Assembly: GCA_014360895.1 (NCBI GenBank)
Contig: JACIWQ010000002.1
Coordinates: 6,629-70,628 of the forward strand
Origin: Thermoflexales bacterium
GTDB taxonomy: Bacteria; Chloroflexota; Anaerolineae; B4-G1; DUEL01
Reading direction: 5' to 3'
Length of the DNA stretch: 64,000 bases
Shown here: piece after piece, positions 1 through 64,000 of the stretch
How positions within the stretch are numbered: position 1 is the stretch's first letter
Layout: each line of letters opens with the position of its first letter
Notes under the pieces: generated by a model
Database searches by the model: none
What the model was told of the DNA's origin: nothing
The model's input: only the letters and a program-made list of their open reading frames with translations
Made by a program: the position numbers and the translations under genes

Positions 1-351
1 GTAGAACTGGCACTGAATGCCCAGTTCGGAGAGACGAGGGGCCAGCGCCTGGGCCAGTTCGGCGTCGTCTATCAACAGGCGCAACGGTCGGCGCGGTCGC
101 CCAGCCCCGGGGGCCGGACGCGTCATCACCCCCACCAGGGTATCCAGGACCTGCTCCGGTGTTGGCCGGGCCTCCAAAGTGTGCATGCCCAGGAACTTGT
201 CGTTTTTCTGATCCACGAACATGATGATGTACGGACGATAGGGGGCCCGGTCCGGTGGTGTAATCCATACCCGCATCATGCGGACCGTTCCCTGCCAGGT
301 CTCATCCGTCTGGGGCAGTTTCAACGCTTTTTCAAAAGGGGACTTGCCCAT
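1..351 (-). CDS. Hypothetical protein, N-terminal part; the gene runs off the window edge
   Basis: Open minus-strand frame from ATG at 351 to position 1, preceded by a GGAGGGGGG RBS. It is not in the ORF track because it is truncated. No recognisable domain. Confidence 0.45.
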   Translation of the reverse strand, partial: MGKSPFEKALKLPQTDETWQGTVRMMRVWITPPDRAPYRPYIIMFVDQKNDKFLGMHTLEARPTPEQVLDTLVGVMTRPAPGAGRPRRPLRLLIDDAELAQALAPRLSELGIQCQFY

Positions 352-388
352 CACTCCCCCCTCCTGACCCGATGAATCCCGCGCCTTT

Positions 389-835
389 TCACCGGGAGCG
401 AACCAGAACCGTCCACGTCCCCTTCTGCACCACCTCGTCCCTTTGGTTCAGCACGACGGCGGAGATGGTCACGAAGCCACCACCCAGATGGGGCATCTCC
501 CGTTTCTGCGTCGCGACCATCTGTACCCGGATGGTATCGCCAATCCGAATCGGGGCCCGGAACTTCCAGTCCAGCCCGATAAATGCGACGGCCGTCCCCT
601 CCATCAGGCCGGTCTGCCAGGCCAGCCCGCTGGCGACGGAGAGCCCCAGCAGGCCATGGGCAATGCGCTCCCCGAACATCGTCGTCCGGGCGTACTCCGG
701 GTCCACATGCAACGGGTTGTTGTCGCCGGAGAGTTCGGCGAAGGTCAGAATGTCCGCCTCGGTGATGGTGCGCGGCGCCGTCTCTATCTCTTCGCCGATG
801 ACGAAGTCCTCAAAGTATCGTCCCCGGGGTTCCAT
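389..835 (-). CDS. MaoC-like (hotdog fold) dehydratase
   Basis: 148 aa with the MaoC/hotdog signature around ...NPLHVDPEYARTTMFGERIAHG... Confidence 0.75.
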   Translation of the reverse strand: MEPRGRYFEDFVIGEEIETAPRTITEADILTFAELSGDNNPLHVDPEYARTTMFGERIAHGLLGLSVASGLAWQTGLMEGTAVAFIGLDWKFRAPIRIGDTIRVQMVATQKREMPHLGGGFVTISAVVLNQRDEVVQKGTWTVLVRSR

Positions 836-1712
836 CGGATGCCTCCTGACTTGTATGATCCTCCATGACCGCCTTCAGGGCCCGGATGGCCACCTCCACC
901 ATCCCGTCCTCGGGCGGACGGGTGGTCAGCCGCTGCAGCGCCAGGTTGGGGCTCAGCAGCGGGCGCATCCAGGGCCGGTCGGCAAAGCGGGCACTGAATT
1001 GCATCCACTCGTAGGCCAGGCCCACAATGAGCGGGATGGCCAGTATCCGGCTGAGGGCCCGCCATATCAACGGCAACTGCCCCAGCGGAGCCAGGACCAG
1101 GACGGAGATGACCACCACGCTCAACAGAAAGGACGTGCCGCACCGGGGGTGAGCCGTGGAGTGAGCTTGAACAGCTTCCACCGTGAGCGGCACACCGGCC
1201 TCGTAGGCGTTGATGGTTTTGTGCTCTGCCCCGTGGTAGGCGAACACCCGGCGGATGTCGGGCAGGAACCCAACCCCCCAGATGTAGCTCACCACCAGGA
1301 GCAACCGGACCAGTCCCTCCAGCAGACTGTCTGCCAGAGGGGAAAGCGGCACAGGGAGCAGGCCCACCAGAAGGGACGGCAGCACCATGAAAAGGCCGAC
1401 GCCCAGGGCCAGGCCCAGCAGGCCGCTGACCCATCCCATTGCGCCGCTGAACGAGCTGGCTTTCCCCTCCTCGCCCAGGGCCACGTCGGCCGACCACATC
1501 AGTGCGCGGACGCCCAGCCCCAGCGCGTCCCAGAGCATGGTCAGCCCGCGCAGCAGGGGGATGCGGGGAATCGCCCCCCGGTAGATGGCCGACCGAAGCG
1601 GCTCGGTGCGGAGGACAATCTCCCCCTGGGGGTTGCGGACGGCCACCGCCACGCGGCGGGTGCTCCGCATCATCACCCCTTCAATGACGGCCTGCCCCCC
1701 GTAGCGCTCCAA
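810..1712 (-). CDS. DUF1385-family metal-dependent protein
   Basis: 300 aa with N-terminal YGGQAVIEGVMMR and a YHGAEHK motif, followed by hydrophobic segments typical of DUF1385. Confidence 0.7.
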   Translation of the reverse strand: MERYGGQAVIEGVMMRSTRRVAVAVRNPQGEIVLRTEPLRSAIYRGAIPRIPLLRGLTMLWDALGLGVRALMWSADVALGEEGKASSFSGAMGWVSGLLGLALGVGLFMVLPSLLVGLLPVPLSPLADSLLEGLVRLLLVVSYIWGVGFLPDIRRVFAYHGAEHKTINAYEAGVPLTVEAVQAHSTAHPRCGTSFLLSVVVISVLVLAPLGQLPLIWRALSRILAIPLIVGLAYEWMQFSARFADRPWMRPLLSPNLALQRLTTRPPEDGMVEVAIRALKAVMEDHTSQEASDGTPGTIL

Positions 1713-1716
1713 ACCC

Positions 1717-2817
1717 TCACTCCAGGTCGTATGCCACCCCCAGTTCGGCGGCGATGGCCCGCAGGTCGGCCGCGACTTTGGGGTTCAACGGGATGCCCTC
1801 CCGCTGCCGTCGCTCCGTCTCTTCGTACTCCTTCTCCCCGTGGATGTAGATTCGGGTGGCGCCCTCCGCTTTCGGGGCGTTCTTCAGCCGTCGCTGCAGG
1901 TCGTCCATCGCGGCCTTGAACTCGTCCAGAGGCCGGAATCCGTCCACCCGCCAGGCCCCGAAGAAATGGCCCAGGTTGGCCGGCAGGGGCTTCCCGTCCG
2001 GCGTCTTCGGGTAGACCAGGTCGGCGTAGGCGGCGCCGGAGAGGACCGCGCAGAAGACATCCACCCAGAGGGCCAGGCCGTACCCCTTGTGTCCGCTGAG
2101 CAGTTCCCCTTCGCCGCCCAGTGGGAGGAGGCCGCCGCCGGCCCGATTCTTGAAGTTCTCCAGCACCCGACCGGCGTCTTCGGTGGCGATGCCGCGCTCA
2201 TCGGTGGCCCATCCCAGGGGCATGGGCTTCCCCAGCCGGTGGTAGACCTCCAGTTTGCCCCGGGGGACGGTGCTGGTGGCCATGTCCAGGACGAAGGGGC
2301 GCTCTTCTCCGGCGGGCGCGGCGACGGCAATAGGGTTGGTCCCCAGCATCGCGTTGCGGCCGAAGGTCGGCACGACCAGGACGTCCGCGTTGGTCATGGA
2401 CATGCCGATGCAGTCGTGCTCCAGAGCCATCATGGCGTAGTATCCGGCGATGCCGTAGTGATTGGAGTTGCGCACGGCGACGAATCCCGCGCCCACTTCC
2501 AGGGCCTTGCGGATGGCCATCTGCATCGCCCGGTAGGAGACGGGTTGTCCTAACCCGGCCCCGGCGTCTATGAGGGCGGTGGCTGGCGTCTCGTGCACCA
2601 CCTTCTCCTGAGGACGGGCGATCATCATGCCGGTCTGCAATCCCTCCACGTACCGGCGCAGTCGGGCCACGCCGTGAGAGTCAATCCCGCGCAGGTCCGC
2701 CGCCACCAGCACGTCGGCGGTAATCCGGGCATCCTCCTCCGGCACATCCAGTTTTCGGAAGACCCGCTCGCAGAACGCCCTGAGGGGCTCCGCCCAGACG
2801 CGTATCGCTTCTGCCAT
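1717..2817 (-). CDS. Ldh_2-family (malate/L-lactate/sulfolactate dehydrogenase-like) oxidoreductase
   Basis: Ldh_2 family motifs (GIDSHGV, NSNHYG, SGHKGYG). The start was moved to the internal ATG at 2817, which has a GGAGGT RBS. Confidence 0.75.
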   Translation of the reverse strand: MAEAIRVWAEPLRAFCERVFRKLDVPEEDARITADVLVAADLRGIDSHGVARLRRYVEGLQTGMMIARPQEKVVHETPATALIDAGAGLGQPVSYRAMQMAIRKALEVGAGFVAVRNSNHYGIAGYYAMMALEHDCIGMSMTNADVLVVPTFGRNAMLGTNPIAVAAPAGEERPFVLDMATSTVPRGKLEVYHRLGKPMPLGWATDERGIATEDAGRVLENFKNRAGGGLLPLGGEGELLSGHKGYGLALWVDVFCAVLSGAAYADLVYPKTPDGKPLPANLGHFFGAWRVDGFRPLDEFKAAMDDLQRRLKNAPKAEGATRIYIHGEKEYEETERRQREGIPLNPKVAADLRAIAAELGVAYDLE

Positions 2818-2819
2818 CT

Positions 2820-3290
2820 CTACCTCCGTTGGGGTTTGAGAATATCTACCAGCGGTGTTCCGCACCTGTACAAACGTATGGGATACTCCTTGCCTTTGAA
2901 AGAAATTCTCCGATTCCGTAAGTCTACGAGGTCCTGGGTATGGATCCGCTTGTACAAAATTACCGGCGTCAAATGGGCTACCTCAAGCGCAAACCTCCAG
3001 TCATTGGCGAGAACGTCAGCGGTGGCATGGAATTTCTTCACAATATCGCCGGTTTTTACCGTGCGGCTTTTCATTTCCACCACTACCCACCGGGGCCCAA
3101 CCGAATCCAGAATGACATAGTCCGGACGCTTCTCTTGCGGCGGAAAAGCCGCGCAGTTATCCGCGTCCACACAGACAAATCGGTATGGTTCCCCAACGGG
3201 CAGATCGCAGCCTTCTTTAGAGCACCGCGATACCAGACAGGGCGGGTTGCAATCCCGGTGAAGGCTCCGGAATTCGTCGGCGAGGCTCAT
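2820..3290 (-). CDS. Hypothetical small protein with an N-terminal Cys cluster (C-x3-C-x4-C-x4-C) and a PD-(D/E)xK-like core (ILD...VVVEMK); candidate nuclease partner of the upstream ATPase
   Basis: 156 aa ORF directly downstream of the ATPase gene, with a 12-nt gap. It lies in an AT-richer island. The nuclease assignment is inferred from motifs only. Confidence 0.5.
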   Translation of the reverse strand: MSLADEFRSLHRDCNPPCLVSRCSKEGCDLPVGEPYRFVCVDADNCAAFPPQEKRPDYVILDSVGPRWVVVEMKSRTVKTGDIVKKFHATADVLANDWRFALEVAHLTPVILYKRIHTQDLVDLRNRRISFKGKEYPIRLYRCGTPLVDILKPQRR

Positions 3291-3302
3291 CGGGGTGCTC
3301 CG

Positions 3303-4694
3303 CTATTCAGACTCTATCAGATCCAAGAGGCTATACGTCTGACTTCCAATGGCTTCCGCCACGCGGACAAATTCGTCTTCCGGGATGCCGAAGCCAGGTT
3401 CCGGAATAACTGGCTCAATGACCGAGCCGTCGCCCTCCATCCGGAAGAGATAGACACCGACCTCACCATAGCCCAGGCGGTCCCACTCCGGGTCAAAGCC
3501 CTCCGGCCGATGGCCCTTCTCCAGAGCCTCTCCCAGAAGCAAGTGGTTGCTAATCTGGTGAAGGATAATGTCGCTGTGGGTCGTACAAAGCACCCGCACG
3601 CCACACCGGACCAGCCGCACCATCAGGGTGGCAATGCGGCGCTGGTTCTCCGGATGGAGGTGGGCCTCCGGCTCTTCTATGATGAGCCAGTCGCCTCTGC
3701 GAAGAAGTCCTTTACGTAACCAGAGGTCTATCGGCGCCAATTCGGCCAAGCCGGAAGAAACGGCTGATAGAGGAATTCGCAGGCCCTGCTGGAAAACCAA
3801 AAGTTGTGGGTCTTCAGGAGACAACCAGTCCACGTATCCCTGCAAAATTTCTTCTAAAAGGGTCGTCACCGCCGTATCCTTTATCGGTTGCCAAACCCAG
3901 CGAGGGCCTCCCTCCAAAAGCGCCAAAAGAAAATCCCCTGCTACTCCAGTATAAGGAGTCGCTTGTATGGGCCTAATACCGATTTCTCGCCGGACCCAAC
4001 GGATAGCCATCGCCGCCAAAACTCTCCAGCCTTGCAGCAATCCAGCACGCGCGGCGGGAAAGTAGTAAATGCGCTCTGGCAACCCTAAAGAGTTCTGAAA
4101 GGCCCAGATGAGGTCCTCAGGGGTCAACTGTAAAGGGCGTCCGCGACGAGGCTTCGGAAGGCCGTAGAATTCCAGCGAAAGCCGATCAAAGCCACCCCAT
4201 TCCCATGACCACCCGCGTCCCTTTAACCAACCGCCTTGCACAACGAAGGGGGCTCTTTTTTCTTGTTCCCATCTAAACCCGATCTGGAGGTAATCCCCAC
4301 CCCGGCGCACCAGAGGCTCTATGGAATCCTGGCCAAAGTAATTGGGAATCTGATTCTCAAGCGAGGAGACGATTTGCCCGATGAATTGGGAAAGTTTCTC
4401 CCGAAAGGCCTCCTGCCCTGCTTCAGACAACATATCAGGCACAATTATTACCGGTTCAGTAGCGCTCTTACTGAGAGGCGATTTTGTAAGTAACCACAAC
4501 AGGTCCCAGATGTTTTCCCAACCTCTTACTTCCAGGGCCTTTATAAATAAATATGCCAGCGTCGCCGCGTACGTCTTCCCACTGCCGTTGGGACCGATGA
4601 AAACCGTCAGCGGGGCGAGGTCAAAACTCCCCTCTCGGATGGGACCGAAATCCTTCATCCAACATTGAATCCGAGGCCAGGTTTGCTCTTTCAT
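3303..4694 (-). CDS. ABC-type (AAA_15/AAA_21-like) ATPase, as found in Septu/PARIS/OLD-type defense systems
   Basis: Walker A FIGPNGSGKTY, Q-loop-like YYFPAAR, signature-like SSGLAE, Walker B WLIIEEPEAHLHP and H-loop TTHS. The start was moved to the ATG at 4694, which has a GAGGAG RBS. The longer ORF-track start would overlap the chelatase gene by about 120 nt. Confidence 0.7.
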   Translation of the reverse strand: MKEQTWPRIQCWMKDFGPIREGSFDLAPLTVFIGPNGSGKTYAATLAYLFIKALEVRGWENIWDLLWLLTKSPLSKSATEPVIIVPDMLSEAGQEAFREKLSQFIGQIVSSLENQIPNYFGQDSIEPLVRRGGDYLQIGFRWEQEKRAPFVVQGGWLKGRGWSWEWGGFDRLSLEFYGLPKPRRGRPLQLTPEDLIWAFQNSLGLPERIYYFPAARAGLLQGWRVLAAMAIRWVRREIGIRPIQATPYTGVAGDFLLALLEGGPRWVWQPIKDTAVTTLLEEILQGYVDWLSPEDPQLLVFQQGLRIPLSAVSSGLAELAPIDLWLRKGLLRRGDWLIIEEPEAHLHPENQRRIATLMVRLVRCGVRVLCTTHSDIILHQISNHLLLGEALEKGHRPEGFDPEWDRLGYGEVGVYLFRMEGDGSVIEPVIPEPGFGIPEDEFVRVAEAIGSQTYSLLDLIESE

Positions 4695-4740
4695 CTGTTT
4701 CTCCTCGCCGTCAACAGACCTTGTCAGGAATAACGCTGGG

Positions 4741-4840
4741 AAGTAGGACCGGAGGAAAATCCGCGCCTGTCCGCGTTCATCCGCGTCCGATTCCCGATGA
4801 GTCAATGAGCAGGCCTGGCGGCCTGCGCTACAATTGAACG
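4741..4840. repeat. Repeat family C copy (AAAATCYGCGC..GTCCGCGTTCATCCGCGTCC...GGCCTGGCGGCCTGCGCTAC)
   Basis: About 90-bp element, near-identical to the two tandem copies at 13112-13296. Confidence 0.6.
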
Positions 4841-6894
4841 TCCAGTTCCCGCCGCACTCGCTCCGCCAGCGCGTCGGCTCGCAGTTCCTCCAGCCGGTAG
4901 CAAGGGGCCTGGAGGTGCTCCGCCAGCGCCTGGGCCAGTCCCTGGTCAAAGGATTCGTGTTCCATGTTGATGACCACCGACCGGATGTGAGCCTGGGGGA
5001 AGAGTTCCGCGATGCGGTGGGCCTCCTCCTGGGGCGGCAGGTCGCTCATGGAGACGTTGCCGGCCCCGTCGGTGAGGAGCACCATCAGGGGCATCAGGTC
5101 GGGATGCTGACGGAGTTCGCGGGTGATGACTTCGTAGGCCAGGTTGAGCCCGGCGGAGAGGGGAGTTTTGCCCCCCACCGGGACGTCCTGAAGCGCTTTC
5201 TGGGCCCGGGTCACGCTACGGGTGGGCGGCAATACCACCCGGGCGCCGTTCTTCTGGAAGATGACCACGCCCACCCGGTCGCGGCGCTGGTAGGCATCGG
5301 TGAGCAGCGACATCACGGCCCCTTTGGTCGCCTCCATCCGCTCGGCGACCGCCATAGACCAGGACGCGTCCACCACGAAGAGGATGAGGTTGGCCATGCG
5401 GCGGACGCGCACTTTGCGGTGGTAGTCTTCCGGGCGGATGACCAGGGCGGGTCCACCGGGCCGACGACGACGGCTCTGGTGGGGCGCGGCGGCCCGCAGC
5501 GTGGCGTCAAAGGCCAGGTCGTCGGGATTGTCGGGGGAGGGGCGAGCTTGGATGTAGCGCCCGCGCCGCTGGTCGGTGCGGGTAGTGCTGCGCCGACCGG
5601 TCCCGGAGCGGGTCAGCCGGTCCAGGGGAGTATCCAGTCGTCGGGGAGTGAAGGACTCGCCGGTGGCAATTTTCTTTCCCCCTTCCCACCACTGCCCCTC
5701 GGAGGGCCACTGGGGAATGTGCTGGAAGACGGGTTCGCGCGGCCGCTCCCGTCCCTCAGAGGAGGGCATCTCCCCCGTCTCAACCTCTACGTGCGTTTTT
5801 TTTTCCTCCGGGAGGACCTCTTTGTCAACCACCTCCTCTGCCAGCGACGGCTCCTTTTGGGCCACCTGGACGCGGGCCTCGGCCAGCCGTTCCCCCAGAT
5901 TGTCCAGCGTCGCCTCTACCGGCTGGAGGGGGTGGCGACGGAGGCGGTGGGGCAGGGCCAGTTCGGCGGCCAGGAGGATGTCCCGGTCGGTGATGCGGGT
6001 GCGGCCTTCAAAGGCCGCGTTGGCCCGGGCCGTCTTCAGGATGACCATGTCGGGCCGGTGGCCGTCCACCCGCATCTCGGCCATCATCGCGGCGATGACG
6101 GCCAGGTCGCCCCGGGTGTGGCGCACCTGAGGCAGGAGTTGGCGGGCGCGGGCGATCTCCCGGGAAAGGGCCTCTTCGCGCGGCAACCATTCGGCGTAGA
6201 ACCCCTCGGGGTCGCTCTCAAAGGCCAGGTTGCGCTCCATAATGAGCATCCGCGCCGCCGGGTCGTGGACGCTGCGGATGTCCACGCAGAGGGCGAAGCG
6301 GTCCAGGAGTTGGGGGCGCAGGTCCCCTTCCTCCGGGTTCATCGTCCCGATGAGGATAAAGCGGGCCGGGTGGCTGAAGGAGATGCCCTCCCGCTCCACC
6401 ACGTTGACCCCCATCGCGGCCGCGTCCAGCAGGATGTCCACCACGTGGTCATCCAGCAGGTTGACCTCGTCCACGTAGAGGACGCCCCGGTTGGCGGCGG
6501 CCAGCACGCCCGGCTCAAAGTGGCGCTCCCCCTTCTGGATGGCCCGTTCAATATCCAGCGTGCCCACCACCCGGTCCTCCGTCGCGCTGACGGGGAGGTC
6601 CACAAATCGGGTACGGCGGCGGGCCCGGGGGAGTTCCTCCCCGGCCGCCGCCCGCTCTTTGCAGAGCGTGCACCAGGTGGCGGGCTGGTCGGGGTCGCAG
6701 GAGAACGGGCAATCGGCCACGACCTCTATCTCCGGCAACAGCGCAGCCAGGGCGCGGGCAGCGGTGGACTTGCCCGTCCCGCGTTCGCCGCGAATCAAGA
6801 CCCCTCCAATCTGGGGGTAGACGGCGTTCAGGACAAGCGCCCGGCGCATCAGGTCCTGGTTAACGATGGCAGTGAACGGAAAAATGGGCGGCAT
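4828..6894 (-). CDS. Mg-chelatase-like ChlI/ChlD fusion protein (AAA+ ATPase plus C-terminal vWA domain)
   Basis: N-terminus FPFTAIVNQDLMRRALVLNAVYPQIGGVLIRGERGTGKST matches the ChlI/BchI family. The C-terminal vWA domain carries DASWSM and a metal-ion-dependent adhesion site-like sequence. Confidence 0.8.
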   Translation of the reverse strand: MPPIFPFTAIVNQDLMRRALVLNAVYPQIGGVLIRGERGTGKSTAARALAALLPEIEVVADCPFSCDPDQPATWCTLCKERAAAGEELPRARRRTRFVDLPVSATEDRVVGTLDIERAIQKGERHFEPGVLAAANRGVLYVDEVNLLDDHVVDILLDAAAMGVNVVEREGISFSHPARFILIGTMNPEEGDLRPQLLDRFALCVDIRSVHDPAARMLIMERNLAFESDPEGFYAEWLPREEALSREIARARQLLPQVRHTRGDLAVIAAMMAEMRVDGHRPDMVILKTARANAAFEGRTRITDRDILLAAELALPHRLRRHPLQPVEATLDNLGERLAEARVQVAQKEPSLAEEVVDKEVLPEEKKTHVEVETGEMPSSEGRERPREPVFQHIPQWPSEGQWWEGGKKIATGESFTPRRLDTPLDRLTRSGTGRRSTTRTDQRRGRYIQARPSPDNPDDLAFDATLRAAAPHQSRRRRPGGPALVIRPEDYHRKVRVRRMANLILFVVDASWSMAVAERMEATKGAVMSLLTDAYQRRDRVGVVIFQKNGARVVLPPTRSVTRAQKALQDVPVGGKTPLSAGLNLAYEVITRELRQHPDLMPLMVLLTDGAGNVSMSDLPPQEEAHRIAELFPQAHIRSVVINMEHESFDQGLAQALAEHLQAPCYRLEELRADALAERVRRELDVQL

Positions 6895-6924
6895 AATCTT
6901 CCCTCAACCCACACGATTCATTCC

Positions 6925-6956
6925 AATTATACCGCGCTCTGGGAAAATGGGAAACG
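6925..6956 (-). promoter_or_regulatory. Candidate sigma70-type promoter of the chelatase gene (TTTCCC ... TATAAT)
   Basis: The minus-strand sequence GTTTCCCATTTTCCCAGAGCGCGGTATAATT lies about 35 nt upstream of the ATG. It resembles the TA-module promoters at 52212 and 53641. Confidence 0.3.
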
Positions 6957-7023
6957 GTGAGACTGCCCATCCGGAACGGGGGAGGGAGACAGGCAGCGGG
7001 AAGCTCCGTTGCCCACCCCTATA

Positions 7024-8232
7024 TCATCGGAGGGGGCGCCAGCGGAGCGCGGCGTCGTACATAGCCACGATGTTAGCGGGCGGAATATCGTGCTGGAGGT
7101 CGTGGATCGGGGCAAAGACGTAACCGCCCCCCGGTGCGAAGATGGAGAGGCGGTAGTGCACATCCGCCTCCACCTCCTCCGGGCTGGCCCAGGGGAGCAA
7201 TCCCTGGACGTCGCATCCGCCGCCCCAAAAGACCAGCCGGTCGCCGAATTCCCGTTTGAGCCTCTCCGGATCCATCCTCGCCGCCGAGGTCTGTACCGGA
7301 TTGAGGATGTCTACGCCGGCCTCTATCAGGTAGGGGATCAGTTCGTAGACCGAACCGCAACTGTGGAGAAAGACGCGAGCGCGCGTACGGGTATGGACCA
7401 GTTCGTACAACTCCCGGTGATAGGGCTGGAACAGGCGCCGATAGACTTCCGGGGGAATCTGTAACCCCTGCTGAGTCCCGAAATCGTCCCCAAAGCCCAC
7501 CACGTCCACATACTCCCCCACCGCATCCAGGTATTGCTCCAGGTTCTCGCGCGTGGCCCGGGCCAGTTTCGCCACCAGAGCGGCGGCGAAATCCGGGTTC
7601 CGCTTCAGGTCTATCAGCCAGCGGACCCACCCCCGGGCAAACTGGGCGCCCTCAAAGAGGCTCCCCCCGAACCAGCCGACGATGGCGTATTCCGTCTCCT
7701 CGTAGAGACGACGGGCGGCCCGGTGCAGGAAGTCCAGTTCCTCTTCGGAGATGCGGGGCGGCTCCCAACGCTCCAGGTCGGCGATGGTGGCGTTGGCTAA
7801 GGGAGCGTCGCGGGGCACGAAGTGATACGTCCCGGCGGCCATCCGGTGGGAGATGGAGCCGTCGGCGGAGCGGATGAGCAGGTCGCCCTGAGGGGTGACC
7901 TCCGGCTCAAAGTCGGCGGAAATGAGGGCCGGGGAGCCGTCGGGAAGTCGCCAGGGCTTCCAGCGGGTGTTGCGGACACCTGGGATGGGCTCAAAGACGG
8001 GCAGGCCAATTGTGTCCACCCCGAAGCGGCGGCGGACCGGCTCCTCCACTTCGGCCAATTGGAGGAGAATGTCGGCCACGCGCACGGGTTCTCCGTCCAA
8101 CCCCAGGTACTGCTTCAGGCGCGCGTAGGCAACGGCGCTGATCCCGGTGACGGGTGTCCCGCCCAGGTCTACGGGCACCCGGTCGGGTTCGCGGTGGGAA
8201 AGCGCCGCACGCACACGCTCACGGGAGTTCAT
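7024..8232 (-). CDS. Uroporphyrinogen decarboxylase (URO-D)/MtaA-family protein
   Basis: URO-D family. The start was moved to the internal ATG at 8232 (MNSRERVRAALSHREPDRVPVD), which has a GGAGG RBS. Confidence 0.7.
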   Translation of the reverse strand: MNSRERVRAALSHREPDRVPVDLGGTPVTGISAVAYARLKQYLGLDGEPVRVADILLQLAEVEEPVRRRFGVDTIGLPVFEPIPGVRNTRWKPWRLPDGSPALISADFEPEVTPQGDLLIRSADGSISHRMAAGTYHFVPRDAPLANATIADLERWEPPRISEEELDFLHRAARRLYEETEYAIVGWFGGSLFEGAQFARGWVRWLIDLKRNPDFAAALVAKLARATRENLEQYLDAVGEYVDVVGFGDDFGTQQGLQIPPEVYRRLFQPYHRELYELVHTRTRARVFLHSCGSVYELIPYLIEAGVDILNPVQTSAARMDPERLKREFGDRLVFWGGGCDVQGLLPWASPEEVEADVHYRLSIFAPGGGYVFAPIHDLQHDIPPANIVAMYDAALRWRPLR

Positions 8233-8345
8233 GGCGAGAGGACCTCCGGCTCGGTGAATAAGGACAAAGGCTTTGGCAAAAGTGTACCACGAACGATGAA
8301 GTGCCGCAACCCTTTCTGCCGGTGAGGGGACGATGGGGGGCCAAA

Positions 8346-8640
8346 CATATCGGGTCTGCGCCACCGCAGCATAGGCCGCCAGGCTGGTCTGGGTATAGAC
8401 GAACAGCCCGCGCTACGGCATAAGGTCATTGCGAGGGCACGGAGTGCCCGAAGGGTCATTGCGAGGGCGCGCAGCGCCCGAGGCAATCCCCAGAAGCGAC
8501 GGGGGGATTGCTTCGCTGCCCTGACGGGCGGCTCGCAATGACGTAAGGTGACGGTCACCTTCAGTGACTGTCACCTTGTTCGCCCCTTCGGGCTCGCAAT
8601 GACCTTTGCGAAGGGGTTTGTGGGGAGCGCACCGGCCCCT
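8346..8640. repeat. Composite repeat: family D unit, then palindromic family A elements (GGTCATTGCGAG...CTCGCAATGACC) with an embedded family B palindrome (GGTGACGGTCACC/AGTGACTGTCACC)
   Basis: The same units recur at 15968, 16750, 19867, 45758-45872 and 62788. ORFs in the track here are spurious. Confidence 0.7.
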
Positions 8641-8680
8641 TCCCGACGAGAATAGGACACGCCCGCGATGGAGAGCGCGC

Positions 8681-8709
8681 TTGACCGCTTTCCCCCTCTG
8701 CGGTATAAT
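8681..8709 (+). promoter_or_regulatory. Candidate sigma70 promoter of rpmH: TTGACC, 17-nt spacer, TATAAT
   Basis: Canonical -35/-10 hexamers with a 17-nt spacer, about 65 nt upstream of the rpmH ATG. Confidence 0.4.
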
Positions 8710-8775
8710 GAACCCGCTTCTCCGCCGGGGAGCCATCGTGCGGAGATTCAATTTTGTATAGGGGATGTATGCAGA

Positions 8776-8976
8776 ATGCCGAAGCGAACGTATCAGCCCA
8801 AAAAACGAAAGCGAATGCGGACGCACGGCTTCCGCGCCCGGATGGCCACGGCGACCGGCCGTCGGGTGCTGAAGGCCCGACGGCTCAAAGGACGCCATCA
8901 GTTGACCGTCCAGCGCGAGTGGGCCAAGAAGTGGAACTGGAAGGAGAGTGCCCGCCGGCCCCGGCGCCGGGCGTAG
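8776..8976 (+). CDS. rpmH: 50S ribosomal protein L34, with an unusual C-terminal extension of about 20 aa
   Basis: [45 protein letters not shown] matches L34. The ORF continues to the stop at 8976. Confidence 0.8.
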
Positions 8977-9353
8977 GGCATGAGAAGGGCCGTCCAGCCC
9001 GGTGGCGACAGGTCCGGCTCCGGCGGTCGGCGGACTTTGAGCGCATCCGGCAGGAGGGCCGGGCCTGGTCCCACCCGCTGTTGGTGTTGGTCGCCGCGCC
9101 CAACCCCATCGGGCGGACCCGCATCGGCGTCGTTGCCGGGCGCCGGGTGGGTACGGCGGTGGCCCGCAACCGGGCCCGGCGGTTGCTCCGGGAGGCGGCC
9201 CGTCACCTCTACCCTCGCCTGATGCCCGGATGGGACCTCGTCCTCATCGCCCGGCCGCCCATCCTGACGGTCAAGGAGCCCCAGGTGGAAGCCGCACTGG
9301 AGGGACTGGTCCGGGAAGCCGGGTTACTGCAGGCAGAGGAGAAAGTTCGGTGA
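8931..9353 (+). CDS. rnpA: Ribonuclease P protein component
   Basis: [26 protein letters not shown]...[20 protein letters not shown] matches RnpA. No in-frame ATG exists; the GTG at 8931 is the nearest start, so the start is uncertain. It overlaps the rpmH 3' end. Confidence 0.6.
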
Positions 9354-9571
9354 AATATCTGTTGCTGGTCCTGATCCGATTGTGGCAGTGGACGTTCTCG
9401 CGCGTCCTGCCGCCGACCTGCCGTTTCTACCCCTCCTGCTCCCAGTACGGTTACGAGGCCATCTCCCGCTACGGTGTCCTGCGCGGCGGCTGGCTGACGG
9501 TCCGACGCGTCGCCCGCTGTCACCCCTTCAACCCGGGCGGATACGACCCCGTCCCTGAGCTTCATCGGTAG
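9350..9571 (+). CDS. yidD: Membrane protein insertion efficiency factor YidD
   Basis: [42 protein letters not shown] matches the YidD family. The GTG start overlaps the rnpA stop. Confidence 0.75.
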
Positions 9572-9612
9572 ATGGGTATACGGTAAATTGGTATACTGGT
9601 CAGTGGTCAGTG

Positions 9613-9675
<63 letters not shown>

Positions 9676-9690
9676 CAGGAGCGCTATAGC

Positions 9691-10806
9691 GTGAATAGAC
9701 GATTATCCCTTCTCACGTTCGGCCTGGCCCTCACCGTCACCCTCCTCCTCGCCGGTTGCTCCGGCGGCGTCCGCGCCACCACCTGGACCACCCTGATTCT
9801 CCACAACGGGACCCTCTACGTGGCGGACCTGGAACAGGTCCGGGCGCTGGACACGGAGACCGGCCAGCAGACCTGGGCATTTCCCCCCACGCCGGACCTG
9901 CGCCAGTACGGCCCTTTCTACACGGTCACCCTGCTGAATGACGAACTGCTCCTGGTGACCTCCTACGAACGGACCGGAGGGGGCCTCTTTGCCCGCTCCC
10001 GGGGGGTCCTGCGCGCCCTTTCCCTGAACGGCGGTCAGATGGCCTGGCCTCAACCCTTCACGGCGGACGGGGAATTCATCGCTCCCGGCGCGGCCGGAGA
10101 CGGCATCTTCGTCATCGGCAACAGCGACGGCAACGTCTACGGCCTGCGCATAGAGGACGGCGCGTTGCTCTGGCAGTATCCCACCCGGAGCCGGGTCTGG
10201 GCGACGCCGCTGGTCATCTCGGACACCGTCTACATCGCTTCGCTGGACCATCACCTCTACGCGCTGGACCTGGAGAGCGGCGCGCTGCGCTGGCAGTTCG
10301 GGGCCGGCGGCGCGATGGCCGACCGCCCCCTCGTCCTGACCGATACCCTCTACGTCGGTTCCTTTGACCACAACCTCTATGCTCTGCGGCTGGCGGACGG
10401 CACCGAAATCTGGCGTTTTACCGGCGCCAACTGGTTCTGGGGCACCCCGGCCAGCGACGGCACCCGCCTTTACGCCGCCGATGTGGACGGCAATGTCTAC
10501 GCGCTGGACGCCGCCACCGGGCAGGAAATCTGGCGCAGCCAGGTGCAGGGGACCGTCCGGCTGGGGCCGGCGCTGAGCCCGGACGGGAAGCGGTTGCTGG
10601 TCGCCAGCGAGAACGGCACCCTCTTCGGCCTGGATACCGCCGACGGCTTCGTCCTCTGGCAGCAGGCCGGGCAGGGACAACTGGGCTCCATGGCCATCGG
10701 TGGCGAGAAGGTCTACGTGACCCGCATCAACGCCCCTCAGCGGGTGCAGGCTTTCTACGTGGAGAACGGCCGCCCGGTCTGGTCCTATCCGGCGCAGCAA
10801 CAGTAA
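9691..10806 (+). CDS. PQQ-like beta-propeller repeat lipoprotein (BamB-like)
   Basis: The lipoprotein signal LLLAGCSGG follows a GTG start with an AGGAG RBS. Repeated xLYAxDxxxGxxxWxF PQQ-type blades are present. The ORF-track N-terminus (MVILSFCHS repeated) is translation of the octamer array and is discounted. Confidence 0.7.
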   Translation: MNRRLSLLTFGLALTVTLLLAGCSGGVRATTWTTLILHNGTLYVADLEQVRALDTETGQQTWAFPPTPDLRQYGPFYTVTLLNDELLLVTSYERTGGGLFARSRGVLRALSLNGGQMAWPQPFTADGEFIAPGAAGDGIFVIGNSDGNVYGLRIEDGALLWQYPTRSRVWATPLVISDTVYIASLDHHLYALDLESGALRWQFGAGGAMADRPLVLTDTLYVGSFDHNLYALRLADGTEIWRFTGANWFWGTPASDGTRLYAADVDGNVYALDAATGQEIWRSQVQGTVRLGPALSPDGKRLLVASENGTLFGLDTADGFVLWQQAGQGQLGSMAIGGEKVYVTRINAPQRVQAFYVENGRPVWSYPAQQQ

Positions 10807-10845
10807 CGGAGTACGGAACAGGGAGTACACGGTACGGAGTGCGAT

Positions 10846-11643
10846 ATGTGGGACTTGTTGATTCTGAACCCAATGGTGAATCTGCTGCTGCTCTTTTACC
10901 GCCTTCTGGGCCACCAGACGGTGCTGGCCATCACGGCGCTCACGCTGGTGGTACGGCTGGCCGTCCTGCCACTGACGTTGAAGCAGCAGCAGTCCGCCCG
11001 CCGGATGCAGGAGTTGCAGCCGGAACTGGCAAAACTCCAGAAAAAGTACGCCAATGACAAAGAGGCACTGGCCCGGGAGCAGATGAAACTCTACCGGGAG
11101 GCCGGCATGAATCCGATGGCAGGGTGTCTGCCGCTGTTGATTCAACTGCCCCTCCTCTACGGCCTTTGGCAGGCCATTATGCGCACCCTGGCCGCCAGCC
11201 CAATGGAACTGGTCCGCCTCTCCCAGAACATCTACTCCTTCATCCCCGGCCTGACCTCCCTTATCCCGTTGCAGAACCGGTTCCTGTGGATGGACCTGGG
11301 CCAGCCGGACCCGTACTACGTCCTTCCGGTTCTGGTGGTGGTCACTTCCTGGCTTTCGCAGAAAATTCTGACTCCGCCTTCTACCGACCCCCAGTCGGCG
11401 GCGATGAACCAGCAGATGTTGATTATGATGCCGCTGATGTTCGGATTTTTCTCCATCTCCTTCGCTTCCGGGCTTTCCATTTACTTCATCATCTCCAACC
11501 TGGTCACCCTTCTCCAGTACTTCGTGACCCCGAGGCAGAAACCTGCCCAGGCGGTAGAGACAGAGGAGCCAAAGGAGGCGGAGCGGCCAAAGGGGCCGGA
11601 GCGGCCGCCCCGACCTCCCCGGCGAAAAGGCGGACGGAGATAA
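10846..11643 (+). CDS. yidC: Membrane protein insertase YidC (short Gram-positive/SpoIIIJ-like form)
   Basis: YidC/Oxa1 family, 265 aa with conserved TM segments and a basic C-terminal tail. Confidence 0.85.
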   Translation: MWDLLILNPMVNLLLLFYRLLGHQTVLAITALTLVVRLAVLPLTLKQQQSARRMQELQPELAKLQKKYANDKEALAREQMKLYREAGMNPMAGCLPLLIQLPLLYGLWQAIMRTLAASPMELVRLSQNIYSFIPGLTSLIPLQNRFLWMDLGQPDPYYVLPVLVVVTSWLSQKILTPPSTDPQSAAMNQQMLIMMPLMFGFFSISFASGLSIYFIISNLVTLLQYFVTPRQKPAQAVETEEPKEAERPKGPERPPRPPRRKGGRR

Positions 11644-11674
11644 ACGCGGGGGGCTCCCGCTGGAGGAGGAGAAC

Positions 11675-11914
11675 ATGGAGAAACTGGACCGAATCGTTGC
11701 GAATCCGAGAATCTGTATGGGGCAGCCGGTGATCCGAGGGACCCGAATCACGGTCAGCGTGATTCTGAAGATGTTGGCTGGTGGCAAGACGATTGACGAT
11801 GTCTTGGAGGCTTATCCGGAACTTCAGCCAGAGGACATATACCAGGCCATGCAGTATGCGGCCTGGGTGGTCTCGGACCAGATTCACCCTGTGCCATCCC
11901 TGGAGGTTGCTTGA
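11675..11914 (+). CDS. DUF433 domain protein (putative antitoxin-like)
   Basis: MGQPVIRGTRITVSVILKMLAGGKTIDDVLEAYPELQPEDIYQAMQYAA matches DUF433. Confidence 0.7.
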   Translation: MEKLDRIVANPRICMGQPVIRGTRITVSVILKMLAGGKTIDDVLEAYPELQPEDIYQAMQYAAWVVSDQIHPVPSLEVA

Positions 11915-12285
11915 AGCACCTTCGCCTTTTGGCCGATATGAATATCTCACCGAGAACTGTTGAGGCCATGCGGCATGAGGGCTGGGATATTGTCCGGGTC
12001 TCCCAGGTGCTGCCTGCTGACACTTCTGATGAAGAGATTCTGGAATTTGCCCGTCAAACAGGGCGGGTCGTGGTTACCCAGGATTTGGACTTTTCGGCCC
12101 TGCTGGCCCTGGAAGGTTGCAACCGCCCCAGTCTGGTGACTTTGCGATTAATGACGTCTGACCCGGAAACGGTCACTCGGACACTGCTAAAAGTACTGCC
12201 TGGAGTGGAACAGGCACTGAAAGTAGGCGCTGTTGCGACGATTGAAGAGGATGTCGTTCGCATTCGCCACCTGCCCATCCGGTGA
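11911..12285 (+). CDS. DUF5615 (PIN-like) domain protein, putative toxin partner of DUF433
   Basis: MKHLRLLADMNIS...GRVVVTQDLDF is a DUF5615 pattern. Its ATG overlaps the DUF433 stop by 4 bp (ATGA). Confidence 0.65.
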   Translation: MKHLRLLADMNISPRTVEAMRHEGWDIVRVSQVLPADTSDEEILEFARQTGRVVVTQDLDFSALLALEGCNRPSLVTLRLMTSDPETVTRTLLKVLPGVEQALKVGAVATIEEDVVRIRHLPIR

Positions 12286-12313
12286 AGGAACCATTCACTC
12301 TATGAGGGCATCA

Positions 12314-13042
12314 ATGAGCACAGAAAGCAAGATTTTCTTCGGCGAAACGGTAGATGCCGCCATCGCGGCCGGGCTTGCCGCACTGCGGCTCCCGCGCGAG
12401 GCGGTAGAGATTGAGATTCTGGATGAGGGCAGTCGGGGCATCCTGGGCATCGGCGCCCGGATGGCGCGGGTCCGGCTCACGCCGCTGGTCGCCCCGGAGA
12501 CCGCCCCCGCCCCTGCGCCGGCCCCCGCCCCAACCCCGACGGCCCCGCCGGCCACTCCGGAGTCGCCTGCTGCCGAGGTGGCCCGCTCCATCCTGGCGGA
12601 CCTCCTCCAGCATCTGGGCTTCTCCGCCGAAATCCAGGCCCGCATGGCGGAGCCGGCAACCGATGAGGAGACGACGACCCTTGTGCTGGACATTCAGACT
12701 GCCGGGGCGGATACGTTGATCGGCCCGCGAGGGGAAACCCTGGCCGCCCTCCAGCACATCCTGCGGCTGCTGGTCAACCGGAAAATGGGCCACATGGTCA
12801 ACCTGGTGGTGGACGTCCAGGGCTACAAGGAACGGCGGGAGCAGAGCCTCCGCCGCCTGGCGGAGCGGATGGCCAGCCAGGCCGTCCGCAGCGGGCGCAC
12901 CGTCTACCTGGAGCCGATGCCTCCCTACGAGCGCCGCATCATCCACCTGGCGCTCCGCGACCACCCCGACGTCACCACCCAGAGCATCGGCGAGGGCAAC
13001 CGCCGCCGGGTCACCATCATCCCCCGCGTCGGCAAAGAGTAG
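12314..13042 (+). CDS. jag: Jag/KhpB RNA-binding protein (Jag_N, KH and R3H domains)
   Basis: C-terminal R3H region (TVYLEPMPPYERRIIHLALRDHPDVTTQSIGEGNRRRVTI). The start was chosen at MSTESKIFFGETVDAAI; an alternative ATG lies at 12302. Confidence 0.75.
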   Translation: MSTESKIFFGETVDAAIAAGLAALRLPREAVEIEILDEGSRGILGIGARMARVRLTPLVAPETAPAPAPAPAPTPTAPPATPESPAAEVARSILADLLQHLGFSAEIQARMAEPATDEETTTLVLDIQTAGADTLIGPRGETLAALQHILRLLVNRKMGHMVNLVVDVQGYKERREQSLRRLAERMASQAVRSGRTVYLEPMPPYERRIIHLALRDHPDVTTQSIGEGNRRRVTIIPRVGKE

Positions 13043-13111
13043 GGCGCCGAAAACCGCAAAGCCCGACCGTAGACTTTATCGGAAATAGCACCATGTAGCG
13101 CACCACGTATC

Positions 13112-13296
13112 TTCTTCAACGAAAATCTGCGCTCGTCCGCGTTCATCCGCGTCCTAATTATCCCGTTGCAATTCGCCTGTACAGACCTGGCGGCCTGCGC
13201 TACGTTGAAAATCTGCGCTCGTCCGCGTTCATCCGCGTCCTAATTATCCCGCTACAATTCGCCTGTACAGGCCTGGCGGCCTGCGCTACGTTCTAT
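13112..13296. repeat. Two tandem copies of the ~90-bp repeat family C element
   Basis: Near-identical direct repeats at 13118-13203 and 13207-13292. They are also related to the copy at 4741-4840. Confidence 0.8.
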
Positions 13297-13387
13297 CGCC
13301 GGGCTATCAAAAAGCCCCGAAGGGGCTTCGCAGGATGAGCCCGATGCTTGAGCGTCGGGCGAAACTGGGTACCGGAACCACGTCTGG

Positions 13388-14233
13388 GTGAACACACCGG
13401 ATTACCTCGTTGTTGGCCATGTGACCCAGGACCGGCTGCCGGACGGCTCGCTGACCCCTGGCGGCACGGCGTCCTATGCCGCCCGCACCGCCCGCGCGCT
13501 GGGCCTGCGCACCGCCGTCCTCACCAGCGCCGACGATTCCCTGGACCTGAGCGCCATCCTCCCTGATGTGGAAATTTACCGCGTTCCGGCGGCCACCAGC
13601 ACCATCTTTGAAAACCGCTACACGTCGGACGGACGGGTCCAATTCCTGCACGCCCGCGCCGCCCTCCTGACACCGGAGACGCTGTGGAGCGCAGGATTTG
13701 TCTTGCCGCGCCATATCGGCATCCTCCACCTGGGCCCCGTGGCGCGGGAATGCGACCCCGCCCTGGCCGATCACATCCCCGCCGACTTCCTGGGCCTGAC
13801 CCCCCAGGGCTGGATGCGCCGCTGGGACGGGGCCGGACGGGTCGCCCCCGGCCCCTGGGAGGAGGCGGAGACGTGGCTCCCGCGCGCCGACGCCGTCGTC
13901 CTGAGCGAAGAGGACATCGGCGGCGACGAGGCGCTGGCCGCCCGCTGGGCCGCACAGACCCGGGTCCTGGCCGTCACCCGGGGCGCGTGCGGATGCTCCG
14001 TCTATGCCGACGGCCGGGTCTGGCACCTGCCCGCGTTCCCGGCTCGGGAGGTGGACCCCACCGGCGCGGGGGACATCTTCGCCGCCGTCTTCTTCACCTG
14101 CCTCTGGCAGGGCGACGACCCGGTCCGGGCCGCCCGCCGGGCTAACTGCATCGCCGCCGTCTCCGTCACCCGGCCCGGCCTCTCCGGCACCCCCACCCCG
14201 GCCGAAATCGCCCGCTGCCTCGGGCAGGAGTGA
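13388..14233 (+). CDS. PfkB-family carbohydrate/nucleoside kinase
   Basis: Ribokinase-like fold with the C-terminal DPTGAGD motif. GTG start. Confidence 0.7.
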   Translation: MNTPDYLVVGHVTQDRLPDGSLTPGGTASYAARTARALGLRTAVLTSADDSLDLSAILPDVEIYRVPAATSTIFENRYTSDGRVQFLHARAALLTPETLWSAGFVLPRHIGILHLGPVARECDPALADHIPADFLGLTPQGWMRRWDGAGRVAPGPWEEAETWLPRADAVVLSEEDIGGDEALAARWAAQTRVLAVTRGACGCSVYADGRVWHLPAFPAREVDPTGAGDIFAAVFFTCLWQGDDPVRAARRANCIAAVSVTRPGLSGTPTPAEIARCLGQE

Positions 14234-14301
14234 AAACCACAAAGACACGAAGACATAAACCCATTCATCGTGTCTTTGTGCCTTCGCGGTGACCATCCGA
14301 A

Positions 14302-15099
14302 ATGATCATCTACGCCTTCGCCAACCAGAAGGGCGGCGTGGGCAAGACCACGACCGCCGTCAACCTGGCGGCCTACCTGGCCCACTGGGGCCAGCGGGTC
14401 CTGCTGGTGGATATGGACCCCCAGGCCAACGCGACGGTCAGCCTGGGGGTGGACCGCGCCGCGCTCCCGGCCACGGTCTACGATGCCCTGGTGCGCGAGA
14501 CGCCGCTGGACTCTATCATCACCCCGACCCGCTGGGTGCGGCTGGACCTGCTGCCCAGTTCGGCCCAACTGGCCGGCGCGACGGTGGAATTGGTTCCGAT
14601 GCTGGCCCGGGAGCGGCGGCTGGAAATGGCCCTCTCCGGCCTGGGCCAGCGGTACGACTACGTCCTGATTGATTGTCCCCCGAGCCTGGGCATCCTCACC
14701 GTCAACGCGCTGGTCGCCGCCACCGGCGGCGTCATCATCCCCGTCCAGTGCGAGTACCTGGCCCTGGACGGCCTCTCCCAACTGATCCGCACGCTGGACC
14801 TGGTCCGCCGGTCCCTGAACCCCCGCCTGCGCCTGCGCGGCCTGGTGATGACCATGTTTGACTCGCGCACCCATCTCTCCCAGCAGGTGGTGGCGGAAGT
14901 GCGACGGTATTTCGGCGACCGGGTCTTCCGGACGATCATCCCGCGCAACGTCCGGTTGAGCGAGGCGCCCAGCCACGGGCTCCCCATTATGGCCTATGCC
15001 CCCCGCTCCCCGGGCGACCTGGCCTACCGGGCCCTGGCGTGGGAACTGCTCAGCGGCGACGGACGGGCGCCGTCGGCGGAGGTGGAACATGGCGGGTAA
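14302..15099 (+). CDS. parA: Chromosome partitioning ATPase ParA/Soj
   Basis: N-terminus IIYAFANQKGGVGKTTTAVNLAAYLA carries the deviant Walker A motif. Confidence 0.85.
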   Translation: MIIYAFANQKGGVGKTTTAVNLAAYLAHWGQRVLLVDMDPQANATVSLGVDRAALPATVYDALVRETPLDSIITPTRWVRLDLLPSSAQLAGATVELVPMLARERRLEMALSGLGQRYDYVLIDCPPSLGILTVNALVAATGGVIIPVQCEYLALDGLSQLIRTLDLVRRSLNPRLRLRGLVMTMFDSRTHLSQQVVAEVRRYFGDRVFRTIIPRNVRLSEAPSHGLPIMAYAPRSPGDLAYRALAWELLSGDGRAPSAEVEHGG

Positions 15100-15931
15100 G
15101 TTCGGCCTGGGCAGAGGATTGGAGGCGCTGATCCCCGTCGGCGAGGAGACGGCAGGCATCCTGGAGGTGCCGGTGGACGAGATCCGTCCCAACCCCCACC
15201 AGCCCCGCATGCTCATCCGGGACGACGAACTGGTGGAACTGGCCCTCTCCATCCAGACGCACGGCGTCCTTCAGCCCCTCATCGTCGTCCGGGAGGGGGA
15301 CGGCTACCAGTTGGTGGCGGGGGAGCGGCGGTGGCGGGCGGCCAAACTGGCTGGCCTGACGACGGTCCCCGTCATCGTCAAAGACCTGGCCCCCCAGCAG
15401 ACACTGGAACTGGCGCTGGTGGAAAACCTCCAGCGGAAGGACCTGAATCCGCTGGAGGAAGCAGCGGCCTACCGTCAACTGATAGAAGAATTCGGGCTGA
15501 CTCACGAGGAGGTGGCGCAGCGGGTGGGCCGGAGCCGGGTCGCCGTCACCAACACCCTGCGCCTGCTGAAGGCCACCGACGCGGTCAAGGAGGCGCTGCT
15601 GAATGGCCGCATCGGGGAGGGGCATGCCCGCGCGCTCCTGGCCCTGGAGGACCCCCAGGCCCAGGCCGCCGCGCTGCGCATTGTCCTGCGCCAGGGCCTC
15701 ACCGTCCGCCAGACGGAGGAACTGGTGGGGCGAATCCTGCAGACCCGGCCCCAGAAACCGACGGCCCGCCCTACCGCCCCCGAGGTACAGGCCCTGGAGG
15801 ACCGGTTCCGGCAGGCCCTGGGGACACGCGTCCAGGTCCGCCCGGGGAAGAAGGGAGGGCGGATCATCATCTACTACTACTCGGAGGAGGAACTGGAGGG
15901 GCTGTACGAACGGCTGACCGCGCGGGATTAA
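15089..15931 (+). CDS. parB: Chromosome partitioning protein ParB/Spo0J
   Basis: [16 protein letters not shown]...[13 protein letters not shown] plus an HTH region. The start is at ATG 15089 and overlaps the parA end. Confidence 0.85.
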
Positions 15932-15967
15932 CCTCGCGCCTGGCTACCTGACAGTTTCCACTGGGAG

Positions 15968-16054
15968 GGTCATTGCGAGGGCGCACAGCGCCCGAAGCAA
16001 TCTCCCGACAAGCTTCTGGAGATTGCTTCGCCCCCTTCGGGGGCTCGCAATGAC
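15968..16054. repeat. Family A palindromic MITE/REP-like element (single copy)
   Basis: Left arm GGTCATTGCGAGGGCGCACAGCGCCCGAAGCAATC, right arm GATTGCTTCGCCCCCTTCGGGGGCTCGCAATGAC. Confidence 0.75.
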
Positions 16055-16113
16055 ACCCCCGGAGGGGCATTCGGGAAGCGCAGAAGAGAAGTATCAGGTG
16101 GCTAGGCCTCGCG

Positions 16114-16707
16114 CTACAACGATACGACTCTTCCCGCCTGCATCAGCGTCTCGGCGATGGTGTACATGTTGGACACCTCGCCGACGGCCACCTTCTCCTT
16201 CAGCCCGTAGTACCCCAGACAGGTACCGCAGATCAGAATCTGGACGCCCTGCGCCTGGAGCGTCCGCAGGTCCTCCAGCACCGGCGACCCCTCCACGGTC
16301 AGTTTGACCCCGCTGTTGAAGAAGATGAGAACGTCGGGGAGGGGGCTGACCTCGTTGAGGGTGTGCAGGAAACCCCGGATGAGGATTTGCCCCAACTCCT
16401 CGTGTTCCCCCCGTCCCATAAACTCCGAGGGGACCACCAGGACCAGCGGGCCGCCGGACGGAGTCGGTGCCGGGGCGGGGGCAACCGCCGGGGCGGCCTC
16501 CCCCCGGCTAATGTGGAGATAAATCCCGTCCTCCCGCTCCTCGGCCCGGACGGTGTACCCCGCCTTCTCAGCCATCCGGGTCACGTTGTGGCGGGCGGTG
16601 TCGCTATCCACGATGGTCGTGACCGCGTCGCTTTCCCGCAGCGCGTCGCGGGTGAGCAGAACCGGCTGGGGGCATGGGAGCCCCCGGGCATCTACGGTTT
16701 TTGCCAT
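16114..16707 (-). CDS. yedF: Selenium metabolism protein YedF-like (TusA-like domain with CPQP motif plus a DsrE/DsrF-like domain)
   Basis: N-terminus AKTVDARGLPCPQPVLLTRDAL is TusA-like. The C-terminal DsrE-like fold carries ILICGTCLGYYG. Confidence 0.7.
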   Translation of the reverse strand: MAKTVDARGLPCPQPVLLTRDALRESDAVTTIVDSDTARHNVTRMAEKAGYTVRAEEREDGIYLHISRGEAAPAVAPAPAPTPSGGPLVLVVPSEFMGRGEHEELGQILIRGFLHTLNEVSPLPDVLIFFNSGVKLTVEGSPVLEDLRTLQAQGVQILICGTCLGYYGLKEKVAVGEVSNMYTIAETLMQAGRVVSL

Positions 16708-16749
16708 AGCGTCCTCCCCTAAAAGAGCGAAGTGTCAACAGTTCGCAAA

Positions 16750-17112
16750 GGTCATTGCGAGCCCGAAGGGCGAAGCAACCGGTCATTGCGAGCCCGAAGG
16801 GCGAAGCAACCGGTCACTGCGAGCCCCGAAGGGCGAAGCAACCGGTCATTGCGAGCCCGAAGGGCGAAGCAACCGGTCATTGCGAGCCCGAAGGGCGAAG
16901 CAATCGGTCATTGCGAGCCCGAAGGGCGAAGCAACCGGTCATTGCGAGCCCGAAGGGCGAAGCAACCAGTCATTGCGAGCCCGAAGGGCGAAGCAACCGG
17001 TCATTGCGAGCCCGAAGGGCGAAGCAATCTCCTCGTCGCTTCTGGGGATTGCTTCGGGGCTATCGCCCCTCGCAATGACCCTTCGGGCACTCTGTGCCCT
17101 CACAATGACCCG
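16750..17112. repeat. Tandem array of about 9 copies of a 31-bp unit (GGTCATTGCGAGCCCGAAGGGCGAAGCAACC), derived from the family A left arm and terminated by the right arm
   Basis: Strict 31-bp periodicity with no unique spacers, so this is a satellite-like expansion and not a CRISPR. ORFs across it are spurious. Confidence 0.8.
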
Positions 17113-17161
17113 CCAGTGTGTCGCAAGCCGGCCTCTTCGCTTCGCCAGCCGCAAAAGCTCC

Positions 17162-18313
17162 TCACCCCTGGGCCAACCGGGCCACGGCCCGCAGCGCGGC
17201 GTCCACCTCATCCCGTGTGGTGAACGCCCCCAGCGCGAAGCGGACCGTCCCGGCGGGGAACGTCCCGATGGTCCGGTGGGCCGCCGGGGCGCAGTGGAGC
17301 CCCACCCGGCACATGATGCCGTACTCCTCGTCCAGCTGCATCCCCACCTCCGAGGGCTCCATCCCGGCGATGTTGAAGGAGACGACGGCCGTCCGCTGCC
17401 GCGCGTCGGCCGGGCCGTAAACGGTCACGCCGGGGATTTCCCGCAGGCCGTCCAGCAACCGCTGCGTCAGGGCCACCTCGTGGGCGCGGATGGCCTCCAC
17501 GCCCTGCTCCAGCACCCAGCGGACCCCGGCCTCCAGCCCCGCCAGCCCCACCGCGTTGGGCGTCCCGCTCTCGCACATATCCGGCAGGAAGTCCGGTTGT
17601 TCCTCCCGCTCGGAGCGGCTCCCCGTCCCGCCCCGGATGAGGGGCCGGAACTCCTCCAGCGGGACCCGGTCCCCGATGATAAGCCCGCCGGTGCCCGTCG
17701 GCCCGTAGAGGGACTTGTGTCCGGTGAAGGCCAGGAGGTCAATCCCGTCGGCCTGCATATCTATGGGGACGGCGCCCCCGCTCTGGGCCGCGTCCACCAG
17801 CAGCAGGGGCCCGTTCATCTCCCGCAGGGCCCGCCCGACCTCCGCCACCGGCAGAATTGTCCCCGTCACGTTGGAGGCGTGGTTGAGGACGACCAGGCGG
17901 GTGTGGGGCCGCAGGGCCGCCAGGACCGCCTGCGGGTCCAGCGTCCCCTCCGGAGAGCAGGGGACCACTGTCACCTCCACGCCCTCCCGCTCCAGGGCCC
18001 GCAGGGGGCGCATCACCGAGTTGTGCTCCATGCTGGAGGTGACGACGTGGTCGCCGGGCCGCAGCAGGCCCCGCAGAGCCAGGTTGATCCCCTCCGTGGC
18101 GTTGAGGCCGAAGACGACCCGCAGCGGGTCGGGGGCGCCGAAGAGTTGGGCCACGGCCTCGCGCGCGGCGTAGACGATACGTCCCGCCTCCACCGAGAGC
18201 CGGTGCCCGGAGCGGCCCGGGTTGGCGCCGACCTCGGTCATATAGCGGGCCATCGCCGCCAGGACCCCCGGCGGTTTGGGCCAGGACGTGGCCGCGTTGT
18301 CCAGGTAAATCAT
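17162..18313 (-). CDS. Class V aminotransferase-fold cysteine desulfurase/selenocysteine lyase (SufS/CsdA-like)
   Basis: IYLDNAATSWPKP ... FTGHKSLYGPTGTGGL (PLP lysine region) ... catalytic Cys region HCAPAAHR. Confidence 0.8.
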   Translation of the reverse strand: MIYLDNAATSWPKPPGVLAAMARYMTEVGANPGRSGHRLSVEAGRIVYAAREAVAQLFGAPDPLRVVFGLNATEGINLALRGLLRPGDHVVTSSMEHNSVMRPLRALEREGVEVTVVPCSPEGTLDPQAVLAALRPHTRLVVLNHASNVTGTILPVAEVGRALREMNGPLLLVDAAQSGGAVPIDMQADGIDLLAFTGHKSLYGPTGTGGLIIGDRVPLEEFRPLIRGGTGSRSEREEQPDFLPDMCESGTPNAVGLAGLEAGVRWVLEQGVEAIRAHEVALTQRLLDGLREIPGVTVYGPADARQRTAVVSFNIAGMEPSEVGMQLDEEYGIMCRVGLHCAPAAHRTIGTFPAGTVRFALGAFTTRDEVDAALRAVARLAQG

Positions 18314-18330
18314 CGCGCCTCCGCATCGGT

Positions 18331-18380
18331 CAGTCAGGTGACAGTCACCTCAAAGGTGACTGTCACCTGAATGTCACCTG
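18331..18380. repeat. Family B nested palindrome (CAGTCAGGTGACAGTCACCTCAAAGGTGACTGTCACCTG...)
   Basis: A perfect 15-bp palindrome and its complement separated by 3 nt. The same element occurs at 58476-58515, with partial copies at 8551-8582 and 62829-62850. Confidence 0.75.
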
Positions 18381-19423
18381 ACCACCTCAATCCCCGGCTC
18401 CCCCTCCACCACCTCCCCGACCTCCCAGAAGGGCTGGTCCAGCGCGCGGCAGGCCTCGGCGAATCGGTCCATCTCACCGGCGGGGATGGCGGCCAGAATC
18501 CCCCCGTTGGTCTGCGCATCATAGAGGAGCATCTGGACCTCTTCCGGGATGGACGGGTCAAAGGTCACCCACTGGCGGAAGTACATCTCGTTGGCCGCCG
18601 TCCCGCCGGGGAAGAGCCACTGCTCGGCCAGGGGACGGGCCGCCTCCAGGATGGGGACCCGGTCGGCCCGGACCCGGAAGCGGACCCCCGCCGCCAGGGC
18701 CATCTCCGCCGCGTGGCCCAGGAAGCCGAAGCCGGTGACGTCGGTGGCACCCCGGGCGGAGGTGGCGTGGACGGCCCGAACGGCGTCCCGGTTCAGCCGC
18801 AGCATCCAGGGGACGGCCTGGGCCAGCGCCTCCGGAGAGGCCTGCCCGGCCCGGTAGGCGGTGGTGATGACGCCGGAGCCCAACGGTTTGGTCAGGGCCA
18901 GCCGTTCGCCGGGCCGCGCGCCGCCCTTGAGGAGCAGCCGGTCCGGCGTCACCGTCCCGATGACGGCCAGGCCGTACTTGGGCTCCCGGTCGTCCATCGT
19001 GTGCCCGCCGGCGACGACGACGCCCGCCTCCCGGGCCTTCTCCATCCCGCCCCGGAAAATCTCGGCGGCGATCTCCGGCGGCATGTCCGAGGGGATGGCG
19101 GCCAGGTTGAGGGCCAGGAAGGGCGTCCCGCCCATCGCGTAGACGTCGCTGATGGAGTTAGCGGCGGCGATGGCGCCGTAGGTGTAGGCGTCGTCCACCA
19201 CCGGCGCGAAGAAGTCCGCCGTCGCCACCAGCAGGGTGCCGTTCTCCATCCGGTAGACGACGGCGTCATCGGGCGAGCCGAGCCCCACGACGACGCGCTC
19301 ACTTTCCTGAAGCGAATCCAGCAGGGGGCGCAGGACCTGCGCCAGGGCCCCGGGGGCCAGTTTTCCCGCTCAACCCGCGCAGGAGGCAATTTGGGTCAGC
19401 CGGGTAAAGTCTCGTTTGGGCAT
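18374..19423 (-). CDS. selD: Selenide, water dikinase SelD, predicted selenoprotein with in-frame UGA (Sec) at codon 18
   Basis: The body from 19288 matches SelD (DAVVYRMENGTLLVATADFF, AIR-synthase-like). Extending the same frame upstream gives MPKRDFTRLTQIASCAG-[TGA at 19370-19372]-AGKLAPGALAQVLRPLL. This aligns with the SelD N-terminal GAG-C/U-GCK active-site loop. There is an ATG at 19423 with a GGAGG RBS and an upstream in-frame stop at 19439. The ORF track split it at the UGA. Confidence 0.7.
19330..19369 (-). promoter_or_regulatory. Candidate bacterial SECIS hairpin immediately downstream of the selD UGA
   Basis: The GC stem-loop GGCCCCCGGGGCC (minus strand, 19346-19358) begins about 13 nt after the UGA. 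The fold and loop features were not verified. Confidence 0.3.
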
Positions 19424-19522
19424 GGGACCTCCCGGCCCTCACCCCTCCCCCAGCCCCTCCCCTCTCCCACTTACGGGAGAGGGGGTGGGGGTGGCCCGCA
19501 GGGCCGGGGGTGGGGATGAGGG

Positions 19523-19732
19523 CTACCGCGTCAGCGTCAACTTGAACTCGTCCCCCACCGCTTCCACCTGCACCTTGAGGCCGGCCCGTTCGGCCGCCCG
19601 GCGCACGTTCTCGCGGGAGGTGACGGTATCCACCAGAACTTCAATGGGGAATTGCCCCTCTTCCATTGCTTGCCGGGTCAGGATGACCGGCTGGGGGCAG
19701 GAGAGCCCCCGTGCGTCCACGACTTTCGCCAT
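19523..19732 (-). CDS. TusA-like sulfurtransferase-family small protein
   Basis: MAKVVDARGLSCPQPVILTRQAM has the TusA CPxP motif. 69 aa. Confidence 0.7.
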   Translation of the reverse strand: MAKVVDARGLSCPQPVILTRQAMEEGQFPIEVLVDTVTSRENVRRAAERAGLKVQVEAVGDEFKLTLTR

Positions 19733-19866
19733 TTTACCACCTCCTGATGGGAAACCGCAAAGGGCGCGAAGAACGCAAAGGTTTGTAAGGACGCGCGCAG
19801 TTGGCCTTGGAGCGCAGGCCGTCGGGCCTGTCCGGAACAGGCGAACGGCCTGCGTTCTTCCCTCCA

Positions 19867-20150
19867 GTCATTGCGAGGGAGCACAGCGCCCGAGGGGTCA
19901 TTGCGAGGGCGCGAAGCGCCCGAAGCAATCCCCAGAAGCGACGAGGAGATTGCTTCGCCCTTCGGGCTCGCAATGACTGTCCGGGGTCATTGCGAGGGCG
20001 TGCAGTGCCCGAAGCAATCCCCAGAAGCGACGAGGAGATTGCTTCGCCCTTCGGGCTCGCAATGACTGTCTGGGGTCATTGCGAGGGCGTGCAGCGCCCG
20101 AAGCAATCCCCATCCAGTGGAGACTGCTTCGCTCCGCTCGCAGTGAATAG
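19867..20150. repeat. Three or more tandem family A palindromic elements
   Basis: Repeated GGTCATTGCGAGGGCG..GCCCGAAGCAATCCCCAGAAGCGACGAGGAGATTGCTTCGCCCTTCGGGCTCGCAATGAC units. ORFs in the track here are spurious. Confidence 0.75.
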
Positions 20151-20265
20151 CCGGGGGTTGCCGCCAAACAGCCTGCGCTCCGCTTCTTCCGCCTATAATC
20201 CCTGCGCCCTCTGCGTCCTCCACGGTTGATCCACCGCAGAGAGCGCAGAGAAGGCGGAGATTTTA

Positions 20266-21417
20266 TCAATTTCTCTCCGCGCCCTCTGCGTTCTCTGCGG
20301 TCCACTCTTTCGCCCGCATCGTGAAGCCCAGCACGATGCAGAAGACCAGTCCGATGAGGACGGCGGCCTGTCCATAGGGACCGGGCCCGCCGACGGTCAG
20401 CACGCCCTCGGCCAGTTTGTCGGGAACGCCGGTCAGGGCCCAGTTGTGGGCGAAGCCCGCGCCGAAAATCATCCCCAGGACGAAGAGGGCCGCGTCGCCG
20501 TCGCCCTCACCGGAGAGGAAGAGTTGACGGCCCGGGCAGCCGCCCGCCAGGAGGAAGGCCAGCCCGGCCAATGCCATCCCCAGGAAGTTCCAGAGGTGGT
20601 TGGAGTGGGCCACCGGCTGGGCGGCAAAGCCCAGTTTGAACTGCCCCAGGGCCAGGTTGGTCACCAGCGCGACCACGAAGAGCGCGCCGACGCCGGTGAT
20701 GAGGTGGGTATCCCCCATCAGGATGACGTCCCGCCAGGCGCCCATCGTGCAGAAGCGGGTGCGCTGGGCCAGGAAGCCGATGACCAGCCCCACGGCCAGG
20801 GAGATGAGAATGGGCGCGTGTTTGGAGCCGGGCCCCTCGGTGCTGAAGAAGATGGGGCCGTCTTTGGTGAACTGGGGGCGGAAGAGGAGGAGCAGGAGGA
20901 GGCCCAGTATGATGACGGGCATCATCCAGCCCACGGGGGCCGGCGCCGGGCGGCTGCGGCCCAGGGAGTATCCCCGTTTGAGGAAGAAGACGCCCACGGC
21001 GATACCGGCGACCAGCCCGGCGGTGCCCACCAGGCCGTTCAGGTCGCCGCCCGCCAGCCGCAGCAGGGCCCGCCAGGGGCAGCCCAGGAAGGTCAGGGCG
21101 CCGATCATAGCGAACATGCCCAGGAGGAAGCGGACGATGGGGGCGGAGCCGGCGCGGGGCTTGAACTCCCGGAAGAGGAGGGCCGCGACCAGGGAGCCCA
21201 GGACGAAGGCGATGATTTCGGGCCGGATGTACTGGACGGTGGCGGCCCGGTGGAGGCCCAGGGCTCCGGCGATGTCCCGCTCAAAGCAGGCCACGCAGAT
21301 GCCCATGTTGGCGGGGTTGCCGGCCTTCTGCAGGAGCGGGGCCAGGAGGCCGATGACCGCCCCGGCCAGGAGGATGCCCCAGCGCGAGGCGAAGAAACGG
21401 GTGAGACGTTCGGACAT
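20266..21417 (-). CDS. yedE: YedE/YeeE-family putative selenium/sulfur-compound transporter
   Basis: Multi-TM protein with paired GICVACFERD and FCTMGAWRD motifs. The start was moved to the internal ATG at 21417 (MSERLTRFF), which has a GGAGG RBS. Confidence 0.7.
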   Translation of the reverse strand: MSERLTRFFASRWGILLAGAVIGLLAPLLQKAGNPANMGICVACFERDIAGALGLHRAATVQYIRPEIIAFVLGSLVAALLFREFKPRAGSAPIVRFLLGMFAMIGALTFLGCPWRALLRLAGGDLNGLVGTAGLVAGIAVGVFFLKRGYSLGRSRPAPAPVGWMMPVIILGLLLLLLFRPQFTKDGPIFFSTEGPGSKHAPILISLAVGLVIGFLAQRTRFCTMGAWRDVILMGDTHLITGVGALFVVALVTNLALGQFKLGFAAQPVAHSNHLWNFLGMALAGLAFLLAGGCPGRQLFLSGEGDGDAALFVLGMIFGAGFAHNWALTGVPDKLAEGVLTVGGPGPYGQAAVLIGLVFCIVLGFTMRAKEWTAENAEGAERN

Positions 21418-21720
21418 GGTGCACACCTCCCTGAATGGAATCTCCACGCGACCGGGCGGGGGCCCGGGCACGGCGTGGGCGCGAAAAAGCCGCCGTCGGC
21501 CCACGCCGGCGGCGGCTTCGGGAGGCGCGCCCCATATCCGTCTCAGGGTGCGGCATCCCCGCCGCCCCCGGACGCAGGCCCAGCGGTTCTCGGGCGCCAA
21601 CCGGCGCCCCGCCGATGCGATCAGGTGCGGCGGTGATACCAGAGGGTCATGTCTTGCTCCCTTGCCGATACTACCGAAAGTATACACCAAGATGGCGGAG
21701 AACGCAAGCTGCATGTTCCC

Positions 21721-22617
21721 CTACCTGCGCTCTCCCTGCAGCAGAAAGACCCCGACCAGGATCAATCCCCCACCCAGCAGTTGGATGGGGGTCATCTGTT
21801 CCCTTAAGATGAAGTATGCCATGATGCCCGTCATCACCGGCTCCAGGGTGACGACGATGTTGGCGACGGCCGCCGGAAGGTAGGCCAAGCTGACCGTGTA
21901 CAGACCGTAGCCTCCAATGGTCGGCAACAGTGCCAGGGTAGCTAGAAGGGCCCACCCGCTTGTTCGGTCGCCCAGCCAGAAAAGGGTGGCCCGGTGCTGC
22001 AGGAGGAACAGGAAGGCCGTCGCTATGGTAAAGGCGCCAAAGGTGGCCGTCCAGGGGGAGATTTCCCGGCGGTGGGCGGCCTTGCCGAAGAGGCTGTAGG
22101 CCGTGAACGCCAGCCCACCGCTCAGCCCCACGACAATCCCCAGCGGGTTCAATCTCCAGGCGTCCCGATTGTAGGCGCCGGAGGTCAGAATGCAGCCAGC
22201 CAGACTCAGGACCAGGGCCACCACGCGGGATGGCCCGAAGCGCTCGCCGAAAAGGTAACGCTCCGCCAGCGCGGTAAAGGCGGGGGAACTGTAGACCAGT
22301 ATCGTCGCCACCGCCGCGCCGTTGAGCGCCACTGAGGTGGTCCACAGCGCGTTGAAGATGGCCAGGGTAAGGCCATACGCGGCGAAGAACGCCAGGTTGC
22401 GCCGGGGATTGGGGACGCGGAGCAGGCGGGGTCGGAGCAGACCCAGACCCAGCGCCAGCCCCAGGGCGACGAACAGGTCCCTCCAGAAGGCCAGCACCAG
22501 GGGCGGCAGCCGGTAATGGTTGCTCAGATGAGCGATAAAGACGGCCGTCGTGGACCAGACAGCCGTCCCCGCCAGACAGATGAGCAGGCCACGGGTGAAC
22601 GATGAACGAGGATGCAT
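21721..22617 (-). CDS. DMT-superfamily (EamA-like) transporter
   Basis: 10-TM duplicated EamA pattern, 298 aa. Confidence 0.65.
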   Translation of the reverse strand: MHPRSSFTRGLLICLAGTAVWSTTAVFIAHLSNHYRLPPLVLAFWRDLFVALGLALGLGLLRPRLLRVPNPRRNLAFFAAYGLTLAIFNALWTTSVALNGAAVATILVYSSPAFTALAERYLFGERFGPSRVVALVLSLAGCILTSGAYNRDAWRLNPLGIVVGLSGGLAFTAYSLFGKAAHRREISPWTATFGAFTIATAFLFLLQHRATLFWLGDRTSGWALLATLALLPTIGGYGLYTVSLAYLPAAVANIVVTLEPVMTGIMAYFILREQMTPIQLLGGGLILVGVFLLQGERR

Positions 22618-22627
22618 CGCGTTGTCC

Positions 22628-25444
22628 TTAACGAATCTCCAGCGGGAAACTCAACGCCCGGTCCGACGGAGCCTCCAACCCAAAGGTGACGGGCATCCGC
22701 TCACCGTCCGGAGCGTAGAGCCCCGCGCGAATCTGATAGGTCCCTGCGGGGAGGCCCGGCAGCGGGTGTGGGTCGGTGACAATCTCGCCGGGAACCCACG
22801 TGTGGGTGGGGCGTCCGTTGAGGCCGGGCCAGCCGTCGTGCTGGGCCACCAGGGAGAGCGGCGCGTCCGGCGGGGTGATGTGGACAAAAACCGAGCGGGG
22901 GGTATCGTCCGTAAAGCCGGCCCGCCAGATGAGGGTCACGGTGAACGGTTCGCCGGCCTGCACCTGGGGCGGGTCCAGGCGGTATCCCAGCAGGGTAGCG
23001 AATCCGGGCCCGAATTCTGCCCCTACCGGTTCGTAGGGGACAGTCGGTTCGGCGAAGACCCGCTCTGTCCGGACGGTAACCGTCGGGCCATACCAGACTC
23101 CGCCCGTCTCCGACCCGTCGGCCCGCAGCAGGCGAACCTCCAGCGGGGCCTCCAGGTCCAGCGCCCGGCACGGGAAGATGAGTTGGAAGTAGGACCGGAT
23201 GCGGTCGCCGGGGCGCAGGAGGGCCTGGGATTCGGCGGGGGCCAGCGGGTTCTCCTCCCGGTGTTCCCCCGCCACAATCGCCACCCGGTACTCTTCCCGG
23301 AGGGGCTCCCGGACCTCCCAGAAGAGTTCCCCCGTGATTTTCCGGCAGGGCACCCCTTCGCTCTGGAAGAGGTGGACCCCCAGGAGGGCCAGCGGAGCCG
23401 GTGCCCCGGCCGGACGGGCCGGGGAGAACTCCCCCGGCATCTCCGGCGGCGACGCGGGTTGAGTGACCGTGATGGGTCGGAGGGCGATTGTCCCCGCCGC
23501 CTCCTGTGTGTAGAGGGTCAGCGTGGGGGTGTAGACGCCGGGAGGAGTCCCCGCCGGGAGGCGCAGGAAGAAGCGCCCGAAGACCGGTACACCGGGGGGC
23601 CAGCGCTCCGGCCGGTAGTCGCCGTCGGTCACGATGCGGTCGTCCTGGCCCCACTCCACTCCCAGCCCGTCCCGCAGCCGGAAAGAGGCCATATAGAGGG
23701 CTCCCGTGTGTCGCGCGGGGTCGTCCGTTGTCCACCAGACCCGCAGTTCCAGCGGCTGGTCGGCGGGATGAGGCCCCTCCGGCAGGAAGTATCCCCAGAG
23801 GCGAACCCCCGGCAGGAGTTCCACGTCGGGCCGGTCGGTCGTGGGCGGCTCCAGGGGGAAGTTTGGGGGGCCGTCCAGCAGGAACCGGCGGACCCGCAGG
23901 TGGCGGAAGTAGGGCACCGGCTCCTCGCGCGCCACGTCTTCCAGAAGCGTCTCCACCAGCCGGGTCGGGTCGGTGACGCCGTCCAGCCAGGCCACCAGCC
24001 AGACGGAGCAGGGGGCCGGCCGTGCGCCACAGGGCGCGAGGGCGGTGTTCAGGGTTCGGGCGACTTCGGGGTAGGTCAGGACGTGGGTGACGTCCAGCAG
24101 GGGGTCGTTGGGCATCGGGAGCATCCCCTTGGCCCCGGCGTAGTAGAGCCAGGTCGGGAAGACGGAGCCGGTGGAGATGAGGACAACGTCGCCGGGGGCC
24201 CGGTGTTCCTGGATGTAGCGGGCCGCGCCGCGCCAGTCCTGGCGGGCGTAGGCCGGATTGGTCAGCAGGTTGCGGTCGGCCTCCCAGAGGAAGCGGCCGG
24301 CCAGCGCCGTCGCGGCGGTCAGGAGAAGGGCGACGAGGGCCCGGACCCCCCGACGGCGGGCGTTCTCCAGGCTTCCCCACGCGACGGCCAGGGCCAGAAA
24401 GGTCGCGGGGGCAAAGAGGGCCGCGTGGCGGGCGCCCCATTTGGGGATTTCTTGGTAGGTGTAGGCGATGAGCAGGAGCGGCGCGGCGTAGAGAAAGGGA
24501 TACAGGCCCGGCAGGAGCTGGGGGCGGGAAGCGGCCAGGGCCAGAAGCGCGGCCAGGAGGACAATGCAGGCCGCCGTCTCCGCCACCTCATCTGGGAGAT
24601 GCTCCATCACGGTCAGCCCGCCGAGGGAGATACGGAGCAGGTAGGGCGGGGGCATATACCCGTGCCAGTAGGTCATGTTCAGGGGTGCCATCTTCACGGC
24701 GACCCAGGCCCAGGGAAGGTAGAGGACCGCCACCACCAGGGCGGGGAGAAAGAAACGCTTTCTCAAAACCGCAAAGGGCGCGAAGAGCGCAAAGAAATCT
24801 AAAGAATCTTTGCGTTCTTTGCGGTTAGAAAATTCCACTTTGGCCGCGAGAACGGCGACCAGCGCGATAAGCCCCTGTCCGACGAGCCAGAAGCCGGCCA
24901 GGGCCAGGGTGTAGAGGGCGGCGAGGGTGAACGTGGCCCAGAGCCAGGCCCAGAGCTGGCGCCCACGGGCAGAAGAGGCCGCGAGGGTTTCCAGCAGGGC
25001 GACGTCGGCCAGCAGGGTCCAGGCCAGCGCAGGGCCGTACATGCGGACCTCGCGGGAGGCCCAGAGGAAGGGGGTGCCGACCGCGAAGAGGAGCGCCGCG
25101 GCCAGCGCGCCCAGGGGCCGTCCGGTGAGGCGTCCGGCCAGCCGCGCGGCTCCAGCGATGGTCAGGACGCCCATGAGCACCGACGGCCATCGGAGGGCGA
25201 ACTCCGTCGCGCCGGCCAGGGGAATCCAGGCCCGGAGCAAGAGGTAATAGAGAGGCGGGACGACTTCCCGCGCGCTGAGGCTCAGCATCTCCCGCAGGGG
25301 AACCTGGGAAGCCACCCACCAGCAGTAGGCCTCGTCGTACCAGAGGCTCCAGCGGTCCAGCCCTCCTGCGCGCAGGGCGAGAGCGAGAAGGAGGCAGAAA
25401 ACCAGAGGCAGGAGCCTCGGGAGGGTCAGGCGGTTATCGGACAT
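22628..25444 (-). CDS. Large membrane glycosyltransferase, family 39 (ArnT/PMT-like) with a long C-terminal extracytoplasmic domain
   Basis: N-terminal multi-TM region with a WYDEAY-type loop motif typical of GT39/PMT_2. The start was set at the internal ATG 25444 (MSDNRLTLPRLLPLVF). Confidence 0.65.
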   Translation of the reverse strand: MSDNRLTLPRLLPLVFCLLLALALRAGGLDRWSLWYDEAYCWWVASQVPLREMLSLSAREVVPPLYYLLLRAWIPLAGATEFALRWPSVLMGVLTIAGAARLAGRLTGRPLGALAAALLFAVGTPFLWASREVRMYGPALAWTLLADVALLETLAASSARGRQLWAWLWATFTLAALYTLALAGFWLVGQGLIALVAVLAAKVEFSNRKERKDSLDFFALFAPFAVLRKRFFLPALVVAVLYLPWAWVAVKMAPLNMTYWHGYMPPPYLLRISLGGLTVMEHLPDEVAETAACIVLLAALLALAASRPQLLPGLYPFLYAAPLLLIAYTYQEIPKWGARHAALFAPATFLALAVAWGSLENARRRGVRALVALLLTAATALAGRFLWEADRNLLTNPAYARQDWRGAARYIQEHRAPGDVVLISTGSVFPTWLYYAGAKGMLPMPNDPLLDVTHVLTYPEVARTLNTALAPCGARPAPCSVWLVAWLDGVTDPTRLVETLLEDVAREEPVPYFRHLRVRRFLLDGPPNFPLEPPTTDRPDVELLPGVRLWGYFLPEGPHPADQPLELRVWWTTDDPARHTGALYMASFRLRDGLGVEWGQDDRIVTDGDYRPERWPPGVPVFGRFFLRLPAGTPPGVYTPTLTLYTQEAAGTIALRPITVTQPASPPEMPGEFSPARPAGAPAPLALLGVHLFQSEGVPCRKITGELFWEVREPLREEYRVAIVAGEHREENPLAPAESQALLRPGDRIRSYFQLIFPCRALDLEAPLEVRLLRADGSETGGVWYGPTVTVRTERVFAEPTVPYEPVGAEFGPGFATLLGYRLDPPQVQAGEPFTVTLIWRAGFTDDTPRSVFVHITPPDAPLSLVAQHDGWPGLNGRPTHTWVPGEIVTDPHPLPGLPAGTYQIRAGLYAPDGERMPVTFGLEAPSDRALSFPLEIR

Positions 25445-26048
25445 CCCTGGTCGTCCGTCGTCCAGAAACGCAGGGGTGGTCCCGGATGTAGAAGCGCCAG
25501 GGAACTGTGCGGGCCCGCAGGTCGCCCTGGACGCCGACGCGGGGGCCGGTGGCGACCTGGTCGTCCGGGACGGGAGCCCCGGCATCCACAAAAAGCACCG
25601 CATCGGGCGCGCACATGTCGGCCTTATCCAGGCGCCGGTCAATCTCCATCGCCTGGCAGAGGCGGGCCGGTCCGGCGGTCAGGAGCACAGGGTCTGCGAC
25701 TCCCCGACGCTGGCGCATCTGCTCCAGTCCTTCCAGCGGTTCCAGCGCACGAATGAGAACGGCGGCGGGGAATCCCTCCGCCTCGGTGACGATGTTCAGG
25801 CAGTGGTGGAGGCCGTAAATCTGGTAGACGTAGGCGTGGCCGGGCGGGCCGTACATCGCCTCGTTGCGGGACGTCCGGCCGAAGCGGGCGTGAGAAGCCA
25901 GGTCGTCCTCGCCGATGTAGGCCTCCACCTCCACGATGCGCCCGCTCAGCCGCTCGCCGTCCAGCAGCCGCACCAGGACCTGCCCCAGGAGGTCCCGGGC
26001 GACCTGGAGGGTATCGCGAGCAAAGAAATCACGGGGAAGGGGAGGCAT
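25434..26048 (-). CDS. mpg: DNA-3-methyladenine glycosylase (Mpg/AAG family)
   Basis: FFARDTLQVARDLLG...VEVEAYIGEDDLASHA...GHAYVYQIYGLHHCLNIV matches the AAG family. Confidence 0.8.
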   Translation of the reverse strand: MPPLPRDFFARDTLQVARDLLGQVLVRLLDGERLSGRIVEVEAYIGEDDLASHARFGRTSRNEAMYGPPGHAYVYQIYGLHHCLNIVTEAEGFPAAVLIRALEPLEGLEQMRQRRGVADPVLLTAGPARLCQAMEIDRRLDKADMCAPDAVLFVDAGAPVPDDQVATGPRVGVQGDLRARTVPWRFYIRDHPCVSGRRTTRDVR

Positions 26049-26087
26049 TTTTAGAAGATCGGACCTGGCAAAGGGCGAATTCGGGCC

Positions 26088-26330
26088 CTATGGGCTTCCA
26101 GAACCACAACGAAAAAGGGCGGTCTCTTCCTGAGCCAGGTAGTCCGCTGCGAAATCTATGGCGGCATAAATGTCATCGGGCGTTAGATGAGGGTGGTCGG
26201 CCAGGATTTCGTCTACGGTCATACCGCCGGCCAGTTTGCGCAGGATGTGCTCAACGGTGATGCGGGTTCCACGGATGACCGGCTTGCCAAACATAATGCG
26301 GGGATTGATTTCTATCCGTTCGTGCTGCAT
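26088..26330 (-). CDS. DUF433 domain protein (orphan, no DUF5615 partner visible)
   Basis: MFGKPVIRGTRITVEHILRKLAGGMTVDEILADHPHLTPDDIYAAIDFAADYL matches DUF433. Confidence 0.7.
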   Translation of the reverse strand: MQHERIEINPRIMFGKPVIRGTRITVEHILRKLAGGMTVDEILADHPHLTPDDIYAAIDFAADYLAQEETALFRCGSGSP

Positions 26331-26359
26331 CTCACCTCCGTTGCATCACCACGCGGGTA

Positions 26360-27286
26360 CTACCGGGCGAAGCGCGGGTCGCGCTTCAGCGTAAGCCGCA
26401 GCCCTTCCTGCAGAGAGACGCGCGGCTTGTAGTTCAGGAGACGACGGGCGAGGGTGATGTCGGCACAGAGACGGGAGACCCCGCCGCCCTGGGCCGGGCT
26501 GTGGATGATCTCCACGTCCCGCCCGACGGCCTCCAGCACCATCTGCGCCAGTTCGTTAATGGAGGTCTCCTGCCCGGAGCCGACGTTGATGATGCGGCGG
26601 TCGGCGTCCGGCGCTGTCGCGGCGGCGACCATCGCGTCCACCACATCGTCCAGATAGACAAAGTCGCGCGTCTGGGTGCCACCGCCGAAGATGACCAGGG
26701 TCCCGCCCCGCACCGCCTGCTGGAGGAAGCGGGGGACCACCGGCGGGTGGGAGGGCGGCAGGTTCTGCCCCGGACCGTAGGCGTTGAAGATGCGCAGGAC
26801 CACGGTCTCAATCCCCCAGAGGGCGCCGATGGTCCGGACGTAGTACTCGGCGGCCAGTTTGCTCACGGCGTAGGGGGACTGGGGGTTGGGCGGAGCGTCC
26901 TCCCGCACCGGCTGGGTCGGCTGTTCACCGTAAACGGCGCCGGAGGAAGTGAGGACCACCCGCCGCACCCCGGCGTCCCGGATGGCCTCCATCAGGGTGA
27001 CGGTCCCGCCGACGTTGACCTCGTTGTATTCCCGGGGGTAAAGGACCGATTCGGCCACCAGCACCCGCGCGGCCAGGTGGTAGACGCAGTCCACGTCCTG
27101 CAGGAGCGTCCAGAGTTTGGGGCGGTCCAGGACGCTCCCGCGTGTGAAGAGCACCCGCCCATCCAGCCGGGAGGGGTCTCCGGCGCTCAGGTCGTCTATG
27201 ACCCGGACCTGGTGTCCCTCGGCGGCGAGGCGGTTGGCCAGGGCAGTGCCCAGAAATCCGGCCCCACCGGTAATCAGGAATCGCAT
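26360..27286 (-). CDS. NAD-dependent epimerase/dehydratase (UDP-sugar 4-epimerase-like)
   Basis: [20 protein letters not shown] with a YxxxK active site. The start was moved to ATG 27286. Confidence 0.8.
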   Translation of the reverse strand: MRFLITGGAGFLGTALANRLAAEGHQVRVIDDLSAGDPSRLDGRVLFTRGSVLDRPKLWTLLQDVDCVYHLAARVLVAESVLYPREYNEVNVGGTVTLMEAIRDAGVRRVVLTSSGAVYGEQPTQPVREDAPPNPQSPYAVSKLAAEYYVRTIGALWGIETVVLRIFNAYGPGQNLPPSHPPVVPRFLQQAVRGGTLVIFGGGTQTRDFVYLDDVVDAMVAAATAPDADRRIINVGSGQETSINELAQMVLEAVGRDVEIIHSPAQGGGVSRLCADITLARRLLNYKPRVSLQEGLRLTLKRDPRFAR

Positions 27287-27345
27287 GGTCGGCCATCGGG
27301 TCGGGCCGGAGCGGGCGGCATAGCCGCCCGCTCCGGCCATGTCCT

Positions 27346-29496
27346 CTACAGATACCGCTGCACCACAGCGACGACGTCCGGGTAGTCAATCCCCAGCCGC
27401 TTCAACGTCTCCAGCGTGGGGACGCCATCCCGGGTCCAACCCCGGCGGGCGTAGACGGCGTCCTTCAGCCGCTCGTACTGCTCCTCCCGGTATTGGCGCA
27501 GCGCGGCCAGTTTCTCCTGGGTCGTCATCTTCGCCGGGTCCAGCCCCAGCAGTTCCCGCAACTGTTTGTCGTACCGCTCGGCGCGGGACTCGTACTCCTC
27601 CACCGTCACCGGCCCCATAGAGCGATAGGGGACGTTGTCGTGTTCCCGGCGGCCGTAGCCCCGGCGCAGGTTGAAGACCCGCTGGAAGTTGTAGACCCGC
27701 TCGGACATGGTGATGAGGTCCTCGCGGGTAATCTGCTTGCCCGTCACGCCGGAGAAGAGGTCCACGTAGTTCTGGACGTGAGCCGGGATTTTGGCCGGTT
27801 CGGAGGTGTACTTGTTGTCGGGCGGGATGATGTCGTTCCAGGGGAGTTTGCAATGGCCCACCAGGCCGAACCAGGTGCGGAACATCGGGAAGTAGTGGAG
27901 CGCCTCCGCCTTGTCCTCAAAGGTGGGCAGCAGGTTGCTGACCATGTCCATAAAGATGAGCCAGGCCTCGTCGTGCTGGGGACCCTTGTTGGCCAGACCG
28001 TAGCCGCCCTGCTGCGCCAGCGACTCTTTGGAGACGTACTCGGAGTACTCCAGCCCCTTGGCCTCCATCCCGATGTCCTGGACGAACTGGGGGTCGGCGC
28101 CGAAGTGCTCCACGAAGTACTTCTTCATAAAGCGGATGCCCTGCCCGGCGATCTTGCCGAAGCCCTCGCCCCGGGCCATCTGGTGGAGCAGTTCTATGGC
28201 CGCGTCGGCGTTGCCGAAGCGGAGTTCCAGCCCGCCGGTCTTCTCTTTATCCAGAACCCCGGCCTCGTAGCACTCCATCACGAAGGCGGTGAGGGTGCCG
28301 AAGGAGATGGTGTCTATCCCGTAGGTGTCGCAGTAGAAGTTAATTTCCAGGATGGCGTCGGGGTCAAAGATGCCGCAGTTGGTGCCGACACCGGCCACCG
28401 TCTCGTACTCCGGCCCGTCCACGATGACCTTCTGGCCCTTGTAGGGGCCGGTGCGGACGGTGTAGCCGTCCACGGCGTGGGAGCAGGACATGGTGCAACC
28501 GTACCAGCAGCCGTCGGGGAGGCCCTGGCGGAAGCGGGACTCCCAGACATCGCCGTTGACTTTGGAGGCGTCGGGATGGCCGCCGTATTTGAAGTTGTGG
28601 ACGGGGAGGAGGTCATAGTCGCTCATAATCTGGACCAGGTAGGTGGTCCCCCGACGGCGCATGCGGTTCTGGGAGTCGTCGTAGTCGTGGATCTCCTTAT
28701 GCAGGCGCATACCGGCGCGGGCGATGCGCTCCGGGTCGGCGGGGTGGACAGAGTCGGCGCGGACAGGCGGGCTCTTGACCACCAGCGCCTTAATGTGTTT
28801 ATTCCGGAAGACGGTGCCGGTGCCGCCCCGGCCGGCCTGCTTGAAGCGGAACGCGCCCCGGCGGCGATCGTAGAAGGCGAAGTTGAGGCAGCCGATGCGG
28901 GTGTGCTCCGCCCCTTTTCCGGCGGAGACGGCGGACATGAAGTACCGGTCCTCCTCCTTCTCCGCCATCTGCCGGATGAGCCACTCGCCGATGAGGTGGG
29001 TGTCCACCGGGGCATCGGGGGCCTCCTCTATGGTGATGCGGCCCTGCTGCCCGTCTATGACGACGATGACCTCCCGGTCGGCCTTGCCCTGGATCTCTAT
29101 GGCGTCCCATCCGGCGAACTTGAGGAGGGGGCCGAAGTGGCCGCCGACATTGGAGTCTATGGGGATGTCGGTGAGGGGGGAGATGGTGACGACCAGGGAC
29201 TTGCCGGAGCCGGGGTACTGGGTGATGCCGCCGATGGGGCCGGAGGAGATGACGATTTCGTTCTCCGGGTCGTTCCACTTCGTGTCGTCGCGGGTCCCCT
29301 GCCAGAGGAGCCAGAGGCCGAACCCCCGGCCGCCGATGAACTTCTCCTTCATCTCCTCGGTGACCGGTTTGGCGGCGATGGTGTAGTCGGAGAGGTTGAC
29401 GTAGAGGGTCTGCCCGGTGTAGCCCCGCTCCACCGGCGGGACGGTGTAGGTGTATTCGGCCAGAACCTTGCGGGTGGGTGAAGACTGGTCAGTCAT
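27346..29496 (-). CDS. Aldehyde:ferredoxin oxidoreductase family (tungstopterin AOR-like)
   Basis: AOR_N and AOR_C domains (FIGGRGFGLWLLWQ...). The start was moved to ATG 29496, which has a GGAGGA RBS. Confidence 0.8.
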   Translation of the reverse strand: MTDQSSPTRKVLAEYTYTVPPVERGYTGQTLYVNLSDYTIAAKPVTEEMKEKFIGGRGFGLWLLWQGTRDDTKWNDPENEIVISSGPIGGITQYPGSGKSLVVTISPLTDIPIDSNVGGHFGPLLKFAGWDAIEIQGKADREVIVVIDGQQGRITIEEAPDAPVDTHLIGEWLIRQMAEKEEDRYFMSAVSAGKGAEHTRIGCLNFAFYDRRRGAFRFKQAGRGGTGTVFRNKHIKALVVKSPPVRADSVHPADPERIARAGMRLHKEIHDYDDSQNRMRRRGTTYLVQIMSDYDLLPVHNFKYGGHPDASKVNGDVWESRFRQGLPDGCWYGCTMSCSHAVDGYTVRTGPYKGQKVIVDGPEYETVAGVGTNCGIFDPDAILEINFYCDTYGIDTISFGTLTAFVMECYEAGVLDKEKTGGLELRFGNADAAIELLHQMARGEGFGKIAGQGIRFMKKYFVEHFGADPQFVQDIGMEAKGLEYSEYVSKESLAQQGGYGLANKGPQHDEAWLIFMDMVSNLLPTFEDKAEALHYFPMFRTWFGLVGHCKLPWNDIIPPDNKYTSEPAKIPAHVQNYVDLFSGVTGKQITREDLITMSERVYNFQRVFNLRRGYGRREHDNVPYRSMGPVTVEEYESRAERYDKQLRELLGLDPAKMTTQEKLAALRQYREEQYERLKDAVYARRGWTRDGVPTLETLKRLGIDYPDVVAVVQRYL

Positions 29497-29579
29497 TGCT
29501 CTTCCTCCGAGTTCAAATTTGTACTTCTCTTTAAATCTGCGGAGCAAAATTAAACTTTTCGGCTCAAAAGTTTAATTTG

Positions 29580-30782
29580 CTATTTTGCATGTGCCGGTGT
29601 CCACTCCTCTATGAGAACCTCCAGGATCGGTGCAGCCTGGTAGGTTTTGCCGTAAGAGCCGTCGCTGGCAGGGGTCAAGACACCCACTTGGATAAGTTTC
29701 TGCACAATTTGTTTGGCGCCGGGGTAGGAAATCCCCAGCCTGCGTTGAACCTCCGGAATGGTCAGGACCGGAGTATTGAAGAGTTCATCTACCAAGCGCA
29801 GCGTCAGGGCAGAGGTATGTGCATGAATCAGTCGCTTGCGCCACTCCTCCCGCAGGTCCTGCAACCTCCGGGCCCGCGCGACGGCGTCCCGGGCCTGTTC
29901 CGCCACGCCGCGCAGGAAGAAGAGGACCCAGTCCCTCCAGGCCCCGCGCTCGCTGACGGCCAGGAGCAGGTCGTAGTATGCCTGGCGGTGGCGGTAAAAG
30001 TAAGCGCTCAGGTAAAGCAGGGGCAGCGGCAGCAGTCCCCACTGAATGAGCAGAAGAGAAATCAGCAACCGGCCGATGCGCCCGTTGCCGTCCACAAAAG
30101 GATGGATGGCCTCAAACTGATAGTGGATGAGGGCCAGGCGCACCAGCGGTGGATAAGGGTCATCGTTCCTGTGCAGATACGCCTCCAGTGCATTGAGGGC
30201 TTCCTGCATCTGCGGCACCGGTGGTGGGACGAAAACGGCGTCCTTCAACGTACACCCAGGTGGCCCGATCCAGTTCTGGGTGCGGCGAAACTCGCCGGGA
30301 GTGGTATGCTCTCCTCTCACTCCTGCCAACAGACGCTCGTGCAACTCGCGGAGGAGGCGCAGGCTGACCGGCAAGTTCTTCAGTCGTTCCAGCCCGTATT
30401 CCAGAGCGTTCACGTAGTTCAGCACCTCCCGCACGTCCGCTTCGGACGGGGGCACCTCTATGCCGGGCAAAGGCAACTGTCGGGCTTCGTAGGCATAGAG
30501 ATCGGTAATGTCAGCCTGGGTGCCCTCAATGCGGGAGGAGAGGACGGCCTCCCGACGGATAAAAGGCCCGATGAGCAGGTGGGGATTTGGTATCGTCCGC
30601 CCCAGACCGGAGAGTTCCGCCAGTGCACGGTCGGCCTCGGAGAGCGCTTTCGCCAGAGGCCAATCTATCCGCAATTTGGGGGGCAGAGGGTTGGGAACGA
30701 AGGCCCAATATGCGGCCTCGCCTTCTCCCACCCGAATCACCTGCCCGGCCGTGCTGTTGCGAAACCGTTGGGGGTCCATCAC
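29580..30782 (-). CDS. Fic/DOC-family protein with a C-terminal winged-helix domain
   Basis: The Fic motif HPFVDGNGRIGR is present. Confidence 0.8.
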   Translation of the reverse strand: MMDPQRFRNSTAGQVIRVGEGEAAYWAFVPNPLPPKLRIDWPLAKALSEADRALAELSGLGRTIPNPHLLIGPFIRREAVLSSRIEGTQADITDLYAYEARQLPLPGIEVPPSEADVREVLNYVNALEYGLERLKNLPVSLRLLRELHERLLAGVRGEHTTPGEFRRTQNWIGPPGCTLKDAVFVPPPVPQMQEALNALEAYLHRNDDPYPPLVRLALIHYQFEAIHPFVDGNGRIGRLLISLLLIQWGLLPLPLLYLSAYFYRHRQAYYDLLLAVSERGAWRDWVLFFLRGVAEQARDAVARARRLQDLREEWRKRLIHAHTSALTLRLVDELFNTPVLTIPEVQRRLGISYPGAKQIVQKLIQVGVLTPASDGSYGKTYQAAPILEVLIEEWTPAHAK

Positions 30783-30785
30783 TCC

Positions 30786-31043
30786 CTACGGGTCCAGGCG
30801 ATATTGTGGGTCATCTGGGGCGCTGTTCCGCAGCCACGCCGGTACATCCTCCCCATCCGGGTTCAACCAAAGAATAGCGGAAAGGTCGGGAATCTGTTTA
30901 GCAAGCTGAGAAAACTGCTTCCGTTGTTTTTCGTTCAAGGAAATCACCCGGCGGTCAGTTTCCAGAGCAAGTTCTACCAGGAAGAGGTCTTTTTCTATCT
31001 GCTTGGTCCCTGGCCATAATGCCTGCGCCTGGGCGTTCACCAT
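30786..31043 (-). CDS. Small hypothetical protein immediately upstream of fic (possibly co-transcribed)
   Basis: 85 aa ORF whose stop is 3 nt before the fic start. The region is AT-richer than its flanks. Confidence 0.35.
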   Translation of the reverse strand: MVNAQAQALWPGTKQIEKDLFLVELALETDRRVISLNEKQRKQFSQLAKQIPDLSAILWLNPDGEDVPAWLRNSAPDDPQYRLDP

Positions 31044-31058
31044 ACGCCATGTGCAACA

Positions 31059-31618
31059 TTATTTCACAGAGACCAACCCTGCGAAATCCAGGGGTGGACG
31101 TCCGTGCTGTAAATTCAACCACACCCAAACGGTGTGAGCCAAGATCTTGCGGAACCATTTCGCCAAAAGTGTCCACCCCTTGCGCACCCGCATAGATTGT
31201 ACCTTGAAACGCTCCGTCAGCGGGCTAATCACGGTCTCAATTTGCTGCCGAATGCCCTTTAGAGCCTGGGGAAGCACAAAACGCGTGGGTCGCATATTGC
31301 TTCGCAGGGGGTCAACAGGTACAGGTCGTACTCCTGTTGAAATTTCTCCTGCGTCTTGTCCCCCAGGCAGGCGGCGTGGTTAGGCATTCCCGCCACCAGC
31401 ACTTCGGTCAATTGGCTGTCGTGAGAGTTGGCCGGGAGCACACAGGCGGGTACAATCATTCCATTGGAAGCAATCCGCAGCCCGCCCTTGAAGCCGAAGT
31501 AAAACTCATCCTTACTGGCGATGAAGAGCTCTTCGTCCAACATCGCGGCATACCTCCAGGATAGTTTACCTGGAAGTATACCCCAAAAATCAAGTTGCAC
31601 ATGACGTAGGTTGCACAT
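31059..31618 (-). pseudogene. Degraded transposase remnant (IS4/IS5-like C-terminal region) split over two overlapping frames
   Basis: Two overlapping ORFs, 31059-31295 and 31259-31618. An R..IE......K-like C-terminal transposase motif (IRQQIETVISPLTERFK) is present. The composition is AT-richer. The family assignment is tentative. Confidence 0.3.
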
Positions 31619-31626
31619 GACGTAAA

Positions 31627-33678
31627 TTATCTCTCCGGCTCGGGGCGGATCAGCCCGTGCTCTATCTCCTCTTGTAGCAACTTCAGGTCAGCGTCTACCA
31701 TCATTTTGACCAATTCCTCAAAGGAGACGGTGGGCTCCCAACCCAGGACCCGGCGGGCCTTAGAGGGGTCGGCGACCAGCAGGTCCACTTCGGCGGGGCG
31801 CATATAGCGGGGGTCCTGGATGACGTAATCCCGCCAGTCCAGCCCGACGTGGGCGAAGGCGATCTCGCAGAGTTCCCGCACCGAGTGGGTCTGGCCGGTG
31901 CCGACGACGTAGTCATCGGGGGCGGGTTGCTGGAGCATCAACCACATGGCGCGGACGTAGTCCCCGGCGAAGCCCCAGTCCCGGCGGGCATCCAGGTTGC
32001 CCAGCCGCAGTTCCTTCGCCAGTCCCAGTTTGATCTTCGCCACGCCGTAGGAGACCTTGCGAGTGACGAATTCCAGGCCCCGACGGGGGGAGTTATGGAT
32101 CCACCCCTGCCCAACCCCGGCATGGAAAGTGCCGGATTGGGTGGCGAGGTCAAACAGCCAGCCTCTATACGGGACGGGAGTGGTCTGGACGACCTCGGAG
32201 AGCGGACGCCGCAAGTGCTGACCCTTCTGCCCCGGAACCCCAGGGGAGTTGAGATTGATTTGGTAGTAGAGGCGACCGTCCCGCTCTTCCAGGCAGAGGA
32301 TGGCCCGCTGGTCCAGAGTGACCCGGGCTAACCAGTACAACCCGGCGGCCAGGGGGGCAGAGGCCGTTTTGAACCCCTTGAACTCGTACCGGACGGGGGC
32401 CCGCTGCAGGCCATCCCCGGCATTGTACCCCCGCAAAAAGGCCAGCCGGGCCTCCGGTCCGGCGTTCAGCACCCGTTGGGGAATCCGTTTGTGGCCGGAA
32501 CGGGTGTAGATGGTGCTTCGGATATAGCGGCCGTACTCGTTGGCCCCCGGAAGGTACAACTGACAGACCGGCTCTCCTCCCTCAAATCCACTGGGGTGTA
32601 CGGAGAACCGACTGCGGCAGCCGATCACCTGCCGGGCCACTTCCGCCACCTGTTCCAGAAACTGGACATCCTGACTGGTAATCTGGATTTTTCCCTCCTC
32701 GCTGATATATCCATCGGCCACGATGACGCCCAGCAGCCATGCCTCTGCTTCGGTCATCTGAATGGCATTGGTCGGCGGGGGGAGTTCTATCAGGGCCAGA
32801 TGGTCCCCGGGGCGCACCTCCTCCGTCCGTCGGGAAGAGGGCCGGCCGTTTTCTCCAACGAATACCTGATGGTCTGCGGTGGTGTGATAGACGGCCCCCC
32901 GAGCGGCCACGCGGTACACCTCTTTGTTCAGTTTGCGCTCAAAGCCGTTCCAGGTCGCCGTCATACAGGTGACCGGTGTCCATCCGCCCGCATCCCATAC
33001 TTCCAGGGGGTCGTCCGGGTCCACCTCGGTGGTGAAGCGGGTGGCGGTGTGGGGTTCGGTCCGGTGAGGAACAACATCCTCTATGGGCAGGATGTCTATC
33101 AGGCCATCCCGCCGGATAATCACCGGGGTCTCGCCTGTCACGCATTCGTGGTTGAACAGGATGCCGGAGACCGCATAGATACCGAAAGACTCCCGGTAGT
33201 TGACCGTGATCCAGTGGCCGTAGACCTTGGCCACTCCGTAGGGGCTGCGGGGGTAGAAGGGGGTCAGTTCGTTCTGGGGGACCTCCCGGACCTTGCCGAA
33301 CATCTCTGACGAACTGGCCTGATAGAAACGGATGCTGGGGTCTACGGTGCGGATAGCTTCCAGCATTCGGGTGACCCCCAGCGCGGTGACCTCGCCGGTG
33401 AAGACCGGTTGCTCCCACGAGGTGGGGACGAAGGACTGGGCGGCCAGGTTGTAGACCTCGTCTGGCTCGTATTCCCGCAGGATGGAGATGAGAGACCCCT
33501 GGTCCAGCAGGTCGCCGGAGACCAGGGTGATTTTGTCCTGGATGTGCTGGATGCGGGAGAAGTTGACCGTGCTGGTGCGGCGCACCATGCCGATGACTTC
33601 GTACCCTTTCTCCAGCAAAAATTCCGCCAGATACGAACCGTCCTGTCCGGTGATACCGGTGATTAAGGCTCGGGGCAT
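31627..33678 (-). CDS. gmd: GDP-mannose 4,6-dehydratase interrupted by an intein
   Basis: Exteins match Gmd ([25 protein letters not shown]...GILFNHE // [12 protein letters not shown]...). The start was moved to ATG 33678, which has an AGGAGG RBS. Confidence 0.85.
32092..33144 (-). mobile_element. Intein (351 aa) with a LAGLIDADG homing-endonuclease domain, inserted in gmd between NHE and SPRRG
   Basis: N-terminal Cys directly after LFNHE. Two LAGLIDADG blocks ([25 protein letters not shown]). C-terminal HN followed by the extein Ser. Confidence 0.8.
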
Positions 33679-33691
33679 TGTACCTCCTAAC

Positions 33692-33723
33692 GCAAGTTGG
33701 CAAGTTGGCAAGTTGGCAAGTTA
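33692..33723. repeat. Tandem octamer (CAAGTTGG) x4
   Basis: Perfect tandem copies that are the reverse complement of the octamers at 34191-34254. Confidence 0.8.
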
Positions 33724-34140
33724 TGATTGGCGACGGTAGCGGCGCTGGCGCTCAATGTTGGGGGCCAGCATAGCGATGATTTCATCCAGAAGGGCCAGGC
33801 GGTGTTCCAGCACCTCGCGAGGGAGCAGGTGGTGGGCGCGGTAGTACCACCCCCGGCTTTCCCGCGCGGAGCCTATAGCAATCCGCAAGAAGTAAGAGAA
33901 CTCCTTGCCATATCCCCGACCGTATCCTTCTTCAATGTTAGCGCAAATAGAACCCGCGCTGCGAATTAATTGCTCCGCAATGGCCCGCCCTCGGGGGTCT
34001 CTGATCAGAATCGCGCAGTCCTGCCACGCCAGTTCAAAAAGGTATAAGGCCTTCGGATAAACCTGAAATCTCCAGAGCGGGTCCTGGCAGATACTCTGCG
34101 GCACCGTCCCGGCCCATTCCTCAAAGGTGATCCACTTCAT
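33721..34140 (-). CDS. Four-helix-bundle protein (TIGR02436 family)
   Basis: ...AIGSARESRGWYYRA... is typical of the family. The start was moved to ATG 34140, which has a GGGAGGG RBS. Confidence 0.7.
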   Translation of the reverse strand: MKWITFEEWAGTVPQSICQDPLWRFQVYPKALYLFELAWQDCAILIRDPRGRAIAEQLIRSAGSICANIEEGYGRGYGKEFSYFLRIAIGSARESRGWYYRAHHLLPREVLEHRLALLDEIIAMLAPNIERQRRYRRQS

Positions 34141-34190
34141 GCTTCCCTCCCAATGCATCTTGGTTATCAACCTGTCCCCTTGCTCCTGTG

Positions 34191-34254
34191 CCGACTTGCT
34201 CACTTGCCGACTTGCTCACTTGCCGACTTGCCCACTTGCCGACTTGCCCACTTG
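34191..34254. repeat. Tandem 16-mer (CCGACTTGCYCACTTG) x4, equivalent to 8 octamers of CCRACTTG-type
   Basis: It overlaps the 3' end of the rmd-like gene and encodes its odd tail ...GKSASGQVGK. Confidence 0.8.
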
Positions 34255-35193
34255 CCCTCTCCAGTACTCTAAGGTCTCTCTCAACGTCTGCTCAAGGGGA
34301 ATCTGCGGCTCCCAGCTGGTGCGGCGGCGGAACTTCTCCGCGCTCCCGTAGATGACGGGCACGTCGGCGGGGCGGTAGAGGGCCGGGTCCACCTCCACCT
34401 GGACCTCCGCGTCGGTGAAGGAAAGGAGCGTCTCCAGGATCCAGCGGATGGAGCGGGCCACGCCGGAAGCTAGATTGTAGACCTCCCCGGACTCGGCCTC
34501 CGTCGCCGCCAGGTAGTAGGCCCGGACGATGTCCCGGACGTCGGTGAAATCCCGCGCCACATCCAGATTCCCCACCCGCACTACCGGCTCCTGGAGTCCG
34601 GCCTCAATGCGGGCAATCTGTTGGGCGAAGGCCGGGACGACGAAGCGGGGGGACTGCCCCGGCCCGGTGTGGTTAAACGGCCGCAGCCGAACCACGTCCA
34701 TCCCGTAGGCCAGATGGTACTGGAGCCCCAGGAAATCCTGCCCCACTTTGCTGACCGCATAGGGGTTGACCGGGCGCAAGGGGCTCTCCTCGGTGAGGGG
34801 GAGGTCTTCCGGCCGGGGCCAGCCGTACTCCTCGTTGGACCCGATGACAATGACTCGCGACCGGCCTCCCGCTCGCCGTACCCCCTCCAGGACGTTCAAC
34901 TGGGCCCGCAGGTTGTTCTCTATCGTCTCCCACGGGTCGGCGAAGGAGGTGGGGACGAAAGATTGGGCCGCCAGGTGAAAAATGACGTCGGGGCGGAAAT
35001 CCCCCAGCAATTCGGCCACCCGCGCTCCGTCCCGCAGGTCCAGGTGGACCAGGGAGAGGCACGACTGGGGCCGGGGGTCCGCCACCGGCTCCGGATAGAC
35101 CGTCCCCAAAAGCTCCCAGTCCGGTTGGGTCAGGAGATAGTCGCAGAGATAACGTCCGACGAACCCCCCGGCTCCGGTAATCAGCGCGCGCAT
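34216..35193 (-). CDS. GDP-4-keto-6-deoxy-D-mannose reductase-like SDR (Rmd/GDP-sugar epimerase-reductase family)
   Basis: MRALITGAGGFVGRYL with YxxxK. It is adjacent to gmd, which suggests GDP-deoxyhexose synthesis. Confidence 0.65.
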   Translation of the reverse strand: MRALITGAGGFVGRYLCDYLLTQPDWELLGTVYPEPVADPRPQSCLSLVHLDLRDGARVAELLGDFRPDVIFHLAAQSFVPTSFADPWETIENNLRAQLNVLEGVRRAGGRSRVIVIGSNEEYGWPRPEDLPLTEESPLRPVNPYAVSKVGQDFLGLQYHLAYGMDVVRLRPFNHTGPGQSPRFVVPAFAQQIARIEAGLQEPVVRVGNLDVARDFTDVRDIVRAYYLAATEAESGEVYNLASGVARSIRWILETLLSFTDAEVQVEVDPALYRPADVPVIYGSAEKFRRRTSWEPQIPLEQTLRETLEYWRGQVGKSASGQVGK

Positions 35194-35301
35194 AAGTCGT
35201 CTCCGAAACGGCCAAACGGTTGTGACGTAGAGATTATACCCCAGAGAAGGGGAGTTGCCAAACCGGCCGGGTGGGTTATACTATGCGGGGAGGGTTCAGG
35301 G

Positions 35302-35946
35302 ATGGCGCCGAACGAATACCCCAGGCCAATGGTGACCGTGGATGTCGTCATCTTCACTCTGCGGGAGAACGACCTGCAGGTGTTGCTGGTCCGCCGCCGC
35401 AATCCCCCCTTCGCTGGGATGTGGGCGATCCCCGGAGGGTTTGTGGACATAGACGAGCCGCTGGAGACGGCGGCATTGCGGGAACTGGAGGAGGAGACCG
35501 GCATCCGGGACGTTTATCTGGAGCAGTTCCATACGTTTGGCGACCCTGGGCGGGACCCGCGCGGGCGGACTATCACCGTGGCGTATCTCGCCCTGGTCCG
35601 GGCCGACCGGGTTCAGCCCCGCGCGGGCGATGACGCCGCCGAGGCCCGCTGGTGGCCCATGCGCGACCTCCCCCCTCTGGCCTTTGACCACGACCGCATT
35701 CTGACCTGCGCCCGGGAGCGCCTCCGCCGCCAACTGGACTGCCCGGCGGTCGTCGCCGGACTTCTGCCGGAGACGTTCACTCTCAGCGAATTGCAGGCCG
35801 CTTACGAGGCCGTCCTCGGCGAGAAGGTGAACCGTCGGGCCTTTCGCCGCAAAGTCCTGGCCGCCGGAATCCTTCAGGAGACAGGGGGATACCGGCGGGT
35901 GGACGGCCGTCCAGCCAAACTCTACCGGATCAGGAGCAATCGTTGA
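35302..35946 (+). CDS. NUDIX hydrolase with a C-terminal winged-helix domain (NrtR-like)
   Basis: Nudix box GGFVDIDEPLETAALRELEEETGI. Start ATG at 35302 with a GGAGG RBS. Confidence 0.7.
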   Translation: MAPNEYPRPMVTVDVVIFTLRENDLQVLLVRRRNPPFAGMWAIPGGFVDIDEPLETAALRELEEETGIRDVYLEQFHTFGDPGRDPRGRTITVAYLALVRADRVQPRAGDDAAEARWWPMRDLPPLAFDHDRILTCARERLRRQLDCPAVVAGLLPETFTLSELQAAYEAVLGEKVNRRAFRRKVLAAGILQETGGYRRVDGRPAKLYRIRSNR

Positions 35947-37274
35947 AAACTCGGCGACTCATCGGTCTGTACGTTGTACTGGCCCTCAGCCTGATCGGGA
36001 CAGGGTGCGCCGGACAGTCCTCGCGCCCTTCCGCTGTAGGGGCGACGGTTTCGCTGTACGGCGACCTGGAGCATCTGGACCCGCGCGGGGAGGTCATTAC
36101 CGTCTGGTATCCCGCATCCCACGAGGATGCCTTGCTGGCGATGCTGGACCGGTTCAACAGGACCAACCGGTGGGGAATTGCAGTACGGGGGGAGCGTCTG
36201 GAGGACTCCGCTGCCCTTTACGAGCGCATCCTGGAGGGGGCGTCGGCGAAGAAACTGCCCGACATGGCCATTGTCTCCCCGGGGTATCTGGGGGCTATCG
36301 CGACGAAAGGGCTGGCTGTGGAACTGACGCCCTACGTGAAGAGCCGCCAGTGGGGATTCCCGGTGGCGGAACTGGAGGAGTTTTTCCCTTCCGTCCTGGA
36401 AGTTGGAGAACTGAGCCAGCCGTCTGGGCGGTACGGCTTTCCCTTTGCCCTCTCGGCCGGGCTTCTGGTCTACAACCGGGGGCGGCTTCACCAGTTGGGC
36501 TACGACCATCCGCCCCGTACCTGGGAGGAGTTTCGGGAAATGGCCTGCGCGGCCTCGGACCCGACCAGCGGCATCTACGGCTACGAATTTGCCGCCAGCG
36601 GCCCCACGTTTGTACGCCTGCTCATCGGTTGGGGGGGCCAGATGATGAGTCCGGATAGAAAAGAGTACACCTTCGGGGGGGCCGAGGGATTGGAAGCGTT
36701 GACGTTTCTCCAGGCCATGGTACAGGAAGGGTGCGCTCTCCGGGAGGCTCACTGGGAACAGGCAGAGGCGGATTTTGGGGCGGGCAGGGCGCTCTTCGTT
36801 CTCAGCAACACCTGGCACATTCCCCACTACCGGCAGGTTGCGGCGAAACGGGAAGGGCTGGACTGGGCGGTAGCCCCTTTGCCGACTTCTACCGGCGCGC
36901 CGGCCACCGACCTTTTCGGCCTCTCCTGGTTCATCCCGCCTACCACTCCCCGGCGGCAACTGGCGGCATGGCTGGTGGTCCGCTGGATGAACGAACAGCC
37001 CCAGCAGGAACGCTGGGTATCCGCCTATGGCTACCTTCCTCATCGCCCGCTTTCTCCCGAAGCCCGGGATGCGCTGCTGGAAGAGACTCCCCAGTATGCC
37101 GATGCCCTGGCTCTGCTGGAGTTGGACGCGGTGGTAGAGCCGGCGGTCCCCGGCTACGAACAATGTCGGGATATTCTGGGGGCTATGGTGAGCGCAGTGG
37201 CTGAGGGGGAGGACCCCGCTTTCTGGCTGAATTGGGCGGCCGAATCCTGCCAGGCCGCTCTGGGCGGGCCCTGA
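35943..37274 (+). CDS. ABC transporter substrate-binding lipoprotein (family 1, sugar-type)
   Basis: Signal peptide with lipobox LIGTGCAG. SBP_bac_1-like length and motifs. The TTG start overlaps the NUDIX stop. Confidence 0.65.
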   Translation: MKTRRLIGLYVVLALSLIGTGCAGQSSRPSAVGATVSLYGDLEHLDPRGEVITVWYPASHEDALLAMLDRFNRTNRWGIAVRGERLEDSAALYERILEGASAKKLPDMAIVSPGYLGAIATKGLAVELTPYVKSRQWGFPVAELEEFFPSVLEVGELSQPSGRYGFPFALSAGLLVYNRGRLHQLGYDHPPRTWEEFREMACAASDPTSGIYGYEFAASGPTFVRLLIGWGGQMMSPDRKEYTFGGAEGLEALTFLQAMVQEGCALREAHWEQAEADFGAGRALFVLSNTWHIPHYRQVAAKREGLDWAVAPLPTSTGAPATDLFGLSWFIPPTTPRRQLAAWLVVRWMNEQPQQERWVSAYGYLPHRPLSPEARDALLEETPQYADALALLELDAVVEPAVPGYEQCRDILGAMVSAVAEGEDPAFWLNWAAESCQAALGGP

Positions 37275-37346
37275 TCCTGGCCGCATGTTCATCCTATCAG
37301 GGAGAAGAAACGGCTGGGGGGTGGGCGGATCCGCCCACCCCCAACT

Positions 37347-37856
37347 TTACCGATAATGGCCTTTTCTCCAACGTTCCAGCGCCTGGCGAGTAGAGGCGAA
37401 GGCCAGCGGCGGGAGTTCATCTGGGTGGAAGAAACCCGCTGCGCCAGCGTCATCTCCGGCCCGCATAGTGCCTCCCACTACCTCACCCTGATATACCACG
37501 GTAAAGTTCGCCTCACCCGGCAACCCTTCTCCGGGAAGAACATCCAGCAGGCCTGTCAACCGGATCTCCAGGCCGGTTTCCTCCTGGCACTCCCGAACAG
37601 CCGTGGAGGCTGGCTCCTCATCGTACTCCACGAAACCGGCGGGCAGGCTCCACCGTCCCTTGAACGGTCCGAAGGCCCGCCGGACCAGCAGGACCTTCCC
37701 GTCTTTTTCCACCAGTACGGCCGCCGCCACTTTGGGGTCGCGGAAGATGATGCGGTCGCATGCCGGGCAGTATCGCCGTACCCGGCCGTATGCTTCCCGG
37801 TCCTGAAGGGGTCCGCCACATTGGGGGCAGAAGTTCAGTTCCAGATATTCCGCCAT
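37347..37856 (-). CDS. NUDIX hydrolase with an N-terminal zinc ribbon (NudC-like)
   Basis: CPQCGG...CPACD zinc ribbon, then Nudix box GFVEYDEEPASTAVRECQEETG. The start was chosen at the internal ATG to avoid overlap with the anti-sigma gene. Confidence 0.6.
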   Translation of the reverse strand: MAEYLELNFCPQCGGPLQDREAYGRVRRYCPACDRIIFRDPKVAAAVLVEKDGKVLLVRRAFGPFKGRWSLPAGFVEYDEEPASTAVRECQEETGLEIRLTGLLDVLPGEGLPGEANFTVVYQGEVVGGTMRAGDDAGAAGFFHPDELPPLAFASTRQALERWRKGHYR

Positions 37857-37876
37857 ATCGGTCGCAGGGGGCGGTG

Positions 37877-38791
37877 TTATCGGGCCCGCCACGCCCGGAT
37901 GGAGAGGACGGCGAGCGTCATCGTCAGCAGGGCCAGCCCTCCCACCGGCAGCCAGGATGTGACCCGCTGAGCTCGTTCTCCCCCCGGCATCTCCACTGGC
38001 GGAGAGGTCGGCGTGACCTCCACCGTTGGGGGGGCGGCCGTTACCCTCTCCTCTCCGGCGGCAGCTACCCGTTCCGAAGGCTGTGGTTCCGGTGTCGGTG
38101 TGGGGGATGCTTCCGCTTCCGGCTCCTCAGGTTCACCGGGTTCCCGGAGGGATGGCCCCGGCCCCGCCCCACCACCCATCCCCCCCATTTCCGGAGGGAT
38201 GGGCCCCCCTTCCAGCAGTGGGGAAGGGGCGACCTCGCTCCAGGCCTCCATCTCCGGGACGGCGGTTTCGGAGACGGTGGCCGCACTGTCCAACCGGGCC
38301 GGCTCGGGGGTCACCGTCGCCTCCGGGGACGACGGGGCCTTTTTTGCCAGCGCCTCCTGGGTTTCCTGGACCTGGGGGGAGGGCCCCGTCTCGTAGGCGG
38401 CCATCGGTACCGGTGCGGCGGCCCCCGGCCCACCCCCTCCGGCGGTGAGCAGGTTCCCCACCAGCAGGACGACGCAGAGGAGCCCGCTCACAGCGGTCGC
38501 GAGGGTCAGCGCGGGGGCCAGACGGCGGGCCGCCGACGGGGGTTGGCGGACCGTCGGCGCGGGCGGGCGGACCATCGCGGGGGTCAGCAGGAAGTTGCGG
38601 GGCGCGGGGACAGCGGGCAATCCCCGGACCAGCGCCACCGTCCGCTGCAACGATTCCAGGCGCGCGCGCAGGTCCGGGTCCTCCGCCAGTCGGGCCTCCA
38701 ATCGGGCCCGCTCCCGGGGGCTCAGCGCCCCGTCTATGTATGCCGACAGCCATTCATCTACCCGTTCCCGGGCTCGGTTCTTTCCCAGCAT
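37877..38791 (-). CDS. Anti-sigma factor (zf-HC2/RskA-like N-terminus, TM segment, Pro/Glu-rich extracytoplasmic tail)
   Basis: RERVDEWLSAYIDGALSPRERARLEARLAEDPDLRARLESLQ is a classic anti-sigma N-terminal domain. The start was chosen at ATG 38791, which has a GAGGA RBS. Confidence 0.65.
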   Translation of the reverse strand: MLGKNRARERVDEWLSAYIDGALSPRERARLEARLAEDPDLRARLESLQRTVALVRGLPAVPAPRNFLLTPAMVRPPAPTVRQPPSAARRLAPALTLATAVSGLLCVVLLVGNLLTAGGGGPGAAAPVPMAAYETGPSPQVQETQEALAKKAPSSPEATVTPEPARLDSAATVSETAVPEMEAWSEVAPSPLLEGGPIPPEMGGMGGGAGPGPSLREPGEPEEPEAEASPTPTPEPQPSERVAAAGEERVTAAPPTVEVTPTSPPVEMPGGERAQRVTSWLPVGGLALLTMTLAVLSIRAWRAR

Positions 38792-39407
38792 CTCGGTCCT
38801 CATCTTCAAGACGGTACGCGCGGGGCAATAGTTCCCTCTGCGCCTGCAGGAGGTCCCGCAGGCGGGCCCGGGCCCGCGCCAGGCGGGATTTGACCGTCCC
38901 CACCGGAATTCCCACCGTATCCGCAATCTCCTGATAGTTCATCCCTTCCACATCCGAAAGGACCAGCACAACTCGCTGGTCTGGGGGAAGCGTGACGATG
39001 GCCGACTGAAGGAAGCGAGTCAGTTCCGCCTGCTGGGCGGCTTCCTCCGGCGTCGGATGACCGTTGACCAGAAAGGGGTTGGCGTCTTCGTCCATCTCGC
39101 CGAAGGATTCCCAGGAGACGGCGGGGCGGCGCTTTTGGCGGCGCAGTTCGTCGTAGCAGCGATTGGCGACGGTGCGCATGAGCCAGGACAGGAAGGAGCC
39201 GCCCCGGAAGGTGGAGAGATGCCGGTAGGCGGCGATGAAGGCCTCCTGGGTGGCGTCCTCGGCGGCCGCAGGGTCGCCCAGGATGCGGTAGGCGAGGTTG
39301 TAGACCCGGTCCTGGTAGGCCAGGACCAGTTCGTTGAAGGCATCCAGGTCACCGCGCTGCGCGGCGGCCACCAGCCGCCCCTCGTCCAGATTTCTTCCTG
39401 TGATCAC
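38754..39407 (-). CDS. ECF-type RNA polymerase sigma-70 factor
   Basis: Region 2 (FNELVLAYQDRVYNLAYRILGD) and region 4 (MNYQEIADTVGIPVGTVKSRLARAR). Confidence 0.8.
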   Translation of the reverse strand: MITGRNLDEGRLVAAAQRGDLDAFNELVLAYQDRVYNLAYRILGDPAAAEDATQEAFIAAYRHLSTFRGGSFLSWLMRTVANRCYDELRRQKRRPAVSWESFGEMDEDANPFLVNGHPTPEEAAQQAELTRFLQSAIVTLPPDQRVVLVLSDVEGMNYQEIADTVGIPVGTVKSRLARARARLRDLLQAQRELLPRAYRLEDEDRDAGKEPSPGTGR

Positions 39408-39546
39408 CTCAGTGTCACCAATAACCGGTTACCAAATTGTAACGCGGCAGAAATCCCATTTCGGCCCATTTCTGTGTATGATGGCTACAGAGGTTCGGGA
39501 AAACCCGGACCTCTGGTAGCCACGATGAAGCCACAAGGAGGTTACA

Positions 39547-39828
39547 ATGGAAATGATTAAGGTCGCTGCCGATTCCCGCTCCACGGCTGTGGCGGGGGCC
39601 ATCGCCGGAGTCATTCGGGAACGAGGGAAGGTGGATGTGCGGGCCATCGGGGCCAGCGCCGTCAATCAGGCCGTGAAAGCGGTCGCCATTGCCCGGAGTT
39701 ATCTGATGCCGGAAGGGATTGACATCGTCTGCATCCCCTCCTTTTCCGAGGTGATGATTGACGGGCAGGAACGGACGGCCGTCCACCTCACCGTAGAGAC
39801 CCGATGCAATTCCAGCAAGGCCGCGTAG
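39547..39828 (+). CDS. spoVS: Stage V sporulation protein S homolog
   Basis: MEMIKVAADSRSTAVAGAIAGVIRERGKVDVRAIGASAVNQAVKAVAIARSYL closely matches SpoVS. AAGGAGG RBS. Confidence 0.8.
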   Translation: MEMIKVAADSRSTAVAGAIAGVIRERGKVDVRAIGASAVNQAVKAVAIARSYLMPEGIDIVCIPSFSEVMIDGQERTAVHLTVETRCNSSKAA

Positions 39829-40682
39829 ACCTCCACGTCCACACCACCGCTTCGGATGGATCCCTGACGCCTGCCCAAGTTGTAAGACTGGCGCTGGAGC
39901 AAGGGCTGGCCGCCATCGCCCTGACGGACCACGATACGGTGGAAGGGCTCGCTGAAGCATGGGCCGCCGCCAGCGGCACCGGCCTGGAGGTCGTCCCCGG
40001 GGTGGAGATCAGTTCGGATTGGCCCGTGGGTGATTTCCATATCCTAGGACTGTATATAGACCCCTGGGATGGGCCGTTCAACGAGTGCCTGCAGTCTATG
40101 AAGGCCGCCCGTTTAGGGCGGGCCCGAAAGATACTGGAACGACTGGCCGCCCTGGGGATGCCCCTGGAATGGGATGAAGTCGCCCGTTTTTGCACGGGAA
40201 ACTGTGCCATCGGACGACTCCACATCGCCCGCGCAATGGTCCAGCGGGGGTATGTCTCCGATGTCCATCAGGCCTTCCAGCGCTATATCGGCCGGGACGG
40301 GCCGGCGTATGTCCCCCGGTTGCGGATGACACCGGTGGAGGTCATCGGGTTGATCCGGCGAGCAGGAGGCGTAGCCGTACTGGCCCATCCCGCTGCTTCC
40401 GGCGTGGTGGAGTACATCCCGATTCTGGCCTCAATGGGCCTGCAGGGTGTGGAAGTCTGGTATCCGGACCATTCTCCCGAGGATGTCAGGTTGCTGTTCC
40501 AGCTGGCTCGCCAGTACCACCTGCTCGTGACCGGAGGGAGCGATTTCCACGGTTTGGAATCGGGTGCGGGAGCCCCATTGGGGTCCGTGGACATGCCCCT
40601 GCAGGTGCTCTGGCAACTCCAGCAGGCTGCCGAACTGGCCCGACAACCGGAAGAGAGGTCCGTTTTCAGTATGGCGCTATAG
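39804..40682 (+). CDS. PHP-domain phosphoesterase (TrpH/YcdX-like)
   Basis: VDLHVHTTASDG ... ALTDHDT ... PHP His motifs. Confidence 0.7.
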   Translation: MQFQQGRVDLHVHTTASDGSLTPAQVVRLALEQGLAAIALTDHDTVEGLAEAWAAASGTGLEVVPGVEISSDWPVGDFHILGLYIDPWDGPFNECLQSMKAARLGRARKILERLAALGMPLEWDEVARFCTGNCAIGRLHIARAMVQRGYVSDVHQAFQRYIGRDGPAYVPRLRMTPVEVIGLIRRAGGVAVLAHPAASGVVEYIPILASMGLQGVEVWYPDHSPEDVRLLFQLARQYHLLVTGGSDFHGLESGAGAPLGSVDMPLQVLWQLQQAAELARQPEERSVFSMAL

Positions 40683-40744
40683 CCGCCCAATGGAACGGCT
40701 ATGCTTTTACGGCGGTGGCTCTGCCACCGCCGTAAAATTTCCCG

Positions 40745-41737
40745 CTACAGGTCAAACCCCAGCAGAACTTCCAGCGTCAACTGGGGGTTGGCGTTGCGAC
40801 GCAGTCGGTCTGAGGCCGTCCGGATGGCCTGGATGCGGGCGACGGCCTGAGCGGGTGTGAACCGGGCTGCCATCTGCTCCAGGTGGGCCCGCTGGTCCAG
40901 ATGAGTCAGTAGGGATTCCCCTTCCCGGCCCTCTCCGACGCCTCCCGTCAGCAGGAGAACATCCCGCCACCATCCGGCCCAGAGGTCCAGTGCCTCCTGA
41001 GCTGCTTCGGGGTCGCGCGCCAGTTCCGCCGCGTAGCGGAACCGGTCCGTCAGCGGCGCGTGGATCAGCACGACCATCTCCTCTATCCGTTGTTGCCGCT
41101 GCCGGAGCAGGTCGGGTTCGGTAGCCGCCCGGACGGCCCAACCGATCCGTCCACCGCTGAGATGTGCCAGCCGGCGCGCCGTTTCGGCATCCACTCCCCA
41201 CCGCGTCTGCAGTGCGCCAGCAATCTGCGACACAGGAACTGGACGGAGCGGGACGACCTGGCAGCGGGAGACAATTGTCGGCAGGAGCGAATCGGTATCC
41301 GGGGCCAGTAGAATCAGGACGACAAAGTCGGGCGGCTCTTCCAGCGTCTTGAGCAGCGCGTTGGCCGCTGAGGGGGTCGCCTGGTCAAAGCGGTCCAGGA
41401 TGGCGACCCGGTGGGTGGCCATGTTCGGCGTCAGCGAGAGATGGCGCTGGAGTTCCCGGACCTGTTCCACCTTCAGTCGCCCCACCTCCGATTCGGGCTG
41501 CACCCAAAACAGGTCGGGATGGTTGCCACTGGCGACCAGGCGGCAGGACCGGCATTCGCCGCAGGGGCGAGGGCTCCCCAGGCAGAGGAGAGCGGAAGCC
41601 AGCGCCCGTGCCAGCGTCCCCTTGCCGATGCCGGGCGGGCCGGTGAAGAGGTAAGCGTGGGAAAGTTCGCCGTCCTCCAGCGCCTGCTGGAGGAGATGGA
41701 CGGCCCATTCATGTCCGACGATGCCCCAATTTTCCAT
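40745..41737 (-). CDS. holB: DNA polymerase III subunit delta prime
   Basis: HAYLFTGPPGIGKGTLARALASALLC plus a Cys zinc module. Confidence 0.8.
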   Translation of the reverse strand: MENWGIVGHEWAVHLLQQALEDGELSHAYLFTGPPGIGKGTLARALASALLCLGSPRPCGECRSCRLVASGNHPDLFWVQPESEVGRLKVEQVRELQRHLSLTPNMATHRVAILDRFDQATPSAANALLKTLEEPPDFVVLILLAPDTDSLLPTIVSRCQVVPLRPVPVSQIAGALQTRWGVDAETARRLAHLSGGRIGWAVRAATEPDLLRQRQQRIEEMVVLIHAPLTDRFRYAAELARDPEAAQEALDLWAGWWRDVLLLTGGVGEGREGESLLTHLDQRAHLEQMAARFTPAQAVARIQAIRTASDRLRRNANPQLTLEVLLGFDL

Positions 41738-41745
41738 CGGAAGGT

Positions 41746-42501
41746 TTATCTACCCGCCCTTGAGGTGGCCCGCTGTCGCCAGGCCTCGTAGAGGACGATA
41801 GAGCCGGCGACGGCCGCATTGAGAGAGGTGACGTTCCCGACCATCGGGAGTTGGACCATCCGGTCGCATCGCTCCTGGACCAGTCGGCGCAACCCCTCCC
41901 CTTCGCTGCCGATGACCAGAGCCAGAGGGCCGGTGAGGTCGGCCTGGTCGTATCTCTGGGCACCCCGCACGGCTTCCAATCCGACCACCCAGATATCGCG
42001 CGCCTTCAGCCGTTCTATGGTCTCCGGCAGATTGGGCACCTGAGCGATTCGGAGGTGCTCGGCGGCCCCGGCGGAAGTGTGCACCACGGTGGGGGTGATA
42101 CCGATGGCCCGGCGCTGTTGGATCACCACGCCGTGGACGCCGACAGCCTCGGCGGTCCGCAGGAGGGTGCCCACATTCTGCGGGTCCTGCAGGAGGTCCA
42201 GCAGCAGCAGGAAGGGAGGCTCAGCGCGCCGCGCGCTTTCGGCCAGAATCTCCTCCAGGTCGGCATAGGGGTATTCGCTGGCCTCCAGCGCCACTCCCTG
42301 GTGGTTGGCCTCCCCCAACCAGTCCAGATGGCGGCGGGGGACGCGTTCCACCGGCACCCTGGCCTGCTCTGCCAGGGTCAAAATGTCGTCCACGATGTCC
42401 GTCGCGCGGACGGTATCGGCGACCATCAGCCGGAAGAATTGCCGCCTTCCGGCCCGCAGCGACTCGTAGACCGCATTTCGTCCGTAGAGGGTTTCGCGCA
42501 T
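41746..42501 (-). CDS. rlmB: 23S rRNA (guanosine-2'-O-)-methyltransferase RlmB (SpoU/TrmH family)
   Basis: SpoU_sub_bind N-terminus plus SpoU methylase motifs (NVGTLLRTAEAVG, LVIGSEGEGL). Confidence 0.8.
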   Translation of the reverse strand: MRETLYGRNAVYESLRAGRRQFFRLMVADTVRATDIVDDILTLAEQARVPVERVPRRHLDWLGEANHQGVALEASEYPYADLEEILAESARRAEPPFLLLLDLLQDPQNVGTLLRTAEAVGVHGVVIQQRRAIGITPTVVHTSAGAAEHLRIAQVPNLPETIERLKARDIWVVGLEAVRGAQRYDQADLTGPLALVIGSEGEGLRRLVQERCDRMVQLPMVGNVTSLNAAVAGSIVLYEAWRQRATSRAGR

Positions 42502-42529
42502 CGGTGCGGCTCGTCGCCGGGAATGGCTC

Positions 42530-42967
42530 CTATGCTCTTTGCTCTTTCCCTACCCGCAGACTGGTGAACCCCACCAGGGCAATCCCCAAACCCAGCAGCC
42601 AGAGATGGATCAGAGCCTCCGTAAGGACTTCCGGGTGACGGTGCAGATAGAGGCCATTTTGCAGGAAGAACAGGATATCCATCAGGGCCAGGAATAGCAT
42701 CCCGCTGCCGGCCATCCCGGCCCAGTGGAGGCCCCATGGCCGCCGCCGGAAGAGGCCCCAGGCGCCGACCAGCGAGGCGGCGATCACCCATCCATCGGCG
42801 ACGATAAACGAACACTCCCAGGGGTACCAGGCCGGACATGTTTGGGCCAGGAAAGACCCCCGAGGGTCCTCAGCGGCGAAGACGACCCAGAAGATGAGCG
42901 TCCCCAACCCGGTCAGGCCCAGCAGGATGGCAAGGAAGCGGCTCTTGTCTATCTCTCCAGCCGCCAT
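42530..42967 (-). CDS. Small integral membrane protein, function unknown
   Basis: Four predicted TM helices. The start was moved to ATG 42967, which has a GGAAGGA RBS. Confidence 0.45.
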   Translation of the reverse strand: MAAGEIDKSRFLAILLGLTGLGTLIFWVVFAAEDPRGSFLAQTCPAWYPWECSFIVADGWVIAASLVGAWGLFRRRPWGLHWAGMAGSGMLFLALMDILFFLQNGLYLHRHPEVLTEALIHLWLLGLGIALVGFTSLRVGKEQRA

Positions 42968-44403
42968 GTCGGTCCTTCCGGTCGGTCTTCCACGATGATG
43001 CCCAGTTCCGCCAGGCGCTGACGGATGGCGTCGGCGTGTGCCCAATCCTTCGCGGCCCGGTACTCCTGCCGCAGGTCCAGGATTAACTGCATCAGCCCGT
43101 CCAGCAATCCACTGCGCACTTCCGGCGGCTCCAGTTGGTCGGGGATGATGCCCAGAATCTGGCCCCCCAGTTCGCTGAACATCTGGTCTATCGCCGCCAG
43201 GGTGCCCCGGGCCACCGGCTGTCCGGAGTCCAGCATCCGGTTCACCGCGCGCGCCAGGTCGTGCAGCGCGGCCATCGCCTTGGGGGTGTTGAAATCATCG
43301 TCCATCGCCGCCAGGAACGCCTCCCGGTACGGGTCCAGGTCACCGATGTAGGAGAGGTCGGCCGTGCCCTCGGGCATCGCCGTTTCTTTCATCCGGGCCC
43401 GGACAGCGCGGACGGTGTTGTGAAGGCGGCGGATGCCCTGCTCGGCGGCCTCCATCGCCTGGCGGGAATAATCCAGCGTCCCCCGGTAGTGGGCGGAGAG
43501 GATGAACGCCCGGATGACCTCTGGACGGTAGAGTTTCAGGGCATCTTTGATGGTCAGGAAGTTGCCCAGGCTCTTGCTCATCTTGACGCCGTCCACCGTC
43601 AGGGAGCCGGCGAGAATCCAGTAGCGGGCAAAGGGTTTGCCGGTGACAGCTTCCGCCTGGGCGATCTCGCACTCGTTGTGGGGGAAGATATTGTCTATGC
43701 CGCCGCCGTGAATATCAAAGGTTTCCCCCAGATATTTGGTGGCCATGACGGAGCACTCAATATGCCAGCCGGGGTAGCCCCAGCCCCAGGGGGAGGGCCA
43801 GCGCAGGATGTGTTCCGGCTCTGCGCGCTTCCAGAGGGCGAAGTCCGCCGGGTGCCGCTTCTCCTCCCGGACCTCTACCCGCGCGCCCGGTTCCAGTTCC
43901 TCCACCTTCCGGCCGGAGAGTTTGCCGTATTCGGGGAACTTTTCCACGGAAAAATAGACGTTGCCGTCCACTTCGTAAGCGTACCCCTTCTCTATCAGCG
44001 TCTTAATCCACTCAATCTGTTCGGGGATATGTGCGCTGGCGCGGGGGGAGATGTTGGGACGGATAACGCCCAGGGCGTCCATATCCTCAAAGTAGGAACG
44101 GGTGTAGATTTCCACCAGTTCCATCGGCTCCACCCGCTCCCGCCGGGCGCCTTTGAGGATGCGGTCTTCTCCAGTGTCCAGGAGATGGCCTACATCGGTG
44201 ATGTTCTGGACATAGCGGACCTTGTAGCCCAGGAAGCGGAGGTACCGCACTACCACGTCCATCGCGACGTAGAGTTTGGCATGGCCCAGATGGGCGTGGT
44301 CGTAGACGGTCGGACCGCAGACGTACATGTACACCCGTCCGCGCTCCAGGGGTTTAAAGATTTCTTTTTGACGGGTCAGGTAATTGTAGACCTGCAGGGC
44401 CAT
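42949..44403 (-). CDS. cysS: Cysteine--tRNA ligase
   Basis: HIGH motif ([14 protein letters not shown]) and KMSKS ([12 protein letters not shown]). Confidence 0.9.
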
Positions 44404-44422
44404 TCTCCTCCTCCTGATCGGG

Positions 44423-45466
44423 TTATGCGTGTTCCGCCGGGCGGGCGAATATCATCCGACCCGCTGCTGTCTGCAGGACTTTCGTCACCACTGTATCTAT
44501 TTCCGTCCCAATGAAGGGGCGACCGTTCTCCACCACAACCATTGTCCCGTCATCCAGGTAGCCCACGCCCTGGTCGGGCTCTTTCCCTTCCTGGATGACG
44601 TGCACCCGGAGGCTCTCGCCGGGCAGGTAGACAGCGCGTACTGCGTTGGCCAGTTCGTTGATGTTCAGCACCAGCACGCCCTGGAGTTCGGCGACGCGGT
44701 TCAGGTTGTAGTCGTTGGTGATGATGGGACAACGGAGGCGTCGGGCCAGCAGGACCAGTTTGTCGTCCGCCGAACGGGCCTCAGGAGCATCCAGGTCCAC
44801 AATCCGCACCGGAGTAGCAGATTCCTCCTGGAGACGGCGAAGCATGTCCAGCCCACGCCGCCCCCGGTTGCGCCGCAGGGGGTCAGGGGAATCGGCGATA
44901 TACTGGAGTTCGTTGAGGATAAAGCGGGGCACCAGCATCTCGCTGCGGATAAATCCGGTCCGGCTGATGTCGGCGATGCGTCCGTCAATGATGACGCTGG
45001 TATCCAGGAGGACCGGGGGAATCTCCCCCCAATCCTCAGGCCGTTCGGGGAGCCGTCCTCTCAGGAAGGCAAAGATTTCCTGCTGCCGGGCGGTCATGAC
45101 CAGTACTCCGATGTAGCCGAAGAGCACCGCGCTCAGGAAGGGCAGGATCTGGTTCAGGGGACGGGGGAGCATAGAGAGGGGAAACGTGCTCAGGGAGGCA
45201 ACGACCAGGCCGACAATCAGTCCGATGGTAGCGGCCAGGAGTTGCTGGACGGGCATCCGGTGGATTTTCTGGCGCAGGAATCGCAGCGGGCGCACCGTGA
45301 GGTACGGGGTGAGGGTCAGGCCGGCCAGGGCGCCGACCAGCATAAAGATCGTACCGTACAGATAGGCGGAGGTCTCCGCGATGGCCGCGAACCGCACACC
45401 TAATACCAGCCCTCCAACAGCCAGAACGAGCATGCCCACGATTCGGGAGATGAAATCGGCGCTCAT
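44423..45466 (-). CDS. PIN/TRAM-domain membrane protein (YacL-like)
   Basis: N-terminal TM region, a PIN domain and a C-terminal TRAM. The arrangement matches the YacL family, which is commonly found next to cysS. Confidence 0.7.
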   Translation of the reverse strand: MSADFISRIVGMLVLAVGGLVLGVRFAAIAETSAYLYGTIFMLVGALAGLTLTPYLTVRPLRFLRQKIHRMPVQQLLAATIGLIVGLVVASLSTFPLSMLPRPLNQILPFLSAVLFGYIGVLVMTARQQEIFAFLRGRLPERPEDWGEIPPVLLDTSVIIDGRIADISRTGFIRSEMLVPRFILNELQYIADSPDPLRRNRGRRGLDMLRRLQEESATPVRIVDLDAPEARSADDKLVLLARRLRCPIITNDYNLNRVAELQGVLVLNINELANAVRAVYLPGESLRVHVIQEGKEPDQGVGYLDDGTMVVVENGRPFIGTEIDTVVTKVLQTAAGRMIFARPAEHA

Positions 45467-45757
45467 CCCACTCCTCCTTCCGACGGCGCGATAAGGTTGA
45501 CGGGGGCATGAACGTCCGGCGGGTCCATCGGCGGAGGCAAAGAGCGGCGGATGAGGTGGCGAAAAGGCTTAACGATGATTCAGGATAAGACCAGAGAATG
45601 TTTCTTGCCTTGCCCCGCCGTCCATCGCGGTATCAATAAATTCCAAAAACGCCCGCGAATCGGAACCGGCCCGCGTCGTTCAGCCCGTAGCGAAGGTATC
45701 TTATCACACTCCCATAAAAAGTCAAAAGGCATCAGACGGACGGGTGTGTCCCCAATC

Positions 45758-45872
45758 TGTCGGGTCCGCGCCACCACAGCACAGGCCGCCGGGCCGGTCT
45801 GGGTACAGGTGAACTGCGCTGCAGTGGAAGGGTCATTGCGAGGGCGCGCAGCGCCTGAAGCAATCCCCATAG
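45758..45872. repeat. Family D unit followed by a family A left arm (half element)
   Basis: TCGGGTCCGCGCCACCACAGCACAGGCCGCCGGGCCGGTCTGGGTACAG parallels 8346-8400. It is followed by GGTCATTGCGAGGGCGCGCAGCGCC. Confidence 0.6.
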
Positions 45873-45950
45873 AAATCTCTCGCCGCCTGTTCGGCCTGAA
45901 TGGCCAGGGAAAACATCGTTTCTACCGTATCTTCCGGCATGCTCTTTCAC

Positions 45951-47615
<1,665 letters not shown>

Positions 47616-47682
47616 TGGGCCTCCTTTGGTTTACACTTTCGTTTGCGATATCTGCGTGCTGACTGGAAGAGGAGGGCATGCC

Positions 47683-49455
47683 TCACCGCCAATTCGGTTG
47701 GCCGTCATAGAAAGAATTATCGGTCAGCTTGCCCAGACCGGTGCCGTCGGCATTCGTCACATAGATCTCGGAATCGCCGTCCCGATCGGAGGCAAAGGCA
47801 AGAAACCTCCCATCGGGCGACCACGTCGGATCGGTATCACGCGCCGGGTTGGTGATCAACGGCCACAAGGTGCTCAGACCTTCGCACGAGGGAACCATCG
47901 CCCAAATATCATAGTCGGTAGCGGACGTTCCACCCCGGTTTGAGACAAAGGCCAGGAACGGCAGCCCGCTCCGCCTCTCCCGCGTCGGCGACCAGGCCGG
48001 GGAGAAATCCATGAACGTTTCGTCGGATACCTGCACCTGGCACAGGCCGCTCCCGTCGGCGTTCACCAGATAGATGCCCCCGTTTCCATCGCGGCAGGAA
48101 CTGAACGCGATCCGGTTTCCCATCCAACTATGCGCGATGTCTATGCAGGAGCCATCGCCGGTCAGCCGCCTCACACCGCTCCCGTCGGCGTTCATCACAT
48201 AAAGCGCCTCGTTGAGGAATCCGCCACCCTCCCGGTTGGACGTGAATACAATCCGGCTTCCATCGGGGGACCAGATCGGCCGATAGTCGGCTGCCGGATT
48301 GCGGGTCAGGTTGACCGGATGGCTGCCATCGGCACCCATAACATAGACTTCCAAATTGCCATCCCTATCGGAAGTGAAAGCAATCCGGGTTTTGTCAGGA
48401 GACCAGACAGGGAGCGTATCCCTGGCTGGGTTGTTGGTCAACCGGACGGCCTCGCCCCCGGTAGAGGCCATGGCATAAATCTCCTCATTGCCGTCCCGAT
48501 TGGAGACGAAAACGATCTCCCAACTGGGAGGAGGATTTACGCCGGATACGGGAACCAGTGGAGGACCCTCGTGCCAGACGCCCCAGGTATCATCGTCCTC
48601 GTACAGTTCGTATTGCCCGATCCGAAGGCCTTTTTCGTAGCGCTGAATCACGGCATAGTAGACCGGGTATCCTTCAGGAACTACCGAGAGGGCAGAATCG
48701 CCCACAAGTGCGTGCCACCGATGCTCGGTGGCCGCTCCGAGATTCCTCGGCCAGTACCAGGGATAGTAGAGCAGGTACACCACAGGGCGATCAAGACGGC
48801 GAATGGCGATTCCGCCCGCGCCAGATCGGAGCGGCTCCTCAATAGTCGGAGCCTCAGCCACCGAGGGGAACTCTCTGACCATTACCTCTACGGTTTCCGC
48901 CGGCCCTACGGCCCGTCCCAGCCTTCCTGCTGCTGGCCCCTGGGGTACAGGCGGTGTCCCTCCCCCCAGCGGTTCGTAGGAGCAGGTCAGGATCAGATCG
49001 CACATGCACAGAGTGTTCCACGAGTATGTCTGACCATAGACGTAGACAATGGCCTCCGGGCTTTCCTGATAGCCCTCTGGCTGCCAGATCATCTCCTCAT
49101 AGTTCTTCACGCACGTATAGCCGGCCAGGTAGTATCCTGTGGGCGGCGACGGACAGGTCTGAGGGCACCCCTCGCAGGGGGGACAGGGCGTGGGAGTGAG
49201 ACTGGAGGGAAGGCCCGGCGCGGCGAACGGTCCTGATGGGGTTGATGTAGGAGTTGCAAACGTAAGGGGTTGCGTTGGATTTGTGGTCGCTACTGGTTGT
49301 GATTGCGAGTGTGGCGGTTTCGGCACAGATGTGGAGGTCAGCGTCGGCCCTATGGTTGCGGGGGGAGATGGTGTCACACCCGCAGTGGAAAAGAACTCAC
49401 AACTGCCGATGACAAACAAGACAATGATCAGGACCACCTCAACCGGAGCGTTCAT
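47683..49455 (-). CDS. Secreted TolB-like (PD40/WD40-like beta-propeller) protein with a Thr/Pro-rich linker
   Basis: Signal peptide, then repeated xxxPxWSPDG PD40 blades. Start chosen at ATG 49455. Confidence 0.6.
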   Translation of the reverse strand: MNAPVEVVLIIVLFVIGSCEFFSTAGVTPSPPATIGPTLTSTSVPKPPHSQSQPVATTNPTQPLTFATPTSTPSGPFAAPGLPSSLTPTPCPPCEGCPQTCPSPPTGYYLAGYTCVKNYEEMIWQPEGYQESPEAIVYVYGQTYSWNTLCMCDLILTCSYEPLGGGTPPVPQGPAAGRLGRAVGPAETVEVMVREFPSVAEAPTIEEPLRSGAGGIAIRRLDRPVVYLLYYPWYWPRNLGAATEHRWHALVGDSALSVVPEGYPVYYAVIQRYEKGLRIGQYELYEDDDTWGVWHEGPPLVPVSGVNPPPSWEIVFVSNRDGNEEIYAMASTGGEAVRLTNNPARDTLPVWSPDKTRIAFTSDRDGNLEVYVMGADGSHPVNLTRNPAADYRPIWSPDGSRIVFTSNREGGGFLNEALYVMNADGSGVRRLTGDGSCIDIAHSWMGNRIAFSSCRDGNGGIYLVNADGSGLCQVQVSDETFMDFSPAWSPTRERRSGLPFLAFVSNRGGTSATDYDIWAMVPSCEGLSTLWPLITNPARDTDPTWSPDGRFLAFASDRDGDSEIYVTNADGTGLGKLTDNSFYDGQPNWR

Positions 49456-49653
49456 TTTTGTCCGCCAGTACATCGTTCCCCCTCCCTATCTCACATTATA
49501 CTTCCACGACCCCATGACGTCAATGGGTTTGAACTGGACTTTACTCCCATCTCGTGTTGGAGGGGCTGGAAAGAGGCTTGACATTCTCCCCTTCCAATGG
49601 TATAAGCATCCGTTGAGGGTTCCCCCGACGGCCCGGAATCTGAGGACAGAGGA

Positions 49654-50595
49654 ATGGCAGACCTTTCCGTCTCCCTGTGCGGCGTCCGGCTGCCCAACCC
49701 CACGGTGCTGGCCTCCGGCATCCTGGGGCTGAGCCACGGCGTGCTGGTCCGGGTGGCCCGCTCCGGCGCCGGCGCCGTCACCACCAAATCCATCAGCCTG
49801 GCCCCTCGCGATGGCTACCCCAACCCCGTCATCGTGGAGTGGGGTGGGGGGCTTATCAACGCCGTCGGCCTCTCCAATCCCGGCGTGGAGGTCATGGTGG
49901 ACGAAATCCGCGCCGCGAAGGAGCAACTGGCCCCCCTGGGCGTCCCCGTCATCGCCAGCATCTTCGCCGATACCATCTACGACTTCGGTACCATCGCCCG
50001 CTACGTCTCCGAGGCCCGCCCTGACCTGATCGAGGTCAATATCTCCTGCCCCAACATAGACGACCAGTACCTGCGCATGTTCGCCGCCGACCCCTACGTC
50101 TCCGCCCAGGTGACCCGTCGGGTCAAGGCCAACACGGACATCCCCGTCCTGGTCAAACTCTCCCCCAACGTCACCGACATCGTCCGCATCGCCGAAGCGG
50201 TGGTGGAGGCCGGCGCGGACGGCATCACCGCCGTCAACAGCCTGGGGCCCGGCCTGATCCTGGATATAGAGACGGCCCGGCCCGTCCTCTCTCACGGGAC
50301 CGGCGGCGTGAGCGGCCCGGCCCTGCGCCCCATCGCCGTCCGCTGCGTCTACGATATCTGCCGCACCGTGGACGTCCCGGTGATCGCCACCGGCGGCATT
50401 ACCACCGGACGGGACGCCGTGGAGATGATCCTGGTCGGCGCCACCGCCGTCGGCATCGGCTCCGCCCTCTACTACCGGGGCCTGGAGGTCTTCCAGGAAG
50501 TCTGCCAGGGTATCCGGGACTACATGGAGCGGCACGGCTATCGGCGAATAGAGGACTTTCGCGGCCGCGCCCGGGAGATCATGGGACGCCGATGA
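49654..50595 (+). CDS. pyrD: Dihydroorotate dehydrogenase catalytic subunit (class 1)
   Basis: LPNPTVLASGILG ... NISCPN ... conserved PyrD motifs. Confidence 0.85.
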   Translation: MADLSVSLCGVRLPNPTVLASGILGLSHGVLVRVARSGAGAVTTKSISLAPRDGYPNPVIVEWGGGLINAVGLSNPGVEVMVDEIRAAKEQLAPLGVPVIASIFADTIYDFGTIARYVSEARPDLIEVNISCPNIDDQYLRMFAADPYVSAQVTRRVKANTDIPVLVKLSPNVTDIVRIAEAVVEAGADGITAVNSLGPGLILDIETARPVLSHGTGGVSGPALRPIAVRCVYDICRTVDVPVIATGGITTGRDAVEMILVGATAVGIGSALYYRGLEVFQEVCQGIRDYMERHGYRRIEDFRGRAREIMGRR

Positions 50596-52205
50596 ACGCA
50601 GAGAGGGGATTCACCACGAAGACCCGAAGGCACAAAGGCAAATTCATCGTTCTTCTCCTCGTGTCTTTGTGCCTCTGTGGTTTCATCACCGCCTGCACCC
50701 CCATTGGCCCCGTGCGCGTCACTCTGGTCGCCGACGGGCAGACCCGCACCCTCACCACCGACGCCCAGACGGTGGGGGAACTCCTGGCGCGGGCAGGAAT
50801 CACCCTGGACGAAGATGACCGCGTCGTCCCACCGGAGACTGTCCTCCTGACCGACGGGATGACTGTCCGGGTGGTGCGGGTGGAGGTCCGCACCGAGACG
50901 GTCCGGCAGACCCTCCCCTACGGCCGGGAGACGGTGCGGGACGCGACGATCCCGGTCGGGCAGACCCGCCTACTGCGGGCCGGGGTGAACGGCGTGGAGG
51001 AATTGACCTACGTCATCACCCTGGAGGACGGCGTGGAGGTGGAGCGGCGCCTGGCCCGACGGATCACCGTCCAGGAGCCCCAGAACGAGATTCTGCTGGT
51101 GGGGGCGCGGGAGGAGGTGACGGCGGTGCCCATCTCCGGCACCGTCACCTACCTCTCCGCCCACAACGCCTGGGTGATGCGAGGGACCACCGGCAGCCGC
51201 CGCCGACTGACGGCGACCGGCGACCTGGACGGCCGGGTCTTTGACCTCTCGCCCGACGGCTCCCAACTCCTCTTCACCCGCACGGCCACCGAGACGGGCG
51301 TCCTGAACACCCTCTGGATGATAGACACGCTCACCCCGGGGGCCGAACCGGTCCGGCTGCCGGAGCAGAATGTCCTCTGGGCGGCATGGTCGCCGGACGG
51401 TGCGTGGATCGCGTACTCCACCGGCGCGCCGCGCGAGGCGCCGCCGGGCTGGGAGGCCGCCAACGACCTCTTCGTGGCCCGTCCCCAGGCGGACGGTCGG
51501 CTCCGGGACCGCCGTCGGGTGCTGGGGCCGTCGGCGGGCGGCGCCTACGGCTGGTGGGGGACGACCTTCGCCTGGGCTCCCCCGGGGGAGAACGGGCCGT
51601 CCACCCTCCTGGCCTACGCCCGCGCCGACGAAATCGGCATCGTGGACCTCGCCGCCCGTAAGCCGGAGGCCGTCCCGCTGGTGCGGTTCCCGCCGTTCCG
51701 CACCTACGCTCCCTGGGCCTGGGTCCCGACCCTCTCCTGGTCGCCGGAGGGAGCATTTCTGGCGACCGTCCTCCACGGCCCCTCGCCCACCGGGGAGGAG
51801 CCGGAGGATAGTCCCGTCTTTGACATTTACGCCTTAGGCGTGGTGACGACTTCGGAAACCCTCCTGCAGGCGAAACTGGTCCCGGAGGCGGGGATGTGGG
51901 CGGCGCCGTCGTTCTCGCCGGAGGGCGACCTCATCCTCTTCGGACGGGCCCGGGCCCCCTATGCCTCCCCGACCAGCACCTACGACCTCTACCGGATGGA
52001 CCGGGACGGGTCGGACCGGCGGCGGCTGTTCCCGCAGGACGACCGGGAGCCCGGGCTGGAGTATCCGGGGGTGGCCTGGGACCCGGCGGGCGGGCGGGTA
52101 CTGGTGGTCTATCGGGGCGACCTCTGGCTGGTGACGACCGACGGGCAGGCCCGCCGGGTGACCGAGGACGGCGCCATCACCCTGGCTCGCTGGCAGGGAG
52201 GGTAG
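50592..52205 (+). CDS. Lipoprotein with a DUF348/G5-like N-terminal region and a C-terminal TolB-like beta-propeller
   Basis: Lipobox ITAC. A G5-like segment (TETVRQTLPYGRETVRDATIPVGQTRLLRAGVNGVEELTYVI). WSPDG-type blades. Confidence 0.55.
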   Translation: MNAERGFTTKTRRHKGKFIVLLLVSLCLCGFITACTPIGPVRVTLVADGQTRTLTTDAQTVGELLARAGITLDEDDRVVPPETVLLTDGMTVRVVRVEVRTETVRQTLPYGRETVRDATIPVGQTRLLRAGVNGVEELTYVITLEDGVEVERRLARRITVQEPQNEILLVGAREEVTAVPISGTVTYLSAHNAWVMRGTTGSRRRLTATGDLDGRVFDLSPDGSQLLFTRTATETGVLNTLWMIDTLTPGAEPVRLPEQNVLWAAWSPDGAWIAYSTGAPREAPPGWEAANDLFVARPQADGRLRDRRRVLGPSAGGAYGWWGTTFAWAPPGENGPSTLLAYARADEIGIVDLAARKPEAVPLVRFPPFRTYAPWAWVPTLSWSPEGAFLATVLHGPSPTGEEPEDSPVFDIYALGVVTTSETLLQAKLVPEAGMWAAPSFSPEGDLILFGRARAPYASPTSTYDLYRMDRDGSDRRRLFPQDDREPGLEYPGVAWDPAGGRVLVVYRGDLWLVTTDGQARRVTEDGAITLARWQGG

Positions 52206-52212
52206 TCCCCAC

Positions 52213-52241
52213 TTGCCCATTTTCCGGAGGGGGGATATAAT
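52213..52241 (+). promoter_or_regulatory. Candidate promoter of the MNT-HepT operon: TTGCCC, 17-nt spacer, TATAAT
   Basis: CTTGCCCATTTTCCGGAGGGGGGATATAATT. Sixteen nucleotides are identical to the motif at 53641-53670. Confidence 0.4.
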
Positions 52242-52290
52242 TACCCTACAAGCCCCCACGCGCCCTTCAGGCCCACGATAGCGGACCGGT

Positions 52291-52743
52291 TTGGATAGGA
52301 TGGGATGGATGGTTGAGCCCCGGCGGCACAAAACACCCGAGGAGCGGCGGGTTATCATTGCCACCTTGCAGGGGGTGCTGGAAGCCCAACCCGACGTCCG
52401 CTTTGCCTACCTCTACGGCTCCTTCCTGGAAGACCTGCCTTTCCACGATGTGGACGTGGCCGTCTATCTGGAGGACGGCGTGGATTTTACCGACCGGGCG
52501 CTGGAACTGGCCGAAGTGGCCGAGCGGGCGCTCCGGGAGGCCGGACACCCGCTGCCGGTGGATGTCCGGGTGCTGAATCCGGCGCCCCTGGGATTCCGCT
52601 ATCACGTCTTTCGGGGTCAACTCCTGCTGAGCCGGGAGGAAGACCTGCGAGTCCGTGAAGTCGTGCAGACGCTGACCCGCTACTTGGATGTAAAGCCTCT
52701 GATCCGCGCCGCTTTGAGGGAGGCAATGACTTCTTGGGCCTGA
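52291..52743 (+). CDS. Nucleotidyltransferase (MNT-type antitoxin)
   Basis: GSFLED...DVDVAV matches the MNT GSx..DxD motifs. Confidence 0.7.
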   Translation: MDRMGWMVEPRRHKTPEERRVIIATLQGVLEAQPDVRFAYLYGSFLEDLPFHDVDVAVYLEDGVDFTDRALELAEVAERALREAGHPLPVDVRVLNPAPLGFRYHVFRGQLLLSREEDLRVREVVQTLTRYLDVKPLIRAALREAMTSWA

Positions 52744-53141
52744 ACGAATCGCTGATCCGCAGCCGGTTTGAGGATATTCGGGTGTCGCTGGAGCGCCTGG
52801 AGGAACTTCGGGCGCTTTCCCGAGAGGAGTTCCTGGCCCATCGCGACCGGCTGGACCTGGCCTGTTATCGCCTGATTGTGGCCATTGAGGCGGCGGTCCA
52901 AATCTGTTTCCACGTTAGCGCCCAGAAACTACACCGGGTGCCGGAAGAGTACGCTGAGTGTTTCTCCCTGTTGGGAGAAGCGGGTATGATCTCTGCGGAG
53001 TTAAGCGAGCACCTCCAGCGAATGGCTCGCTTTTGGAATGTGCTGGTGCACCGCTATTGGGATGTGGATTACCATCGGGTATACGATATTCTTCAAAACC
53101 GTCTGGACGATTTGCGGGAGTTTGTAGATGCGATGAGCTGA
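52734..53141 (+). CDS. HepT-like (DUF86, HEPN) RNase toxin
   Basis: Rx4HxY motif in LVHRYWDVD. It overlaps the MNT stop by 10 nt. Confidence 0.7.
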   Translation: MGLNESLIRSRFEDIRVSLERLEELRALSREEFLAHRDRLDLACYRLIVAIEAAVQICFHVSAQKLHRVPEEYAECFSLLGEAGMISAELSEHLQRMARFWNVLVHRYWDVDYHRVYDILQNRLDDLREFVDAMS

Positions 53142-53163
53142 TTGCTCTAATGGAGGCTTTCTC

Positions 53164-53622
53164 GTGATTCACGGCGTAGAACTCAAACCCCTGGTCACCC
53201 ACACCGACGAGCGCGGCTTTTTCCGCGAGATTATCCGGGCCAGCGACCCCATTTTCCCCGAGGGCTTCGGCCAGTGGAGCCACACCATGAGCCACACGGG
53301 TGTCGCCAAGGCCTGGCACATCCACCACCGCCAGACCGACTGGTGGTATGTGGCCTGCGGGACGGTGCGGGCCGCCCTCTACGATGCCCGCCCCGACTCC
53401 CCGACCTACGGACAACTGGAGGAGTTCCTGCTGGGGGACGGCCATCCCCCCGTTGTTCTGAAAATCCCCCCGGGGGTCGCCCACGGCTACCGGGTCCTCC
53501 AGGGCCCGGCCCACATTTTCTACATCACCTCCCACGAGTACGACGGGACCGACGAGGGCCGCATCCCCCACGACGACCCGACCATCGGCTACGACTGGAC
53601 CCGCTGGCCGGAGATTAAATAA
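53164..53622 (+). CDS. dTDP-4-dehydrorhamnose 3,5-epimerase-like cupin (RmlC family)
   Basis: RmlC-like His dyad region (KAWHIHHRQTDWWYVACGTVRAALYD). GTG start. Confidence 0.7.
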   Translation: MIHGVELKPLVTHTDERGFFREIIRASDPIFPEGFGQWSHTMSHTGVAKAWHIHHRQTDWWYVACGTVRAALYDARPDSPTYGQLEEFLLGDGHPPVVLKIPPGVAHGYRVLQGPAHIFYITSHEYDGTDEGRIPHDDPTIGYDWTRWPEIK

Positions 53623-53641
53623 GGGGATTCCGGTTCTCCGC

Positions 53642-53670
53642 CTGCCCATTTTCCGGAGCGGGATGTAATT
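53642..53670 (+). promoter_or_regulatory. Candidate promoter of the VapBC module: CTGCCC, 17-nt spacer, GTAATT
   Basis: CCTGCCCATTTTCCGGAGCGGGATGTAATT. It shares its core with 52212-52241. It is followed by a GGAGGAGG RBS. Confidence 0.35.
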
Positions 53671-53681
53671 TTTGGAGGAGG

Positions 53682-53936
53682 GTGATGATGTCCGTCCTCA
53701 CGAAAATCCAGATTCTCCGCGCTTTAGACAGGTTGCCACCGGACAGTTTGCACATCGTGGCCGAGTTTGTGGAATTCCTGCGCGCAAAGGCCGAGGCCTC
53801 TGCACCGTCAATGGCTCCGCCCCAAAGGGTGGTGAAACTGGGCGGCCTGTGGGAAGGCTATTCGTTTTCAGAAGAAGAGATCCGCGCTGCACGGCGGGAA
53901 GCGTGGACCGGTTTAGGTCGGGGGTTAGATGGCTGA
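53682..53936 (+). CDS. Antitoxin-like small protein (VapB-type partner of the downstream PIN)
   Basis: 84 aa ORF overlapping the PIN gene start. The true start is ambiguous between GTG 53682, ATG 53685 and ATG 53688. Confidence 0.55.
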   Translation: MMMSVLTKIQILRALDRLPPDSLHIVAEFVEFLRAKAEASAPSMAPPQRVVKLGGLWEGYSFSEEEIRAARREAWTGLGRGLDG

Positions 53937-54333
53937 GTATGTGGCGGATACCCATGCCCTGGTCTGGCACTTGACCAACGACTCGCGTTTATCTCCCATA
54001 GCGCGTGCCGCCTTCACGGATGCGGACAACGGGCGTGGAGTTATCTGGATCCCCGGTGTGGTGCTGGTGGAGATTGTGTACCTGGTGGAAAAGGCGCGAC
54101 TACCGGGATCCATGAGCGCTCAGGTTTTGGACCTGGTGGACCCTCCCAGAGACAACTATCTTATTGTCCCCTTAGATGCTGGAGTGATCCGGACTTTACA
54201 AACCATTGACCGGGAAATCCTCCCGGATATGCCTGATCGCATCATCGCGGCCAGCGCCAAGTACCTGGGCCTCCCCTTACTATCCAAAGATTTGGCAATG
54301 GCGGGGATCCCCGGCCTATCGGTTGTCTGGTAA
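53929..54333 (+). CDS. vapC: PIN-domain toxin (VapC family)
   Basis: MAEYVADTHALVWHL ... PLDAGVIRTLQTI ... DRIIAASAKYLGLPLLSKD has the PIN acidic residues. Confidence 0.75.
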   Translation: MAEYVADTHALVWHLTNDSRLSPIARAAFTDADNGRGVIWIPGVVLVEIVYLVEKARLPGSMSAQVLDLVDPPRDNYLIVPLDAGVIRTLQTIDREILPDMPDRIIAASAKYLGLPLLSKDLAMAGIPGLSVVW

Positions 54334-54350
54334 GTCGTTTTGGTACCCAT

Positions 54351-54668
54351 TTGCAGGAGGCAATCTTTGTGATTCACGGCGTAGGACTCAAGCCCCTGGT
54401 CACCCACACCGACGGGCGCGGCTTTTTCCGCGAGATTATCCGGGCCAGCGACCCTATTTTCCCCGAGGGCTTCGGCCAGTGGAGCCACACCATGAGCCAC
54501 ACGGGTGTCGCCAAGGCCTGGCATATCCACCACCGCCAGACCGACTGGTGGTATGTGGCCTGTGGGACGGTGCGGGCCGCCCTCTACGATGCCCGCCCCG
54601 ACTCCCCGACCTACGGACAACTGGAGGAGTTCCTGCGGCTACGACTGGACCCGCTGGCCGGAGATTAA
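54351..54668 (+). pseudogene. Truncated duplicate of the rmlC-like gene (5' about 285 bp, then the last about 35 bp, internal deletion)
   Basis: Nucleotide identity of about 97% to 53161-53455 and then to 53590-53622. It reads as IHGVGLKPLVTHTD...TYGQLEEFL//RLRLDPLAGD. Confidence 0.65.
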
Positions 54669-54760
54669 ATAACAAACCACGAAGACACGAAGACGCGAAG
54701 TTGGTGATTGTTCTTTGTGTCTTCGCGCCTCCGTGGTAAAATTCTTGTTAGGAGGCACTG

Positions 54761-55504
54761 ATGAGTGCTGGAAGAAAATACGCTCAACCGCCGGTTGTGG
54801 AAGCAGTTTGCCAGTTCGTTCTGTCAGCCGATACCCCATGGGACATAACAGTCCCTGGTCTTTTTTACGAGAAACTCAAAGACGAATTTCCTTATCATGA
54901 AACTCGCATTTATCGGGGAGTCGGAATTCGCGTGCCGGAGCAGGATCAACCTCAGTTTCTGTTCGGCGAAGAGCCCGTTTTGGCCCTGTTTTCGGAAAGC
55001 CGGACAATGCTGGTTCAACTGGGCCCTCGCGTTTTAACGGTGAACTGCCTGAAGTCCTATCCTACATGGCCCGTTTTCCGTTCGAAAATTGAAAGAGCGT
55101 GGTTCAGCCTGAAAGAAGTTCTGGAAATCAAGGGGTTGGAACTGGTCAGGTTGCAATACATCAACCAAATCAAAATCCCGGAGTTCCCAGAGGATTTGCA
55201 GGACTGCTTCACCATCTACCCTCATTTTGGGCCGCTTCCAGTGTCCAATATCGTTATGTTTATCGTGGGGGCCTTGCTCACTTTCCACGATGGCCGCGAC
55301 CGCTGCCGGCTACAACTCAATAATCCTTCTGAGGAAGAGCGGCAAACGGTCATCCTGGACATTGAGTACTCTCTGACCCGGCCTGGGGACCTGGGCCTGG
55401 AAGCGATTCCCCAGTGGCTGGAAGAAGCGCACGACCGAATTGAAAATATTTTTGAAAGTTCCATCACCGATCGGCTCAGAACTACATTTCAGCTGGAGGC
55501 GTAA
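54761..55504 (+). CDS. TIGR04255-like conserved hypothetical protein
   Basis: N-terminus KYAQPPVVEAVCQFVL resembles the PPIVEA.C.F.F start of the TIGR04255 family. 247 aa. AT-richer composition than its flanks. Confidence 0.5.
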   Translation: MSAGRKYAQPPVVEAVCQFVLSADTPWDITVPGLFYEKLKDEFPYHETRIYRGVGIRVPEQDQPQFLFGEEPVLALFSESRTMLVQLGPRVLTVNCLKSYPTWPVFRSKIERAWFSLKEVLEIKGLELVRLQYINQIKIPEFPEDLQDCFTIYPHFGPLPVSNIVMFIVGALLTFHDGRDRCRLQLNNPSEEERQTVILDIEYSLTRPGDLGLEAIPQWLEEAHDRIENIFESSITDRLRTTFQLEA

Positions 55505-56083
55505 ATGGGAGCCTTAACCGATTATCCGGTCACAGGGCGGCAAGATGTCTCCTGTATGTTTCCTTTTCCATACAAGCGTAGAATCACCCCCTCTGGATCG
55601 TTAGCACAAATGGCGGTTGCCTTCTCCCATTCTGCCCCTGAAATCTGGCTTCCTTCGGGGAGATGGCAGGGAAAAGCGCGCCCCTCTCCGGATTATGATC
55701 TCTTGAACCAGCGGTATGTGCAATTTTTCCGCATCCAAAGCGCTTTGGCAGAAGTGGACGGAATGGGCATAAAAATCGTCAAACGTGACCAGGTTCAGGA
55801 CTATCTTAGGCGTTATCCCGAGATGATAGACCTGCTCCCTAAGGTAGCCCGTCTGGTTCAAGAGCAACTGCCGGATGCCCGGCTGGTTCTGACGGTTTAC
55901 CAAGACCCTGAAGAAGAAGACGAGTATCTAACGATATATGCCCGTTTTGCCAAATACGATAAGTGCTCTCTGGAAAGGGTTCGGATCACCCGGTCCAGAT
56001 ATCGGGATATGTTAAGAGATTGCCAGGGATGGATTTTCCTGACTACTGACTTCCAAACATCAGACAGGCCCTATGCCGTTTGA
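55505..56083 (+). CDS. Hypothetical protein
   Basis: Its ATG immediately follows the TAA of the upstream gene. The start may be internal (MGIKIVKRDQ...). No recognisable domain. Confidence 0.4.
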   Translation: MGALTDYPVTGRQDVSCMFPFPYKRRITPSGSLAQMAVAFSHSAPEIWLPSGRWQGKARPSPDYDLLNQRYVQFFRIQSALAEVDGMGIKIVKRDQVQDYLRRYPEMIDLLPKVARLVQEQLPDARLVLTVYQDPEEEDEYLTIYARFAKYDKCSLERVRITRSRYRDMLRDCQGWIFLTTDFQTSDRPYAV

Positions 56084-56438
56084 TTGGAGTGAGTTTCTTG
56101 CGGTAGCCCGGCATCTGCAAGGCCAATCAGGACCTGGCTATTCAGAAGAGGCCGCGAATCGCACGGCAATCAGTCGGGCTTATTACGCCGTCTTTGGACG
56201 CGTCTGTGAATTTGCTGAAGCGAACCTCGGCTTCCGACGGGCCGGAAGCGGGAGAGATCACCGGTCACTCAGAGAGCACCTCTATCATCAGGGAGGGCAA
56301 TGGCCTGCCATCGCTGACGATTTGAACGATCTGAGACAGTGGCGCAATTTGTGTGACTATGGGCCTGATGTCCAAAATCTGCAGATTCTGGTGATGGATG
56401 CGATCCGACGGGCGGAGCAGATCTTGCGACAAATTTAA
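56073..56438 (+). CDS. HEPN-like small protein
   Basis: SRAYYAVFGRV helix and an Rx4H motif (RSLREH). It overlaps the upstream ORF by 11 nt. Confidence 0.45.
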   Translation: MPFDWSEFLAVARHLQGQSGPGYSEEAANRTAISRAYYAVFGRVCEFAEANLGFRRAGSGRDHRSLREHLYHQGGQWPAIADDLNDLRQWRNLCDYGPDVQNLQILVMDAIRRAEQILRQI

Positions 56439-56456
56439 ACCGAGGAGAACTGACTT

Positions 56457-57866
56457 ATGAACAACAAATCATGGCCAGATATTCTTCAGGGAATCATTGC
56501 GCTGAAAGAGAACCAGGTGCACATCTTGGACGAATCCCGTCTGCGCGGCCCGGCGCTGGACGCGCTGGTCTACGCCGCCGTCTTCGGCGGGGCGGAAGAG
56601 CGGGCCACCGCCCGCGCGCTCCTCTGGGAACTGGGCCAGGCCCTGGGGATTCGGCCCGCGTCCATCCACGACCTCTATATAGCCCGGGGGCGCGGGGAGA
56701 CTTCCACGAACTGGACCGTCCCCGCGATGAACCTGCGCACGCTGACCTACGACATGGCCCGCGCCGTCTTCCGCGCCGCGCGGGCCCGAAACGTCGGCGC
56801 GATGATTTTTGAGATCGCCCGCTCCGAAATCGGCTATACCGACCAGCGACCCGCCGAATACGCCACCGTCATCATCGGCGCGGCGATCCGCGAGGGCTAT
56901 CGGGGCCCCCTCTTCCTCCAGGGCGACCACTTCCAGGTGAGCGCGAAAAAGTACGCCACCGCCCGGGAGGCCGAAATCGGCGCGGTGGAAGACCTCATCC
57001 GTGAAGCTATCGCCGCCGGATTCTTCAACATTGACATAGACACCTCCACCCTGGTAGACTTGAGCCAGCCGACGGTCCCGGAGCAGCAGCGGACGAACTA
57101 CGAAGTCTGCGCCCACTTCACCCGTTTCATCCGTAGCCTCCAGCCGGAGGGGGTGACCATCTCCGTCGGTGGCGAGATCGGCGAGGTGGGCGGCCACAAC
57201 ACCACCGAGGAGGAACTGCGGGCCTTCATGGACGGCTACAACAGCTCCCTGCCCCTGGGGATGGCCGGCGTCAGCAAACTGAGCATTCAGACCGGCACCT
57301 CCCACGGCGGCGTCGTCCTCCCCGACGGTACCCTGGCCCGGGTCAAGATTGACTTTGACACCCTGGAGCGGCTCAGCCGGGTGGCCCGGGAAGAGTACGG
57401 CCTGGCAGGCGCGGTTCAGCACGGCGCCTCCACCCTCCCGCCGGAGGCGTTCCACAAGTTCCCGGAGGTCGGCACGGCCGAAATTCACCTGGCGACCGCG
57501 TTCCAGAACCTCCTCTACGACCATGCCCTCTTCCCCGCTGACCTTCGGGAGGAGATATACGCCTACCTGCGGAAAGAGCACGTCGCCGACTGGAAGGAAG
57601 GCAAGACCGAGGAGCAGTTCCTCTACGAGGCGCGCAAAAAGGCCCTGGGGCCCTTCAAGCGGGAACTCTGGAACCTGCCGGAGGAGGTCCGGGCGACCAT
57701 TGGGCAGGAACTGGAGGCCCAGTTCATTTTCCTCTTTGAGCAGTTGGGGGTAACGGATACGGCCGACCTGGTCGCCCGTCACGTTCGGCCGCCGGAAATC
57801 CACAAGACCCCCGCCGACTTCGGCGCCGAGAAAGCCCTCTCCATCAGCGAGGGCCTGGCGGACTGA
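56457..57866 (+). CDS. Class II aldolase (fructose/tagatose-bisphosphate aldolase family, long form)
   Basis: LSIQTGTSHGGVV and VQHGASTLPPEAF correspond to the class II FBA TSHG and HGGSG regions. Confidence 0.55.
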   Translation: MNNKSWPDILQGIIALKENQVHILDESRLRGPALDALVYAAVFGGAEERATARALLWELGQALGIRPASIHDLYIARGRGETSTNWTVPAMNLRTLTYDMARAVFRAARARNVGAMIFEIARSEIGYTDQRPAEYATVIIGAAIREGYRGPLFLQGDHFQVSAKKYATAREAEIGAVEDLIREAIAAGFFNIDIDTSTLVDLSQPTVPEQQRTNYEVCAHFTRFIRSLQPEGVTISVGGEIGEVGGHNTTEEELRAFMDGYNSSLPLGMAGVSKLSIQTGTSHGGVVLPDGTLARVKIDFDTLERLSRVAREEYGLAGAVQHGASTLPPEAFHKFPEVGTAEIHLATAFQNLLYDHALFPADLREEIYAYLRKEHVADWKEGKTEEQFLYEARKKALGPFKRELWNLPEEVRATIGQELEAQFIFLFEQLGVTDTADLVARHVRPPEIHKTPADFGAEKALSISEGLAD

Positions 57867-57929
57867 CCCGTCCATATTCCCAGTTTACCAACCTAACAAT
57901 GTTCCATCAACCGAGGTAAAGGAGGAGCC

Positions 57930-58349
57930 ATGTTCCACACCATCATTATCGCGGGACACCTGGGGCGGGACCCGGAGATGCGCTACCTGCCCAACGGCCA
58001 GCCGGTCACCACGTTCTCTGTGGCTTCCACTCGCCGCTGGACAGGTCAAGACGGGCAGACCCAGGAGGAGACCATCTGGTTCCGGGTCTCCGCTTTTGGC
58101 AAACTGGCGGAGACCTGCAACCAATTCCTGACCAAGGGACGGCCGGTCCTGATAGAGGGTCGTCTCCGGCCCGACGATCGGGGCAACCCCCGCACCTGGG
58201 TCGGGCAGGACGGTATGGTTCATGCCTCCTATGAGGTGACGGCTAACACGGTTCGCTTCCTGGGCCGGCGAGAAGAGGCGGCGGCTCCGGTGGTGGAAGA
58301 GATTCCGGAGTACGAGGAGCCGATGCCTGAAGAGGAAATTCCCTTCTAA
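57930..58349 (+). CDS. ssb: Single-stranded DNA-binding protein
   Basis: OB-fold N-terminus (IIIAGHLGRDPEMRYLPNGQPVTTFSVAS), acidic C-terminal tail ending EEIPF. Confidence 0.85.
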   Translation: MFHTIIIAGHLGRDPEMRYLPNGQPVTTFSVASTRRWTGQDGQTQEETIWFRVSAFGKLAETCNQFLTKGRPVLIEGRLRPDDRGNPRTWVGQDGMVHASYEVTANTVRFLGRREEAAAPVVEEIPEYEEPMPEEEIPF

Positions 58350-58475
58350 ACATCCCGGCTCTCTGGGAATTTGCGCGGTATACCGTCCGTTTGTGGGAGA
58401 CGTAGCGCTGGCCGCCAGGCCGGTAGAATACAGGCTGACAGCCTGCGCTATGTTGTCGTGCCGGCCGCCGGGCCT

Positions 58476-58515
58476 GCAGTCAGGTGACAGTCACCTCCCA
58501 GGTGACTGTCACCTG
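58476..58515. repeat. Family B nested palindrome
   Basis: CAGTCAGGTGACAGTCACCTCCCAGGTGACTGTCACCTG; same element as at 18331-18380. Confidence 0.75.
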
Positions 58516-58594
58516 GGGGCCGGCGTTGCTCTGCCGCGTTCTTGCGTCTGCTCTTGGTCCTTTTGTGGTTTCCAGAACACCCTGAGAAGATGCC

Positions 58595-59164
58595 ATGAGT
58601 ACCAGACCTCGCCTTCCTCCCGGACAGGTGCTGACCCAACGCTTCCCGGTCCTCCACTATGGCCCCGTCCCGCGCTACGAAAATCTGGATGACTGGGACC
58701 TGCGCATTTTCGGCGCGGTGGAGGAAGAAGTCCGTTTCACCTATGAACAACTGACCTCTCTACCCACCACTCGCATCGTCGCCGACATCCATTGCGTCAC
58801 CCGCTGGTCTAAATTTGACACTGTCTGGGAGGGCATCCGCTTCCGGGACCTGCTGAACTACGTCCGGCCCCTTCCCGGTGCCGAATACGTCATCGTCCAC
58901 GCCGAGTACGGCTTTACGACCAACCTGCCCCTCCGGCGCCTCTTGGCCGATAACGTCCTGCTGGCCTGGAAGTACGACGATCGGCCGCTGACCCCAGAGC
59001 ACGGCTGGCCGCTGCGGTTGGTGGTGCCCGACCTCTACTTCTGGAAATCGGCCAAGTGGGTGCGGGGGATTGAGTTCTCCTTTGAGGACCGCCCCGGATT
59101 CTGGGAGCAGGCCGGGTATCACAACGAGGGCGACCCCTGGCTGGAGCAACGGTATGCGGAATGA
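58595..59164 (+). CDS. Molybdopterin-dependent oxidoreductase, sulfite-oxidase fold (MsrP/YedY-like catalytic domain)
   Basis: Oxidored_molyb core with the conserved Cys in CVTRWS. Confidence 0.7.
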
Positions 59165-60446
59165 GCCGCGACGCCAGGCGCTGTGGGGGGCTATCTCCGG
59201 CCTGGTACTTCTGATAACGTCGTGCGTCGCTCCCCCGCCATCTCCGACGCCCTTTTCGGCTCCGACGCCCACCCTTCCCCCGCCGACTCCGACGGCCACC
59301 CCCTGGACCGGGCCATTGATGGTCACCCTGACCATCTGGCTTCCGGAGGAGATGAGCCCCTATGGGGAAGAGGCAGGGGCCGACCTTTTGGCCCGCCGCC
59401 TGGCCGATTTCGGGGTCGCCCATCCCGACCTCCAGGTCCAAGCCATTGTCAAAAAAAGCTACGGACGCGGCGGGCTGCTGGATTTCCTGCGGACGGCCAG
59501 CATCGCCGCCCCGTCCGTCCTCCCCGACCTGGTGGTGCTGGATGAGGCCGACCTGCGGGTGGCCGCCCAGGACGGTCTCCTCCAACCCCTGGACGGTCTG
59601 ATCCCTCCCGACCTGGAGGCCGACCTGTTCCCTTTCGCCATCGGACTGGGCCGGGTGGACGAAACCCCTTTCGGCCTGCCCCTGGCGGCTGAACTGCAGC
59701 ATCTGGCCTATTCTCCGGCCGCACTTTCCACCCCGCCTGTCTCCTGGAACGATGTCCTCTCCGCCGGACTGCCCCTCTTCTTCCCTGCCGCCGGGCGAAA
59801 CGGCATCGCGGACGATTTTACCTTCATCCAGTACCTGGGCGCAGGAGGCCGCCTGGTGGACGGAGAGGGGAACCCGATGCTGGAGGAGGGGCCGCTGACG
59901 GCGGTTCTGGATTTCTATGCCCAGGCGACGGCCGCCGGGGTCATCTCTCCGCTCCTGGCCCTCTCTATGGGCAGCGCGGAGGAATGCTGGGCCCGCTTCC
60001 AGGAGGAGGGGGGGCTGACGGTGGTAGACTCGCGGTATTTCTGGACGGAAGGGGAGAAGGTGGCCGAGCCGGGGCCGATTCCCACTCGGGACGGCCGTCC
60101 GGTCGCGCTGGCGGAGGGATGGGTTCTGGCACTGGTGACGACAAGCCCTGAGCGGCAGCAACGGGCGATGGCGCTGGCAGCCTGGCTGCTGGACCCCGGA
60201 TGGTACGGAACGTGGACCCAGAGCACCGGTTATCTGCCGGTGACCCGGGGAGGTCTGGCGGGATGGGCCGTCTCGGCGGAGCGACGGGAGGTGCTGGGGG
60301 CCGTTCTGGCGGGAGCGCGGGAGCCCTTGCCCCAGCCCCTGCGGGACCGGGTGGGGCCGCTATTACAGACGGCGCTGGAGGCTGTCCTCCGGGGCCGCCA
60401 GAGCCCGGCCGAGGCTGCTGCCCGCGCTGTCCAATCTCTGAGATGA
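59154..60446 (+). CDS. ABC transporter substrate-binding protein (family 1) with a Pro/Thr-rich lipoprotein linker
   Basis: Signal peptide and lipobox LITSC. Start chosen at ATG 59154 ([20 protein letters not shown]). Confidence 0.6.
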
Positions 60447-60482
60447 GCAGGGCGGCGGTCCTCCGGGCCGCCGCCCCATCCT

Positions 60483-61703
60483 CTACATCTCCACCACCAG
60501 TTCCTTCGGCAGCGGGGTCAGGTTGTGGACCTGCCCCTCCTCATCTATCCACAGGACGTCCTCCAGGCGGATGCCGTAGCCGTGATCGGGGTCGTAGAGG
60601 CCCGGCTCCACGGTGAAGACGTGGCCCGGTTGCAGGGTGCGGGTGTTACTGGGGACGTCGGTGAAGACGGGCTCTTCGTGGATGGCCAACCCCAGACCGT
60701 GCCCGATGAGGTGGTTGAAGCCGACCTCCGTCTCCGGGTTCTCCGCGATTGTCGGGTAGCCCTGCTGCGCGAAGAAGGCGCAGGCCACCTGCTGGAGCCG
60801 TCGCGCCTCCACCCCCACCCTGGCCTCGGCGACCACCGCGTCCAGACAATCCGCCACGTCCCGATACACCTTCTCCACCTCCGGCGGCGCGTACCCCAGG
60901 CAGAAGGTCCGGGTCAGGTCAAAGTAGTAGCCGCCGGCCCGCCGGGGGAAGATGTCGTAGACGATGGTCCGACCCAGGCGGATGGGGTCGTCCGGACGGC
61001 CCTGGCTGTGGGGGATGCCCGCATCTCGTCCGATGGCGAAGATGAATCCCTCGGGGGATTCCAGCCGCCGCTGGGCCAGCAACTGGTAGACGTAGTCCTT
61101 TACGTGACCAATCGTCAACGGGGTACCGTCGTCGGTGATGAGGGTTTCGTCCTTCACCCGGTGGCGGCGCAGAAAGGCCACCGTCTCCTCCACCACTTCG
61201 CAGGTCAGACGGGCGACCTCCCGGATCCGGGCCACCTCGTCGGCGTCCTTCGTCGCCCGGGCGACTTCCAGGAGGTTCTCGTCGTACTCGCCCCGCACCC
61301 GAATCTCCGGCAGCGCCTCCGCCAGCGCGGAGAGGAGGAGGTAAGCTTGCCCCTGGTCGGCCATCCCGTAAAAGCCCACGTCGCCCCGCACGCCCAGGTC
61401 GGCGAAGATGCGGCGGTAGAGTTCCACCGTTGCCTTCAGCCGGTCGCCGGTTTCACGGAGGATTTCGGTGAAGCGGTAGCGGGCCATATTGACCAGGGGG
61501 AGGCCGCTGGCGACCGCCTCATCCCGCTCAATCGGGGAGTGGATGAAGACAGGGGTCTCCCCCCGTTTCTTGACCACGATTCCCTGGGTCACGGCGGCGC
61601 CATTGAGCAGGTAAACCAGAGAGGGATTCCCATATGTACGGCCGGAGACGACAATGGCATCCAGTCCCCGGGCTTCCATTAAGGCATCTATATCGCGTTT
61701 CAT
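60483..61703 (-). CDS. M24-family metallopeptidase (Xaa-Pro aminopeptidase-like)
   Basis: Pita-bread fold metal ligands (HLIGHGLGLAIHEEP, VEPGLY). Confidence 0.8.
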   Translation of the reverse strand: MKRDIDALMEARGLDAIVVSGRTYGNPSLVYLLNGAAVTQGIVVKKRGETPVFIHSPIERDEAVASGLPLVNMARYRFTEILRETGDRLKATVELYRRIFADLGVRGDVGFYGMADQGQAYLLLSALAEALPEIRVRGEYDENLLEVARATKDADEVARIREVARLTCEVVEETVAFLRRHRVKDETLITDDGTPLTIGHVKDYVYQLLAQRRLESPEGFIFAIGRDAGIPHSQGRPDDPIRLGRTIVYDIFPRRAGGYYFDLTRTFCLGYAPPEVEKVYRDVADCLDAVVAEARVGVEARRLQQVACAFFAQQGYPTIAENPETEVGFNHLIGHGLGLAIHEEPVFTDVPSNTRTLQPGHVFTVEPGLYDPDHGYGIRLEDVLWIDEEGQVHNLTPLPKELVVEM

Positions 61704-61706
61704 CGG

Positions 61707-62579
61707 TTATTTCTCCTCCGGTCCGGGCAGGAGCACGCCCTGGCGGGCGTAGATTCGGGAGGGGCGAAACCGTCCCACCCATTCTCCCGTTGCCTTGCGT
61801 TCCTGAAAGGTCTTTTGGACTTTATGGAGTTCCAGTTCTTCCAGAACGCGGGCCCGTTCCCGCTCCGCGTTCTCTATTCGCTCCCGGGCAATGGCGACAT
61901 ACGTCTCGCTGATGTCTATTCCGAAAAAATCGCACCCCAGAAGTTTCGCGGCAACCAATGTGGTCCCGATACCGGCGTATGGGTCCAGTACAACCCCCTT
62001 CCGGTCGTCCAGAACGGAGTAGATACAGCGGACGGGGAGTTCAATAGGAAACGGGTTCGGATGGCGAGGGTCCCTTTCAGGCCGGATTTCCCACACCGAG
62101 GTCAGAAGGGCGTGGCGGGAATTCAGTTCGGCGCCGATGGTATCTCCGGGGAAACGGGGCTTGCAGAGCCAGTAGATCCGTTCATCCACCTGCCAGAACC
62201 GCCAACCCCGGAGATTGGCCGCAATCTTCCGATACCAGATGATTTCCTGCCGCAGAATCCACCGGGAGTGACTGACCCATTCGTAGGGGTGGATAAGCCG
62301 ACCCCTAAACCAGCGAATTTTATGGTTATAAAAAAGAGACCCTCCGGGGCGGGTGACCCGATATATCTCATTTAACACCGCGACCTGTTCTTCCTGGTAG
62401 GTCTCTTCGTCTTTCCGGTCGGTTGCCGCATCATATACCACCCGGTCTACCAACCAACCCCGATCTCGCTCCCCTTTGTTGTATGGAGGCGAAGTGACGG
62501 TGACGTCAAAAAGGTCATCCGGCAGCGTCCGCAGGACCTCCAGGGCGTCCCCGACCACAACGGTGTTCAACTCCGGCAT
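61707..62579 (-). CDS. DNA methyltransferase (N4-cytosine/N6-adenine, beta class) with SPPY catalytic motif
   Basis: FDVTVTSPPYNKG is motif IV; TRPGGSLFYN is the AdoMet region. The start was moved to ATG 62579, which has a GGAGGAGG RBS. Confidence 0.75.
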   Translation of the reverse strand: MPELNTVVVGDALEVLRTLPDDLFDVTVTSPPYNKGERDRGWLVDRVVYDAATDRKDEETYQEEQVAVLNEIYRVTRPGGSLFYNHKIRWFRGRLIHPYEWVSHSRWILRQEIIWYRKIAANLRGWRFWQVDERIYWLCKPRFPGDTIGAELNSRHALLTSVWEIRPERDPRHPNPFPIELPVRCIYSVLDDRKGVVLDPYAGIGTTLVAAKLLGCDFFGIDISETYVAIARERIENAERERARVLEELELHKVQKTFQERKATGEWVGRFRPSRIYARQGVLLPGPEEK

Positions 62580-62787
62580 AAAGCCTCCTCCCTCAGACGG
62601 GCCAGATATACTGCAAAGTCCCGGGTCAAATGAGGTTGAAACTGCTCCCACTCCCGGCTCAAGAACAGCAGGCGCACCTTGGGATCATCTTGATAGTCGC
62701 GGAAGGTGAAACTCGCGCTGCGCAGGAACAGGCCTACTGGTCGGTTCCCCTCTTGTCGGGGAGGAGCGGCACGCTCCCCGTAAACCC

Positions 62788-62850
62788 TCCGCGAGGGTCA
62801 TTGCGAGCCCCCGCAGGGGGCGAAGCAACGGATTAGGTGACTGTCACCTT
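62788..62850. repeat. Family A half element followed by a family B palindrome (GGTGACTGTCACC)
   Basis: GGTCATTGCGAGCCCCCGCAGGGGGCGAAGCAACGGATTAGGTGACTGTCACCTTTGG. Confidence 0.7.
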
Positions 62851-62868
62851 TGGAGAGGGACACACCCG

Positions 62869-63822
62869 CTAATCCGGCACTCTGATTTTGCTCCGGAAGT
62901 ACGCCACCGTCTCCCGGAGGCCCTCTTCCAGGGAGACTTTGGGCTCCCAGCCCAGCGACTGACGGGCGCGGGTGATGTCCGGACAGCGGCGCTGAGGGTC
63001 GTCCCGGGTGCGGTCGTCGGTGGGGCGGACGAAGGCGATCTCCGAGCGGCTGCCGGTGATCTCCAGAATCTTGCGGGCGAACTCCAGGATGGTCATCTCC
63101 TGGGGGTTGCCCAGGTTCACCGGGCGGGTCTCGTCCGAGAACAGGAGGCGGACCAATCCGTCCACCATATCCGAGACGTAGCAGAAGGAGCGGGTGCGGG
63201 AGCCGTCGTCGTAGACGGTGAGGGGTTCGCCCCGCAGCGCCTGGCCGATGAAGTTGGGCACCACCCGACCGTCGTCCAGCCGCATGCGGGGGCCGTAACA
63301 GTTGAAGATGCGGGCGATGCGGGTGTCCACGCCGTGATAGCGGTGGTAGGCCATGGTGAGCGCTTCGGCGAACCGTTTGCTCTCGTCGTAGACGCCGCGC
63401 GGCCCCACGGGGTTGACGTTCCCCCAGTAGTCCTCGGATTGGGGGTGGACCAGTGGGTCGCCGTAGACCTCGGAGGTAGAGGCCAGGAGGAAACGGGCCC
63501 CCTTCGCCAGCGCCACCCCCAGCGCGTTGTGGGTCCCCAGAGCGCCGACCTTCAGCGTCTGGATGGGGTAGTTCAGATAGTCCACCGGGCTGGGGAGACT
63601 GGCCAGGTGAAGGACGGCGTCCAGCGGCCCGGCGATGTAGATGTAGTGGGTGACGTCGTGTTTGATGAACCGGAACCGCTCATGGCCGGCCAGGTGGGCG
63701 ATGTTCTCCACGCTGCCGGTGCTCAGGTTGTCCATCGCGATGACTTCGTGCCCTTCCGCCAGCAGACGGTCACAGAGATGGGAGCCGATGAATCCGGCCC
63801 CGCCGGTAATCAGGATGCGCAT
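62869..63822 (-). CDS. UDP-glucuronate decarboxylase (UXS-type SDR)
   Basis: [20 protein letters not shown]...YDESKRFAE; overall UXS-like. Confidence 0.8.
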
Positions 63823-63851
63823 TGGGTCCTCTCCTACCGATTTTGAGAAAT

Positions 63852-64000
63852 GATGGCTTTATGGGCCTTCCAGCCAGACTTCCAGTACCCGGCCCACCCG
63901 CTCCAGGCTCGCCGGGCTGACTTTGTCCGGAGTATCCCGGGTGGTGTGCCAGTACGGGTAGTCAAAGTCAATGATGTCCACGGCCGGGATGCCCAGCTGG
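63852..64000 (-). CDS. C-terminal fragment of an M28-family peptidase-like protein; the gene starts beyond the window
   Basis: The minus-strand frame translates to ...[39 protein letters not shown] then stop. Confidence 0.35.

Follow-up and report, generated by a model that had tools for sequence, protein, structure and literature searches.

A conserved ABC ATPase and putative PD-(D/E)xK nuclease gene pair at a chromosomal locus of Thermoflexales, a likely anti-phage cassette

A Thermoflexales MAG carries a compositionally foreign two-gene module on the minus strand, flanked by a ChlD-like gene and an Ldh_2 gene, in which an ABC ATPase gene is followed, after a 12-nt gap, by a gene for a small cysteine-rich protein. 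[quoted passage not shown] The window, to which all positions refer, is the whole stretch of 64,000 nucleotides analyzed. The cassette and its upstream region comprise the following features.

3303-4694, minus strand: ABC ATPase, 463 aa, OLD/PtuA/AriA-like, the putative sensor/regulator subunit
2820-3290, minus strand: cysteine-rich putative nuclease of PD-(D/E)xK fold, 156 aa, the proposed effector
4695-4827, minus strand: intergenic stretch upstream of the cassette, the presumed promoter region, which diverges from relatives along with the cassette
4755-4831, no strand assigned: short dispersed repeat occupying most of the upstream intergenic region, with two tandem copies elsewhere

The open reading frames bear out the coordinates and the two-gene structure of the original prediction. 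The ATPase starts at MKEQ, with GAGGAG located 8 nt upstream, and GGAG lies upstream of the start of the small gene. The ATG of Ldh_2 is at 2817, 2 nt past the stop of the small gene, and its ribosome-binding site lies inside the 3' end of that gene. On the other side, a 688-aa AAA+/VWA gene (Mg_chelatase, VWA) ends at 4828; both flanks are of the housekeeping type, as had been proposed. The region is also AT-richer, as claimed: the GC content of 2820-4694 is 0.548, against a window mean of 0.645 (SD 0.038 for windows of the same size), and GC3 is 0.60-0.62 in the pair versus 0.85-0.86 in the two flanking genes. Across genomes, the GC content of the pair was lower than that of its flanks in 38/40 loci, with a mean gap of 6.4 points.

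The word island, by which the region was first described, fits this foreign composition; it does not fit a recent insertion, since close relatives carry the same cassette at the same site. Recent insertion was also rejected on the cassette borders, where no flanking direct repeats, tRNA, or integrase were found, and an old resident locus is favored. Staying at one chromosomal site is unusual for defense genes, and the retention of the cassette at one site in related genomes was counted against the anti-phage reading. Identity of the upstream intergenic stretch to relatives is 0.23-0.49. The promoter of the cassette presumably lies within this stretch; a sigma-70 consensus scan of it gave no match, and a terminator scan was uninformative. 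The repeat noted at the upstream edge is real. It matches tandem copies at 13121-13203 and 13207-13289 with 78% identity, and its 24-nt core occurs 3 times versus 0 expected.

The ATPase gene and the small gene form a conserved adjacent pair across Bacteria and Archaea. Of 44 bacterial and archaeal genome loci at which the ATPase HMM scored 240 bits or more, 39 had the small gene directly downstream of the ATPase gene on the same strand. A tandem duplicate is present in L028, and the ATPase of L007 is interrupted by an IS1-like insertion. The distribution of the pair is patchy; a metagenome scan with the close-clade alignment returned 4 loci, adding nothing. The 124 immediate neighbors at 31 loci included, in raw counts, 4 DNA methylases, 3 ResIII, 2 DUF1156, and 5-6 other AAA_15/21 ATPases, and the remainder were metabolic. 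Housekeeping genes are the usual surroundings of the pair across genomes, and only a minority of loci have defense genes next to it; the contexts of the window and of four other inspected loci are housekeeping. These surroundings and the raw share of defense-type neighbors at the 31 loci, only about 10%, were counted against the anti-phage reading.

The gene order URO-D / ChlI / VWA / ATPase / small gene / Ldh_2 / DUF1385 recurs in L001 and L003-L006. This repeated order, the common strand, the very short gaps, and the position of the Ldh_2 ribosome-binding site would suit a pair that acts in one operon with the ChlI/ChlD-like AAA+/VWA chelatase-type proteins and the Ldh_2 dehydrogenase. Such an operon is extremely improbable, as the neighbors of the pair are unrelated in every other lineage, neither the chelatase nor Ldh_2 was seen to co-occur with the pair in unrelated phyla, and the cassette borders are exactly where GC content and divergence change. 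On account of these unrelated neighbors and of divergence being confined to the cassette, the chelatase and Ldh_2 were rejected as functional partners.

The larger protein is an OLD/PtuA/AriA-type ABC ATPase with a complete and conserved catalytic motif set. Pfam matched it to AAA_15, AAA_21, and AAA_23 only, with AAA_15 (64.2 bits, cut-off 32.1) and AAA_21 (58.5 bits, cut-off 27) above the gathering score; no Toprim or HNH domain was found in it by Pfam. The best PADLOC matches were PD-T4-4_A, followed by PDC-M47A (5.2e-27). These results agree with the original prediction on the ATPase type, on the missing Toprim and HNH domains, and on the full ABC motif set, in which every quoted motif is present and invariant across 41 homologs.

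4572-4595, minus strand: Walker A, GPNGSGKT (aa 34-41), with G34, N36, G39, and K40 invariant in 41 homologs
4095-4532, minus strand: hypervariable Insert 1 (aa ~55-200), the presumed sensor region, of low identity to syntenic relatives
4047-4067, minus strand: YYFPAAR (aa 210-216), with Arg at the Q-loop position, and P213 and R216 invariant in 41 homologs
3741-3758, minus strand: ABC signature, SSGLAE (aa 313-318), with S313, S314, and L319 invariant in 41 homologs
3651-3689, minus strand: Walker B and D-loop, WLIIEEPEAHLHP (aa 336-348), with E341, P342, E343, A344, H347, and P348 invariant
3573-3584, minus strand: H-loop, TTHS (aa 371-374), with T372, H373, and S374 invariant in 41 homologs
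3306-3542, minus strand: conserved C-terminal extension (aa 385-463), with F435, G436, I437, E441, F442, V445, and G450 invariant

The mean identity of the Walker B/D-loop segment is 0.96 among close alleles. The Arg at the Q-loop position is as in OLD-family ABC ATPases. In WonA, the R182A substitution kills defense (PMC12137116), and we infer that R182 and the Arg of YYFPAAR occupy equivalent positions. The C-terminal extension aligns to the C-terminal part of true PD-T4-4_A (hhalign 99.5%). It may serve as a docking surface for the nuclease; the C-terminal extensions of WonA are predicted to bind WonB (PMC12137116).

The small protein had no match in Pfam, NCBIfam, or PADLOC searches. A word-indexed search returned only 11 relatives, and the family was revealed by an exhaustive profile search. 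It has 748 cluster representatives at 50% identity in Bacteria and Archaea, including Chloroflexota, Poribacteria, Nitrospirota, and Thermoproteota. A family alignment of 118 sequences was used to assess the conservation of the following features.

3207-3251, minus strand: N-terminal Cys cluster, C14-x3-C18-x4-C23-x4-C28, unequally conserved in the family
3120-3125, minus strand: putative catalytic 'PD', P56-D57, with D57 in 118/118 sequences
3069-3077, minus strand: putative catalytic 'ExK', E72-M73-K74, with E72 in 115/118 and K74 in 115/118 sequences
2862-2864, minus strand: C143, the fourth conserved Cys, in an RCG motif near the C-terminus, present in 93% of the family

The small protein is of the restriction-endonuclease fold, and its D...ExK triad is invariant. 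A restriction-endonuclease-like alpha/beta core fold was found, P56-D57...E72-M73-K74 is present, with its D...ExK residues near-invariant among the 118 sequences, and in alignments the ExK of the family coincides with the ExK/DxK found in PD-T4-4_B and in prophage partners. The partner had been proposed to be a small PD-(D/E)xK-fold nuclease, and the fold and E72-M73-K74 stood; the catalytic Asp, placed at D62 of 'YVILD', is instead D57 of 'PD'. Similarity to the small family is only weak (hhalign 31-63%) for the partners that distant ATPases have on prophages (184-235 aa, E[LM]KS motif), and most of these partners have no PADLOC model. A tblastn search of sequenced plasmids and phages gave no match to the small protein, which was counted against the anti-phage reading.

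The predicted C-x3-C-x4-C-x4-C cluster is present, but its first residue is poorly kept: C14 occurs in only 36% of the family, versus 72% for C18, 86% for C23, and 94% for C28, and the fourth conserved Cys is C143. The label of Zn-ribbon had to be given up. A classical Zn-ribbon, with two CxxC/CxxH knuckles on paired beta-hairpins, was rejected as there is no CxxC, and C143 stands 115 residues away from the N-terminal set. C18, C23, C28, and C143 probably form a Cys4 site for Zn or an Fe-S cluster, which may staple the N-terminal hairpin of the nuclease to its C-terminal strand.

Divergence among the cassette alleles far exceeds that of the surrounding genome. The flanking proteins are 92-98% identical to their L001 and L003 counterparts, whereas identity is 64-70% for the ATPase and 54-72% for the nuclease over all three pairwise comparisons among the window, L001, and L003. 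The dS of the pair is 0.7-1.4, which is 2-5 times higher than the 0.27-0.43 of the flanks, and the borders of divergence are sharp, at 4830 and 2817. Variation within the cassette is concentrated in the ATPase inserts. Nucleotide identity of Insert 1 to syntenic relatives is 0.3-0.55, against ~0.9 in the flanks; its mean pairwise identity among 13 close alleles is 0.09-0.49. The pN of Insert 1 is 0.44-0.46, and its dS is saturated. We read this allele pattern as an arms-race signature. Because the allele comparison points to it, the ATPase insert is probably a specificity or sensor determinant.

A vertically retained housekeeping pair for DNA repair or recombination, made of an SMC/Rad50/RecF-like ATPase and a NucS- or Hjc-like nuclease, is very hard to reconcile with these data. 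For repair genes, the reverse of the observed protein identities, 54-72% in the pair versus 92-98% in its neighbors, would be expected, and a GC3 of 0.60 against 0.86 in the flanking genes likewise speaks against it, as do the patchy distribution and the disrupted ATPase in L007. The ATPase contains no coiled-coil insertion. It matched the RecF model with an E-value of 0.12, compared with 1e-20 to 1e-32 for the defense ATPase models, in keeping with the earlier view that it is not a RecF/SbcC housekeeping paralog.

A broader joint reading, which we put forward tentatively and regard as rather unlikely, is that the ChlD-Ldh_2 site is a fixed immune locus with ancient balanced alleles, and that the effector belongs to a previously uncharacterized metal-cluster (Fe-S or Zn) mini-nuclease family of ~750 clusters in Bacteria and Archaea. 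The alleles would be older than the host genomes, because synonymous divergence is 2-5 times higher in them than in the flanks. Homologous recombination, by way of the conserved flanks and the conserved ATPase core, would swap the alleles, with the sensor insert and the nuclease exchanged as modules, amounting to an MHC-like polymorphism in a bacterium.

For the two-component anti-phage system that we favor, the following mechanism is proposed. The ATPase would dimerize head to head around ATP, hold the small nuclease on its C-terminal extension, and use its hypervariable insert (aa ~55-200 and 261-280) to survey the cell. Once a phage-derived protein or nucleic-acid structure is recognized, the ATPase cycle would change and the nuclease would be licensed. 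The licensed nuclease would cut nucleic acid, either DNA or, by analogy with WonB, translation-related RNA, and the infected cell would be arrested.

An addiction or toxin-antitoxin-like module would use the same two proteins differently: the nuclease would be a toxin restrained by the ATPase, and the pair would persist as its loss is lethal rather than for phage defense. The Pfam description of AAA_21 as a 'putative AbiEii toxin, Type IV TA system' domain, the toxicity of overproduced WonB, and the stay of the cassette at one locus despite its foreign composition would all be in line with such a module. We nevertheless consider it improbable. The WonAB ATPase is required for nuclease toxicity and does not neutralize it, which argues against simple sequestration; the hypervariable ATPase insert is better explained by a sensor under diversifying pressure than by an antitoxin; and L007 combines an IS-disrupted ATPase with an intact nuclease gene.

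As an anti-phage system, the cassette would bring a widespread family into the class of immune systems that combine an ABC ATPase with a small nuclease. Its nuclease family is absent from Pfam, NCBIfam, and PADLOC as an entry of its own, and it reaches environmental phyla with poorly charted defense content. The natural allele series on a near-identical genomic backbone offers a route to what such ATPases sense, and the conserved putative Cys4 site is a concrete biochemical lead.

The pairing had been thought to match no known system, which proved incorrect: the architecture is common to PD-T4-4, WonAB, the 'OLD-ABC ATPase + novel REase' operon, PDC-M47, and HEC-02. The architecture is not new, and the cassette is a distinct uncatalogued family within the known ATPase plus PD-(D/E)xK class, of which PD-T4-4 and WonAB are validated anti-phage pairs. 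PARIS (AriA/AriB), Septu (PtuA/PtuB), Gabija (GajA/GajB), class 1-2 OLD, and HEC-02 share the same clade of sensor/regulator ABC ATPases. Their effectors are Toprim (AriB, OLD, GajA), HNH (PtuB), an added helicase (GajB), or NERD (HEC-02), none of which is present in the window pair.

In profile searches, the ATPase matched PD-T4-4_A and PDC-M47A, and the small protein matched no PADLOC model. For PDC-M47, a PADLOC candidate, the A model is matched by the window ATPase and the B model is not matched by the window small protein even at E <= 1. Members of the small-protein family do match PD-T4-4_B and PDC-M47B models. The five PDC-M47B models gave the commonest matches in the family (28, 11, 8, 3, and 2 of 118 sequences), all weak. 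No published test of PDC-M47 was found in the literature.

A functional selection yielded PD-T4-4 of E. coli (Vassallo et al., 2022; PMC9519451), which has been placed among the PD-(D/E)xK nuclease-NTPase systems (10.1101/2025.07.10.664194). In both PD-T4-4 and the window, an ABC/AAA_15 ATPase (~470 aa) is followed by an adjoining PD-(D/E)xK nuclease, the C-terminal half of the ATPase and its extension are homologous (hhalign 99.5%), and the nucleases can be aligned in register over their catalytic cores. A search of plasmids with the ATPase gave partial matches only, at <=46% identity, and led to the true PD-T4-4 members used for comparison, those of plasmids pKPN6 and pRHB38-C24_5. Against the PD-T4-4_A model, the window ATPase scored 109 bits over two partial stretches, compared with 772-862 bits at full length for true members, and it is no more than a remote homolog of PD-T4-4_A. 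Against PD-T4-4_B, true members scored 309-357 bits and the window small protein had no match at E <= 1; the hhalign probability between PD-T4-4_B and the small family was 25%, a weak value that was counted against the anti-phage reading. PD-T4-4_B is ~210 aa long with DxK at the aligned motif, whereas the window protein has 156 aa and ExK, and the ATPase inserts of the two systems are unrelated. PD-T4-4 rides plasmids and ICEs; in contrast, searches of sequenced plasmids and phages returned no member of the window family.

WonAB, a relative of the 'OLD-ABC ATPase + novel REase' operon, defends through abortive infection, for which it requires both of its genes, the motifs of the ATPase, and Lys K71 of the nuclease (PMC12137116). 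Like the window pair, it combines an OLD-type ABC ATPase that has Arg at the Q-loop position with a small nuclease (16 kDa), a PD-(D/E)xK variant. By architecture and the residue positions given in PMC12137116, the catalytic Lys K71 would correspond to K74 in the window protein. WonA and the window ATPase both have a conserved C-terminal extension, which in WonA is the predicted nuclease dock. WonAB is prophage-borne (V. cholerae WASA-1) and mainly Gram-negative, whereas the window cassette is chromosomal and resides in Thermoflexales.

Within the initial 9 kb of the window, the relevant genes are all on the minus strand, as listed below.

4828-6894, minus strand, 688-aa protein with Mg_chelatase/AAA_5/AAA_lid_2 and VWA domains
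Spacer of 133 nt between the 688-aa gene and the ATPase gene
3303-4694, minus strand, ABC ATPase ORF of 463 aa, start MKEQ, GAGGAG 5' of the start
Gap of 12 nt between the ATPase ORF and the small ORF, containing GGAG
2820-3290, minus strand, small ORF of 156 aa
1717-2817, minus strand, Ldh_2 family gene (Pfam, 424 bits)

The ATG of the Ldh_2 gene lies 2 nt past the stop of the small ORF. GC content was 54.8% in the two-gene stretch and 64.5% in the window as a whole (SD 3.8 points in equal-size windows), and GC3 was 0.60-0.62 for the pair versus 0.85-0.86 for the two flanking genes. Because ORF layout, GC, and GC3 agree, the gene layout and AT-richer stretch were accurately described in the original prediction. 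The composition of the cassette is foreign. Att-like repeats, tRNA, and integrase were sought around it, and none was found flanking. An approximately 80-nt short repeat (core GGATGAACGCGGAC..GCGC.GAT; 3 core matches versus 0 expected) is dispersed at 4755-4831, 13121-13203, and 13207-13289, with copies 78% identical; one copy takes up most of the 133-nt spacer preceding the ATPase gene, and two lie in tandem 8 kb off. The lowest-GC stretch of the window (53700-56450; 0.52-0.55) includes a PIN-domain (VapC-like) gene (53929-54333) and three consecutive plus-strand ORFs without a Pfam match (54761-55504, 55505-56083, and 56073-56438), and may be another accessory or defense islet.

Pfam assigned AAA_15 and AAA_21 to the ATPase above threshold and nothing else; hence, no Toprim, HNH, or helicase domain was detected, and the earlier claim that Toprim and HNH are lacking was borne out. 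NCBIfam matches were weak and all sub-threshold (RecF, E = 0.12). The top PADLOC models were PD-T4-4_A (5.7e-32) and PDC-M47A (5.2e-27), followed by NsnB, AriA, HEC-02A, MAD3, GajA, Old, and PtuA. The motif set first listed for the ATPase is present, and its key residues were invariant in an alignment of 41 homologues: G34, N36, G39, and K40 of Walker A, P213/R216 of YYFPAAR, S313/S314, E341-P-E-A...H347-P348, and T372-H-S. The same held for a block of residues within the C-terminal extension (F435, G436, I437, E441, F442, V445, and G450).

The small protein had no match in Pfam, PADLOC, or NCBIfam. A word-indexed search retrieved 11 relatives, and profile searching against 1.84 billion cluster representatives yielded 748 (E <= 1e-3), almost all of them 120-175 aa long. 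The AF2 model built from the 11-sequence alignment had a pLDDT of 92.3 and a pTM of 0.89. In a 118-sequence alignment, D57 was invariant and E72 and K74 were each present in 115/118 sequences; thus, the predicted catalytic motif, of textbook spacing, is P56-D57 ... E72-M-K74, with D57 as its Asp rather than the D62 of YVILD in the D...(E)xK pattern originally noticed. Conservation was 81%/87% for D42/D44, and 72%, 86%, 94%, and 93% for C18, C23, C28, and C143, respectively. These cysteines make no CxxC knuckles, so the "Zn-ribbon" label was not retained. The conserved Cys set connects the N-terminal hairpin with the C-terminal RCG motif and probably holds a structural Zn or Fe-S site. The family averages approximately 7 Cys per protein. 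Beside C18/C23/C28/C143, a variable second Cys group follows two nearly exclusive patterns, either position 56 (window numbering), immediately ahead of the catalytic Asp, or positions 14, 43, and 46 (14, 40, and 46 in the window clade); the two patterns point to a second metal or disulfide site that takes alternative forms. The pair consists of an ABC ATPase and a mini PD-(D/E)xK nuclease, and the conserved catalytic residues are intact in both.

Scanning a single genome for each species yielded 79 loci with an ATPase relative. A small-family gene was kept directly downstream on the same strand at 39 of the 44 loci with room downstream and an ATPase of at least 240 bits on the family HMM; more distant ATPases had such a partner in 10/30. 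The two genes form a unit with obligate pairing. Hosts include Dehalococcoidia, Caldilineaceae, Bryobacterales, Nitrospirales, Poribacteria, Gammaproteobacteria, Thermofilales, Nitrosopumilaceae, and Methanomicrobiales. The GC content of the pair was below that of its flanks in 38/40 genome loci (mean, 6.4 points). Searches of sequenced plasmids and phages did not recover the close family; in IMG/VR prophages, the only ATPase relatives were distant ones, and their partners were different, larger proteins with an E[LM]KS motif. A Poribacteria MAG (L028, 7956-12102) has two ATPase-nuclease pairs in tandem.

Immediate neighbors in 31 loci were in the majority metabolic, with a defense-type minority (4 type III-like methylases, 3 ResIII, 2 DUF1156, and 5-6 additional AAA_15/21 ATPases). 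The pair adjoins UvrD in one locus (L090) and a MacB transporter in a JGI metagenome contig (L007). In the latter (3994-7140), two opposite-strand genes interrupt the ATPase gene, leaving parts of 313 aa and 144 aa; one of the two weakly matches an IS1 transposase (23.3 bits, barely below cut-off). The downstream nuclease gene is intact. A paralogous pair, with an ATPase 38-42% identical to that of the window, is present in Thermoflexus sp. and a relative (8001-9895 in L088/L089; 8001-9911 in L091). It occupies a different, housekeeping, and also syntenic site, downstream of GatC, GatA, M23 peptidase, UPRTase, and DHH-CBS-PolyA_pol protein (CCA-type enzyme) genes; in L089, the small gene was overlooked by the gene caller.

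The order URO-D, ChlI-like, VWA, ATPase, small gene, Ldh_2, and DUF1385 is common to the window and the MAGs L001 (GCA_034435875.1) and L003-L006. The ChlI-like AAA+ and VWA (ChlD-like) parts form the single 688-aa ORF in the window but two genes of 368-369 aa and 327-357 aa, 17 nt apart, in L001 (3867-6064) and L003 (6488-8598), despite approximately 90% nucleotide identity; the difference reflects either a genuine fusion/split or a frameshift in the assembly. Flanking proteins were 92-98% identical between the window and its syntenic relatives, and in all three pairwise comparisons of the window, L001, and L003, the ATPase was 64-70% and the nuclease 54-72% identical. Sliding nucleotide identity was approximately 0.9 as far as 4830 and again from 2817. 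The cassette interior was a mosaic: 0.23-0.49 to L001 and L003 in the upstream spacer (the dispersed-repeat site), approximately 0.87 in the Walker A region, 0.3-0.55 in the insert (4560-4070), 0.8-0.9 in the ATPase C-half, and 0.56-0.81 in the nuclease. Among 13 close ATPase alleles, variation gathers at aa 55-200 and 261-280, and the catalytic core and C-terminal extension are conserved; allele hypervariability is centered on the ATPase inserts. Synonymous divergence reached saturation in the insert and was 0.7-1.15 for the nuclease and 0.8-0.9 for the ATPase C-half, versus 0.27-0.43 in five flanking genes, where it may be depressed by strong GC3 bias. With this caveat, the cassette alleles therefore predate the backbone divergence or were exchanged, beyond mere faster protein evolution.

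These data support an immune module of the PD-T4-4/WonAB class, with the ATPase as sensor and the nuclease as effector. The pair could instead be an addiction module, serve in repair, or be functionally linked with the neighboring genes; all three are harder to reconcile with how the alleles diverge, with the composition and changing neighbors of the pair, and with the model matches. As an immune module, the pair would act in defense, the ATPase would sense via its insert (aa ~55-200), and the nuclease would dock on the ATPase C-terminal extension (aa 385-463); the nuclease substrate could be DNA or, by analogy with WonB, a translation-related RNA.

PD-T4-4, which emerged from functional selection in E. 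coli, is described by a later review and a preprint as combining a P-loop/ABC NTPase with a PD-(D/E)xK nuclease (PMC10952713; 10.1101/2025.07.10.664194). Two true pairs, from plasmids pKPN6 and pRHB38-C24_5, were used to assess membership. They scored 772-862 bits (A) and 309-357 bits (B) on the PADLOC models and also touched PDC-M47A and PDC-M47B, whereas the window ATPase scored 109 bits against PD-T4-4_A. The window ATPase aligned with true PD-T4-4_A in two stretches only, one around Walker A and the other covering the C-terminal half together with the extension (32% identity over 140 aa; hhalign, 99.5%). The small-protein family aligned with true PD-T4-4_B at only 25% probability, although with the catalytic cores in register; in the 118-sequence set, up to 28/118 members per model matched PDC-M47B models and 4 matched PD-T4-4_B, in each case weakly. 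Membership of the window pair in PD-T4-4 or PDC-M47 was ruled out by those systems' own models. By sequence, the pair is placed as a separate family that shares their architecture and has an ATPase core homologous to theirs. Very small plasmids of the ColE1 type, from Klebsiella and E. coli, carry full-scoring PD-T4-4 systems; the examples are K. pneumoniae pKPN6 (4.26 kb, of which PD-T4-4 is approximately half) and an E. coli IncX1 plasmid.

In WonAB, which is encoded by the V. cholerae WASA-1 prophage, an OLD-type ABC ATPase is paired with a 16-kDa PD-(D/E)xK variant; defense requires both genes, WonA K34, R182, E300, and H333, and WonB K71 (PMC12137116). Compared by published residue positions, K40, R216, E341/E343, H373, and K74 of the window pair parallel these. 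WonAB defends through abortive infection that is independent of lysis, in which translation is arrested and genomic DNA stays intact; WonB is Lon-labile and toxic only with active WonA present (PMC12137116). The authors link WonAB with an operon labeled 'OLD-ABC ATPase + novel REase', which occurs in 0.96% of genomes, and see a looser tie with PD-T4-4 (PMC12137116). The original prediction was therefore right in kind, an ATPase plus a mini PD-(D/E)xK nuclease, but overstated the novelty, because other systems with this architecture had already been described and validated. New relative to these systems are the Cys-rich nuclease family of approximately 155 aa, absent from domain and defense libraries, and the evidence that alleles residing at one fixed chromosomal locus are deeply diverged.

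Follow-up and report, generated by a model that had tools for sequence, protein, structure and literature searches.

The selD gene in the 64 kb stretch of DNA analysed here (the window) is very probably the gene of a Sec-containing selenophosphate synthetase, in which an in-frame UGA is read as Sec by way of a SECIS downstream of it. The initial annotation had taken selD to be a selenoprotein gene whose UGA had been missed by ORF calling, and this is backed by the alignment of the active site, by a TGA here in every one of 80 related copies and by purifying selection. The gene bears the sequence features of a selD with an internal UGA and is homologous to selD over its full length; the UGA is deeply conserved and is flanked on either side by codons under purifying selection. 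From these observations we infer Sec insertion at the UGA and the hairpin that is contacted by SelB.

Reading frame of selD

The following features were located.

18374–19423, minus strand: full selD coding sequence by translation, 349 codons including one Sec codon, then the TGA stop 18376–18374
19421–19423, minus strand: selD start codon ATG, read from the sequence and at the same position in relatives
19428–19432, minus strand: GGAGG, 4 nt 5′ of the ATG, read from the sequence; putative ribosome-binding site
19370–19372, minus strand: in-frame UGA, predicted Sec, residue 18, opposite Cys17 of E. coli SelD

Seventeen codons (MPKRDFTRLTQIASCAG) precede the in-frame TGA at 19372–19370, after which the selD frame runs via AGKLAPGALAQVLRPLLDSLQESERVVVGLGSPDDA into an ORF of 304 amino acids. 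This ORF was called from a GTG at 19288 by a mechanical ORF list and ends at the TGA 18376–18374. A longer N-terminus of SelD is excluded by a further in-frame TGA stop (19441–19439) 5′ of the ATG. The ATG at 19423, the GGAGG, the in-frame TGA and the upstream in-frame stop had all been pointed out in the initial annotation and were each found in place. Relatives L001–L022 share the ATG at the start of selD, save for a GTG in L010. A predicted product of 349 residues with Sec18, not the 304-residue ORF, is supported as the real product of selD.

Identity of the protein and its active site

The extended protein was identified as SelD by TIGR00476 (341.5 bits, cut-off 125, residues 8–314) and scored 303.9 bits against both PRK00943 and NF002098 (cut-off of the latter 299, residues 7–342). 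Residues 6–342 were aligned with residues 5–338 of the chain of E. coli SelD (PDB entry 3u0o) with an E value of 5e-66, and A. aeolicus SelD, the nearest solved relative (PDB entries 2yye and 2zod), was also aligned in the form of 2yye. The TGA had been matched to the active-site position of SelD in the initial annotation; the alignment indeed puts it opposite Cys17 of the E. coli enzyme and opposite the Cys of the SSG-C-AAK loop of the A. aeolicus enzyme. The stretch C-A-G-(UGA)-A-G-K thereby faces G-A-G-C-G-C-K in 3u0o and S-S-G-C-A-A-K in 2yye, and the Lys three residues after the UGA is aligned with the conserved Lys (Lys20 in E. coli SelD). The Asp-containing blocks with which the PurM fold binds nucleotide and metal (DDA, TxDFF, SDxxAMGG and TDxTGFG) were all aligned by HMMER with 3u0o and 2yye, with identical or conservatively exchanged residues, and PF00586 and PF02769 are present in the SelD homologs. 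The predicted product is proposed to be a PurM-fold enzyme that would form selenophosphate from ATP and selenide. The E. coli enzyme shares the blocks DDAxVY, TxDFF, SDxxAMGG and TDVTGFG with the protein described here; it differs in carrying Cys17 (TGC) at the UGA site, with no need of a SECIS, and in the peptide that follows the loop (ISPKVLETIL compared with LAPGALAQVL).

Comparison of the extended translation with Cys-type SelD proteins had been suggested as a check, and in these the same peptide is encoded continuously with Cys at the UGA site. Three full-length homologs with 54–55% identity (P0073, P0090 and P0091) have TGC (Cys) at the UGA position within the motif L-T-x-[LI]-[AS]-[ST]-C-A-G-C-A-x-K; at the equivalent site CAG-C-A.K in the Cys-type homologs corresponds to CAG-TGA-AGK in the present gene.

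Conservation of the UGA and of the upstream codons

TGA was found at the Sec codon in all 80 selD copies from 79 related loci (43–96% identity), which belong to Anaerolineae, Thermoflexales, Dehalococcoidia, Thermomicrobia, Chloroflexia and some Alphaproteobacteria; more distant SelD homologs have Cys at this position. Within the 16–17 codons 5′ of the TGA, none of the 80 copies contains a stop in the selD frame, while the other two frames of the same region contain stops in 78 and 16 of the 80 copies, respectively. With the TGA in every copy and the selD frame upstream of it always open, this pattern goes far beyond what chance would give. When close relatives are compared, the codon differences in the 16 codons that run from the start to the UGA are synonymous in 102 cases and non-synonymous in 22. 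These codons are under purifying selection, and the peptide that they encode is still conserved in amino-acid sequence in copies whose overall identity is as low as 43%. The concern that the upstream frame might not be conserved in related genomes is answered by the same comparison, in which the frame is kept.

TGA ends 12 of the 35 well-supported genes of the window, selD included, so the recoding of UGA is local and the genetic code is unchanged. Two further in-frame TGA sites (34218 and 16737) were returned by a calibrated GC3-based scan of the window. Both fall within repeats or DNA of low complexity and were rejected as not credible.

Hairpins downstream of the UGA

Two hairpins were found in the coding sequence after the UGA.

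19346–19358, minus strand: hairpin 1, GGCCC-CCG-GGGCC, +15 to +27 from the U of the UGA, −7.9 kcal/mol
19327–19343, minus strand: hairpin 2, GGCGCAG-GUC-CUGCGCC, 7 bp stem, GUC loop at 19336–19334, −11.3 kcal/mol

Hairpin 1 is GC-rich and begins 11 nt after the UGA; hairpin 2 begins 26 nt after it, has its loop at 33 nt and lies within the codons for L-A-Q-V-L-R-P. A GC-rich hairpin about 13 nt past the UGA had been put forward in the initial annotation as a candidate SECIS. Such a hairpin is present (from 11 nt) and conserved, but there is no G in its first two loop positions, and it is hairpin 2 with its GUC loop that fits the published model and bears the comparative signal.

Published limits for a bacterial SECIS are an apical loop of 3–9 nt, an upper stem of 4–16 bp, a G in the first two loop positions, a distance of 16–37 nt from the UGA and a minimum free energy of ≤ −7.5 kcal/mol (PMC13188914). 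Hairpin 2 lies within every one of these limits, that is, within the loop, stem, spacing and energy ranges of the bSECISearch consensus, with its 33 nt spacing near the top of the 16–37 nt range. This four-criteria test was rejected as SECIS evidence and kept as a membership check: 66 of 73 Sec-type sequences pass it, yet so do 76 of 150 coding 60-mers taken as background from the window (51%), so the generic criteria do not discriminate here. Folding of the region after the UGA, also suggested as a check, gave an energy no better than that of shuffled sequence (z = −0.66 and −0.58, i.e. about −0.6), and the hairpin can therefore not be supported by stability alone; folding energy, which is uninformative in DNA as GC-rich as this, was likewise discarded as SECIS evidence. 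In GC-rich genomes, bacterial SECIS criteria and folding energy would accordingly discriminate almost nothing, half of all coding 60-mers passing.

The real support for a SECIS is comparative and comes from pairing across relatives and from stem codons that are frozen beside loop codons that are free. In 73 sequences the consensus helix of hairpin 1 (+15..+19 / +24..+28) is 74.8% paired, the window itself folding one position off the consensus register (+15..+19 / +23..+27), and the helix of hairpin 2 is 82.6% paired, with both sides changed at five of the seven pairs. The two-hairpin structure is 79.3% paired compared with 38–60% in slid registers and was matched by none of 500 shuffles; its pair 36–40 is GC in 55 sequences, AU in five, GU in three and CG in one. 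Synonymous codon use is frozen within the stems (0.30–1.02 bits), while the two loops and the flanks are free to vary (1.7–2.1 bits): in hairpin 1 the 3′ arm has entropies of 0.30 bits at its Glu codon and 0.37 bits at its Ala codon and the loop 1.84 bits at its Pro codon, and in hairpin 2 the stem codons have 0.46–1.02 bits compared with 1.76 bits for the loop. Synonymous sites frozen in stems and free in loops make a clean SECIS signal in GC-rich DNA. RNA-level selection acts on both hairpins.

The loop of hairpin 2 contains an adjacent G and U that are nearly invariant among 74 sequences (G in 71, U in 74), followed by a third base that varies (C in 28, G in 23, U in 19, A in four). A perfect 7 bp stem with a GUN triloop was found in none of 4874 background coding 60-mers. 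Neither the ordinary selD stop UGA (18376–18374) nor the two Cys-type selD genes that served as the sole Cys controls have such a hairpin. The two Cys-type genes are also without the AQVLR peptide, which argues that RNA, not protein, constrains AQVLR. Relatives keep hairpin 2 by two coding solutions, L-R-P and L-S-P, the latter with a bulged U.

E. coli-type SECIS elements combine an adjacent unpaired G and U in the loop with an upper stem from which a U is bulged out (PMC8704476). The present structure resembles these elements (fdhF, fdnG) and the bSECISearch model in being a coding stem-loop with GU in a small apical loop (PMC13188914, PMC8704476). It differs in that hairpin 2 of the window has no bulged U, which among relatives is confined to the L-S-P class and lies on the 3′ side, in that its loop is as far as 33 nt from the UGA, and in that the GU-loop hairpin is preceded by another conserved hairpin, which takes up the stretch after the UGA. 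Judged on these sequence comparisons, hairpin 2 is the best SECIS candidate, ranking above hairpin 1, which may contribute the lower portion, or a spacer, to the recoding structure.

The reverse assignment, a Sec-type gene in which SelB binds hairpin 1 (19358–19346) and hairpin 2 is a by-product of the peptide AQVLR, appears distinctly unlikely. It draws on the start of hairpin 1 at 11 nt past the UGA, the same distance as in the minimal SECIS of E. coli fdhF, on the conservation of hairpin 1 with the synonymous sites of its 3′ arm frozen, and on five distant relatives (L054, L057 and, from Thermomicrobia, L056, L068 and L078) in which the only good hairpin lies nearer to the position of hairpin 1 and has a GUU or GGA loop. 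Most relatives, however, have CUGA, CCGA or CAGA as the loop of hairpin 1 and so fall outside criterion (ii) of the published model (PMC13188914), whereas the G and U of the hairpin 2 loop are kept almost throughout. Origin of hairpin 2 as a by-product is also at odds with its retention through both L-R-P and the bulged L-S-P solution and with the loss of AQVLR from Cys-type SelD.

With hairpin 2 as the SECIS, translation would begin at AUG 19423 and the ribosome would reach the UGA at codon 18. The stem-loop just 3′ of the UGA would serve as a bacterial SECIS, for which 19343–19327 (GUC loop) is the best candidate, with 19358–19346 belonging to one conserved structure together with it. SelB·GTP·Sec-tRNA(Sec) would bind the SECIS and insert Sec in place of termination, and translation would proceed to the ordinary UGA stop at 18376–18374. 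The predicted product would have 349 residues, with Sec18 and Lys21 in a flexible glycine-rich N-terminal loop. A further step, to a distinct bipartite SECIS throughout a Chloroflexota-wide SelD clade in which SelB binds hairpin 2, 33 nt from the UGA, and the conserved hairpin 1 stands before it, where E. coli normally has the hairpin bound by SelB, is speculative and rather unlikely. If it were correct, hairpin 1 would be a folded spacer, a selenium-responsive element or a translational-pausing element and would bring hairpin 2 near the ribosome entry site, and an RNA need, not protein function, would have fixed L-A-Q-V-L-[RS]-P.

Neighbouring selenium genes and Sec machinery

selD lies among further genes of selenium metabolism.

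19523–19732, minus strand: TusA/SirA-like protein of 69 amino acids, short YedF N-domain type with CPxP; N-terminal part of TIGR03527, E value 1e-13
20266–21420, minus strand: YedE-family putative selenium transporter, start approximate; TIGR04112, 488.5 bits (cut-off 200)
17162–18313, minus strand: class-V aminotransferase of the cysteine desulfurase / SclA-like Sec lyase type; TIGR01977, 469 bits (cut-off 377)
[quoted passage not shown]

The TusA-like gene is the upstream and the aminotransferase gene the downstream neighbour of selD, and all four genes are syntenic with selD in relatives. The aminotransferase scores 402.5 bits against NF040779 (SclA), below the cut-off of 525, so its Sec specificity is unproven. 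Plausibly, YedE, the TusA-like protein, the SclA-like lyase or desulfurase and YedF deliver selenium to SelD. The cluster resembles selD-linked selenium clusters described previously, in which YedE, a SirA/TusA-like protein, a PLP enzyme of the Sec lyase family and YedF stand beside selD (Lin et al., 2015; PMC5322559); it differs from them in containing no selA, selB or selC, no LysR_Se and no DUF3343 gene.

No tRNA-Sec was found in the 64 kb window with Rfam and ARAGORN, nor any other RNA family, and Pfam annotation of 40 ORFs from across the window gave neither selA nor selB. In one relative from Anaerolineaceae (L063) the order is selD-selA-selB-tRNA-Sec (TIGR00474, 566 bits; TIGR00475, 334 bits; RF01852, 71 bits), and in a second relative (L032) selA (592 bits) lies 8 kb from selD; selB was not found after selA at the edge of the L032 locus, where a convergent gene stands instead. 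L032 also has the repeat family of the window, and its neighbouring genes are 75–80% identical. Five alphaproteobacterial loci have tRNA-Sec together with selD; their selA and SelB-like GTPase ORFs were recognized by motif search only. A search with the SelB of L063 returned thousands of Chloroflexota SelB proteins, none tied to the selD contigs. In seven Chloroflexota SelB loci, which are not assignable to the lineage of the window, selA-selB was seen, and in four of them also tRNA-Sec; four high-GC Chloroflexota SelB loci belong to assemblies other than those of the closest selD relatives. For the source genome itself, we infer the presence of selA, selB and selC.

The absence of selA, selB and selC from the window is what would speak for decoding of the UGA as something other than Sec, either by a tRNA for Trp or Cys that is near-cognate or acts as a suppressor, or through reassignment of UGA. 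Such decoding is very unlikely. Reassignment conflicts with the use of TGA as the stop of selD and of other genes in the window; in addition, the UGA sits exactly at the catalytic Sec/Cys site, the GU-loop hairpin is under RNA-level selection and missing from the two Cys-type genes, and relatives with the same TGA have selA, selB and tRNA-Sec adjoining selD.

Read as a Sec codon, the UGA is in keeping with the distribution of the trait: SelD and FdhA are the most widespread bacterial selenoproteins and Chloroflexi are among the phyla with the Sec trait (PMC1794560, PMC5322559, PMC13188914). The uncultured Anaerolineae/Thermoflexales-like Chloroflexota lineage is not individually described in the cited selenoprotein literature. 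selD marks this Anaerolineae lineage, which is probably thermophilic, as a likely Sec user with a cluster for selenium uptake and recycling, which implies that other selenoproteins, mis-annotated too, are encoded elsewhere in the genome.

Annotation of Sec-type selD genes

Known Sec-type SelD proteins (Zhang et al., 2006, PMC1794560; Mariotti et al., 2015, PMC4561486) are alike in their PurM-like AIRS/AIRS_C fold, in the position of Sec in an N-terminal glycine-rich loop three residues before Lys (motif G-U-A-x-K), in a coding-region stem-loop after the UGA and in the shortening of the gene by gene finders. The selD described here shows no essential difference from them; the loop of its candidate SECIS is 33 nt away from the UGA, with an extra conserved hairpin in between. 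Sec-type SelD is long established, and the present gene is an ordinary case that leaves selenoprotein biology unchanged. Its main value is for annotation, the predicted SelD product having 349 residues with Sec18.

The ORF call would be right if SelD started after the UGA, at GTG 19288 or elsewhere, and the upstream 17 codons were an open untranslated leader. Position 19288 is the start in the mechanical ORF list, and downstream starts were chosen by gene callers in nearly all of the best 120 homologs listed. A protein that starts at 19288 is nevertheless devoid of the loop aligned with E. coli Cys17 and of the Lys three residues on, and the catalytic Cys/Sec of SelD and the Lys three residues later are required for activity. 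The initial annotation was correct in holding that the call at 19288 drops the catalytic N-terminus, since the frame 5′ of it carries the Cys17-equivalent loop. A start after the UGA is also contradicted by the excess of synonymous over non-synonymous differences in the upstream codons, by the conserved position of the start codon and ribosome-binding site, by the lack of stops in all 80 copies and by the Cys-type homologs, which encode the upstream peptide without a break; such a start is extremely unlikely. A sequencing or assembly error or a selD pseudogene, for which nothing speaks beyond the window being a single sequence, has a negligible probability given the same TGA in 80 independent copies from 79 assemblies and a gene that is otherwise intact, under strong purifying selection and with a GC3 of 0.93; both were ruled out, as was a changed genetic code with TGA ending 12 of 35 genes.

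Sec-type selD genes are routinely shortened by gene callers. Nearly all of the best 120 database proteins listed have 290–330 amino acids and cover 83–94% of the query, and the N-termini inspected among them start just after the UGA (e.g. MAPGALAQVLRPLL). From their lengths and N-termini, nearly all of these 120 closest entries listed look cut short at the UGA in the same way as the ORF call here. An NCBI record named SelD (P0001) looks shortened likewise.

Reading frame and protein identity

The sequence features of selD, all on the minus strand, are as follows.

19441-19439, minus strand: in-frame TGA closing the selD frame upstream
19432-19428, minus strand: ribosome-binding site GGAGG, 4 nt upstream of the ATG
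19423-19421, minus strand: start codon ATG
19372-19370, minus strand: in-frame TGA inside selD, preceded by 17 codons
18376-18374, minus strand: terminal stop TGA

The initial annotation had described the frame accurately to the base. In the ORF list a 304-aa selD ORF starts at GTG 19288. The 17 codons from the ATG to the in-frame TGA encode MPKRDFTRLTQIASCAG and the frame past the TGA runs on as AGKLAPGALAQVLRPLLDSLQESERVVVGLGSPDDA..., entering the 304-aa ORF; the complete reading comprises 349 codons. For profile comparison Cys was put in place of the in-frame stop. The 349-aa protein matched the SelD equivalog TIGR00476 from residue 8 with 341.5 bits (cut-off 125) and PRK00943 with 303.9 bits. 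The best solved-structure matches were E. coli SelD (3u0o; E 5e-66, residues 6-342 versus 5-338) and Aquifex aeolicus SelD (2yye; E 1.5e-62). The in-frame TGA aligned with Cys17 of the E. coli protein, with a Lys three residues on, and with the corresponding loop-motif Cys of the A. aeolicus chain, in line with its proposed position in the active-site loop. The Asp-containing blocks DDA, TxDFF, SDxxAMGG and TDVTGFG were all aligned.

Translation upstream of the UGA

A SelD homologue search covered 5.8 billion proteins. Among the 120 closest homologues listed, nearly all were 290-330 aa in length and covered just 83-94% of the query; the N-termini that were read start right past the UGA (e.g. 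MAPGALAQVLRPLL), as expected of gene callers because these stop at UGA. One of these truncated-looking entries, P0001, is listed at NCBI as 'selenide, water dikinase SelD' and in addition runs on to a later stop. For this SelD clade the apparent truncation is a systematic annotation error. The extended translation aligned as a full-length SelD, and the few full-length homologues (P0073, P0090 and P0091; 54-55% identical) carry the same motif with Cys, LTSL[SA][ST]CAG-C-A[SA]KL.

Scanning a single genome of each GTDB species for selD gave 80 loci, which belong to Anaerolineae, Thermoflexales/Thermoflexia, Caldilineae, Dehalococcoidia, Thermomicrobia, Chloroflexia and, in a few cases, Alphaproteobacteria. 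The selD N-terminus was included in 79 loci, corresponding to 80 copies, as one locus (L035) holds two tandem TGA-type copies (TGA at 10031 and 11264). TGA was present at the Sec codon in 80/80 copies across 43-96% protein identity. In the close relatives L001-L022 the start position is shared and is occupied by ATG (by GTG in L010). Compared with the window, their 16 codons from start to TGA show 102 synonymous and 22 non-synonymous changes. Upstream of the TGA the selD frame is free of stops in all 80 copies, whereas the two alternative frames contain stops in 78 and 16 copies. The upstream frame, on whose conservation in related genomes the initial annotation had made its reading depend, is therefore conserved.

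A SelD start downstream of the UGA, as in the ORF list, is excluded by the conservation of the TGA, the constraint on the upstream frame and the stop counts. A pseudogene and a sequencing error at the TGA are excluded by the same comparisons of the 80 copies. A reassigned UGA code is excluded because TGA is an ordinary stop in the window, ending 12 of the 35 Pfam/NCBIfam-supported genes, selD itself among them.

Hairpins downstream of the UGA

Two hairpins were identified by folding (positions in parentheses take the first base of the UGA as +1).

19358-19346, minus strand (+15 to +27): hairpin 1, GGCCC-CCG-GGGCC, initially proposed as the SECIS candidate
19343-19327, minus strand (+30 to +46): hairpin 2, GGCGCAG-GUC-CUGCGCC

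In close relatives folding enclosed both in an outer stem. The folding energy of the region compared with dinucleotide shuffles (MFE z-scores of -0.66 and -0.58) gave no support for a SECIS, so that the suggested folding check provided no evidence from stability. Published bSECIS constraints comprise a 3-9 nt loop, a 4-16 bp stem, a G within the first two loop positions, a distance of 16-37 nt from the UGA and an energy of -7.5 kcal/mol or lower (PMC13188914). Hairpin 2 falls within them (loop GUC, 7-bp stem, 33-nt spacing, -11.3 kcal/mol), the GU loop of the conserved two-hairpin arrangement lying near the far end of the spacing range; the loop of hairpin 1 (CCG in the window; CUGA, CCGA or CAGA in most relatives) is without the G required at positions 1-2. 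Using an implementation made for this analysis, 66 of 73 Sec-type relatives passed these criteria, which barely discriminate because 76 of 150 (51%) random coding 60-mers of the 64% GC window passed too. SECIS calls from generic criteria or folding energy alone are thus unreliable in GC-rich genomes. Among 4874 background coding 60-mers of the window, none had a perfect stem of 7 bp closed by a GUN triloop. SelB binding requires 'unpaired adjacent G and U' (PMC8704476), which the GU loop of hairpin 2 fits; hairpin 2 of the window differs from the E. coli-type SECIS in having no bulged U.

Unlike the generic criteria, the comparative evidence does discriminate. In a gap-free MAFFT alignment (A1) of 73 distinct 60-nt segments the two-helix structure was 79.3% paired, compared with 38-60% once the register was shifted by 1-3 nt, and the observed pairing or covariation score was reached by 0/500 shuffles. 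In hairpin 2, five of seven pairs vary on both sides; pair 36-40, for instance, is GC (55), AU (5), GU (3) or CG (1). Because the region is coding sequence, codon choice given the amino acid was used as an internal control.

Codon entropy (bits) downstream of the selD UGA

Hairpin 1 stem: Glu +24, 0.30; Ala +27, 0.37 (GCC 50/53)
Hairpin 2 stem: Ala +33, 0.65 (GCG 59/66); Gln +36, 0.46; Leu +42, 1.02; Arg +45, 0.98
Loops: Pro +21 (loop 1), 1.84; Val +39 (loop 2), 1.76 (GUC 25, GUG 23, GUU 19, GUA 3)
Flanks: Ala +6, 1.74; Pro +48, 1.83; Leu +51, 2.07

The first base of the hairpin 2 loop is G in 71/74 sequences and the second is U in 74/74. The hairpin is preserved in two encodings, as CUG-CGC-CC for L-R-P or as CUG-UCG-CC for L-S-P, the latter with a U bulged out. 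Both the hairpin and the AQVLR peptide are absent from the two Cys-type selD genes examined (L081 and L082). Given the conserved pairing, the frozen stem codons, the GU loop and the hairpin-less Cys types, hairpin 2 is taken as the probable SelB-binding element and hairpin 1 as a putative conserved accessory or spacer helix. The stem-loop of the initial annotation, hairpin 1, is present, but it is hairpin 2 that fits the GU-loop requirement. The comparison appears to be a clear demonstration of RNA structure constraining a peptide, L-A-Q-V-L-[RS]-P.

Selenocysteine machinery

The window contained no tRNA gene, no Rfam match and no selA or selB among its 40 annotated ORFs. An Anaerolineaceae MAG (L063) carries selD(TGA), selA, selB and tRNA-Sec consecutively (TIGR00474, 566 bits, cut-off 268; TIGR00475, 334 bits, cut-off 242; RF01852, 71 bits, gathering score 47), and in L032 selA (592 bits) lies 8 kb from the TGA-type selD. 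tRNA-Sec adjoins selD in five alphaproteobacterial loci (L034, L065, L066, L074 and L080), where a PLP motif of the SelA type and a GTPase ORF resembling SelB, both indicated by motif search, follow just downstream. A protein search found SelB to be abundant in Chloroflexota MAGs; seven selB loci fetched from four look-ups, none of which could be linked to an assembly of the relatives closest to the window, held selA-selB in all cases and tRNA-Sec in four. [quoted passage not shown]

Selenium-utilisation cluster

selD is situated within a selenium-utilisation cluster with every gene on the minus strand.

20266-~21420, minus strand: YedE (TIGR04112, 488 bits)
19523-19732, minus strand: TusA/SirA-like protein, 69 aa (profile match)
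17162-18313, minus strand: cysteine desulfurase/SclA-like Sec lyase (TIGR01977, 469 bits; SclA model, 402 bits, below the 525 cut-off)
16114-16707, minus strand: YedF (TIGR03527, 204 bits)

The gene order is kept in close relatives; more distant Anaerolineae have it rearranged, with the genes linked nonetheless. An association of selD with genes for YedE, SirA-like proteins, Sec lyase and YedF has already been described (PMC5322559). YedE, SclA and TusA of L032 are 74-80% identical to those of the window. Across L029, L031, L032 and L035 the identities are 79-81% for YedE, 73-76% for SclA, 72-76% for TusA and just 51-52% for SelD, which suggests replacement or accelerated evolution of selD inside an otherwise conserved cluster. 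The 100-nt spacer from the tusA-like stop to the selD ribosome-binding site contains an inverted repeat, CCCCTCTCCC-GTAAGT-GGGAGAGGGG on the mRNA strand (~19459-19484, minus strand), with no U-run after it; candidate roles are those of an attenuator, a repeat element or a processing site.

Proposed mechanism

Standard bacterial Sec insertion is the most likely mechanism at the selD UGA. When the ribosome arrives at UGA-18, SelB·GTP·Sec-tRNA(Sec) would dock on the GU-loop hairpin, Sec would be inserted and translation would proceed to the UGA stop, which is without a hairpin; we infer both the insertion itself and the identity of the SelB-binding hairpin. SelD would then make selenophosphate from selenide and ATP using Sec18 and Lys21 of the mobile N-terminal loop, and the neighbouring genes would import selenium and then relay or recycle it. 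As the source of the selenium donor for the Sec-tRNA that its own synthesis needs, SelD would make the system feed back on itself, as is known of Sec-type SelD. Direct observations comprise the sequence features of selD, its homology and its protein- and RNA-level conservation; the Sec-type explanation as a whole is very probably correct. The initial reading of selD as a Sec-type selenoprotein is upheld by the 80/80 TGA codons, the SelD models and the conserved upstream frame, with its SECIS assignment corrected. The gene belongs to a known kind, since the SECIS elements of bacterial Sec-type selD were mapped earlier (PMC4561486); its modest specifics are the clade-wide database truncation, the two-hairpin arrangement and the RNA constraint on the peptide.

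Repeats and other genes of the window

A REP/MITE-like repeat family with the core GTCATTGCGAG has 26 matches in the window versus 1.06 expected (family located at 16731-17072, 19867-20112, 15958-16065, 8425-8603, 45832 and 62797). Its members include at least nine 31-nt units in tandem (16731-17072) as well as units of 89 nt (19894-20112). The arrays flanking the sclA-selD-tusA block are inverted relative to each other, and their 59-nt arms (17000-17058 and 20008-20066) are 100% complementary. Among the Chloroflexota loci fetched, the core was found in L005, L031 and L032 only, with 18 copies in L032.

Beside the selenium cluster lie four genes of a set typical of the chromosome-origin region.

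10846-11643, plus strand: yidC
12233-13042, plus strand: jag/KhpB
14302-15099, plus strand: parA
14996-15931, plus strand: parB, which adjoins the cluster in relatives too

A GDP-mannose 4,6-dehydratase (31627-33711, minus strand) is 694 aa in length, about twice the normal length, and its Pfam match is split by an insert of ~350 aa that matches LAGLIDADG_3 (residues 324-362, E 1.7e-5) and, weakly, Hom_end; the insert probably represents an intein that carries a homing endonuclease. An aldehyde:ferredoxin oxidoreductase (AFOR_N + AFOR_C; 27346-29547, minus strand), typically a tungsten enzyme, is located 6 kb from the selenium cluster.

Follow-up and report, generated by a model that had tools for sequence, protein, structure and literature searches.

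A full-length LAGLIDADG intein in the GDP-mannose 4,6-dehydratase gene of a Chloroflexota bacterium, a further member of a known intein family

The stretch of DNA analysed here (the window, 64,000 nucleotides) carries on its minus strand a gene for GDP-mannose 4,6-dehydratase (gmd) that is interrupted by an intein. The precursor of 683 amino acids plus stop is encoded in an unbroken frame from the ATG at 33678 to the stop codon at 31627, and an identical 683-residue protein is predicted in a public Logan assembly. The ATG (MPRALITG) lies 4 nt behind an AGGAGG sequence and was preferred as the gmd start over the TTG at 33711 given by the ORF lister, which was rejected. The features of the locus are as follows.

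34216 to 35193, minus strand: Rmd-like GDP-6-deoxy-D-lyxo-4-hexulose reductase, upstream of gmd in the same orientation (PDB 2pk3, E 3.5e-83; 6x3b, E 7.9e-59)
33683 to 33688, minus strand: Shine-Dalgarno sequence AGGAGG, read from the sequence; GGAGG is likewise placed in close relatives
31627 to 33678, minus strand: gmd precursor coding sequence, with N-extein, intein and C-extein in a single continuous frame (TIGR01472, 439 bits in two stretches)
33145 to 33678, minus strand: N-extein, 178 aa, the Rossmann half of Gmd, ending in ILFNHE (1RPN residues 16-194; Pfam GDP_Man_Dehyd 1-187)
32092 to 33144, minus strand: intein, 351 aa, from Cys1 to His350-Asn351, between NHE and SPRRG of Gmd
33115 to 33144, minus strand: intein block A, C1 followed by VTGETPVII, with the N-terminal nucleophile (family conservation)
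32869 to 32880, minus strand: intein block B (TxxH), T89-A-D-H92
32197 to 32769, minus strand: LAGLIDADG homing-endonuclease domain, approximately residues 126-316 (AF2 secondary structure, Foldseek, dN/dS)
32701 to 32736, minus strand: LAGLIDADG motif 1, residues 137-148, with D144 (Pfam LAGLIDADG_3 over 135-171)
32407 to 32445, minus strand: LAGLIDADG motif 2, residues 234-246, with D244 (aligns to motif 2 of PI-PkoII)
32116 to 32160, minus strand: intein block F, D332 and H341 (matched by the F blocks of PI-PkoII and TliVMA)
32089 to 32115, minus strand: intein block G, VGQGWIHN, and the C-extein Ser+1
31630 to 32091, minus strand: C-extein, 154 aa, opening with SPRRGLEF (1RPN residues 192-333)

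The spliced sequence of 332 residues matched the gmd model TIGR01472 with 454.7 bits (cutoff 415) over model positions 3-341 of 342, covered Pfam GDP_Man_Dehyd from 1 to 332 of 332, and matched Gmd structures in the PDB at E values of 1e-124 to 1e-98. The precursor did not align continuously through the insert; its residues 3-179 matched residues 16-194 of the solved Gmd structure 1RPN and its residues 528-669 matched residues 192-333, the two stretches abutting on the chain, and the alignment with intein-less Gmd became contiguous once the insert was removed. The dN/dS of the exteins was 0.05-0.11. The host gene is a functional gmd, neither a fusion nor a pseudogene. A preliminary description made from the sequence had put a 351-residue element at 32092-33144, exactly between NHE and SPRRG; these coordinates proved exact, since the reverse complement translates to 351 residues, and the insertion is in frame within one unbroken ORF. 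The rmd-like neighbour is syntenic in relatives and provides context for a GDP-D-rhamnose pathway. No second copy of gmd or of the intein was found in the window, which contains only three distant SDR paralogues (27-32% identity), and no structured RNA reached the Rfam gathering score across its whole length. Three overlapping ORFs (32476 to 33309 and 31849 to 32331 on the plus strand, 32939 to 33703 on the minus strand) had no Pfam match and were taken as spurious ORFs of GC-rich DNA.

The splicing residues were examined within a family whose complete precursors number at least 62 and come from nine or more phyla, all with a homologous intein at the same Gmd site. The insert follows SGILFNHE, ends in GVGQGWIHN and is followed by SPRRGLEF. 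Position 1 is Cys in 61 of the 62 family members and Ser in the remaining one, and T6, P7 and V8 of block A are invariant or nearly so. In an alignment of 34 sequences, T89 and H92 of block B were invariant, as were W329, F331, D332, T335, T339 and F340 of block F, with H341 conserved in at least 90%. H350 and N351 of block G are invariant, and all 62 precursors have Ser+1. The Cys start, the His-Asn end and the following extein Ser noted earlier are thus all borne out, and blocks A, B, F and G, which the preliminary description had proposed to look for, were all detected and are conserved across the family.

Curated sequence models of the HINT domain alone remained below threshold. TIGR01445 (intein_Nterm) reached 17.8 bits where its cutoff is 24.5, and Pfam Hint, Intein_splicing and the C-terminal intein model TIGR01443 gave no match to the insert at E of 1 or less, so the HINT assignment rests on the motifs, the family profile and the predicted structure. 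Sub-threshold NCBIfam matches of the insert fell on the intein segments of DnaB, GyrA, RNR and Tes models, and the profile of the intein family matched six PDB entries, all of them inteins. The AF2 model of the intein (pLDDT 92.8, pTM 0.92) had TliVMA, PhoVMA, PI-PfuI, PI-PkoII and PI-SceI as its top Foldseek matches (E 1e-20 to 1e-7) and also matched mini-inteins (TFIIB, PolII and KlbA-type). The model thus predicts a HINT fold in the insert.

Both LAGLIDADG blocks named in the preliminary description were found. Pfam LAGLIDADG_3 recognised motif 1 with 27.5 bits (gathering score 22.5), and in the AF2 model both motif helices end in Asp, helix 132-144 at D144 and helix 230-244 at D244. The succession alpha-beta-beta-alpha-beta-beta-alpha over residues 132-212, with the second half over 230-312 (AF2/DSSP), describes a pseudo-dimeric fold. 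Foldseek matches to the model also included the homing endonucleases I-DmoI, I-Tsp061I, I-SceI and I-WcaI (E 1e-6 to 1e-5 over ~185 columns). Among the 62 family sequences, 44 have D or E in the column of D144, and 43 have D in that of D244. The motifs, their conservation in the family and the predicted HINT and LAGLIDADG folds agree with the earlier view that the intein is full-length and contains a homing-endonuclease domain. We are highly confident that the insert is a full-length intein of the standard class 1; its features fit an element that splices and that spreads, now or formerly, by homing.

Thermosynechococcus sp. TA-1 / CL-1 and Indian MAGs have been reported to carry in gmd a full-length intein that includes a homing endonuclease (Front Microbiol 2022, PMC9403480). 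That paper notes the gmd insertion and leaves its site, motifs and activity unanalysed. Host gene and intein class are the same as here, and inteins at the Thermosynechococcus loci L042, L044, L047 and P0013/P0023 share 52-57% identity with ours and have the identical junction (FNHE before C, HN before SPRRG). The hosts differ in phylum, ours being Chloroflexota and Anaerolineae-like, and in Gmd subtype, with the short 332-residue 'SPRRGLEF' form here and a longer 'SPRRGETF' form in Thermosynechococcus. The claim that gmd is an uncommon host gene holds relative to replication genes, but the occurrence is not new: 69 or more species-representative genomes have homologous inteins at the same place in gmd.

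Structural comparison with TliVMA and PhoVMA (PDB 7QSU, 7QSS, 7QST), PI-PfuI, PI-PkoII and PI-SceI indicated the same architecture of a HINT domain with a nested single-chain LAGLIDADG domain and blocks A, B, F and G. These were the best matches of the predicted structure (TM 0.4-0.65), although sequence identity to the gmd intein was only 12-18% and their hosts are V-ATPase, RNR and DNA polymerase rather than Gmd. The gmd intein is also compact (351 aa) and has no additional PI-SceI-type DNA-recognition region. Inteins of phage helicase/RecA proteins, e.g., the 'intein containing helicase/endonuclease' of Bacillus phage Bp8p-C, showed 23-30% identity (E 5e-8 to 8e-4) over only about 45% of the intein, between block B and the second LAGLIDADG motif, and they sit in another host gene at another insertion site. 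Inteins in a nucleoside-diphosphate-sugar epimerase of Trichodesmium may be among the InBase entries; a literature search on the InBase 'Ndse' inteins found nothing. The inteins of euryarchaeotal UDP-glucose/GDP-mannose dehydrogenase (UDP-GlcDH; Novikova et al. 2016, PMC4760082, Table 2) likewise reside in an enzyme of nucleotide-sugar metabolism and not in a replication protein. However, their hosts are archaeal, the COG1004 dehydrogenase belongs to a family unrelated to the SDR dehydratase, and the likeness seen is one of host type.

Gmd and intein lie in one frame at 62 loci, and four related loci are frameshifted (L046, L047, L063 and L064). Syntenic intein-free gmd alleles exist in sister Anaerolineae MAGs, 95-98% identical in amino acids and 91% in nucleotides to the spliced extein. 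At an intein-free locus (L072), the junction reads TTGTTCAACCACGAA before and TCACCCCGCCGTGGCCTGGAA after the site, and the centre of the empty site reads TTCAACCACGAA followed by TCACCCCGCCGT. Across phyla, the inteins are more similar (identity 0.67-0.73) than the exteins (0.54-0.61). The dS of the intein was 2-3 times that of the extein and of the neighbouring rmd, and for five pairs none of 1000 bootstraps put it at or below that of the extein. Part of this excess could stem from a weaker codon bias (GC3 of 0.75 versus 0.84) instead of horizontal exchange. The presence/absence polymorphism, the cross-phylum similarity and the dS excess are indirect indications of homing. As for a phage vector, the curated phage collection yielded only the distant helicase/RecA inteins; an IMG/VR contig (L076, putatively viral) bears a gmd intein with 46% identity. 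Several of the intein hosts apparently originate from hot springs or microbial mats.

According to the mechanism that we propose, the 683-residue precursor would be translated as a single chain, and the HINT domain would carry out an N-S acyl shift at Cys1, helped by T89 and H92 of block B. The acyl group would then pass to the hydroxyl of Ser+1, Asn351 would cyclise with the help of H350 and of D332 and H341 of block F, and an O-N shift would join Glu178 to Ser to give an ordinary Gmd of 332 residues. The precursor very probably splices, and the purifying selection on both exteins, although an invariant motif is interrupted, supports splicing indirectly. Once excised, the intein, which keeps the two catalytic Asp residues D144 and D244, would be an endonuclease of the single-chain LAGLIDADG type. 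It would cut intein-free gmd alleles in the sequence coding for FNHE and SPRRG, and repair from the intein-bearing copy would spread the element by homing.

The endonuclease half of this proposal is the less secure. The intein may instead be competent in splicing with a dead endonuclease, a vertically inherited passenger that is kept since loss of splicing would destroy Gmd, with the homing-endonuclease domain conserved for folding or splicing and not for cleavage. Close relatives carry D144N (L001) or D244N (L005, L007 and L009), and in the whole cyanobacterial Laspinema/Oscillatoria clade the LAGLIDADG motifs are fully degenerate while all splicing residues are kept, indicating that decay of the endonuclease is under way in the family. 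Shortened derivatives also occur (L067 has 283 residues, and the match in L071 spans about 246 codons), and a dead endonuclease is the late stage expected in the homing cycle. Against this, the window copy retains both Asp residues, intein-free target alleles coexist in sister lineages, and the intein exceeds the extein in similarity across phyla. Moreover, in seven close relatives the homing-endonuclease and splicing domains have equally low dN/dS values (0.064 and 0.061, respectively); by these substitution rates, the homing-endonuclease domain is under purifying selection. The passenger reading is plausible and falls a little short of an even chance. Present-day endonuclease activity of the window copy is slightly favoured, and this copy could be inactive for reasons that are invisible in the motifs.

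Beyond being a parasite, the intein may act as a conditional post-translational switch, e.g., redox- or temperature-gated, on the first committed step towards GDP-6-deoxyhexoses. Regulatory disulfides with the catalytic Cys are known for some other inteins. By analogy, Cys60, which is almost invariant within a 10-residue block between blocks A and B, could form such a disulfide with Cys1. Two family members do not have this residue (Ala in L024, Leu in L048), and we regard a switch function as improbable.

It is still less probable that the insert is a non-splicing domain, such as a bacterial intein-like (BIL) or cleaving-only Hint autoprocessing domain, or that the locus is a dead gmd pseudogene. 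The sub-threshold scores of the curated Hint and intein models and the few frameshifted loci would fit these readings. However, the ORF is intact, the low extein dN/dS speaks for a maintained enzyme, and the ligation residues Asn351 and Ser+1 are invariant in 62 of 62 precursors. The insertion site, a strictly conserved motif in a Gmd that matches at equivalog level, is as in true inteins and unlike that of BIL domains, and it is true inteins that the predicted structure matches. A naturally split intein, or a real second start at M61 ('MTATWNG'), hardly deserves credence even though at least seven public records begin exactly at M61 and the 10-residue block there is near-invariant: in L001 and L002, the N-extein and the first 60 intein residues precede M61 in frame without a stop, the continuous frames of the window ORF and the 62 related loci led us to reject N- and C-parts in separate genes, and free variation at the synonymous positions around M61 places the conservation there at the protein level only.

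The gmd intein described here is a further member of a known family, and a gmd intein was already reported in 2022. Its value lies mainly in correct annotation, and knowledge of inteins is unchanged. Public pipelines often start homologous genes wrongly at Met61 within the intein, by which the entire N-extein is lost. The family is spread over about nine phyla and two Gmd subtypes. With its intact, point-inactivated, degenerate and shortened endonucleases and its empty sites, it forms a clean natural data set on which to study the homing cycle, and the compact Cys1/Ser+1 intein, possibly derived from a thermophile, is a candidate tool for protein engineering.

We translated the minus strand of the window across gmd, the gene for GDP-mannose 4,6-dehydratase, and found a single open frame spanning 33711-31627. 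Within it, the ATG at 33678 (MPRALITG...) is the start that makes biological sense and gives a 683-aa product; AGGAGG is located at 33683-33688, 4 nt upstream, and the start position is the same in close relatives. Reverse complementing 32092..33144 yielded exactly 351 residues ending in GVGQGWIHN, preceded by ...SGILFNHE and followed by SPRRGLEF..., and the intein coordinates and residues in the preliminary description were thus reproduced exactly. The two LAGLIDADG strings quoted there were also found, at intein residues 137-148 and 234-246.

Without the 351 residues, the remaining 332 aa matched the NCBIfam equivalog TIGR01472 with 454.7 bits (cutoff 415; positions 3-341/342) and covered Pfam GDP_Man_Dehyd 1-332/332. 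A Gmd alignment running unbroken across the insert was not found: the unspliced precursor matched Pseudomonas aeruginosa 1RPN in two pieces (query 3-179 to chain 16-194, query 528-669 to chain 192-333), which abut in the crystal chain. An Rmd-like reductase gene (rmd, 34216-35193; PDB 2pk3, E 3.5e-83) lies directly upstream of gmd in the same orientation, and the surroundings fit a GDP-6-deoxyhexose locus. No second gmd or second intein copy was found within the 64-kb window.

Features around gmd, in window positions
34179-34257 and 33692-33722: inverted octamer arrays, bracketing the next ORF
33724-34140, minus strand: four-helix-bundle / 23S rRNA-IVS-family gene between rmd and gmd (PF05635, 60.7 bits; TIGR02436)
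31594-31624: 16-bp direct repeat GTTGCACATGACGTAG, 1.9 copies, immediately after the gmd stop
31259-31618, 31059-31295 and 30786-31043: three short ORFs without a Pfam match
29580-30782: Fic/DOC-domain protein, wHTH at the C-terminus

On the strand of the bracketed ORF, about 8 copies of GGCAAGT(G/C) precede the gene and overlap the rmd 3' end, and about 4 copies of the complement, (C)AACTTGC(C), follow it. Among the related loci, this cassette recurred in L007 together with similar repeats; L001 and L006 lacked it, with rmd abutting gmd; and L003, L004, L072 and L075 held other cargo, AAA_21-like in the annotated L072 and L075. Either a hot-spot for insertions or a small mobile cassette seems to occupy the rmd-gmd interval. 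Synteny was lost downstream of gmd at 29580-31624, where relatives encode PGM/PMM and NurA. Elsewhere in the window, a 31-bp tandem array of GGTCATTGCGAGCCCGAAGGGCGAAGCAACC (8.9 copies, 96% match) lies at 16750-17027, and related 'GGTCATTGCGAGG...CGAAGCAATC' units occur at 8424-8481 and 19867-20112, one of these sites being an 89-bp unit repeated 2.5 times. The 31-bp array was rejected as a CRISPR array because its units run head to tail without spacers. A perfect octamer array, GTCATTCT (7.8 copies, 9613-9674), differs in unit from the octamers near gmd; it encodes VILSFCHS repeats at the extreme 5' end of ORF 9610..10806 on the plus strand, and what follows the repeats resembles a signal peptide or beta-propeller protein.

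The gmd insert is an intein, and a LAGLIDADG endonuclease is nested in it. Pfam LAGLIDADG_3 scored above its gathering threshold (27.5 vs 22.5 bits), and TIGR01445, the intein N-terminal region, scored 17.8 (cutoff 24.5). Further matches fell on the intein segments of DnaB, GyrA, RNR and Tes models, and single-sequence PDB matches were weak (Pab PolII intein, PI-PkoII, I-Tsp061I). Profile support from the single sequence was modest; that from the family and the structure was strong. A profile of 34 homologues matched six PDB sequences (E 6.5e-5 to 2.7e-3), all six of them inteins. The AlphaFold2 model, built from a 32-sequence alignment, reached a mean pLDDT of 92.8 and a pTM of 0.92, and Foldseek matched it in the PDB to the TliVMA and PhoVMA inteins, PI-PfuI, PI-PkoII and PI-SceI (E 1e-20 to 1e-7). 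At lower rank, mini-inteins matched the splicing part, and I-DmoI, I-Tsp061I and I-SceI the middle part. The predicted helices 132-144 and 230-244 terminate exactly at D144 and D244, and in the model each motif helix is followed by beta-beta-alpha-beta-beta-alpha, as in the LAGLIDADG fold. All four splicing blocks were found in the insert.

Splicing blocks of the gmd intein
Block A: Cys1
Block B: T89-x-x-H92
Block F: WLFDLAT..GTFHAG, including D332 and H341
Block G: H350-N351, then Ser+1

T89, H92, D332, H350 and N351 were invariant across an alignment of 34 family sequences, and C1 and H341 were at least 90% conserved. These blocks, together with LAGLIDADG_3, the family profile and the predicted fold, bear out the earlier assignment of a full-length intein with a homing-endonuclease domain.

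The gmd intein has the architecture, motifs and predicted fold of an ordinary full-length intein, of which the VMA inteins, PI-PfuI and PI-PkoII are examples. A minority of inteins sit in non-replicative hosts, and to this extent gmd is the uncommon host gene it had been called. In the main tables of the survey by Novikova et al., the sole sugar-nucleotide enzyme was an archaeal UDP-glucose/GDP-mannose dehydrogenase (PMC4760082). However, a full-length (HED-containing) gmd intein was explicitly described in Thermosynechococcus strains in 2022 (PMC9403480). The Thermosynechococcus inteins (L042, L044, L047) share family and insertion site with the window intein, which therefore adds a member to a known kind and is unsurprising to a specialist.

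Used as the query against 5.8 billion proteins, the intein gave 65 matches, every one within Gmd. Scanning GTDB r232, one genome per species, gave at least 69 loci, a minimum given that its patterns were derived from the window intein alone. Single-frame precursors were present at 62 of the 69, all 62 with the junction FNHE | C(or S)...HN | SPRRG. By public record labels, the Chloroflexota hosts included Anaerolineae, Thermoflexales, Caldilineales, Ktedonobacterales and Chloroflexaceae; the others included numerous filamentous and thermophilic Cyanobacteria, Armatimonadota, Acidobacteriota, Myxococcota, Planctomycetota, Actinomycetota and Rhodothermales. Both short and long Gmd subtypes carry the intein. 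The nearest relative was in an Anaerolineae MAG (L003, 93% intein identity), and an identical 683-aa protein was found in the Logan assembly of run SRR11866724. On these matches, the window most likely belongs to an Anaerolineae-type Chloroflexota genome.

Distant inteins occupied the same gmd site in a Paceibacterota MAG (L070, 2302-4550; 32% identical), with Ala for the penultimate His (...VVAN|SPRRG) and an extra HTH-like segment (MSQREIARTSGISRTFIRKL), and in an 85-kb contig classed as viral (L076, IMG/VR UViG_3300049215_000519, 2161-4450; junction NHT|C...IHN|SPRRG). A 30%-identical intein with intact LAGLIDADG motifs (FFVAEGCV and LRGYNAGDG) lies at the equivalent position (...VHN|TGPRRGDVF...) of a different SDR, the 478-aa JGI protein P0058, and a paralogous enzyme family may use the same insertion site. 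At L046, L047, L063 and L064, the intein-containing gmd was split into two or three frames, either as decaying pseudogenes or through assembly errors; three of these four are long-read or low-coverage MAGs.

Numerous public records of intein-bearing gmd (P0003, P0007, P0021, P0023, P0026, P0040 and P0053) begin at Met61 within the intein (MTATWNG...) and omit the N-extein, so that about 240 in-frame codons upstream, for the N-extein and intein residues 1-60, lack annotation. The missing part was present upstream in the same frame at both loci checked (L001 5287-6000, L002 5260-6000). Judged from these reading frames, the Met61 starts are an annotation artefact, and a split intein was rejected since the N-part is continuous. 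A GGAGG/GGGTGG-like string, from Gly-Gly-Trp codons, precedes the Met61 ATG.

Alignment with intein-less Gmd, proposed earlier as a check, was possible: searching with the spliced extein recovered 332-aa alleles, 95-98% identical, in Anaerolineae MAGs. Their neighbourhood (NrtR-type Nudix, SBP, rmd, gmd, PGM/PMM, NurA) is shared with intein-bearing relatives. The syntenic intein-free allele L072 had 91.2% nucleotide identity to the window exteins, and intein-bearing relatives had 84-93%. From this similar closeness and synteny, intein presence or absence is therefore a polymorphism among closely related lineages.

dN/dS of precursor regions (Nei-Gojobori estimates, seven close relatives)
N-extein: 0.050
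N-splicing part: 0.061
Endonuclease domain: 0.064
C-splicing part: 0.036
C-extein: 0.110

Constraint on the endonuclease domain equals that on the other precursor regions. The intein dS (0.9-1.25) was 2-3 times that of the exteins at 33145-33678 and 31630-32091 (0.30-0.69) and of the adjacent rmd (0.41-0.74) in the same genome pairs; intein dS was equal to or below extein dS in 0/1000 bootstraps for five pairs and 11/1000 for the sixth. Horizontal exchange could have raised the intein dS, or relaxed codon bias could have inflated it, since the intein GC3 is lower (0.75 vs 0.84). Across phyla, intein identity exceeded that of the very conserved host enzymes, as between Oscillatoria L029 and Pyrinomonadaceae L023 (73% for the intein, 56% for the extein). 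The excess dS, the cross-phylum likeness and the presence in two Gmd subtypes favour horizontal movement of the intein between gmd alleles.

We infer with high confidence that the gmd intein splices, because the motif it interrupts is invariant in an enzyme under selection and all catalytic residues are conserved. Splicing would most likely follow the standard class-1 route, in which an N-S shift at Cys1, transesterification onto Ser+1, cyclisation of Asn351 and an O-N shift would restore ...FNHE-SPRRG... in active Gmd. The freed intein would be a single-chain LAGLIDADG enzyme, whose predicted target in empty gmd alleles is the ~20-40 bp surrounding TTCAACCACGAA|TC(N)CC(N)CG(N)CG(N)GGCCTGGAA. 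The window copy keeps the Asp of both motifs (D144, D244), and its present-day endonuclease activity would be about an even bet. The acidic residue was D or E in 44/62 sequences at motif 1 and D in 43/62 at motif 2; among close relatives, D144N occurred in L001 and D244N in L005, L007 and L009. The Laspinema, Oscillatoria and Phormidium clade showed degenerate motifs and shortened endonuclease domains, and shortened inteins were found at L067 (283 aa) and L071 (~246 codons matched). This mix of intact and decayed endonucleases is the pattern of the classical homing cycle, in which an intein invades, becomes fixed, sees its endonuclease decay and is finally lost.
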